From contig NC_047023.1 of assembly GCF_902652985.1 (NCBI RefSeq), forward strand, positions 40,610,001 to 40,674,000: 64,000 bases of DNA, read 5' to 3'. Within the stretch, counting starts at the first letter, position 1. Each line of letters opens with the position of its first letter. The notes under the pieces were generated by a model. The model worked only from the letters and a program-made list of their open reading frames with translations, did no database searches and was not told the origin of the DNA. The DNA is from Pecten maximus (lineage: Eukaryota). Position numbers and translations under genes: made by a program. This document shows positions 1-64,000 of this stretch, piece by piece.

Positions 1-2744
1 AAATGTATTAAAAGGTCAGTTAATGTGACCACTTGTAAATTGTGCCTTTGTTATGCAACATGTTCCATTGAAACAGTCTTACATTGTAAGTTATTTATTC
101 GTCCATACATTGTTAATAACTTACATTTAGTAATAGGAATATTTAGAGATATCAGGGACTAAGTTGTATCAAATAATAAAGAAATATTTGAATATAGATC
201 GTGAGTGTATTTATCATATTAATAATAATCATCAAATGCGTGTGGTATTCCCGATTGAACTTTTGATCGTGCAATCAGATTGATTTCGTTTTGAGACTTT
301 GCTTTCCAACGTTAAGAAGCAGTGTTAAGTTGAGCGTTTTCAGAATGTACATGTATAAGTTAATGTCGTGCTGACAAAATATTTGATATGTCACAATTGG
401 CAATGAATCCTTCAATATTTTTATCCGACTTCTACAAATTGTGAAGTGAGGTTTAGGTTAATTCATATTACTTGTTCGTTTTTACTTAATTATTTAGAGA
501 ACTAAATCAATGAGTGCGAGATATGAAAAAGATATTCAAGAAATATTTTCAATAATTGTCGCCCAATGAAAACTGCACAAGTTACTCTTTAAACTCGTGA
601 ATATCATGTGATTTACACTTGTTTTTCGCTTTAAAACTGAATGAAAGTTGGCTGAAAAAAAAATTAAAAATATCCAAGCAAAGGCAAATTGTATTATGTC
701 TGTATGCATTTATTATTTTTTGTACATTTTAAATGAGTGTAATAACAGGATACAAAAGATATTATGAACACATGTTCGTCATGAATGAAGTTATAATGGA
801 TAACAAGGGAAGATAATCAGTAAGTCAATACTATACAAGTTCTCTTAATAATCGACATGTCTGGTTAACTTACCACTAATTTTCGACACTGTTTAACATA
901 AATATGTATGTCTTTATTTCGCCTAAGAAAACTGTATCAGTTTTTTAATCACTCGAGAAAAGGTAATTTAGAATCAAAATGAATATCAGCATTGAAGTAT
1001 TTTGCATATTAATGCATCACAATGTTGCGCATGTGGTAGTGATTGGACGTTCTGCTGCAAAGGCTGGACAGCATCTTGACCCCTCCATGTCGATAAGAGA
1101 ATAGGTTCTGTGACTGGGATGGTGCATCTGTGAAGTGAGTACGAGCAAGATGGTGTTCAGACACCTGAAAGAAGCAAACAGGGACAACATAAGTACACAC
1201 CACAAGCTCGGGACACATTTTTTGTTATAAAATGTAATTGGTTAATATTTTTTTTTCTGAAAAATCTTTCGTCGCTCTTTTGATTTCAAGGTAACTTTAA
1301 GGGTCTTTCCTGCATATAAACATGATCTTTTGCATAGCTATTATCATTTTGTATTCAGTCAAAATCCTAATTTTAAAATACATTATGCCATTAATATGTT
1401 AAAATTTTTACAATGCCTTTGAAAATACTGCACTTCAATATTTTGTTAACACAATGAATAAAGTTTTTATATCAGGAAATATGGAAAGTGATATTTTCTG
1501 TTGCTGCTTATAAAATGCCGTTATTCTAAATCGATAAGAAATAACAAGTTAAGCCATTGGAAGCTCTGTTAAACCATTTAACCATACTCCATTTGTTAAA
1601 CATCAAAAATCATTCTGTGGATAGTGTGGCATCCATCATAGTTAACACCAAAATTAATTACCAGTAATAGAATTGTCTTTTAAGGAATGAATCACGCCAC
1701 AGATATGTAAAGAATTTTCGTAGGCGGATGGGTCGGTCTCCCTTAGTTTGTCGTAATAGTGTATGGTAATTTTGATAAGCACTTTCAAACCAATAATGTA
1801 TTTATTCAATTAACAAACCCGATTGTAAACTACCAATCAAAAATAATTTAGACTTTACAATAATTTTAAGTAGGAAAGTCTGGCCTAAGGTGTTAGATTG
1901 AGATGGAGAAGGGGTGATGATGACATCATTGAAAAGTGTGAGGAAGTGCATGTACTTGTTGTGATAACAGAGGTAATACACACAGAGAGACAAAAGTTGC
2001 CAAAGACCACACGTACAGCTGAAATAAGGAATGGTTGATTTCGACATTCTGAACATTTGATGTAACATACTAATATTGAAATGTTGTTAAATTCACGAAT
2101 TCACATTACCGTAAAAATCGCCAAGCTAACAACAATGAAAAACTCTTGTATGCTCTAACTATTTTAACAGAAGTATGCGTACACTACAACCGAATGTGGC
2201 GTTTATTTCAGATTGGTACAGAAATTCACTTGTAAGATATTTTGTAGTCAGAATGAGACTAAAGTCGTTTGCTCCTGTATAAAGATTAATATAGATATTT
2301 GTATAAGATCTTTGATAAGATTTAACCTTCATGAAACCTATTACATGGCTTGATTATATATGGAGGTATTGTTTCCAGAAACAAATATTGAAGCATAATG
2401 GCTTTCACCTATATCATATTAATATTGTTGAACGTAGTTCTAAAGTACATAATATATTTGAGCAGATTGTGTAACTACCGACATAAATGTATGTCTGGTT
2501 TCATATTTGTGTCCCGACAAATTGCTTTTTTGAAATTAAGAAAATGTATTGACCACCATTAAGTTATCACTACCAAGCTTATAGGTTTATATATAATTTC
2601 AGTTTTAAAACTGAGGTTTTTACCGCTATTTCCCCCAATATATCCATGATAATTGTCATTATAGTTTATGCACCACATAGAGAAGACATTATTGATGTGA
2701 TTACGCGTATGGAAAACAAAAAAGAATTCTTGGATGGGCTAACA

Positions 2745-5700
2745 TCAATCACTGTCGTAAAAATATTGATCATAATACTTGCTTCGTTTTAGATTCTGAC
2801 AAGGATATATTCCCCATTTTGAGTAATGTTCGTCTCCTTCAACGTATTGTCTTTTCATAATTTCACACCTCATACATTTACAACTATCTCTCCATTTTTT
2901 TCGTGTACTCCTTCGCCCTATCTGATCCTTTTCTAACTTCTGTCTTGTCCTTGCACTGTTTATTACATTTTCACGCGATAAATGTTTGTCATCTGCCCCT
3001 TTATTGAAATGAGGTGTTCCCTCCTCTTCTTCCTGTAAATTACTAAGGTTAAACTGATATATACCCGACTGTACAAGATGTTGACCGTCCTCCTCTTTCT
3101 CCTTTTCGTCATTCCGTCGACTCAATTTTTTCGTGTGGGCAAATTTTTCGAATCTGTGTTTAGTTGCCGCCGCGACACCGGCCTTCGTATCCTGTTGTAC
3201 GGACGTGGCAATGTTTGGTAAAGATTTAGATAAGGCGGCGTTTAGCTGCGATTCCCGATCCCGCTTTTCGGAGTCCTGCAAATTTAACAAAGGTATATGG
3301 TGTTATGTCCAAAAGTCTACTACGCTTAAATTTTTATTAAACATTGCTAACGATATTTTGCCTAACTAATACGTATTTTTTAACACATGCTATCTATTCC
3401 TGAGCAATGATACAATAAAATGTATCAGTTGTTATAAGTATTGAAACTGTGGTTCTTTACTGCATACTTATATGTATTACCAAACACGCGCCTTAAACAG
3501 CTGAATACTTTGAGTTATGCCCCTTTCAATATAATATTACTGTACTATTTAATTCCTATCGGTAGGTGTCGTTTACTTGTTTTGTACAATCCGTGTTATC
3601 TGGTAAATACGATTAGCCTTAATGTAAACAATATATGCATGAAAAATTATATTCCGTCACTGTATGTATAAGATCGCCAATACCAATAACTTACATTATA
3701 TCAAGTTTGACATTGTCTGAGACCTATGTCAAGAGATTAATTCATGTTAGCGATGAAATGAAAAGATATGGAAAGTTGATGCTTATAAGTTTATCCAAGG
3801 CTTTCTCAGTGATTTGTTAAGCATAACTTAAAAAATAACCACTGGTCTAGCCATATATATGCATCCATTTAGAATTTGACACTCAATGATTATAAATCAA
3901 ATTATACGTAATTCTTTTAATTAATTACTACCTAACACAGTGGAAATCAGTCATATGAAATACAATAAAAAATAATATTTTATTCGATATTTCTAGTATT
4001 TAAAAGATAACGAATGTTAAATAGAGGAAATATATCAAATGAGGCATGCATATGTTGCTAATATTACGATGAAACCACAGATGATGAAACTGTATCATAG
4101 ACATCGAAATGATAGCAAGCAAGGAAATTGAAATTAGCACTACTATCTACAACATGTTCACCATGCATATGCAGCTTTAAGGAAATGGTCGTGGTTGAAA
4201 GGTTTCTGCTTTAACAGAGCAATCAAATTATCAAGAAAGCAATACCTGTACAATGTTTCTAAAGGGTACTTATATAGAAAATATAAATTGCTGCATTCTC
4301 AATATGGTATTTTATAATAACCCTCGGAAGAAAAGAAAACAGCGTGCTGGCATGCGGGATTTAGGAATTATATCTTGGAGTGTATAATTTATCCTAAACA
4401 TATTTTATTATTTAGAACAAGCGTAAATACACTGTACTATAACCTGGGGTTGATTTACCTTGTCCTTCATGCATTAATTGATCCACTGTTAATTTATCGA
4501 GAAAATTAGTTGATATAGTGTTATCAGCTAGTAAAGCTAGCAAATCTACTACTACACGTGCTATACCACCTACATATTAAAACTACCACAAAATTAAAAA
4601 AAAATAAACCACTACCAGCTAGTATATATAAAATGTCATTTGTACCAATTGACCGCACCGCCATCTGGAAAAGTGTATCAGCACCTACATCAAAAACATC
4701 AAAATTTATATGTGTGCTGTATATGGGGGAAATCAATTGAATAAGTTAACGTAAGATATAAGGACACACGATAAATGCTTAAGTTTGCACAAAACATATC
4801 CTATAAGATTGTTTACTGTGAAAAAACATTTTTTAAACAGTGGTAATGCTCACACATTCGTTTTGTTTAATACTTGTACTAAAAATGTCACCATCTTACT
4901 TGTATGTTAGCTTTCTTTGGGCCACTTCCGGTAGTTTTGATGCTAGCGCCTCCTGTCGTCCCATTGGTTGCCGTGGTGATGACACTAGACGTTGATATTG
5001 ACGGCAGTTTCATACTTTCCATAGTCAGCGACCGTGCAATACCTACAACCGCCGTCTTCTGCGGCCTCTGCAGACAAAATAAGAACGGAATATGTTCATG
5101 AGTTACCTACTCCCCGTTTTGTTAAAACCACAGTTAAACTATTTTAATTTCAAATTTGTTTATCGTTCAAAATTTTAGATAACACCAGTGAAAAGCACCT
5201 TCTGATATTTCACTGATAAAAACATAATTAAACATATCAAAGCCGGGAACCAAGAATGTGGAAATCCAGTAAGGAAGTGAAGACCTACATGTAAGCAAGT
5301 GTTAAAGTTAAGAAAGGGAGGTGGGGGGGGGGGGGGGGGGGTACATGCACTCTATAATCAAATCAATTTCCAATTTTTGGATGGTAGATCTTTTTTTATT
5401 TTTTTTATTTTTCTTTATTTTTTTTTTTTTTTTTATTTTAGAAGAGAGTAACCAATGGTTCATCAGGAAACTTACACTGCATTATAAAATATATTTTTCA
5501 TAGTAATGAAGATCTTTTTAGAAGGCGACGAATGCCGGGAATGGGATAGCAGCTATATTTCTTGAGAGTGTTTAGCGAATATCCTAAAAGCGCTTATTTC
5601 CATCCTCTCAATGTCTGAATAAAGATAAGTATTGTTTCTTGGGTATAATTATTTAACATCCCGAACGGACGGGTTGTTTTTCCCTCAATGTCTTGGTAAA

Positions 5701-8700
5701 CATAATCCCCATGTTTCTGTGGGTTCGGTTAGTGAGACTAATTTATATTTTCACAATGTCATGGTAACCTGTTAATCCTTTGGTGGAGACAAGGACTGAC
5801 TTCTATTCCCTCAATGTCTCGTTTTACTTTTTGATCACTTGTTTCTAGAGTATGGTTATTGAACATCGTGTAAGGACTGATTTATAATCCTCCAATGCCT
5901 TGGTAACCTGTTAATCCCTTGTTTCTAGGGTTTCTTAAGTTACCATCCTGAAAGGTCTGATTTCTGCCCTTCAATGTCTTGGTAACCTGTTCATCACTTG
6001 TTTCTGAGATATGGCTAGGCAACATGGAGATGATGATAGTTAACGATTTTGTTTGGAAAAAATGATGAAACAAAATTTCCTAAACTAAAACCTATTGTGT
6101 TTTCGGGACAACCAGGACATTCATATATTCCCACTAAACCTAGTTACGGTATACAGAGCACCCTGTGATACCAGACGTGGGAACATGTAAGCCGTTAAGC
6201 CCGGGCAGATAATATAATATTTGCGTAACCCCTAACAGACTGTACAACGTATTCAAGTATTTTAAGTGATTTAAGGGGAATCCGAATTGATTTGGATATG
6301 TGTGTTTTTCCGTTCATATCTAACCCGAGCTAATATCAGACGGAAGATATGTACAGCTCTGTGGGACATTACACAGGCACTCATTTAGGCATGAAAGTTG
6401 ACGCCAGATCGTGCGACGCTTCAAAGTTAAATAAGATCAACACTTTACCTGTACATGTATTGGTTTAAAGGAATTTTAATTTGATCGATTTTCACCCTTT
6501 ATATGTATGTTATTAATAAATTCTTTTCTTGTAAGAACTCTTTGGTGAAAGGAAAGATAATATGATAATGAAAAGAGGTCACAATATTCTGAAAAAGGTT
6601 GTGAAGTTGCTCATTGTTGTTTGTATTCTGTCTTAAGAAACGATATGGTCCGATTCCAAATAGGAGATACACTGCTGTTAACAAATTATCTACCTGGTCT
6701 AAAATGTGTAGTATTTGTTGTGTTTTCACCATTTGGGCGATCATCTTTTATTATGGCCACTAAACATTGTGTATACTACTGCGCCAATATGGGTGTAGAA
6801 ATATGTGATGTTCTGTTGGCTTACAGGGTAACACTAATAGAAACGAGGGAAACTTTTTTTTTTTGGGGGGGGGGGGGGGATTTATTTGATTCAACACATG
6901 TTAAATCATAAGAAACGGTATTCAATTAATGTTATGCATGAATTCCAACCAGAGTTATACTTGAAACCAGTGTTTGCTCTTTTCATAAGCCACTGTTACA
7001 TAATGTTACATATTGCCAATCAAAATAGACGTTATGTTTGTTTGTAATGGGGTGATATAAAGCCAGTATATTTCTTTCCAACAGGAGTAAATCATTTCAC
7101 ATGGATATACAATGTACATGACAAAATTGCTCAATTTCAACTTGCTCATTAACATAATGATACCATGTAAGGCCTCATGGTATACTCATTGGGTCATTAA
7201 CATCATAACGTCATACATGTATATGGTACCATGTTAACGACTCATCAACTCTAAATCATCTTAGTAGCCACAGTAGTCTTCACGACACGTCATCACAATA
7301 AGGTTATATACAGTCAAAGAGACTCTAAAATTATTTTATTATTATTTTTTTTTTACATGAAATTCACATATACTTTGAACTATTTATTCTTCAGTATGAA
7401 ATAATATCTTAACCCTAAGATGACCACCATGATACAGCAGGCTATGGGCAGCCGTACTAAATCTTAATTACATCAATTCACTTACAATTATGTTATGTAT
7501 GTATTATTATATTTATATATCAGATAGAGGAAACTCCTATTAGTAAAGTTCTCATAAATATTAATCTATCAGATTAAGTTGGTGTAACCCACCCTAAAAA
7601 TATGTATCTATTTGGTGAATTTGGGTTTTGATCCCTAACAGTGGATGGCTATTGTGTTACACAAATGGACTTTAAGGCCTGTATCTGTTGGGGAATAAAT
7701 TCAATTTGACCAAATAGATGCACTCAGCAATCAAAAAATAACATCCAAAATCATTTTAGAGTTTCACCTCATTTTTGTATAATAAACCTTTGTCTTCACA
7801 TTGAGGAGTTGCCTCCCCTTTTGTTGCACCATTGTTAATATTAATTCATGTGTGTATATATGTTTATGTTTGTTTGCCAGTTATTATATAAGTAGAGGAC
7901 TAATATAGGCAATGCCTGATGTCTAATCCTATTGACAAAATTACATCTTATGTCAATAAAATATGTTGAAATTGAAATTGAAGAGGCGTCTCTATCTGGT
8001 TAGTACATGTATTTAAAGAAAAAAAATAGTATCCCCTACTCCTACTTTATCAACAAGGTGTAACAGCTGAAAAGTCAGGAATGGAGGTGAGCTTCGATTT
8101 ACTTTTGATTTAAGTTCAATCCGACTTAAATATCGAATGCACGCAAACTTCAGTAACGTACCTTGGTTTAGAACCCTTAAACATTAACGCATATCATTAT
8201 TTTGTCGTGTGACAATGCTTTGAAAATGAGAAAAATCGCTGTGGAACGGAAATAGGTTATACAATTAAGAGCGGTCTTGCCAATTTGATTAGATAACAGC
8301 TCTGTAAACATTTAACTATAATTGTCGACCAATCAAACTATTTGTTTCAAAACAGCTCTAAGCCAGAAAGCGGATTTCCGTTTCACAGTCGATGCATCGT
8401 CCGATCTACAAATGTTACACCTTGTTGATATAGGAAGATTGGGTACCTGTATCATCTCTGAAACTGTAAAAGTTTGTAAATGTGGTATAAAGTAACTATA
8501 TAAGTTATTTTTGAGACAGAAATAAACTAAAATATCGTACCATATGTGGTAACTCTAGGTCAAATATAGTGACCTATGTCGGCAATACCCTTTGGACGAT
8601 GAAGGTATATATAGCATCACATGTGATAATCCCATATTTTGGTAACTATGTCCGTTATTACTGTTATAACATTAATATAGCACCACACGTGGTAACTAAA

Positions 8701-11700
8701 GGTCAAATATACGTCACAATGTCGACTACCTTGAGAACCGAGAAGGTCTAAATAGCATCACTACACAGTATGTCGGTTATATCCGTGTTACGTTAAAGGA
8801 TGTTACAGGTAACTCTGCGCCAGTTAGGTTTTATCCGCGATAGCGTAAATGTGTATAAAGAACGATATGTTGTTACTGAAGGTAAATATAACTATTTCGG
8901 TTACATTATTGTATATCCTTGTCAGAAATAGTTATGAACAGCACCACATGTGGCAATTCCGGGTCAAATAAATACAACAATGTTGGTGTGAATTTAATTC
9001 GTATACGGCCCCACAAAAACCATGATAGATTCCTAAAGTACACAAAAGACTGACCTAGATAGACACAAACGTACTCAAGGTAGAATATAAACGAATCTCT
9101 TTGTGCTTACACGTTAAGGATTATTCCTAGCACTCCCCTTTTGTTTGGAGCTTTTTACATCGAAAATAAGATTATACTATGATAGCAGGTAACATAAAAA
9201 CTCTGCTGACCTAATCCGATTCTATACTCCATAGGCTATTAATAATATTTGGAACCTAACCCGAACACTTATTGGTACCGTTTAGTCTTTAAAAGGTTTT
9301 GACAATATTGGGTGCTACTTTAAGTCTATCACTAGATAAATATCACGTCTTGTAAGTATAATTTATTGTGAAATCACAGCCGCCTTAGTCTTGTTTTTTT
9401 AATATTAAAGCTGTCCGCTTAACAAATCAATATCTCCTGGTAAAACTCGGGCGAGGTCTTTTAACAGGTGAATTTCTAAAGAAAATATTATCATTCTCCG
9501 TATCATTGGCTCGTATAAAATAGATTTATCTTGGTTATATGTCTAACTTAAGGACATCACTGAAACATTATATACTATTCTGATATAACTGCATTTTAAC
9601 TCATATTACAGTTTCTCTGCATCATTAGTATACTTGAAAACATAATGTCACATTTGTCCCAGGTTTGGTAAACAAATATTTTAATTTAAACTTGATGTTG
9701 ACTGGGATATTGATGTGACTTTTTCCTTCACGTTGCTTCTGTTTAAATTGACTGATATTCCTTAATGTAAACTTATGTTATTTTATTGCAAGCCATACAT
9801 TGTAAGTACTAGATATAGCTTTTATTGTTGTTATCTGATCGCAGATTTAATGCAAACCACACATTTTTATCGTAAGATAGTTTTGTGTAATTTATCTAAA
9901 TCACACCAGGACACAGTAAAATATCGAATCAATATAAACCACACGTCAACACATTCTGTCAAAGTGAAAGTTAAATCTCGACGTGGATATAAACCACACA
10001 ACGTTAACATATACTGTCAAAGTTCAATCTCGACTTCGATATAAACCACACAGCTTCAAAAACGTGGACACAGTCGAATCTCATTATCGATATAGACCAA
10101 ACAACATCCGCACATGCAGACAAATTTAAATCTCGACGTCGATATAAATCACACAGCGTCACAATCGAATATAGATATTAACCAGACAACATCAACAAAC
10201 CATTACAGTCAAATCTCGATATACTTTAGTAAACCACACAACGTCAACATATGCGGTAAAAGTCGTGAGTAAGATTAGTTCCTTAGCGATACATGGGACG
10301 GGTTACCCTTCTTTGTATTTCACCGAACAAATCAAAAGCTTAAAAAGGCGTCCTCGCCAAATAAATCAGACTTTAGAAAGTCACCATCTCCAAGCAAACC
10401 AGACTCTTTGGGAAGGCGTCTCCATCAAAAGAACCCAGACATTTTGCGAAGGCTTCTTCACCAAACAAACCGGACTCTTTAGAAATTCGTCCTTGACAAA
10501 CAAACTAGAATTTTTAGAAAATTGTCTTCACAAAACAAGCAACTCATTAGAAATGTGTCCTCATCAAACAGTCAGACTCTTTAGAAAGGCGTCCTTAGCA
10601 AATAAACTAGATTCGTGTGAAAAGTCTGCTCACCATATAAAAGATTCTTTAGAAAGGTACCCTCACCACAAACAACTCATTCTTCCTGGCGCCACAAGGA
10701 ATGTTTCCTATACGACTGTAGAATAATTGTTTCTTTGTGATAATCATGGTGCTATCAAAACGATACTTCTAGAAATACATCTACAATAGCATCCTGTCCA
10801 TAGGATCCGCTGCTTTGGTAACGTAAGTGCCACCGGAAAAGTAACTTCCGCCAGAGATCATATCAAAATTTAAGATTAAGCGTTAGTTTAGTATAATTGT
10901 AAAATTTCAGCCAAATCCAGGAAATGCAGTATTGCCTACGAAACCCGAAGGACTTTTCGTTTCTAAGTCAATTTTCAGTCAAACATCACAATTATCATTT
11001 TCTGTTTCCAATTGATGTTTCAGGCTGTATGACCACCCATCAGACGACGGTTTTGCCACATTTTGGCTAACAAAACCGTGATTCTAACTCCTGATTCCAA
11101 AGGAATGGTAAAGTTGTTTCGGAAGGGTATCCGTCTTCTGCTTCATTGGCGACATCAGCCATGTAAATCTAAGTGAAATTCTGGTTACGTCACATCCTCA
11201 AACTGACAACAAGGTGATGACAAGGGAACTACCATGCATATCAATGAGAAGCAATCGATTTTTGACTTCATATCAAGGTAATAGAATACTTCCAAGTGAA
11301 TTCAGTATGTTGACCATTCAATTTTAATCTGTGTTGTTGGTTTTTTCCAACAGGTGAACTCCCGCTGTGATTTTGTTTCTACGTGGTTTTCACTGTCAGT
11401 CTAAGTGGAATCATATTTCTCATCTTTTGTAATGCTTTATTGTTGTTAGATATGTACATGTACTGCTTTTAAAGACAACTAAATGAATTATTTTGTATGA
11501 AATATTTCGTGACAAATGTAAATATAAATTATGATTTTATACGAAGATATTTATTTATCAGGCATCACAGATTTTATACATTCTGTAAGTTATCTTATGT
11601 TATAAATGATCCATATTCCTTAAAGAAAGATATCAGTTATCTTCCATATATATATTAGTGATTATATAAGATACGTCATATATATTTTGTCATATATATA

Positions 11701-14700
11701 TATAATATCAATACGTCATATATATTTTGTCATATATATATATAATATCAAACAGAATAAGTACTAATACAATAGGTTTGACAATCACATACCTTTGTAG
11801 CAGATTTATTGACATTGAAGTCAAGTTTAGGTAAGTTTCGATTCCGTTCACGTAACACCTTCCATCTTTGTACATACGACCCTTTATCCTTATGTCGCGG
11901 CTGTACGAAGGCAACTGGTGACGTCATATAGGGAGAATCGGGTGAGGGAACTGTCTGATGCGTTGTCATGGTGAAAATATGTACAAAACGTCCTCATATT
12001 ACACTTCCTTATCCATATGGATTTACAAATCACTCGTCATCAAATGGTCACAGATATATTGGAATCACAATAATGCAGATGCATATTTAGATTAAAGCAC
12101 GTGATATGCAGCGTATAATTGTCAAAAGTCTAAATACCTATGAACTGTCCAGATGATAGTGCTATCCTAGGTTTCGTCCCCAGGCCGGTTTAAAATCGTC
12201 TCTAGTCATAATCTACACTGCTTCTACATAACACTGTAATGCCGATCATTTCCTCTGGGTATTTAAACTATATATATCCTCTCGTTTAGTATTAGCGCTA
12301 CTGTCACAACTGTACTGTCTGTCAAAGCGGACTGTACACTAACAAAGAATGTTCGGTAACGCTAAACCTCTATATAATGTATGATACTTCATACGTCGCT
12401 TCTGTTTGCCGAGTAGACCGGGTTTCGTACCTGTAATCTACAGACAATAGCAGAGCTAGCACGATCAATTTACTAAAACACTAAGCTATTTTGAAAGTTA
12501 CTAAGAGCGTAATGAAAATGATTACAGGTAATAACGGACTATAGATTTAACATAATCTGTTTTAGTCATAAGCTCGCAACCTCGTGATCATTGAATAGTT
12601 CTCTCACACTAACAGTGATCGATCTGTGTATGTGTATTAGATTTTTATCTGACTTATTCAAAGTAAAACAGTATAAAATTTAAACACAAAGAAATATCCA
12701 CGAGCAACCTGGCACGTCACATTGGTGTATATGGCTGACATATGGGTAATTCTATATAGGTGTATTTGACGTGTAGCGCGCGGTTGTACGGAAACAGATA
12801 ATAGTATCACGTGATCTTTCACCTAATCTTACCTGCCGCTAATAACATGCTGGTTATCACATCGAAAATCGAAAGAGAATGTCTGATAAACAGAAAGTTA
12901 TTGAATAAAAAAAACCTTGTCTGATTATATGTCAATATTCAGTACGCACCATTGACGCTTACAGGCTTATCACCCTGAAAATCGAAGGAGAAAAATTCGA
13001 CACCAAAAAAGTAAAGAAAAGTATTTTGTTAGTGAAATATGCCTATATTCAATAAATGTCATACACAATAACTCTATGATGGAATTAAAAGTCAATCATT
13101 AAGGTAAATGAAGTGTTCTGTCAGATACAAAATTAACATGAAATTATCATTGACTTAATATGACGGATTCTTCAGTGTCGGAATAATCATCAGTATATAA
13201 CGGTAACTAGTTTTGTTAAAATAAAGGTTCTTGTGTGGTAGTACAAAGAATTTTCAAACCGTCCACCGTTAAATTATAATAAGATAAATCTGTATTATGT
13301 TAATATGGATCTTTCAACAAACTCTGTGAACTCATAAAGGATGATGTTGACAAATATCCAGATGTTTACCAAACACATACCTAAACAAATATTCTTTTTT
13401 TCAGTAATCCAATTTCAATGTTATCAAACAATTAGCGTTTTTAGATAATGACAATAGAAATAATATAGACAACGCCTCCAGTATTTGTACTTCCATTGTT
13501 TTATTTAGAACGTTAGTACGAGTACTCAGCACTGCCAGAGGACGGTCTTTGCAGTGTGATTTGTACATAAACATATCCAGTATAAAAGATGGTAATTGAT
13601 TCTTTTGGCTTTTCTTCAAAAAACAACGACTGTATAAAACAATGTAGAATTCTATTGTAATATTCCATACACTATTATCTATCAAACATAAAGAAAAAAT
13701 ACTTATCTTAGGGTAAACACATCAACGGGAGATGAAATCTCAAAAGTCTTCACCAGAGGACAACAATATTAGCAAACGATTAGCAAACGAGATACGAAAC
13801 ACACAAAAATGGTACGATCGATAATGATCGATACTATGGTACAGACGAATCGTTTGGGACCACCTGTTTTAAATTGTTTTAAACAGTTATCTTCGTAATT
13901 GATACCCAGCTGTTCCCCAAGCCTTAAACAAACGGTAAAACAGACGGACAGAATTGTTTATTATGGACTAAGTACTGCTGTTACTACATGTATCGACTAT
14001 AACTCTTAATGACCAAAATAAAGTAAATATGATTTAGATATAGATATTCATGTTCTTAGCGTTCTTTTGGAATACAATATTTAAAATCATGAAATAATGA
14101 ACATTATAAAACGTATTAAATTATGTATTTTTTATACCTCTACATCAAGATTTTGGCATTTCTTTTGATCTATTTCGAGTTTTGATTTTGGTCGAATTCT
14201 GTCATCAATACTTCAGGCCCTTAGCATCACTGATTAGTTCTAGAAGGAAAATATTCAATGTTCAATGTTTATTCACTTTAAGTCTTACGGCTCATAAGCA
14301 TACTAAAATATTACATCATATAATTTACAATCCTTCATATATAATACAAATTAACGAAAGATGGACAGCTTTAATATAATTACTTTACATATACAGTAGA
14401 CATATAAAAGTATATCATATTGAAAAGTGAGTGGAGTATACAATATTGTAGTCAGGGGATAGACTGATAGACGGCTATAATATCGTTAAACCTAGAAACT
14501 GATATGAGTGAAAACAAAATAAGCTAAAGCCGAGATCTAGAACGTGCTGTAAAACACAATTCCAAAGACAAGCAGCTGTATGGTACAGTATAATTCATTT
14601 GGCTCTACCGTATCTATTTCTCAATATATTAGTTTTGAAAGGTAATAATATCTTGTGTATCTTCTGAACTTGTCAGTAATGCTAGGGACACTAGTAAACG

Positions 14701-17700
14701 GGAAGCTTAAAGATGTTATTTAACCATCAGCTTAAATACCATAATCAAGATCCTGGTAGTGAGCTTAAATACAATAATCAAGATTCCGGTGGTGAGCTTA
14801 AATACATTAATTAAGATTCCGGTAGTAAGGTTATGAAATGAATTTGTAGAACTGAGGGGATCCCTCAAAAGGAACAACATTATGATACCAAATAAAAGGA
14901 TCTGGAAGTGGGAGGAATCTAATTTTAATTAGAATTTCAGTATCGTTGTCATCCATGTGTGCTTGAAAACAGAAATCCATGGGACATTATGTATGGGTCA
15001 TTCATGTTTGTGGGCAATTTTGATAGTGAATTTGTTTTCTGAATAGTCAGTAGAATTATATTTTACAACATAATATGTCCATGACATGCATATAACATAG
15101 AAATTCGTCAATTTACTATGATTACATAGACCAAACAATCGTAAACCGAATACTGAATAAGAGAAATCTTAAAAGGCATTCCTATTGTAACGCGTATAAT
15201 TTCTATGGTACCGTAAACATTTTTTCTGTTGGTCTTGTTTTATCGGTAAAGGCCGACAAGCCATTGTCACTGAGATACGTGTGGGGACCATTGTCAACTT
15301 AATCAGCTGTAATTTGATATGTTTACATAGAAAAAATACAATACTTTTTCAAAGCAGATAGAGAGTAACTAATTACAAAACAACTTTGCCAATGTGGTAT
15401 GTGGAACATGTCATTGTTTAAACAATCAACGTCAATAAACCACTATAACGAACGCTGATTATTTGAAACATAATTATCTCAAACATATTCCAGACTTTAT
15501 ATTGGTGGTACAATGCAATAGTTTCAGATAAGTATTATTTTACTAGAAGATACGTTTCCTTTACAACATTATGGAGTACTATGATTTATCACTGGTTCTA
15601 AATTATTTGTTTTATTTTCAAAAAGGGAAACCAGAACAGTCCATCCATAACAAGACAAGACACACTGTGTGAGTCTAGAGGGAGAAGAAGGTATATAACA
15701 TATACATGTGAATATCAGGCTAGGGGCGGGCTATATGGGTACATAGCCAAGTATTGGGTATATCAGGCTAGGGACAATGGCTATATGCATGGGTACATAG
15801 CCAAGTATTGGGTATATCAGGCTAGGCACTTGCTATACGGGTACAAAGCCAAGTATTGGGTATATCAGGCTAGGCACTTGCTTATGGGTACATAGCCAAG
15901 TATTAAGGCAAATCAGACTATGGGCGAAGGGTACATAGTCCAAGTATTGGGTATATCAGTCTTGGAACACTGGCTCTGTCGTATAGGAACAATCATGTGT
16001 ACTACCAATAAAACCCAGATACAGGTCAATCAAGGGTATGTTAGGTCAATCAAGGGTATGGCAGGTCAATCAAGGGTATATCAGGTCAATCAATGGTATG
16101 ACAGGTCAATCAAGGGTATGACAGGTCAATCAAGGGTATAGCAGGTCAATCAAGGGTATAGCAGGTCAGTCAAGGGTATATCAGGTCATTCAAGGGTATA
16201 GCAGGTCAGTCAAGGGTACATCAGGTCAATCAAGGGTATGGCAGGTCAATCAAGGTATGACAGGTCAATCAAGGGTATAGCAGGTCAATCAAGGGTATAG
16301 CAGGTCAGTCAAGGGTATATCAGGTCAATCAAGGGTATGGTAGGTCAATCAAGGGTATGATAGGTCAATCAAGGGTATGACAGGTCAATCAAGGGTATGA
16401 CAGGTCTATCAATGGTATGGTAGGTCAATCAAGGGTATAACTGGTCAATCAAGGGTATGACAGGTCAATCAAGGGTATGACAGGTCAATCAATGGTATGA
16501 CAGGTCTATCAATGGTATGGTAGGTCAATCAAGGGTATAACTGGTCAATCAAGGGTATAACTGGTCAATCAAGGGTATGACAGGTCAATCAAGGGTATGG
16601 TAGGTCAATCAATGGTATAACTGGTCAATCAAGGGTATGACAGGTCAATCAAGGGTATAGCAGGTCAGTCAAGGGTATATCAGGTCAATCAAGGGTATGA
16701 CAGGTCAATCAAGGGTATGGCAGGTCAATCAAGGGTATGGTAGGTCAATCAAGGGTATGACAGGTCAATCAAGGGTATGGTAGGTCAATCAAGGGTATGA
16801 CAGGTCAATCAAGGGTATAACTGGTCAATCAATGGTATGACAGGTCAATCAAGGGTATGGTAGGTCAATCAAGGGTATGACAGGTCAGGTGACAACAACC
16901 AAAAGGCCTAGAGACTTGATATTTAGTATATAGCATGCTGGGGTGAAGGGATATCAAGATTGTCCAAATGAATGACCTTGATCTTCATTCAAGGTCACAG
17001 GGGTCAAATATGCTAAAATCTTTAACCAACTTATTTTCATTAACCAAGAGGCCTAGAGATCTGATATTAGGCCTAAAGCATGCTGGGGTAAAGGGCTTTT
17101 ACGATTGTTCAGATGAATAACCATGACCTTGACCTTCATTCACGGCCACCAGGTTCAAATATGTTAAAATCTTTTAAACGTCTTCTAGCGGACCAACACA
17201 CATAGAAACGATATATTTTGCCTGTAGCATGCTGGAGTGAACACATTGACCTCATATTCAAGGTCACAGGAATCAAATCTACCAAAATATATAAAAATTC
17301 AGGTGACCGTTAAGGCCCATGGGTCTCTTGTTGTTGTTGTTTTGGGTTTTTTTACCCTTCGTTCATTTGTACAGGTAGTTACAATAGTTATATCTTATTG
17401 GTGTCCGCTTTTGCTATACACATTTTCACAATAAAGAACAAATATTTATGATAATGATGTTTGTTTTATTTTGACATCTGTAAACGGGTGTCCGTTATAC
17501 AGAGGGAGGTTACAATGTCCATAGCCCGAGTTTTCTCTGGTCAAACACATCCGCTATATAGAGGTGTCCACTATATACAGGTCAGTTATACAGGCCATCG
17601 TTACAGGCATGTGTTGTTAGTTATGTATCACATTTATTTAAATACATCCGCTATATAGAGGTGTCCACTATATACAGGTCAGTTCTACAGGCCATCGTAA

Positions 17701-18047
17701 CAGAATAGGCCTGTGTTGTTAGTTGTGTATGACATTATTTTACATATATCCGCTATATAGAGGTGTCCACTATATACAGGTCAGTTCTACAGGCCATCGT
17801 AACAGAATAGGCCTGTGTTGTTAGTTGTGTATGACATTATTTTACATATATCCGCTATATAGAGGTGTCCACTATATACAGGTCAGTTCTACAGGCCATC
17901 GTTACAGCATATTCAGAAGAAACTCACCTTAAGAAGCAGCAACGACATCCGCCGAAGATCTTGATTCTTTCTCTTGGCCATTAGTCGAAGCCCATCCTTC
18001 TTAGCATCGGCTGTCGTATACTCTCTAAAAATGATCTTTTTAGCCAT
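2745..18047 (-). CDS. Uncharacterized 3-exon gene, ~272 aa: complement(join(2745..3275,4900..5067,17928..18047))
   Basis: Exon 1: ATG at 18047, 120 nt, MAKKIIFREYTTADAKKDGLRLMAKRKNQDLRRMSLLLLK|gtgagt. Exon 2: ttttgtctgcag|RPQKTAVVGIARSLTMESMKLPSIST...KKANIQ|gtaag, 168 nt. Exon 3: tttgcag|DSEKRDRESQL...YFYDSD*, 531 nt. All junctions are phase 0 with canonical GT-AG. Extra exons in the 12.9-kb intron cannot be excluded. No domain recognised. Confidence 0.75.
5660..6010. repeat. Degenerate tandem repeat (~80-bp unit, ttccctcaatgtcttggtaacctgtt core)
   Basis: The core 'caatgtcttggtaacctgttaatcc' recurs about 5 times with divergence. Confidence 0.55.
7560..7983 (+). mobile_element. Degenerate LINE 3' end
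   Basis: Ends in aataaaatatgttgaaattgaaattgaa, a poly(A) signal plus short tandem tail typical of CR1/L2-group LINEs. The body is too decayed to translate. Confidence 0.35.
8029..8446. mobile_element. MITE with ~30-bp terminal inverted repeats (TIRs), same family as 62153-62205
   Basis: Left ccctactcctactttatcaacaaggtgtaaca; right tgttacaccttgttgatataggaagattggg. Confidence 0.6.
9930..10690. repeat. Two adjacent old, degenerate minisatellites
   Basis: Recurrent 'aatctcgac..cgatataaaccacacaacgtcaaca' (9930-10260) and 'caaacaaaccagactctttagaaaggcgtcc' (10380-10690). The second explains ORF 10265-10726. Confidence 0.55.
11671..11750. repeat. 40-bp perfect tandem duplication
   Basis: atacgtcatatatattttgtcatatatatatataatatca x2. 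Confidence 0.85.
14729..14828. repeat. ~33-bp tandem repeat x3
   Basis: agcttaaatac(c/a)ataatcaagat(t)ccggtagtg. Confidence 0.7.
15712..15960. repeat. ~48-50-bp minisatellite x5
   Basis: tatcaggctaggcacttgctatatgggtacatagccaagtattgggta. Confidence 0.85.
16021..16887. repeat. 20-bp minisatellite, ~43 units
   Basis: Unit caggtcaatcaagggtatga, with variants. Confidence 0.95.
16895..17331 (+). mobile_element. Non-autonomous Helentron/HINE-type element (3' part) with internal ~145-bp repeats
   Basis: About 3 internal units (ggcctagaga...gcatgctgggg...tgaccttga...caaggtcacagg). The end reads caggtgaccgtt-aaggcccatgggtctctt-gtt, i.e. sub-TIR + short hairpin + TT, the DINE-1/pearl-like layout known from bivalves. 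Confidence 0.7.
17549..17908. repeat. ~102-bp tandem repeat x3.6
   Basis: atccgctatatagaggtgtccactatatacaggtcag starts at 17549, 17646, 17748 and 17850. Confidence 0.9.
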
Positions 18048-18846
18048 ATTGACTGTTGTATAGTTTACAAAGATCTAGATTTTGTTGGAAGTAGTCCATT
18101 ATTCAATTAACATATCCCCTTCTTATTAAGTTCAAACTTCTCACGTGCATTGATCGACATTTTCATCAGTAAGTTTGACGTATTCGCCTCCCGGAAGGTC
18201 AAAATACCCCATAGCGGCCATCATCTTCGTCGATCTGTTTCTTGTTCGATTTCGTTTGATATTGTTTAATCTCGGTTGATCTCGTATAAATAGAGCACCG
18301 ATCCGCTTATAACAGATCGTGATCCTATAGAGTTTATATTGGGAAAGAAGTTAAACTGTTAAGTTGTATAACAATAGTTATTGTGTTATGTAAATCACTT
18401 CTGGAACAGTTTAACGAGGCACTTTTATTTCTGACGGTTTACATGTGATAATTTGTTTTCGTGATTTGAGGGGAGGGGGACTTCCAATACTGATTGGAAG
18501 TTATTAAGGAATTATTATTGATGGCAATTTTAAATAAATATAATTTATCGTGGTATATAAACATTTTAAAGTGGTCTTTATGAAAGATTTATTTATAGGT
18601 GTCAAGGAATACATTATCTTGGAGAAGTTTAGGTTGTTATCTATGTAAAACTAATTCTTTATTCAAACGCTTATTTTTTCGTGGAAATGGGTCTTAAGCA
18701 TAAAACCATATGTAAAACGTTGGTGTAAGTGGATACAATTTGTGTTTATAGATTCACCGCACAAATGGCAAACAGATAAAAACGTATATATTAAACATAT
18801 ATTTCGATTAACTATATACATGTGTAATATCAATAATACTGCATTT

Positions 18847-18936
18847 CAATCTAATTAAAATCTAGATGGTCATTCTCACTTCGTTACATGAACGTAACGT
18901 AGTTAAAATGACCATCTAGATTTTAATAAGATATTG
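18847..18936. mobile_element. 90-bp hairpin MITE, 9-bp TSD (Mutator-like)
   Basis: TIR caatctaattaaaatctagatggtcat; TSD actgcattt at 18838-18846 and 18937-18945. Confidence 0.8.
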
Positions 18937-20794
18937 ACTGCATTTCTGTGTATTTTCACTTAGTGTAGTCCTGTAGGCGTAATTAGGTAAATTACTTTAT
19001 TTCTTGATAGCCAGTGTCTTTTAAAGGTGAAAGACATTAATAATGCATGATTTTATTAATCCGTACCCTTATTGACAACTTTACCCCATCACAAACGTAA
19101 ACCAGTCAATGTGGTACTGTAAACAACCATATATCATACAGGGGAGACAACTCTAGTGATCTTAGGTAAACCGTCAGATCAGAGCAGCGTCAACTAGGAC
19201 AACAGGAAACAGTGTCGTTGATACCTCGATCTAAACATCGCAAGTGATGTTTACCATCAATCTGACCAATAATTAATCCTACTTCAATATCGTGACATTT
19301 GAACGATAATAGAAAGTGCACGGATAAGTTTTAAGTGTTTACGCTTGTGTTTTTACTCCAGCATGTGTGAAATAGATAACACTGTGGTATATTTAGTAAT
19401 ATTTTGAAGTGTTTTTGGGAGTAGTATCCGCGTTAGTACAAGTTTGTGTTCTGTTGATTCGCATAAGATTATCAATCATGAGAGTAGCTCACTATATGTG
19501 AACTACGGTAACACTAAGTCGCCTGTCACGGTCGTTCCCACTTTGTTAGCTACGGTACGTTGATACCGCACTTCGTTTCCGTTTAGGAAGCTCGCGGACA
19601 GGATACTCCATGGTTAGGAATACTTTCTTTCGTGAAGTCTGCAGATAGTGTCTGTACGTCCTTTTTATTATTAAATATGTGACAAGTGTTGTTATTTATA
19701 ATATAAACGCTATTTATAACTGTGGCTGTGATATTGGGGATCAAGGATCATTAATTTGTCTGCTAACTAGGAAATGTTTCAAAACATTTTAATCAGTGGT
19801 ATCTTAAATAAAAACTAAAAACTCATTTATTCAAATTAGTTAAGTTATGCATTAGATTGAACACCCCACCCTGTCCTTGTAAAACACAAACATATTATAG
19901 CAAAAAAAACTGTATGCAAATTAGTAAGGATGACGGTACAGTTTGTCACTTGGAGCGCTTATAAGATCTCTATAACAAAATGCATTAAACGATATATCAA
20001 TAAGCCGAATTATTAAGATACTAGACTAACCGGAAGTAGTCTGTGGTATTAAAGAATTGCGTTAAGGAGACCAGAAAGAGATATATTTAAGCGTAGCGTG
20101 CTTAACTCATGTTACTTAGAAACCTATCCGTTGTTCTCAGACAACGACAAAAGAATAACGACGCGTTCTAACCCAATTTCGATGATGTAACGTCGAAAAT
20201 GTATATCTAAAATGGTGGGGGTGGGGGGTGGGGGGGGGGGGGGGGAGGAGGCAAGGATAAATTAAGAGTAACTTAAGTGAAGGAGTCCAGGTGTTCCGGG
20301 CGGATAAGTATTTCACTTTATCAAGAGCATCTGTCATGTATACCTGGTAAGATCAAGCCGAGGTAGTAAAACTAATAGATGTATGTCTCTGTCGAAGTGC
20401 TGAAATGTATTGCTTCCAAGATTATTGAAATTGTACTGAGTAAATAATGTTACATATGTACCACGTTACTTGTAGAGTAACTTGAACCAATCTTGAGACT
20501 ATCATAATTATATTCAGTCATCATCAGCGAAGAAATTAATTCAAATATCGAACAAATATAGCAATTATATATCGGGCTCTATGTAAAATTGATACCTGCA
20601 GTTTTGTTAAAATACGTTTCAAGTCCATATCAAATCGAAGTCGATACTTTATGTATTCTTCAGCGATATTTAATCAAACGAAAATCAAAAATAGCATCAC
20701 ATACTCGATGTTGATTTTTTTTTTTTTTTTTTAATTGGATCCTTTTCTCGAAAATTTACTGAAGCAGACTCTTTCTTTTCTAAATCTACACTTC

Positions 20795-22382
20795 CCATAG
20801 ATTCACCCACACGAAGTGTTTGTGGGGTAGATCCGCTCCCCATAGATTTACCCAGACAAAGTCTTTGTGAAGTAAATCCGCTCACCATAGATTTACCCAG
20901 ACAAAGTCTTTGTGGGGTAGATTCGCTCACCATAGATTTACCCGGACAAAGTCTTTGTGGGGTAGATCCACTCACCATAGATTTACCCAGACAAAGTCTT
21001 TGTGGGGTAGATTCGCTCCACATAGATTTACCCAGACGAAGTCTTTGTGGGGTAGACCCGCTCCACATAGATTTACCCAGACGAAGTCTTTGTGGGGTAG
21101 AGCCGCTCCACATAGATTTATCAAGACAAAGTCTTTGTGGGGTAGATCCGCTCCACATAGATTTACCCAGACAAAGTCTTTGTGGGGTAGATCCACTCAC
21201 CATAGATTTATCAAGACAAAGTCTTTGTGGGGTAGATCCGCTCCCCATAGATTTACCCAGACAAAGTCTTTGTGGGGTAGATCCGCTCCACATAGATTTA
21301 TCCAGACAAAGTATGTGTGGGGTAGATCCGCTCCACATAGATTTACCCAGACAAAGTCTGTGTGTGGTAGATCCTCTCACCATAGATTTACCCGGACAAA
21401 GTCTTTGTGTGGTAGATCCACTCACCATAGATTTACCCGGACAAAGTCTTTGTGTGGTAGATCCACTCACCATAGATTTACCCAGACAAAGTCTTTGTGG
21501 GGTAGATCCACTCACCATAGATTTACCCAGACAAAGTATTTGTGGGGTAGATCCACTCCACATAGATTTACCCACACGAAGTGTTTGTGGGGTAGATCCT
21601 CTCACCATAGATTTACCCACACGAAGTGTTTGTGGGGTAGATCCACTCCACATAGATTTACCCACACGAAGTGTTTGTGGGGTAGATCCGCTCCACATAG
21701 ATTTACCCAGACAAAGTCTTTGTGAGGTAGATCCGCTCCACATAGATTTACCCAGACAAAGTCTTTGTGGGGTAGATCCACTCACCATAGATTTACCCAG
21801 ACAAAGTCTTTGTGGGGTAGATCCTCTCACCATAGATTTACCCAGACAAAGTCTTTGTGAGGTAGATCCGCTCCACATAGATTTACCCAGACGAAGTGTT
21901 TGTGGGGTAGATCCTCTCACCATAGATTTACCCAGACAAAGTCTTTGTGGGGTAGATTCGCTCCACATAGAATTACCCAGACAAAGTATTTGTGGGGTAG
22001 ATCCGCTCCACATAGAATTACCCAGACGAAGTCTTTGTGGGGTAGACCCGCTCCACATAGATTTACCCAGACAAAGTCTTTGTGGGGTAGATTCGCTCCA
22101 CATAGATTTACCCAGACAAAGTATTTGTGGGGTAGATCCACTCACCATAGATTTACCCAGACAAAGTCTTTGTGGGGTAGATCCACTCACCATAGATTTA
22201 CCAAGACAAAGTCTTTGTGGGGTAGATCCACTCACCATAGATTTACCCAGACAAAGTCTTTGTGGGGTAGATCCTCTCACCATAGATTTACCCAGACAAA
22301 GTCTGTGTGGGGTAGATCCACTCACCATAGATTTACCCAGACAAAGTCTTTGTGGGGTAGATCCGCTCCACATTGATTTACC
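20795..22382. repeat. 45-bp palindromic minisatellite, ~35 units
   Basis: Unit catagatttacccagacaaagtctttgtggggtagatc(cgctcca/cactcac). It produces the 558-, 377- and 271-aa repetitive ORFs. Confidence 0.95.
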
Positions 22383-22916
22383 GTATAGTTGTATATATGT
22401 AAGTAGTAGTCTTGCTCAAGCCAGAGAATTTGTTGTGAAATTGTAATCTTTAGGAATTAATTACAATTATCCTTAGAATCATCAATGGAGTGTTATCCTC
22501 TTTGTTTTGGAAACCAGTTTTATTTTATGTTAGCCAACCGATTTGCACGATTTAACGTTTCCAATATAACAGACTCCTTGAAGATTTCTTAGAAGAGACA
22601 ATCGAATGATTGATACAAACGGCGGAAACGTTAACAAAGAGAAATGGGAACTCGTCATTGATGATATAGCAGAGTTTGTTATAAACACGGAAGCGCGAAT
22701 TAAGAAAGGCTACTTTGATACCGTCTCCAGGCACGGACAACTTAATTGTTTGTTAAACCATCAATATTCTTGTACCTCAAATATATTAGTACCTTTGATA
22801 GTTTGTTTTTTTTATTCTGTAACTTTTACCTCAGAATTCGACATTTAGTAGGAAAATTTAAAAAAAATATTCGTCTACTGTCCAGCGACGTAGGCGTGTT
22901 TAAAGACGAAAGTTTT

Positions 22917-23296
22917 ATACTCACATTTCGTTTTGAATTCAAATTTACTCATGTATCCAACCTGTATCAGTGTTATCACATTCCAAATTCAAATTTCGCG
23001 CTCTGAATGGGACCCATTCTTGTAACGTCACAAATATATGCGGCCATTTCCTTACCACAAACTCATCAATTTAATTTCAATATTTCAATCAATATATTCT
23101 TCCGTGAGGATATTCACCTTTTATAACACAACAAAACTACATAAATAGTTACAAGTTACATTGATTAATCGTTTTATTTTTGACTCGTGTATTGTAGATC
23201 TATCACTAATATCTAATTGTGACGTCAGACAACGTCATTTATTGACTATGTCACAAACATTGCTCTTATATATATCACTACGGCAACGGGAATCAC
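22917..23296 (+). repeat. Dispersed repeat copy 1 (part of a larger unclassified element)
   Basis: Near-identical to 26112-26509, same orientation. Confidence 0.85.
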
Positions 23297-23479
23297 GAGA
23301 GAATATTGTTATCTAATAACTTTCTTTTCGGTTTGGTAAGGTTATATATAGACAATGCTGAGCAAATGGAAATATGTGAAAAATATCATTCTAGCCCAGC
23401 TCGTACGTGTTAGTGTTGGTGATATTAGATTACTACTCGGCCTGCTTCTGACAGTTGTATGTGAGATGAGAATTGGACT

Positions 23480-23900
23480 TGAGGAAGATTCAAACTAAAT
23501 GTTTCCATAATCTTCTAAAGGATACAGAATGGATAAGGAAGATTTACGTTTAGAAAATACCTATTAGATCTCCCTCCACAACCAACTATCATGTTTACTG
23601 TAAATTTCGAACAAGGAATGTTATTTAAACTCGATCCTACAGAAAATAGAATTTGTAATCTTTGTAATCAAATTGGAAGCGAATTTCATTTTTGTTAAAC
23701 TGTGATGAGCGACAGATATTGTAAACAGGACGTTTTTATTATCCAGATTCTAGTTTGAAAGACCCGATACTTTTAAGTTCAATACTCAGTTTGATTTTGT
23801 TGTTTATGACTAATTAGTCTCGTTTGTTGAATACATCAAGCTTATAAGTAACACTACATAACGATGTCCTGTTTACATTTACAAATTCCATACACTTAAT
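23480..23900 (+). mobile_element. Decayed LINE ORF2 C-terminus
   Basis: ENRICNLCNQIGSEFHF at ~23642-23692 resembles the C-terminal CCHC region of LINE ORF2 (compare ERKCIYC..VEDETHYFIDC at ~59.7 kb). Confidence 0.5.
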
Positions 23901-24134
23901 TAGGGGCTACTGGACTAGCAGGAACTTTCAGGGATTTAGAATTGAGGAAGTTATATTCTAAAATGGAAATCTACTGTTTTAATGGAATAAAAATGTGATT
24001 TTTTAATCAATGATGTCACTGATTTAGCGTAAATATTAAATGGACATGTTCTGCGAGGAATATATTGTACATGCCAAAAATTATCAACCTAAGATTACTT
24101 CACTGATCATATAAGATAGTCAGATATGGTTTAT

Positions 24135-24162
24135 CAGGGACGTATAATAAGATATGTCCCTG
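24135..24162. mobile_element. 28-bp micro-MITE with 7-bp TSD (P-element-like termini)
   Basis: ggtttat|cagggacgtataataagatatgtccctg|ggtttat; sister copy at 57882-57915. Confidence 0.65.
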
Positions 24163-24319
24163 GGTTTATGAAGTCGGGCCATGCAGTTGGAAGAAATTTC
24201 CAATAAATCAACGAAAATTTCATATTATGGCTTTGTTAATTTTCATTTGTTAATTTAACAAGTGCGCGTCATCAGGATAAGGGCTACTATAAAGAGTACA
24301 AAGTGCACACTCATCTACG

Positions 24320-24455
24320 CACATCCGGCCTAATCCGAACAATCTTCTCATTCCGTTTCCGGTTCTTGTATTAGTATCCATACAGTCATTTCCGTTCTGA
24401 ACTTGCGATGACAGGTCCAACGTCGGGAGGCCCTTTCGCAAACAGCAGGGTAACT
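24320..24455 (+). promoter_or_regulatory. Probable promoter and non-coding first exon of the zinc-finger gene
   Basis: Locally CpG-rich, with ETS-like TTCCG/TTCCGG motifs. Donor cagg|gtaact at 24450 (alternative att|gtgagt near 24594). Matching acceptor ttttcag at 28101. Confidence 0.45.
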
Positions 24456-26111
24456 ATGAATGATTCTGTATATTTTGCACATTTTGTTCCACTTTGTATT
24501 GTTTATTTGATACCTTTAGATGTTTGTGGGTATAGATCGTTCCACTTTATAGACCGAAAACAGCTAGGAAGTGAAAGAAGGTCATTGGAGATTGTGAGTC
24601 GCTGCAGGGCACATTCTGCTATCGGTGCGGAAAGAAGGTCGATTTCATTGCAATAACACACTCATGGATACGCTTATATGTATCGAAGGTATATTGGAGA
24701 TACGAACTATTGTTACGAGGATGTAATAAGCTGAAATTGTTTCTTTTCTAAATCGAGAAATACACAGAAATCTTGCCTAATCAACCATAACACTAGTTCA
24801 ATGCAAGTTTACTACGCATGCGTGTAGAGTGGGGTGGGGAGCAAAACAGAACAGCCAAAACAAGGGGCCTCATGCTCGGAAATTGAAAGTAGATATCAAA
24901 TTTGCATCTTTAACACACTATTAAGGACCAACTTCTGTATTTTAAGGTAGTTTTGATAAATATGTGAGTTAACAACATGAGGTATTTCTGCACACAGCTG
25001 TGAACACGCCGTGGCTAACCTCCGACAGATGTGCCCTGTGCGATCTGTCAACCCGTTGACATCTCGATAGTTATGTCATAACCATTTGGTCGAGGATCGG
25101 CATGCCATACAGGGTCATGACCGAGGCACATCAAATAGTCGTCTATGTCGCATTGCTCTGTGCTTATGCATATTTCTGTATATGTTGGTAAGAACTCTGT
25201 GTGAGATTTCAACACTTTAGTACAGATGGCATTCAACTTATATTCAAACTTCAATTTATATAACAGATTACAACCTGGATTAGATTGACATAATTATTGA
25301 TAGTAATTAAATAAATTTAAATTTTTAACAAGTCCGCAATTTTGTGGGTTTATTTATTTATTTATATATTACACACAGCTAACTTCATTAAAATGCAAAA
25401 TTAACATGGACATGACAATATATTTTAGGGTAGAAACATTTATGCTACATAAAATAAGCATCATTAGTTGATAATTTTAAAGAGATAAATCAAGAAAATG
25501 TGAAATGGGTATATAAATGTACAGCAAATTTACATTTTTTTTAACTTCAACACCCATCTTGGTATCAAACAGAAACCTGTGACAAAAATAGTTGATTTAG
25601 ACACCCGACTTTCAGCCAATTTATGTATTTTACTATAATCTTGTAAACATGTAAATTGTAAATCATGGTTTTAACTGCCTTTTTAACAAAATCATTTGTA
25701 TTTATGTCAATTTACTGTTTTTAAGGGCAAATCAGTAGTAATTTTTCAGACACATGGACATGTGCTTTTCCTGTGGAACTTAAAAATTACATATTTAATT
25801 GTATCTTATGATACAGACTAGATCAGTCTCCATATATGTCACCTCCTTTTTTTTCTAATTTTTCTGTACACAATGTATTTTTAATAACTGAGATGTAACT
25901 ACACAAGCCTGAAAAAACATCAAGCATTTATTTTTTACTTATATTGAATCCCTGCATCATGTATTCACAGTATATTGTCATGGTAAATACCAAGTGACAA
26001 ATTGGAAGTGTATTTTATCTCCTTTTTGGAGGAGATTGCAAGGGGACACTAACTCAGAAATCACCAATATATATTGCATATACTTTTTGCTTCTCTGGTA
26101 AAATGATGAAA

Positions 26112-26509
26112 ATACTCACATTTCCGTTTTGAATTCAAATTTACTCATGTATCCAACCTGTATCAGTGTTATCAAATTCCAAATTCAAATTTCGCGCCTC
26201 TGAATAAATGGGACCCATTCTTGCATTGTGACGTCACAAATACATGCGGCCATTTCCTTACCACAAACTCATCAATTTAATTTCAATATTTCAATCAATA
26301 TATTCTTCCGTGAGGATATTCACCTTTTATACCACAACAAAACTACATAAATAGTTACAAGTTACATTGATTAATCGTTTTATTTTTGACTTGTGTATTG
26401 TAGTAGTAGTAGTGTATTGTAATATCTAATAGTGACGTCAGACAACGTCATTTAGTGACTGTGTCACAAGCATTGTTCTTATATATATCACAATTGCAAT
26501 GGGAATCAC
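26112..26509 (+). repeat. Dispersed repeat copy 2, flanked by a 14-bp direct repeat
   Basis: aaatgatgaaaata at 26101-26114 and 26512-26525. Confidence 0.85.
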
Positions 26510-26679
26510 TGAAATGATGAAAATAATCTGCTCTATATATTGTGAAACTTATCCAACTGTTATATCTTAAAATGCAGACTTCTAGACAATATTGTCGCTT
26601 AAAATAAGATTGAAAATCAATTATTTATATTATATCAGTTTGGTTTGTGACTCCTATTCTTTCATGATAATATATATAA

Positions 26680-26854
26680 CAGGGCATCCAGTAGACCCTT
26701 GAGAGTATGTTTTTGACTCCCCAAATTGAGATCTGACTCTTGGGTTTGAAGGGGTATGTCTATTTGACATATATGTTATGACCCTTCAGATTTCTCAGAA
26801 ATAGTGATTTGACTTCTGAAATTGCTAAAAGTCAAGGGTCAACTGGTTGCCCTG
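26680..26854. mobile_element. 175-bp MITE, CAGGG termini (P- or hAT-like)
   Basis: TIR cagggcatccagtagacccttga / tcaagggtcaactggttgccctg; flanks tatataa and tataaaa (6/7). Confidence 0.7.
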
Positions 26855-28328
26855 TATAAAACCATCTACATCTACTTATAGGTATGTAGAAACAGCTACT
26901 CCTTCTTTGAAAAGGGTTATGATATCATTTGTACTGCTTCTATAAATGGGATGTTCATATACTCATGCTTTTTGTTGTAAGTGTAAACATCTAAAGCAAT
27001 GTGTTTATGGAAATTTAATGTGTTCTAATTTCTTCCAAGTGTATCCTTCCATGCGAACAACCAAAAGTTAAAAATCAACATGTGTGTACATTTACTGATG
27101 CATGAGATCACACAACTTTTAATGGATGACAACATAATAAAAATGGAATATGTAATTGCTCAGAATTGAACAATTTACGTCGTGCGAAGATTATATCGAA
27201 AAAATATATCTATTTTTTTTTAATCATTTGACAATGAATTTCACACGAAAAACATACAGCACTGATTTTGTATTGACAGTAGAGCTCTATATTGTAGGTC
27301 TCTGTTAATGTGTTTGTTTGTTTGTTTGTTTGAGCTTTTTTTTAAAGCTGTACGCATGTTTTGAGGGTTTTTTTTAAAGCTGTACACATGTTCAAAATTA
27401 TTTATCGCCATTTATCATTTATGATGTTGTATCATGATAAACATAACGTTCATCCATGCAGACACCCTTTCATTATTGAAACATCAAAGTTAATGTTGAA
27501 TGATATAGCTGTATTGTTCATTTTAAATATAAATTATTATACATATTGAATACTCCAGGCTCTGTACTAGTGTTAATTACAACATTATGTATTCATTGGT
27601 TCAGTGACTTGGGAGATACAAAGGAAACAGCTGTTTTAATTTATAGTCTCACAATTTACCTTTCTTATATATATAATATCACAAAATGGACAGTCTAGAG
27701 CACAATATGACTTAAGTTGTCATCACATAAAGTTATAATTAATATAAATTGAGCTAATACAGGAATTTAAATTGCAAATCTGAAGGGTCATATTAATGAC
27801 ATTTACAAATAGATGCATACCCTTGCCATCACAATAGTCCAAACTTATTCTTGAAAGTCAAAAACAAATTCCCGACGACCAAGAGAAAGTGCCACCTTGT
27901 ATTAAGTGGTTGAGGATTTTTTGTTGCAATACTGTACATATGTATAAACTGTCGTTAAACTTTTTAACAAATTGACAATTTACTGATTATGCATTTCATG
28001 CATTGTTTATAATTTTATAATTTAAAACTACACCAATATTGATAGCATTCTTGTGAAAATATTCATGTTAACTCTTGCAAAATTATATTTTATATTTTCA
28101 GATGACGATGACCTAGCCTGCTGACTTGTCCAACAACAAGAAGCTTTGGATGAAGAACTTCAAATGTTGGTGGACTCGCCTTACTCATCTAGGTCAAATT
28201 GTAACACCGCAAGGTATGGAACATACTAAATGTTAGTTTATGACGCGACATCAGAATGGAACCCAGAAATGCTTTCACATCCTTAAAGACCCAGTGATGA
28301 AATTTGTGTTTGAAGTTTGACTACTGCT

Positions 28329-31304
28329 ATGGAAAGAAGAGATGGTGTTGAGTCAGTCAGCATGATCAACGCAATTAGTGACGGGTTCAACGTGCTCGCA
28401 GAGGATGAAGGGCGGGGCTTCCGAGGTGATGGACAGAACATCCTACATCAGGGGTCAGTCCAATTGCCCCCGGAGTACCAGAACACATGGAAGGACACTT
28501 CACAGATAAGCTATAATCACACCTCAAATGGAGGAATGCAATATGGCATGCATGCATGGAACAACGGATACGAGAAGAAAGATATAACCTCGCAAATGTT
28601 CAGAATGGACAATGGCAGTTCAGTATCTCAAAATGATATTCCACAAGCAGTGCTTAATATAAAGGAGGAGGATCTAGCTGTTCATGATTTCACTAAAATG
28701 AAGGATTATAATGAAACACCAGCAAAAGATCCACCTCAATATCAACAATGGCCAAGACAGTTTGACAATAATTATAATTTAATGAATCATACCAATGGTA
28801 ACTCAATGAAACCTTCTCTCCCCGATAGTCATTCCACAGCCAGTAGTACCTTTCCTGCACAGGAATCCATCAACTCGTCTCCCGAACAAAAACCTGTAGG
28901 ATCATATACTGCTCCCTATGTACAGATTAAACAAGAAAATTCCAGCAACCTCAATAATGTACATTGTAACCAAAATGGTGATCAGAAAGGACAACCCTGG
29001 CCAGGAAACGGAGTTGATACAAAACTTAATGTGTCATCTGGAGATTCTTACACTATGCAACGAGAAATTTATCTCAGGGATAGCTATTCTGTGATACCAC
29101 AAACATGTGCCTCCCCTGTAGCACTGAAGAGGGAACCATGTGACTTGAGTGGTAAAAATGACTGTTACCAACCTTCAGTGGCTAAGTATCCCCGTACGGA
29201 TGTTACATCATCAACTTTGGTTGAAAATGGAGAAACCTCGCCGCCACCAGGGTCTCAAAAAATGATTTCCCTTCAGCCTGTCAAACTAGAGCCAACCCTC
29301 CTTAGCATTCCTGGAGATCACAATATGAACATGAACCAACATTATCCTGGCCATGTTCCTTACAAGTATAATGACAAGCCAGGAAATTACAATGGAACAC
29401 GTGTAGATGGATCTTACGGACAGGGAATGGAAGAACCAGAAAGAAACTGTCTTGGGAAGTCAGTATCTGCATCTCTGATGTCCCTGCATGATTTTGCCTA
29501 TGCCTGGAACCCAGGAAATGAACCATACACAGCTATGGTAGGTTACAGGGCCACCATTAACCACCCCAGTCTTTCTGTAGAGCTCAGTAACACTGCAGCT
29601 ACCAACACCTATAGTGATAATACTCAGATAACGCCAAACATGGTCAGTAAGAACTGTGATACTACAATGAATTACTCGAAACACAGAGGAAATGGTCTGG
29701 ATGAATCCCTATGTAGTAATGAAAATTATGCAACCTTGTGCAATTTAGATCAAAGCACAAGCAGTTCTTTCCAAAGTAACGATGGATTTGATTCGAGTAG
29801 CTACAGCGTAGGAAACTCCGTTCAGAATGACGCAGACATGGATGACAGTTTTGGCAAACCATTTAGGAACGTGGAGTCGGAATACAATCAGGATGAAAAT
29901 GGAGAAGAAGATAACTGCCAGAAGCTTATGTGTCGTTGCGGAATATGCGGAGACACATTTGACACGAGCATCAGCCTCAGAGCTCATGTCCGTATGCACA
30001 CAGAAAGTATAGCACTCCAATGTGAAATTTGCAATAAGAAATTCAAAAACAAAGTTGAACTCAGAACACATTGTGAAAATCATGATGAGGAAAAGGTTTT
30101 GGCCTGTGATGTCTGCGACAAAACCTTCGAAAAGAAAAGATGCCTAAAGTCTCACATGCGTACACATTCAGGTGAGAAGAAGAAACTGCACAAATGCGAG
30201 GTTTGCGGCCGCCAGTACGGCACACTTCAGGGTTACCTTGTTCACAAGGACTCGCATGGCATTGACACACCTCACGAATGCTCAACATGCGGAAAGATAT
30301 TTGGACATGAAGATCTTCTGTCATTCCATATGAAAACTCACACAGACATTTTCACATTCATGTGTCACGTCTGTGACAAGAAGTTTGGAAACAACCGTGA
30401 ACTACAGAAACATCTTAGCAAACACACTGGTCTACTGCCCTTCCAGTGTAGTACATGTAATGATTCATTCTGCGATGATTATACCCTTCAAATGCACATT
30501 TCCGAACACACTGGAGAAAGTTTCCACATCTGTGAAGTTTGTGGGAAATCGTACAAAGATATATTAGCCATGAAGGAGCATCAGAAAAGTCACTCAGAGG
30601 AAAAACCATTTATCTGCGAGATTTGCTGTAAGGGGTTCAAATCAAAGACAAATTTACATGAACATTATCGAATTCATTCGGGGGAGAAGCCCTTTGAATG
30701 TCATGTCTGTGGGAAGCGGTTTCGTCAGAGCTCCATCCTGAGAAACCATGTTCGAATTCACACCGGGGAGACGCCCTGGGAGTGTAACGAGTGTGGAAAG
30801 AAGTTCAGCTTTAAGGGTAATTACACTCGTCACCTTTGGTCTCACACAGAGGAAAAGGAACGTACATGTCGCGTCTGTGGAAAGATATTCACTGACATGA
30901 TAGGATTGAAGCAACATCTGGAACGGCACACCCGTCAATCAAACCAGAAGCCAAAGTCCTTCAAGTGTAATATCTGCGACAATGAATTTGACCGAAGTCG
31001 TACCCTGCAGATGCACATGAAAGTGCATACAGGGGACTGTCCATTCACCTGTGACATCTGTGAGAAGACCTTCGTCTCCAAGATTGATCTCAACAAGCAT
31101 GTCAAACTGCATGATGACGAAAAGAGTTTTCGCTGTGATGTATGTGACAAGTCATATGTGGACAACGGCAGACTGCGACGTCATATGAAGATTCACATGG
31201 GCCTAAAACCATTCAAGTGTGACGTCTGCTCTTCGACCTTCACGGAGAAGTATCACCTGACAAAGCACCAGAAGACTCACCAGAAGGACACAGAGGACAA
31301 ATGA
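28329..31304 (+). CDS. C2H2 zinc-finger protein, 991 aa, 16 tandem fingers, single coding exon
   Basis: First in-frame ATG is at 28329 (the track ORF starts at a TTG, 28317). Low-complexity N-terminal ~540 aa, then 16 CxxC-x12-HxxxH fingers with TGEKP-like linkers (HSGEKPFEC, HTGETPWEC, HMGLKPFKC). Exon acceptor at 28101/28102. Confidence 0.95.
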   Translation: MERRDGVESVSMINAISDGFNVLAEDEGRGFRGDGQNILHQGSVQLPPEYQNTWKDTSQISYNHTSNGGMQYGMHAWNNGYEKKDITSQMFRMDNGSSVSQNDIPQAVLNIKEEDLAVHDFTKMKDYNETPAKDPPQYQQWPRQFDNNYNLMNHTNGNSMKPSLPDSHSTASSTFPAQESINSSPEQKPVGSYTAPYVQIKQENSSNLNNVHCNQNGDQKGQPWPGNGVDTKLNVSSGDSYTMQREIYLRDSYSVIPQTCASPVALKREPCDLSGKNDCYQPSVAKYPRTDVTSSTLVENGETSPPPGSQKMISLQPVKLEPTLLSIPGDHNMNMNQHYPGHVPYKYNDKPGNYNGTRVDGSYGQGMEEPERNCLGKSVSASLMSLHDFAYAWNPGNEPYTAMVGYRATINHPSLSVELSNTAATNTYSDNTQITPNMVSKNCDTTMNYSKHRGNGLDESLCSNENYATLCNLDQSTSSSFQSNDGFDSSSYSVGNSVQNDADMDDSFGKPFRNVESEYNQDENGEEDNCQKLMCRCGICGDTFDTSISLRAHVRMHTESIALQCEICNKKFKNKVELRTHCENHDEEKVLACDVCDKTFEKKRCLKSHMRTHSGEKKKLHKCEVCGRQYGTLQGYLVHKDSHGIDTPHECSTCGKIFGHEDLLSFHMKTHTDIFTFMCHVCDKKFGNNRELQKHLSKHTGLLPFQCSTCNDSFCDDYTLQMHISEHTGESFHICEVCGKSYKDILAMKEHQKSHSEEKPFICEICCKGFKSKTNLHEHYRIHSGEKPFECHVCGKRFRQSSILRNHVRIHTGETPWECNECGKKFSFKGNYTRHLWSHTEEKERTCRVCGKIFTDMIGLKQHLERHTRQSNQKPKSFKCNICDNEFDRSRTLQMHMKVHTGDCPFTCDICEKTFVSKIDLNKHVKLHDDEKSFRCDVCDKSYVDNGRLRRHMKIHMGLKPFKCDVCSSTFTEKYHLTKHQKTHQKDTEDK

Positions 31305-32450
31305 ACAGTACCCTGTTAATTATAAGATATTTATTTTTGTGTTATTTATCAGGAAGTAACCTGCACATTAAAGGCCTTGTGTTCATTCACAAGTAGATAA
31401 TATATAACAAGTAAAATCATCCAGCTCATTTAGATTAAAAAAAACATTTAGCAACTTTAAATTCTTTTGCAAGTATCATTTGAAGCTCAATCTTCAAATA
31501 AGTACAGTGTATTCACAAAGAGATTTTTGTACTTCAACTGAATGTTCAAATTATTTTGTCTAATGTAAAAAAAGATATTCTAACTTAACATGAACACTGT
31601 TTGTGGCAATCAATTTTTTGTGATGCATGTGTTCAGAAATTTAATATCATTTAATAAAATGAGAATCTTTTCAATCATGTTTCATGATGATAATTCTATA
31701 AAGCCTAAATCCCGTAATATAAGTATACTGTATACAGGCTATAGATTGAGGTATCTAAGTTTTTATAGGGAGATTATGCTTTTTTGTTAGGTTCCATTCC
31801 GTGATCTCTATAATGTTACATGTACCTGAGATACTGATAACAAATTTAAGAACCTAGAATGATGAGTGGTCTGTAGAAGTAATTTTTATACATACTAACA
31901 TTTGAATGCTTTTGAGTTTCTTTTTAATGTGTTTGGTTTGGGTAAGGATCTATATATGTAGTCTTATTGTACCTTAATAATTGTACAGGCAATAAAGATG
32001 AGATATTTTTATTGTTTTGTAATGAACAATACTTGTTTTGATACCTAGTGTGTGCTGGTTTAAGTATTAATGTTGAATCATTGTCCTGTGGTTTCTTGGT
32101 TTCATTTAAATGTAATCAAATTTTATTTCATCGAGCACACTTTCCCAGAGAGTCATACATAAAGAGGGGTCTCTATAGGATTTCAATAATAACTATGTTT
32201 ACTCGGCTTATAAACTGGGAATATATGGAATGCGAATGTATGTGACTGTTACTTGATACTGAGTGTGTTGCTGAAACGGTATGAAGTGATCATGATTAAG
32301 AATAAGTTTTATTTTGGGATGATGGAGATCAATGTATTGATTGCTGAAAAGTGTTGGTTGATGCATGTACCATATTTATCCAACAATAAGCCTATGCCTG
32401 GTAATAAACCTGTGCATGAATTGTGGTTCAGTGAAAATTGCGAAGAGACA

Positions 32451-32543
32451 CTGTTTCTTAATACTGCAATAAGCCCACCCCCTACATCCGAGTCAAAGTT
32501 GAGGTGTCGGGTTCCCTGGGCTTATTACAGGATAAATATGGTA
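32451..32543. mobile_element. Short Tc1/mariner-like MITE
   Basis: Inverted arms ctgcaataagccca / tgggcttattacag; right end ataaatatgg-TA. Confidence 0.45.
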
Positions 32544-35500
32544 GATGTGGTAGTTATCTTATGTATACTTATCTCTGTAGTGGTGCCCGAAGAATATAAT
32601 ATATCATGTTTCCCTAATTTCAGCTGTCTTGTTTGAAAGGATATGCAAGAAAGAGGTTAACATAATGATTAATAGTTAATGTAAATGAGAGCAGGTCTCG
32701 GGTGTCGTTTGTTTACCCAATAAGATGTTAAACATATTTACTTTTTTAACGAGCACCTAATGTTCAGCAAGAGTGAAATGCAGGTTGAGAGTGTTGCGGT
32801 CAGACATGTTTATACCAACACTGGATAGCATTACTCAAACGAGAAGGCTTGAGCAGGATAAGAGGTATCAGGGGTATGATGGAATGATGGTGGAGGCGTA
32901 ACACTTAAAGTTATGGCTAGGGTAGTTAGTTATGAATAGTTTCTCTCATCACTGTTAGGAGCCCATGTAGTCATGAAGGAGAGCTTGTACAAGGGAACAA
33001 AAGATGATGATGATGATGAATGAATATGATGATGATGATGATTTTATGCAAACACAGACACAGAATGATATGATGTGTGTCTCCATCCTTGCCTTAACAA
33101 AAATGCAAATTTTTGTAATCATTTTTAAATTTTTGACTGTTATATTTATTGCCAAGTTATGGCACAATTATTAACGATCATAGTGTATTAATTGTCACGC
33201 GTACCATTGTATCTTCAGTCTGGGCGGTGCGTCATATTAATATATAGTTAACACATTGTGGAAATATAAAACTTTCACATGAGATTTCTATATTGCTATG
33301 TATTTCGTAGTTATGAAATGGCATATATGGTTTATATATTACAGTAATTTATTTCCTGTTGGTGTTATTTGTTAAATCATTCAGATTTGTATTATAATCG
33401 AAATTCTGTGTTCAATCCTGTATCTTAAGTAGTGAATGTTGATTTGTCATTACAGAACATTCCACTTAATATCAAGTGTCAGAGGAAAATGTGTTCTTGG
33501 ATTGATAAAAAAACTGTTTTACTTCCAAAAACAAATGATAAAAATATTGTTTTTTCCTGTCGAAACAAACATTTACTATGAATTAGAGTTTGTGTCTGTT
33601 TTAACAGCTTAAGAAATCAAAATTTAAATTTTACATTTGAATTGTCTTTGTCATATGGTAGTACAGTAAAAGGTTTTTTTGTTTTTTTTATTATTATTTG
33701 AAAAAGAGAGGAACAATATCATCTTCAAAATAACAAGCTTAATGATAACAAAGTCACTATAGACGTATAAATCAGTCTGTATATACTTACTACATAGAAC
33801 AATCTTAACACAGTAACTGGGGACACAGGTGACATTAAGTGGAATCCACTGTACGACAGAGTGATACTATTATAGAATGTTGTACATCGTGATATAAGAC
33901 CTCTCGTTTAAGCTACTCGTGCTGCCTTATCACTTTATTAAATATGTAATGTCTGAACAACACCATCCAAACTGTTGTATTTTACAACAGAGTGCAGTAA
34001 AAGAGTTTTAATAGTTTCCGAGAATATTTGCCCATATAAGTTATCTGCCCTTACTGTGGAAGAGTTTTTTTCCTTATACATTTGTATAAATTTGGTCCTT
34101 TCCATAAAACTGTCCGACTTCTTGGTGAATATATTCATTGGTCCCCACCTGGAGAACTGTCCAGTTTCATCAGTGGCAGACTCCCAAAAGTTGTCTGCCC
34201 TTATCTGGGTGAATAATATCTAGTTTTCTGTTCTTTTAGAACTACACAGTTACTAGTTATTGGCCGTTTCCAGAGCTGTCTCCTTGCCAAATGGTCTAGC
34301 TATGTGTTAATTGAAATCAACTCTTTATCCTGTTTGGGGTATTAAATTACCTTCAATGTTAAAACTGATTTGCAGATTTTATTTGCGAATCAGTCAGGAA
34401 GTAGGGGATATATCGTTCCTAGTCTAATCCTCCAATAGGACATGTCTTATGAAAATGACGATAGGTTGATTAGTCATTGGTAAGCCTGAATTCTTCTGTA
34501 TAAAGGGGAGATAACTTGTGTGTACTCGGAGTCCATTAAGACAATCTTTACTGTCATGTTTTTTTCATTACCGAATCATATGATTAATTACTTACACTTG
34601 TCTTTCATAAACTGTTCATTATTGAGTCTTACATTTTATGTACCATCAGGTTAAGGTTTTTTTTTTTTTTTTTTCATGGATGAATCTTTTAAAGATTAAA
34701 TAATAGAAAAGGAAATGTAATGAAGTCCAAATTTTGCAGGATCAGTTGATGAAATAACTGATAAGACTTAACATCTTGAAGTCAATAGTGAACATCACGT
34801 TAATAAATGAAATTTATTGAAATGTTCAATTCTTTGTCAACCGTTTTTGAAAAATATTGAACAATATTACGGTTATGAATGATTTTTTGAAGTATTAAAC
34901 TATTTTATACATTATACAGTTATAAACTAAGATGTTATTATTTTGAAGTTCCATCTTTGTAAATCACTATGCACTTTTGAAATGTTGTTATACTGGTGTT
35001 GATATGTGATAATGATTATGTCCACACACACACACAGTTAATGGGAGGTTATTTCTATGGAGTCCTGTGTGGCCTCTTTGATAATAAACTAAAAGTTGAA
35101 GTGATGTTTTGATATAATTAGTGAAGGTGGATTGTGATACTGTATATGAGGAACTTTTAATCGAGGTATAATTTCCACATTTTCCCTGTTCCAAATAATT
35201 ACTGTAACCAGTTACAATGATTTCTATGTAAGGGATTAAATCAAAACCAAGCTTTACAGGAAGATATTGATCACGAGTAACAGGACAAACATTTCCTTGT
35301 GTGAAGTAGTTACAAACATCAGTACTAGGCCATGATTAAAGACTACATATAGGTTTTATATATGGCCGAGTTTCTTAGTTTTAACATCTCAGATCCTTTT
35401 TGAGTCGGATAAACATTCCCTTAGGAGAAGTTTAAATTTTACAACCAGATGCTTCATATCCATCTTAAATTGTGTTAATGCTGGGACAAGAATTTTGAAA

Positions 35501-38500
35501 GTTTTCTTTTTTGTAGTTTGTTGATGTTATGAAATAGATGTTTGGGATGCATGGCTTTTGATCTGTGGAATTCATTGGACTTCAATGGTTTGTCTTGAGT
35601 GTGTGGGGTGTTTTTTGCAATGTTACAAACAAACAAAATGCAATCATAGAAATGACTGATCAATGTAATTTTTTATTAGTACATCGAGTTGTTTGACAGA
35701 AAATGAATGCAACTCTCATAGATCTTAAATAAGGTAATTCGTGAAATGTATTTAAAAGTACGATTTAAAATAATAGTTAGCCTTCGATACTGGTACATGT
35801 TTGTCGGGGAAAAAATTGTGGTAGAATATACTAAATGTGATTAATACATGATTGAATATGTATCTTATCTCTTGAGGGTCCATTTTCCATAAAAAGTTCT
35901 TTAATTTTCCTTAGAGATAATAATACAATGATGGCTATCAATTCTAATAGATTGCAGATTGATTGAAGCATACATCTGTGACTAAAGACACTCCCATTAC
36001 CTGTTTACACCTATGCCTTGCACAGCATGTGCTAATTTAATACTCATTATATCAAAGGTTTGAAAACCTGTAGTTGTTTGTTTACATACATATTCAGTAC
36101 TGTTTGAATTTCCATTTAAGTTTGCATATTTTCAATATTCATTAAGAGTTTGAATAATCAATGTTTATTCATTACATTGATGTATGAATATACATCCATG
36201 TTTAAGTATTCATTGAAGTTTGAAGATTCATTGATGTTTGATATGAATTGTTTCCCATATAAATCATGTATTTATTTTTTCATCTGTGTGTTAAAATTTA
36301 TATCCACTTACACTGTTATCATATATAGTAGTTCTTGTTATTGGTGGAAAATTAGTCATATTTTATTTTATAATAATCCTAATTCATACAAGGTGTTTGG
36401 CCGTGTTTTTATTCTGCCTGGGGTTTTGTGCATGTGAGAGTTTATTTATGATGTAGAGTTTTTACTATATGTCAATTTCATGTATTTTTTTCATGGTTTT
36501 TTTTTTACTTCCATTTTATGTGTTACATGCATCACTGTGATGCACTCGATGTTTAGAGTTTTATTGTTAATCCATTAAGTTACATACATAGGCAGAAAAT
36601 TTCACAGTCTCATTCATATAAATGACCTGATGGTGTAAACAAAAACAAACAGGATCCATTGGTGTTTGATTATAATTTTGTTCTCATAAGTATAATAGAA
36701 TTTATCCAAAAACCTGCTCAATGTTTCTGCTTCACAGTAAAAAAAAAAAAAAATAGAATAAAAAAATTTAAAAACAAAAATACAAACCAAAAAAAAACCT
36801 ACAAAAAATGTCAGAAACTTTGACGTAGATATTTTGAAAAGGAATGATTGTTTAAATTACATCATGTGAAATTGTTTGGTCCAGGTTTTTTCCGTACGAC
36901 TTATTTAAATATATGAGGACATTCTCTTACAAAAATGTAAAAAAAAAAAACACCACCAACTTCTACACCAGCTATTTTTGCTCATTAAACTTGAACATTT
37001 TAGTTTATTTGATAATTTTGTATTTATTTAACATCAATATTAATTTCAGGTTCCTTAGTGCAGTATATTAAATGATAAAAGTATAGAACATATACATTGA
37101 ATTAAAGATATACAGGATCATTCTTTAAAATACCTGGAATTGTTTTTAACTTTGCTATGAATTGAAATTAGGGCATCTGTTTTCAAGTAATGCTGCCAAC
37201 ATTGTGTGATTTACTAAACAATTCACATCAATGAGACAGATTATTTAATCATCAGAAGAGAACAAATTACTTGCTATTTTGATATCTCAGATTTGAAGTA
37301 AAAGATTATTGTGATACATAGGTCAATATGTTAAAGCTGGGTGATAGTATTGTATGACAGAAGAGGTTGTCTGAATTTCCTTTTCTGTTCATTTCACATG
37401 GTTTTAAGTTGAACTTGTTCCTAGAAAGGTCTTTGACAGCAGATGAGGTTTGTCACATGTTCTTCTCAACCTCCATTCCTGTTTCAGGCAGCTAAAATTG
37501 ATTACCATTGATTAATTCATTTAATGAATTGATTTTCTCAAATTATTCAATTAATTTTTCCATATAGATGAAGTATCATTCTTCAATTGATTGATTTTTC
37601 TGTAATTTACTAAATATGATTTATGTTGATAATTTAATTTTTTTTAAACAATTCATTGAATGAATTAATTGGTTTATTTTAGATTGATGAAGTACTGTTA
37701 GATTTGTTTTACAATAATTTCATTTCATCTCCATTTTGATTTCCATTGTAATTTAATGAATGTAATTAAGTAGGCTTGGATGCTGGATAGTAGATTGGGT
37801 GTGGGTTTATTGTGTAATTAGTCCTGAATCATTTATATCATTTTGTACCTAAAGATTTGTAGAGAAGGAAATCATTCATATCTTGAAAAGATCAATAATA
37901 GGCAAAATTTCTTCAGATGTTTGTTTTTTTTAAAAGGGGAAAAAAAAAGAAAAAGAAAATCATGCTTTTCAATTGAAAGATTTGGTTACTACACTTGTGA
38001 AACTAGATATGTTCTTGTGATATTTGAGAGTTCATTTTAGATCAAACAACACACTAATGTAGCTATATACTGTATAATTGACATGGAAGCAATACATTAT
38101 TTACTATAACCATATTTGTGTACAAACCTAAGTAATCGGTCATTAGTTGTTCCAAGGAAGGTTACTGGTCCAACTGTGTGTAGTAGGGAGGTTTATCAGA
38201 CAAGGTTCATCAGAAAGATAGGTGGTTGCTGGTATTCTGATGTTTTCATGTTAAAAAGAGTTACCTCCACTGCTGCAAACAGTTTAGCTTTAAATTATTG
38301 GGGAATGTGAATGATTCAAAGTATTTGGTTACTGCTTATAAAGGGATTAATACTGTGATTAAAAACAGCTCTCACAGTCAAAAAAGAACTCAATATCTGT
38401 TCTTAAACACGAAATGGAAAATTTTATTTTTACTACAAGATTGATCAAGTATTGAACAGATTTACTATCAGATCATTAAAAGTTCACTTGATTAAAGAAA

Positions 38501-39184
38501 TTTTTGGAACTCTAGAAAAATATCTTGTTGCATGTTGTAGATAGGATCAGAAATATGAATTCGAGGTAAAATATTCTAGTCATATATTGACTGTGTTAAC
38601 AAGAAAACATTTCAGTTTTTAAACTCCAGATATAATTTTATATTGCTTGTTGGTTTTCTACATTTTAATATTATAGAAAGATTTTTTTATTGTATTATAG
38701 ACCTATCTAGAAAAGATGCATCACTGTTTCTTCATATACATGTGTACATAGTGTTTCATTGAATTAACCCAGTTTCCATAGAGTTGATATTTCCTATAAT
38801 GATTTATATAATGTTGATTTGATAGCGGAAAGTTAACCCAATGCTCATAGTATTAATTGATCCTGTTACCTGTATAAAAACCAATTATGTACAGTTTGGA
38901 GAGCCCTCCTTGTTACCTACGTTTTTTCTATGGGGGATGTCTTGTGTACATGTGTACGTTATTCCACTGAAATGAGATGTACATTTATTGATAAAACTGT
39001 TTTGAGTGAGTTGAATGCAACATATACAAAACCATTTTATGTATACTATTAAAGTTACATATAGTGATCAGTACTGTGTTGCCTTTGTTTGTACTGCTTT
39101 TGTTTCTATGTCTGCCCTTAACATGTTTTGCAACTTCTAGTTACCAGTAATTTTCAGTGTTAAATATATAATGTATATACAGTC

Positions 39185-39267
39185 CAATCTAATTAAAATC
39201 AGATGTACATTTGCACTACGCTACTCTCATACGTAGTGCAAATGTACATCTGATTTTAATTAGATTG
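39185..39267. mobile_element. 83-bp perfect hairpin MITE, 9-bp TSD (Mutator-like)
   Basis: 36-bp perfect arms caatctaattaaaatcagatgtacatttgcactacg with an 11-nt loop; TSD tatacagtc at 39176-39184 and 39268-39276. Confidence 0.9.
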
Positions 39268-39271
39268 TATA

Positions 39272-39404
39272 CAGTCAGACTTCATTTTCTCAAACTCTGA
39301 TAACTCAAAGACCACGTTGAATTCAGTTCCAATAGCAAAATATTCTCGGTTACCTCAAATACCTGTAATAAAGTTTTTTTCATGATCCTAATGAGGTTTG
39401 ACAG
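39272..39404. mobile_element. Old Tc1/pogo-like MITE (host of the hairpin MITE)
   Basis: TA-cagtcagacttc ... gaggtttgacag-TA. Confidence 0.4.
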
Positions 39405-40189
39405 TACATATGAAATGAACTTTAGTGATTTATAAGCTACTATACTTTTTCACTACATACTATAACTCCTACATATATACAGTATCCTTTCTTCTCTAAA
39501 CGTATATTCGACAGAGAGTGAAGTGTACATAGGAGCGGACAGAAACACTTTAAATTAGTTTCTCCTTTGAAGACCACGGAAAGATATCCTGATCTCATTG
39601 GGAAATATTCTGCTTTCTTGGGATTTTGATGTGTGACTCATTGGGAAATCATGCTATCTTTTTGTGATATGTAAAGTGGTGAATGCTTGCTGATATGGCA
39701 GCCTAGAGTTGCATTGTAAGTGTCTTTGATGACGGAGAAGATGATTACACTCCCGTAATATCTTGTTTTGAAATCTTAAATGGACTGTGTAGCGTTAATC
39801 TGATAGGGTAAAAATGATCACATGGCAAGGTGTAGCTGCGATAACGTAGCTCTGGACGACGAACGGACAATTTCTGACAGATGGTCGTCGTCAGAGAGCA
39901 GAGTAGGCAGGTTATGAATATTCGTTCTAGACAAGGTGTGTAATGTCATAACTAAACATTTGTTACAACTTCGAAAGAAACAGAAGGCTTCAGAGTCGTT
40001 ATGATGCTTTTCATAGAGATAAAACTTAAGAGAATTTCAATTTTTGCATTTGTGATTTGGCAAAAAAAAGATTGCACGTTCATTCCAACTACAGGATGTA
40101 CACGGTTGGATTTATGTTTGTTACTTCATTACCATGGAAATCCATTCTTGTGAATTTTGGAGTTTGTTTAAAACTTGTCATATTGTCGA

Positions 40190-41110
40190 ATTGTAGCAGG
40201 CTAGACACTACCTGAAACGGCGTTGGTGTTTCTGCTGATGGACTGTCGAGTCATCAGCTGGGTCCATCCGTCTCCAGACGTTTCATCCCCTAACCCGGAA
40301 CATCCTCGTGACGGCAGCCAGATAGCATAAGAGGATCAATCTTCTACCTAGCTACGACAATGTAGCTCTGGACGATTTTTGGTAATTGGTCGCCATTATG
40401 TAGACAGGGCATGGGCATCCGTTCTATCTTCTACCCACTATGGTCAGGTTTTCAGTTCGGCTGCCATGGCCATAATGTTGACTGCTCATCCTCCTCCAAC
40501 ATGACGCTACTTGGAAACCTTGTGCTCCTACTGCGACTGGGAGGTTCCACCTCTGCCATCCTATTTGTCTGCAATCACTCACCTGATCGTCATACTTTGA
40601 ATATCTGCGTTAAAATGGGCTTCCTGGCATCGAATCTTCAATGGAACTATCAGCTCTATCACCACCAGTTTCTTCTTGCTATCAGATATTTGTAGGATGT
40701 CTGGTCATTGGGCAGTCTCTAGACTATTGGTGGGGGTATAAGTTTCCTCCCTAGGTGAACTCGCTACACTCTGGCTATGCTCAGTGCAGTCGCTGCGCTG
40801 TATGGTGATTCCTATTGTTTGCTTCACTTCTGACCGAAGTTGCTGAAGCGTGGCTGGTCAGTGAGTGTCTGTGGTCCTTAATCCGCTCTAGATCTGTCTC
40901 GTGTATGGGCAAGTGCTTTTAGAACCTGGTCGTGGGCGTGTGTTGGAAATGGCTGGCTTCTGGCAAAGTAGGCATATATTACGTTCTATTCTTCATTACT
41001 CGGCCATATTTAAAGCACTTGCGGATGTCTTTTTTTTCAACCTAAGACATGACATATGAGCCAGGTAAAAGTTAATATCTTATGTGTCAAACTACTGGGC
41101 ATGCCCACTG
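40190..41110 (-). mobile_element. Degenerate RLE-type non-LTR retrotransposon 3' part (Hero/NeSL-like)
   Basis: Minus-strand peptides in the expected order: CLLCQKP (~40970), HDQVLKALAH (~40934-40905), HLGRKL, PDILQISDSKKKLVVIELIVP (40704-40642; PD..E nuclease motif), WNLPVAVGAQGF (~40549-40514), MAAE. Many stops and frameshifts. Clade assigned from recalled motif similarity. Confidence 0.75.
40245..40305 (-). ncRNA. Candidate permuted hammerhead-ribozyme-like motif in the retroelement 3' UTR
   Basis: GGAUG-UU-CCGGGUU-AGGGGAU-GAAA-CGUCU-(11 nt)-GACCCAG-CUGAUGA-CUCGAC. Stems I and III can pair; stem II is weak. Confidence 0.4.
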
Positions 41111-41651
41111 GAATTAATTTAGTAGTAAATAGGATCAAAATATACGAAGACTGCTCAAAAACTTTTCAGCAGATTTTAGCGGTGAGTTGGATATCGCTGA
41201 GAAAAATGTTGAAATTGGCGATTTCACTTTCAAAATCTTCTTCATATCCAAGTAGCTCTTGTGGTTTCAAATTAAATATGATGGCAACCACAAACGAGAA
41301 ACAAAACGTGCATAATTTCTCTACTCCAGAAAAGCAGTACAAGAAGTGTTTGACCTGCACTGCCCTCTGTCTCTGTGGATAGGTAAAGTCCATACGGCTA
41401 ATAGGTTAACTTAAAACCACATTTTTTGATGTACTGGTGATGAAATGTTGACGTTGCCTGGCATGGGGCGCAAACTTGGTTTGATTTCAACGTTGTTTAT
41501 TATTTTAGGGTGTTGACCATTAAATTCATATTTAAAGATGCTATTTGCATCTGTTGCTATCGTACAATTCATTGGTATTGCTGGAAGGTAAATTCCTGCT
41601 GGTGGACTGTAAGTCTCCAAAGGGTTGACTTTAACCTCTGGAGGAATGTAT

Positions 41652-43140
41652 GTCACCGAGGTTAACCGTTAAACCTATGGTGGGCTGTACGTCCCCGAGG
41701 TTAACTGTTACCCAAATGGTGGGCTGTACGTCCCCGAGGTTAACTGTTACCCAAATGGTGGACTGTACGTCCCCGAGGTTAACTGTTACCAAAATGGTGG
41801 ACTGTGCGTCCCCGAGGTTAACTGTTACCCTACTGGTGGACTGTACGTCCCCGAGGTTAACTGTTACCTAAAATGGTGGACTGTACGTCCCCGAGGTTAA
41901 CCGTTACCCTATAAGTGGACTGTACGTCCCCGAGGTTAACCGTTACCCTACAGGTGGACTGTACGTCCCCGAGGTTAACCGTTACCCTACAGGTTGACTG
42001 TACGTCCCCGAGGTTAACCGTTACCCTACAGGTGGACTGTACGTCCCCGAGGTTAACCGTTACCCTACTGGTGGACTGTACGTCCCCGAGGTTAACCGTT
42101 ACCCTACATGTGGACTGTACGTCCCCGGGGTTAACCGTTACCCTATAAGTGGACTGTACGTCCCCGAGGTTAACCGTTACCCTATAAGGTGGACTGTCCG
42201 TCCCCGAGGTTAACCGTTACCCTACAGGTTGACTGTACGTCCCCAAGGTTAACCGTTACCCTACTGCTGGCCTGTAATTCCCCGAGGTTTACCGTTACCC
42301 TACTGGTGGACTGTACGTCCCCGAGGTTAACCGTTACCCTATAGGTGGACTGTACGTCCCCGAGGTTAACCGTTACCCTATAGGTGGACTGTACGTCCCC
42401 GAGGTTAACCGTTACCCTACAGGTGGACTGTACGTCCCCGAGGTTAACCGTTACCCTACAGGTTGACTGTACGTCCCCGAGGTTAACCGCTACCCTACTG
42501 CTGACCTGTAATTCCCCGAGGTTAACCGTAACCCTACTGCTGGCCTGTTATTCCCCGAGGTTTATCGTTACCCTGCATGTGGACTGCAAGTCCCCGAGGT
42601 TAACCGTTACCCAACTGGTGGACTGTAAGTCCCCGAAGTTTGACGTTACCCTACTAGTGGAATGTAGGTCCCCAAGGTAAACCGTTACCCTATAGGTGGA
42701 CTGTACGTCCCCGAGGTTAACCGTTACCCTACAGGTGGAATGTACGTCCCCGATGTTAACCGTTACCCTACGGGTGGACTGTACGTCCCCGAGGTTAACC
42801 GTTACCCAACTGGTGGACTGTACGTCCCCGAGGTTAACCGTTACCCTATAAGTGGACTGTACGTCCCCGCTGTTAACCGTTACCCTACTGCTGGACTGTA
42901 CGTCCCCGAGGTTAACCGTTACCCAACTGGTGGACTGTACGTCCCCGATGTTAACCGTTACCCTACAGGTGGACTGTACGTCCCCGGGGTTAACCGTTAC
43001 CCTACAGGTGGACTGTACGTCCCCGATGTTAACCGTTACCCTACAGGTGGACTGTACGTCCCCGGGGTTAACCGTTACCCAACTGGTGGACTGTAAGTCC
43101 CCGAAGTTTGACGTTACCCTGCTGGTGGAATGTAGGTCCT
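41652..43140. repeat. 39-bp minisatellite, ~38 units
   Basis: Unit ggtggactgtacgtccccgaggttaaccgttaccctaca; a diagnostic variant block recurs at 468 bp (12 units). Confidence 0.95.
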
Positions 43141-43719
43141 CGATGTTCGACTTTACCGTATTGGTGGACTTTGAGTCCACTTGCTTGCTGCGTTTTAATC
43201 TTGCTGTGTATTGGCAAAGGTTCAGAATAGACACGTGTACTTCGTGTTCTGTATATGTTTAGAAGTAATTACAACAGTGTGGAGAATGGAAAATTTCAAA
43301 TTTTCGAGACACAAAGAATACAATCACATGATATATAAACCGTACTAGACAATACAATAAGAGACAGTAAGAGTAATATTATAGGTAGTAGTTGGAATGA
43401 AGCGAAGCGTCGGTCGAGGGAAAGATACTGGATGGTATACCAACCTACCAACCCGTTCGTTACCCTTGAGGTATGAACGAACGTTAAAGGCTTTGTTCTC
43501 CACGCGACCCCATGTTGGTATCTGACAAATCACTTAATTATTCAATTCGTTTAAATTTTCTCCTGAACTATTGGTTTTATGACATTGCTGCTATTCGATA
43601 CTCAAATTTGGTCGCCTCCCGTCGTCTTATTAAAGCAATAAGAATAAAACCTAATGATAAACCATTGGTGGCTTATGAAATAAGAACCAGTTAAGAAAAA
43701 AAAAAAATAGATTACATAG

Positions 43720-46020
43720 AATAGCCAAACAAACCAATAAAGTAAATGACTTGTATCAATTTAGAATGTTCCGAAATACACTGACTTTATTAGAAAACGC
43801 TAGAAAAGCTAGCGATACACATCTTATGAAACTTAAAAACTCTCTTGCAGATAAGACTTCAGTACCTATCTAGCTAGTAAGTGGTGGACTATTGCTTAGT
43901 CCTAATGTGGTCTTTCCAATAAAAATTAACTTCTCATCGTCTTCAAGTAAAGCAGAAGCTATTAATAATGTATTGATACGAACAATGTTCAGAATTCTAA
44001 CATGGAGCCATCTCCCCTTAGTCATATCAAACTTGGTGCAATTATAATATTAGATCAAGATATAATTGATCAAGTCTAGTTAATTAATGATAGTAAACCT
44101 CCTGTAAATAATTTTTTTAAATCTGCTATCGTCTATAATTTTACCTCTTAAAATTCTCTTTAACACAACCATTACTTCTGGTACTAATGCTACAACATGG
44201 AAGTCTTCTAATGTCAAAGCTCTATATAAAGGTACATGTAACGGTGCTATTGGTGATCTAGGTAATCATACATCAATTGGCATTACATCCATTTGAAGTA
44301 AAATTATTCAACCTAGATACTCTATACAGTCAATCAATTAATATCAATATATAATGTAACTATGGATAATATAGATAAAGGTAAGGATATAAGATTATTA
44401 TTTTGTGATATAAGATTATCATTTTGTGATATTAGTAAAGGTAAGGATATAAGATTAGCGTTTTGTGATACAGATGTATAAGATAAGTGTATTGTGATAT
44501 AAGTTAATAATATATAAGATTAGTGTTTTGTGATATAAATAAAGGTAAGAATATAAGATTGGTGTATTGTGATATAAGATTATTGTTTTGTGATATAAGA
44601 TTTGTGTTTTGTGATATAAGATTGGTGTTTTGTGATATAAGATTTGTGTTTTGTGATATAAGATTAGTGTTTTGTGATTTTAGATTAGTGTTTTGTGATA
44701 CATGTATAAGATTAGTGTTTTGTGATATAAGATTAGTGTTTTGTTATATAAATAAAGTCGTTGACAGAGTCTGGTATCATGGTCTTAAGATAAGTTTTTA
44801 AAAAAATACCGCATGTGTTGTAATTTGTACAAATGGTTTGAAAATTAGTTTACTGATAGAAAACAAATAGTTATAGTTGATGGTTATAATCTACATTTAA
44901 ACACATAAGTGCTGGATTTCTGGTACTCGGACCTTTTATAGTCTTACTTTTTATCAATGACATACATGTAATTAAGGAAATTAATACAAATATAAAAGTA
45001 TTTGCTGATGATACTTATCTCTATGTTAGAGTTGGTGATGATATTGCTTCTACTGTAAGTAAAAAATAGAGTTCACCCTCCCTTGTTTGTTGAAGATAAA
45101 GTAATTCAAGAAAAAAATATTTCATAAACATAAGGATGTATTTAACTCAAAAGCCACATGGGAGGATCATATTAATGATATTTACAATAAAGTATAAAAC
45201 GACAATCTTTTTATGATAAAGCACAAAGTTGAATGGACAACTCTTGTAATTAAACTGTTCATTTGTCAGAATTCAGATTTCATTTTGGACAACTGCACTA
45301 TTGCTGTATCTAAATCATTAGAACCTGTACAGGTTGATGCAATGTAAATTATTACTGGGTTTAGAAGTGGTATTTCACATTATAAACTGGACAAAGACAC
45401 GGATAAGGTAAAAAGGCGTCATAAGCAAAACCTAATTTTAATGCACAAAATTATGAATCACATGACCTGATTATTTGTTTGATATCATTGAATCATTAAT
45501 GAATTATTAGCAGAATATTCATAATTTGCGTCACCATAGAACATTTTTTCAATATACCAAGGACAAGAACCAGTATCTACAATACAAGTTTCTTTTTAAG
45601 TGCCATGCAGGAATGGAATAATCTTGATCATTCGCTGGGCAGTAGGTCTAAATTCCTTCAAAAAGAATCTTAATCAAACAATAGCTAATTCTAAGATACT
45701 GTTTCTGCTACTTTTAAAAACTATGCCCCTCGTAAAATATTATAAATATTAAATATTATCTTGTGCCAATTAAGAAATAATGCAAGTGACTTGAACTGTC
45801 ATGAATAAATAGATCATATTATCCCTACTCCAGTTGGGGCTGTGGTTCACTTATTGAAAATAATGGTCTTTACTTTGTTCTTGTCCTAATTTCTGTAGTT
45901 CTAGGAATATATTAATGAAATTCATGACCGTATCGGTTATTTTAATTCAATCCTGTTACCTTCAGGTGATAATACACTATCGAATAATCGTAATAAATTT
46001 ATCCTGACTAATTTGATTTT
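43720..46020 (+). mobile_element. Decayed CR1-group LINE ORF2 (reverse transcriptase, RT) relic
   Basis: Fragments WKSSNVKALYKG, IDKGKDIRL.FCDISK, VDRVWYHGL, FTDRKQIVIVDG, LLFINDI and IKVFADD (FADD at 45001-45012). Many frameshifts. Confidence 0.8.
44372..44755. repeat. 21-bp minisatellite expanded inside the LINE RT motif
   Basis: Unit gatataagattagtgttttgt, which reads DIRLVFC. Confidence 0.9.
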
Positions 46021-46222
46021 TTGACCAGCTCTAAAACCGAAATTTCTTCAAATTGAAAAAAATGACGCCAATGAATGGCATCAACCATCGGTTCATTGAG
46101 TTTAAATCCAGTATGACAGTCAGGTATGAACTTTTTACCAGGATAGCGACATTCTTAGTCATAACTACACGTGAGTATACAAGGTGTCCAATTTGCGTGG
46201 ACTATTCAAGGTTGGGCATTCG

Positions 46223-49200
46223 TTAATGGACCTCGTCAAATCTGGCACTATCCGCCCTGTAACTTTCCACGTGACGGTTCACGTGCACAATCTCCCATTT
46301 TTTCATCCATGGTCCTGGAACTGTCGTGTCGAATTCTTCCTCTTCCTCCTAGAAACCAGTCAATATACTGAATGATAATCGTTCAAATCCTCAAAAGAAA
46401 CAAAAACTATACTGATTCAGAAGAATTCAACAAAAACTATACTGATTCAGAAGAATTCAACAAAAACTATACTGATTCAGAAGAATTCAACAAAAACTAT
46501 ACTGATTCAGAAGAATTCAACAAAAACTATAACAGACTTGTTTCAGAATCAAACAAGAGTAATTTAACTCTTTATCGGCATAATAAAACAGGACTGTTTA
46601 TTTTGATATCTCGTTTTACTAATACATGTACAATTAAAGCGTTATTAGCGGTAATAATGGAAATCATCAAACAGCGTACATACAATACAGTTAAAAAGTT
46701 AAGAAATCTTCCAATAGACCGCCATATTCTTATTCTAACGACCAACCTTGCAGTTTACCCACCTCCACTGCCGCACTTCGAAATAGTTTGTGGCGGATGG
46801 TACTGTCGAATTTCTCCCACGATATCTGAAAGTTGGGATCTTTTGCCGTCCTCATGAGGACGCCGTCCTTCTTGCCGTAAAACCCGTTTGGTAAACTGGG
46901 TTTCTGCCAGCGCAGGTCAAAACTCCAGCGGATGTCGTTTGACAAATTCATCAGGCTACAAAGTCAGGTGTTGTAGGTATCATTACTATAGATCTAAATG
47001 GGATCTGTGTTTACGATGTGAAGTTTGAGAACTTGTTTAGTATCTCCAGAACAACTTGCCAAACTTAAATTCACACACAATTAATTGACTTGTAACAGGT
47101 ACTTTATGGTTCCGTACGTGCGTGTGTAGGTTATTGCATATAACTTACACAGTACACAGCATTTAAAAAAAAATGTGCCTAAAATTGAAGTACATGTATT
47201 GATTTTATCACACGAAGATACATTGTTATTTTGTTTACTGTGTCACAAACTTATTAAGCTAGTAACGCCAACAATATACAAAATGTACTTACATTGTAAG
47301 ATATGAGTATATTAAAATAATAGTCTTTAACTTTTGTTAAGGTTCTTGTTAATAATTAAAAGTACTTAAAACCGTTTTATTCTTTATCTTTGATACATAT
47401 ATTCTGTAAAGGTACACTTTTTTGCAATAGTCTTGTTTTACATTGTGTGTGTGTGTGTGTGTTTTCAATGGTAAATGTTTTTTTGTATGTCAATTTAATT
47501 ATCATTTGTTATAGTTCAATACTGTACTAAAATATAAGTTTGTCTATGCGCGGTTATGATATGGTTCAACCACAGTAGTTATCAGCGTTAGCAATGTCTT
47601 GGATTTTATTCGAGTATGGCAATATTTTTAGACCTACCTGCGATGAGGAATGATATTATTGAATAACAGCATCCCTCCATAAGGAACCTCGCAAGTGACA
47701 AAATCGGTGGCAGGGTTTGTACCTATAAATGGAAACTAAATTAATCACAGCGTGGTTTTGGTATATCTCTGGATCTGCAGCAAAGAGAGAATACTCTGTC
47801 CCAACTGTGAAAAAGGCGAGGTAAAGAGACGACGTTCTGTCATCACAATGAAGAAGGCGGGGTAAAGAGGCGACGTTCTGTCATCACAATGAAGAAGGCG
47901 GGGTAAAGAGGCGATGTTCTGTCACCACATTGAAGAAGGCGGGGTAAAGAGGCGATGTTCTGTCACCACATTGAAGAAGGCGGGGTAAAGAGGCGATGTT
48001 CTGTCACCACATTGAAGAAGGCGGGGTAAAGAGGCGATGTTCTGTCACCACAATGAAGAAGGCGGGGTAAAGAGGCGACGTTCTGTCATCACAGTGAAGA
48101 AGGCGGGGTAGAGAGACGATGTTCTGTCACCACAGTGAAAAAGGCGGGGTAAAGAGACGATGTTCTGTCACCACATTGAAGGCGGGGTAAAGAGGCGATG
48201 TTCTGTCACCACATTGAAGAAGGCGGGGTAAAGAGGCGATGTTCTGTCCCCACAGTGAAGAAGGCGGGGTAAAGAGGCGATGTTCTGTCACCACATTGAA
48301 GAAGGCGGGGTAAAGAGGCGATGTTCTGTCACCACAATGAAGAAGGCGGGGTAAAGAGGCGACGTTCTGTCATCACAGTGAAGAAGGCGGGGTAGAGAGA
48401 CGATGTTCTGTCACCACAGTGAAGAAGGCGGGGTAAAGAGACGATGTTCTGTCACCACATTGAAGAAGGCGGGGTAAAGAGGCGATGTTCTGTCACCACA
48501 TTGAAGAAGGCGGGGTAAAGAGGCGACGTTCTGTCATCACAGTGAAGAAGGCGGGGTAAAGAGGCGATGTTCTGTCACCACATTGAAGAAGGCGGGGTAA
48601 AGAGGCGATGTTCTGTCACCACAGTGAAGAAGGCGGGGTAGAGAGACGATGTTCTGTCACCACAGTGAAAAAGGCGGGGTAAAGAGACGATGTTCTGTCA
48701 CCACATTGAAGAAGGCGGGGTAAAGAGGCGATGTTCTGTCACCACATTGAAGAAGGCGGGGTAAAGAGACGATGTTCTGTCACCACATTGAAGAAGGCGG
48801 GGTAAAGAGGCGATGTTCTGTCCCCACATTGAAGAAGGCGGGGTAAAGAGGCGATGTTCTGTCACCACATTGAAGAAGGCGGGGTAAAGAGGCGATGTTC
48901 TGTCCCCACAGTGAAGAAGGCGGGGTAAAGAGGCGATGTTCTGTCACCACATTGAAGAAGGCGGGGTAAAGAGGCGATGTTCTGTCACCACAATGAAGAA
49001 GGCGGGGTAAAGAGGCGACGTTCTGTCATCACAGTGAAGAAGGCGGGTTAGAGAGACGATGTTCTGTCACCACAGTGAAAAAGGCGGGGTAAAGAGACGA
49101 TGTTCTGTCACCACATTGAAGAAGGCGGGGTAAAGAGGCGATGTTCTGTCACCACATTGAAGAAGGCGGGGTAAAGAGGCGATGTTCTGTCCCCACAGTG

Positions 49201-52200
49201 AAGAAGGCGGGGTAAAGAGGCGATGTTCTGTCACCACATTGAAGAAGGCGGGGTAAAGAGGCGATGTTCTGTCACCACAATGAAGAAGGCGGGGTAAAGA
49301 GGCGACGTTCTGTCATCACAGTGAAGAAGGCGGGGTAGAGAGACGATGTTCTGTCACCACAGTGAAAAAGGCGGGGTAAAGAGACGATGTTCTGTCACCA
49401 CATTGAAGAAGGCGGGGTAAAGAGGCGATGTTCTGTCACCACATTGAAGAAGGCGGGGTAAAGAGGCGACGTTCTGTCATCACAGTGAAGAAGGCGGGGT
49501 AAAGAGGCGATGTTCTGTCACCACATTGAAGAAGGCGGGGTAAAGAGGCGATGTTCTGTCACCACAGTGAAGAAGGCGGGGTAGAGAGACGATGTTCTGT
49601 CACCACAGTGAAAAAGGCGGGGTAAAGAGACGATGTTCTGTCACCACATTGAAGAAGGCGGGGTAAAGAGGCGATGTTCTGTCACCACATTGAAGAAGGC
49701 GGGGTAAAGAGACGATGTTCTGTCACCACATTGAAGAAGGCGGGGTAAAGAGGCGATGTTCTGTCCCCACATTGAAGAAGGCGGGGTAAAGAGGCGATGT
49801 TCTGTCACCACATTGAAGAAGGCGGGGTAAAGAGGCGATGTTCTGTCCCCACAGTGAAGAAGGCGGGGTAAAGAGGCGATGTTCTGTCACCACATTGAAG
49901 AAGGCGGGGTAAAGAGGCGATGTTCTGTCACCACAATGAAGAAGGCGGGGTAAAGAGGCGACGTTCTGTCATCACAGTGAAGAAGGCGGGTTAGAGAGAC
50001 GATGTTCTGTCACCACAGTGAAAAAGGCGGGGTAAAGAGACGATGTTCTGTCACCACATTGAAGAAGGCAGGGTAAAGAGGCGATGTTCTGTCACCACAT
50101 TGAAGAAGGCGGGGTAAAGAGGCGATGTTCTGTTACCACAGTGAAAAAGGCGGGGTAAAGAGACGATGTTCTGTCACCACATTGAAGAAGGCGGGGTAAA
50201 GAGGCGATGTTCTGTCACCACATTGAAGAAGGCGGGATAAAGAGACGATGTTCTGTCACCACATTGAAGAAGGCGGGGTAAAGAGGCGATGTCCTGTCCC
50301 CACATTGAAGAAGGCGGGGTAAAGAGGCGATGTTCTGTCACCACATTGAAGAAGGCGGGGTAAAGAGGCGATGTTCTGTCCCCACAGTGAAGAAGGCGGG
50401 GTAAAGAGGCGATGTTCTGTCACCACATTGAAGAAGGCGGGGTAAAGAGGCGATGTTCTGTCACCACATTGAAGAAGGCGGGGTAAAGAGGCGATGTTCT
50501 GTCACCACATTGAAGAAGGTGGGGTAAAGAGACGATGTTCTGTCACCACATTGAAGAAGGCGGGGTAAAGAGGCGATGTTCTGTCCCCACAGTGAAGAAG
50601 GCGGGGTAAAGAGACGATGTTCTGTCACCACATTGAAGAAGGCGGGGTAAAGAGGCGATGTTCTGTCACCACATTGAAGAAGGCGGGGTAAGGAGACGAT
50701 GTTTTGTCACCACATTGAAGAAGGCGGGGTAAAGAGGCGATGTTCTGTCCCCACAGTGAAGAAGGCGGGGTAAAGAGACGATGTTCTGTCACCACATTGA
50801 AGAAGGCGGGGTAAAGAGGCGATGTTCTGTCACCACAATGAAGAAGGCGGGGTAAAGAGACGATGTTCTGTCACCACATTGAAGAAGGCGGGGTAAAGAG
50901 GCGATGTTCTGTCCCCACAGTGAAGAAGGCGGGTAAAGAGACGATGTTCTGTCCCCACAGTGAAGAAGGCGGGGTAAAGAGACGATGTTCTGTCACCACA
51001 TTGAAGAAGGCGGGGTAGAGAGGCAATCTTCAGTCCCCACAGTGAAGAAGGTTGGTTAAGAGGTATAACAGAAAATGCTTACAAACAAGGCGGCGGACTT
51101 AATGTTTGAACTTTAGGGAGTATGAACCTTCTGATGACAAGAGTGTATGACAGAACAAGACAGATGTCAACAATTTCCATTCTCTATACTCATGGGGCAA
51201 CGTTCACCTTCGCTCTCTGTACCCCTGGAATATGCAAAATCGAAGACAAGTCGACCAACTGTCCGATTGGTTACTGGGGTGGGGTCTGACCTGTTTCTTT
51301 TGAAGTCTACAGAAGAACAAAAAGCGCAAATTCCAAAGTCAGTCAATTTAACATTTGGCTAACCTGATATTCGTTGGATTAAAAGAGTCTTTTTGTTTTA
51401 TCCTCAAGTATCATTCCATGTGAGCATACAGCAAAAGTAAGCATAACCTCTTGGATTTACAGGCTATGAAGACAGTGACTGGCCATCTGAGGGACAAGGT
51501 GTCAATACTCATTAAGAGACCGAGTTATCTACATCCTCATTCAACTACAGAATATTCATACCGGCCTTTTATATTCCTGATGATGATTGTTTGGGCAATG
51601 TAACCTGATATTCGGTCTGTATAAGCTACGAGCTTCTAGACCTAGGACTGAAAATAGTTATCGCGTGTGATGATGTTGACCTCAACAGGCACATTAGCCT
51701 AAGTGTTGTCCTGCTCAGAGACACATGAAACAACCAATCAGTGTTGTCCTGCTCAGAGACACTTGAAACAACCAATCAGCAGCTACTGCAGCATAAACTG
51801 ATCTAGATGCCAAATAAAGCAGAGACTAACGCTAACACAAGAAACATGGAGCCAGTTCTACATGCAATCATCTGGGAGAAGTTGATGTCATCCATCTCAG
51901 GTTTGACGTCGGCAAGAGCAGGGAATACGGTCAATTACTAGTAGTTATTTACTAAAATTTAGGAACCCTGGGACCACGATAACTTCTGATATTCCTGGTC
52001 AACGCCAGTACCTTAAACCCATGCTCAATCTCAGAGGTATACAACAATATATTTATCGGTCAAAAGGTATCCAAAAGAATCCTTCAAATACAAAAACATA
52101 AAGCGGATAATAAAGAGATGCATTATTGTTTATGTAGATCATCGTTATGCATAAAAACAATAATGTACATTTACTTTTGATATTAAAGGTTGTCGTGTTC

Positions 52201-64000: not shown

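Follow-up and report, generated by a model that had tools for sequence, protein, structure and literature searches.

A hammerhead-like fold with a split core in the 3' tails of Hero-like retrotransposons, and its candidate role in copying from circular RNA

The core blocks of a hammerhead ribozyme, set in an order that no circular permutation gives, were noticed in the genome of Pecten maximus at the end of a decayed retrotransposon, which raises the question of whether these blocks form a ribozyme and what such a ribozyme would do for the element carrying it. The window, by which the whole 64,000-nt stretch analysed is meant, comprises positions 40,610,001-40,674,000 of the forward strand of NC_047023.1 (GCF_902652985.1), and all coordinates below count within it. 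A preliminary description had read a NUH triplet, GAAA and CUGAUGA in this scrambled order on the minus strand, with a GUU triplet predicting a cut between 40299 and 40298; both the letters and the coordinates were verified. When a covariance model was built from 37 relatives, with the window's own family and its nearest family omitted, 40235-40377 was scored at 56.6 bits (E 7.6e-15) and the second-best match in the 64-kb window at 19 bits. No ribozyme match to Rfam was obtained within 36000-48000 of the window, and none in seven loci including full-length elements. The preliminary description had placed the 3' half of the motif properly and left out a conserved 5' half (about 40306-40360). 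The features of the copy in the window are the following.

40481-40756, minus strand: broken C-terminal restriction-like endonuclease (RLE) of a 5'-truncated Hero-like non-LTR retrotransposon, with frameshifts and stops
40347-40361, minus strand: place of closing helix Y's 5' arm; pairing imperfect, several pairs broken in the model alignment
40321-40346, minus strand: hairpin P0 with a near-palindromic loop (UUGAUC in this copy)
40315-40320, minus strand: position of the upstream stem II strand, which supplies G10.1; decayed, 3/5 pairs at best
40308-40314, minus strand: 5' arm of helix X, connecting the distal ends of stems II and I; counterpart of the type-SGC 'I' helix
40306-40307, minus strand: GA, non-bulged strand of the predicted kink-turn
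40299-40305, minus strand: stem III 5' arm and GUU triplet; predicted cut 40299/40298
40294-40298, minus strand: stem I arm 3' of the predicted cut
40285-40289, minus strand: stem II strand preceding GAAA
40276-40284, minus strand: GAAA core block and stem III 3' arm (GAAAC at 40284-40280)
40271-40275, minus strand: 3-nt bulge and GA of the predicted kink-turn
40264-40270, minus strand: helix X 3' arm
40251-40262, minus strand: second arm of stem I and CUGAUGA core (40257-40251); the stem I mismatch fits CpG decay
40241-40250, minus strand: helix Y 3' arm, immediately 3' of A9
40234-40258, minus strand: core-masking hairpin, strong in this copy, unconserved across families
40209-40233, minus strand: element 3' tail without poly(A); homology to L002 stops at 40209, so that the end lies about 90 nt past the predicted cut

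The assignment of the host to a Hero-like element was upheld by an endonuclease remnant upstream of the motif, found by tblastn with the intact relative P0029 (40704-40615 at 60% and 40609-40481 at 37%, E 1e-10); 40756-40487 is 73% identical in DNA to the sister copy L002. An intact relative, L133, has a single frame of 1147 residues with RVT_1, zf-RVT, a CCHC knuckle and a PD-(D/E)xK-like endonuclease, and its best PDB matches were R2 proteins. Named protein relatives came from bivalves, lancelet and teleost fish, the nearest being from bivalves. Since Hero has been reported as the sole R2-group clade in bivalves, the elements were labelled 'Hero-like', an assignment that follows the nearest named proteins and that report. 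A single ORF with reverse transcriptase, zinc knuckle and RLE, and mostly non-specific insertion, are shared with the Hero clade (PMC4640811, PMC10294476). A fragment of another reverse transcriptase lies at 58250-58435 on the plus strand (29% to P0029, E 0.001), adjoining open frames at 58468-59963. The window further contains a 996-residue open frame with many C2H2 zinc fingers (28314-31304, plus strand) and long minisatellites at 20794-22382 (45-bp units), 41595-43170 (39 bp), 47808-51051 (41 bp) and 16021-16887 (20 bp), some of which yield long open frames. At 39184-39268 two arms of about 37 bp form an almost perfect inverted repeat, probably a small foldback or MITE, whose matches to microRNA families all stayed under the curated scores.

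Relatives within the same genome were sought by DNA, pattern and protein searches, and the copy counts given here are lower bounds. About ten Pecten maximus families were found to have the same core blocks and differing stems. A metagenome search with an endonuclease alignment left 312 confirmed stretches, of which the best 79 loci were used; these were picked by endonuclease protein alone. The covariance model matched 76 of the 79, and 48 of the 51 outside its training set. Of the three unmatched loci one stops 16 nt past the match, one is decayed and one is divergent. No relative was found in viral contigs, and prokaryotic genomes gave a single distant match, L222, which the covariance model did not match. 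On this 1429-bp contig of a Planctomycetota MAG, GAAAC and then CUGAUGA, the order of the Hero-like tails, come after a distantly related RLE element (31% identity); the contig is possibly eukaryotic contamination or a more distant form.

The structure tests were carried out on a sequence-only alignment of 47 family representatives, for which exact core words had been part of the selection filter. Of 64 clusters, 18 were excluded (six decayed copies of included families, 11 matches that had no endonuclease domain in front of them, and L222), and a further family member, L101, was added to give the 47. From 5' to 3', the elements of the fold are Ya, P0, a G-initial stem II strand, Xa, GA, a stem III arm and UH with the cut; then a stem I arm, a short linker, a stem II strand, GAAA, the other stem III arm, three bases and GA; and finally Xb, the second stem I arm, CUGANGA and Yb. 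Over the whole structure 88.9% of cells were paired, against 61.6% after shuffling and 32-41% in slid registers, and compensatory cells numbered 496 against 149; 0/500 shuffles came as high. All six helices are well paired and covary (Y 81%, P0 90%, II 92%, X 88%, III 96%, I 96%), which confirms the covariation of stems I and III that the preliminary description had called for. Its family consensus check likewise returned conserved CUGANGA, GAAA and NUH, core words that were in part selected for. These shuffle tests are inflated by related families; the slid controls and the varied pair types argue for real covariation. In an alignment-free comparison, pairing within the own family exceeded pairing across families for stem I (4.68/2.16), upstream stem II (4.34/2.83), X (5.28/4.02) and Y (7.09/4.89), with 0/10000 permutations as high in each case. 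RNAalifold recovered Y, P0 and stem I unaided. To us it is almost certain that the conserved fold is real.

The position of stem II accounts for the unusual topology. The preliminary description had regarded this stem as poor, which did not stand: the strand upstream of the cut-site block is its partner across the family, with 91.8% paired and a covariation of 0.72. The classic partner after CUGANGA was rejected with 45.5% or 53.2% paired; its register offset by one base lies slightly above shuffles (53% against 46%), yet was exceeded by a slid register (59%). Helix X is 87.6% paired with compensatory change in four of its five pairs. The bases 3' of CUGANGA pair instead with the 5' arm of Y, which puts two helices, Y and P0, between A9 and G10.1. 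The blocks run in the order S, G, C with crossing stems, a pseudoknotted fold as had been expected, and match none of the circular-permutation types I-III (CGS, GSC, SCG, three-way junction). Two other arrangements were dropped. The hairpin arm of the window copy had been tried as an 'I' helix, but its conserved partner sits upstream; a dimeric reading of the Penelope type, with a cut at the GUC after GAAAC, was judged by eye to leave families A and B without a stem I partner, and that GUC is unconserved.

A kink-turn signature accompanies helix X. Its elements, a canonical helix, a 3-nt bulge, tandem G-A and A-G pairs and a second helix, were identified as a sequence signature, which in its strict form with the 3-nt bulge is present in 38/47 families (0-11 with other bulge lengths) and in 42/47 if another base is permitted at 2n. 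Such a predicted kink-turn would bend helix X back to stems I and II, a geometry for which we see no other explanation. The P0 loop of intact families reads UGAUCA, UGGCCA or GACGUC, and a 6-nt palindrome occurs in the P0 loop window of 26/47 families against 9.9 after shuffling (maximum 20), so a kissing loop is possible. Kink-turns and palindromic loops are typical protein and RNA contact modules.

The fold carries all core positions of a hammerhead. G16.2 is kept in 46/47 families, position 17 is never G and G10.1 is paired to C or U in 41/47 (core words being partly selected for), and N7 varies freely in the 47 families, as in hammerheads. No activity is known to us for a hammerhead core into which two helices are inserted between A9 and G10.1, a point against cleavage. 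From the conservation of the core and by analogy with tested type-SGC ribozymes, we infer that intact families quite probably self-cleave after NUH. An improbable alternative is that the fold derives from a hammerhead and is catalytic rarely or not at all, acting as a platform for the element protein or an L7Ae-family protein, or as a dimerisation element. It would suit the contact modules just described and the lack of any sign of cutting in genomic copies and contigs (where contig ends do not count as evidence), and it leaves the retention of the positions for chemistry, selected in part as they are, without a reason.

Hammerheads that are not circular permutations, which the preliminary description had mentioned, are indeed published (PMC10085705). 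The type-SGC and type-CSG ribozymes (HRIMA-1 and variants) share with the present fold the order of cut site, GAAA and CUGANGA, two pseudoknots, a short linker between stems I and II (1-8 nt in Hero-like elements, typically 3 in type SGC) and a helix bridging the distal ends of stems I and II near distal stem III (PMC10085705). Type-SGC hammerheads cleave at 0.007-0.19 per minute (Eckert 2023, PMC10085705). In type SGC the stem II strand comes right after CUGANGA, whereas in Hero-like elements it is at the 5' end with Y and P0 intervening, and both strands of the bridging helix meet stem III via a kink-turn signature only in the latter (PMC10085705). The Hero-like fold is found in animal retrotransposons; the SGC and CSG types come from metatranscriptomes or metagenomes, with none reported in genomes of known organisms (PMC10085705). 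By this analogy the Hero-like fold would work like type SGC without being a member of it. In the open papers searched, no hammerhead with helices between A9 and G10.1 was found, and Hero was described there with neither a ribozyme nor a tandem layout nor a circular RNA. The hammerhead topology of Hero-like elements is apparently undescribed.

The preliminary description had allowed that the window copy may be inactive, and its state agrees with this. The core and the kink-turn signature are intact, as is stem III (40305-40300 with 40281-40276, 6/6 pairs); stem I (40298-40294 with 40262-40258) has 4/5 pairs with one C-A mismatch, the upstream stem II is decayed, Y is imperfect and, in the minimum-energy fold, CUGAUGA is buried in the masking hairpin. 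Where arm Ya should be, a 27-nt stretch (40375-40349) resembles 39859-39833, about 500 bp off, at 89% (E 0.013), and also two sites in L019; the arm was perhaps overwritten by a fragment of another repeat, templated or inserted. With its stem II partner lost, the window copy is probably dead. Just three or four further copies of its own family were found, all decayed, and the ancestral tail of this family is therefore uncertain.

Two hammerhead-like satellites were noted besides. At 54764-55018 on the minus strand, a 47-bp tandem repeat of 5.4 copies has CUGAUGA, a short hairpin and GACGU where type I has GAAACGU; it scored 19 bits with the covariance model and looks like a decayed satellite of the retrozyme or Penelope type. 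L032 (G000:C14, about 27,394,800-27,396,900) consists of tandem units of about 45 bp, each with CUGAUGA, a 6-bp stem II and GAAACGUC; with more than 30 exact pattern matches and a stem I that is not clear, it is a minimal-hammerhead-like satellite.

The masking hairpin had been the basis for proposing a switchable ribozyme that forms the element 3' end and is turned off by the downstream hairpin. In the window copy this hairpin is strong (-12.3 kcal/mol, z -4.0) and present in the minimum-energy fold of the 141-nt region, and weaker forms fold in L002 and L015, decayed copies of the window's family. It is unconserved across families, where the same bases pair with the upstream arm instead: own-family pairing was 4.77 of 10 against 4.80 across families, with 6808/10000 permutations as high, and the minimum-energy state of an intact relative consists of Y, P0, X and III (z -3.2). 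Given the weaker forms in L002 and L015, the hairpin may still be a family-specific switch. The proposed role in 3'-end formation was examined in a census of 107 distinct copies from nine families, 90 of which span the cut. Ends falling within 5 nt of the cut number 0/107, and the one start in that interval belongs to an internally deleted copy; most copies terminate 85-105 or about 150 nt past the cut. Cut-site 'scars' or excess changes were not seen among the 107. As an account of template 3' ends the switchable model is largely refuted, and overall we hold it to be very improbable. In families of the same genome (for example L066, L091, L003 and window 40213-40209) the last letters at the 3' end are AG-GUA or U-GUAAGU, which resembles a 5' splice site, and a small terminal hairpin usually precedes them; metagenome families are less regular.

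What the ribozyme would do instead is suggested by the other end of the element. A pattern search for 5' starts in the same genome gave 15 matches, one of them an unrelated minisatellite; all 14 remaining starts (two possibly one locus assembled twice) are directly preceded by a 3' tail piece of their own family, from 23 nt to more than 1 kb long, which carries the GAAA-CUGANGA core in 11/14. On metagenome contigs 12/12 starts follow their own tail, to which collapsed repeats may contribute. In 8/8 pairs the 5' repeat has diverged privately to broadly the same extent as the body (for example 2.4/1.9%, 2.2/1.9% and 0.0/0.1%), which fits joint insertion. It was considered whether the head-to-tail copies are later insertions targeted before existing elements and so uninformative about the form of the RNA. 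The 5' repeats do appear slightly younger than the adjacent 3' ends in 4/4 cases, but repeat and body ages track each other, no bare 5' start was seen among the 14 though most copies are dispersed, and L244 forms a single block within a minisatellite unit, where no older tag precedes it; we give this explanation hardly any weight. L241 and L244 are both tail-plus-unit composites within minisatellite arrays, and the flanks of L244 continue the minisatellite repeat unit with no evident target duplication.

Head-to-tail copies running through the cut would be produced if, in intact elements, the ribozyme cleaved the element RNA once per unit, the cleaved unit were rejoined into a circle, and the reverse transcriptase entered this circle internally, about 90 nt past the cut, and copied it more than once round. 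In two runs of one sample (X1 and X2, RNA status guessed) a young family gave a self-closing contig of 3724 nt, a unit of 3694 plus 30, although linear transcripts that are tandem or overlap would give such a contig too. In a further study, one run (RNA status guessed) bridges the tail-to-start junction and the cut site. Taken as a whole, the reading that a decayed 3' UTR copy of the conserved hammerhead fold lies in the window, and that intact elements go through such cleavage, circle formation, internal entry and copying beyond one round, is to us about as probable as not. Against a simple circle, the 5' repeat in 4/4 testable elements matches some other copy more closely than the 3' end of its own element, and changes are not in excess at the cut. 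In L241, moreover, the repeat departs from the element's own 3' end at three sites, all of them shared with other copies, which is left unexplained by one monomeric circle.

These L241 differences would be met more readily by an active ribozyme with a linear template, in which transcripts of partial-tandem or tandem loci serve as template, either through internal priming or through template jumps from one RNA molecule to a second, with kissing loops perhaps keeping the two together. In this account the upstream ribozyme trims read-through RNA (compare the R2 5' HDV-like ribozyme) and the downstream copy often stays uncut. The contigs running unbroken across the cut agree with this, as do the excess of P0-loop palindromes and the main template of the Penelope element PAc, which is uncut RNA, internally primed, with hammerhead cleavage dispensable for insertion in vitro (PMC11167929). 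Among 43 families with a placeable stop codon, 18 have it 35-60 nt ahead of the cut, within the Y or P0 5' arm, so that translation could unfold the downstream copy only. A linear template is harder to reconcile with 5' repeats that never start at the cut and often pass through it, with the persistence of up to 1 kb of a repeat that should shorten each generation, and with the unbranched unit-length loop in X2. We rate it as unlikely, though a serious contender.

Copying by way of a circle, or of multimeric RNA, has parallels in other elements. For Penelope elements, cleavage, ligation and copying of a circle for more than one unit have been proposed (PMC4209133). Penelope-like elements and animal retrozymes resemble the Hero-like elements in the hammerhead of the terminal repeat, the partial-tandem copies, the lack of poly(A), and a circular template (proposed) or internal priming (shown there); they have minimal type I, often dimeric hammerheads, GIY-YIG and a telomerase-like reverse transcriptase (PMC4209133; PMC11167929; bioRxiv 10.64898/2026.07.22.740005). 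Hero-like elements differ in their R2-like reverse transcriptase with restriction-like endonuclease and in their complete stem III. With R2 they share a self-cleaving RNA (predicted in Hero-like elements) serving an RLE non-LTR element, but the R2 ribozyme is HDV-like, at the 5' end and in an rDNA-specific element, and that of the dispersed Hero-like elements is of another class and in the 3' UTR (PMC13580325, PMC7650587). A more far-reaching proposal, which we regard as tentative and more apt to be wrong than right, is that Hero comprises LINE-type elements replicating via ribozyme-made circular RNA, with a seventh hammerhead topology, opened inside the core, bent by a kink-turn and controlled either by an L7Ae-family protein or by dimerisation through kissing loops, and that an R2-like enzyme primes internally on the circle and copies it for more than one round.

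The fold would be a non-circularly permuted hammerhead in animal genomes, with an interruption of the core that is barred by the published block rule. Eckert 2023 assumed CUGAnGA to be contiguous with its stem II strand (PMC10085705), and pattern searches of RefSeq would therefore have missed it. The fold occurs in dozens of natural variants, through which it can be tested directly, and the kink-turn would be a handle for protein-controlled ribozyme switches. For the elements themselves, the head-to-tail layout hints at internal priming by an R2-related element on circular or multimeric RNA, a mode hitherto tied to Penelope elements and retrozymes and relevant to RLE-based genome insertion tools.
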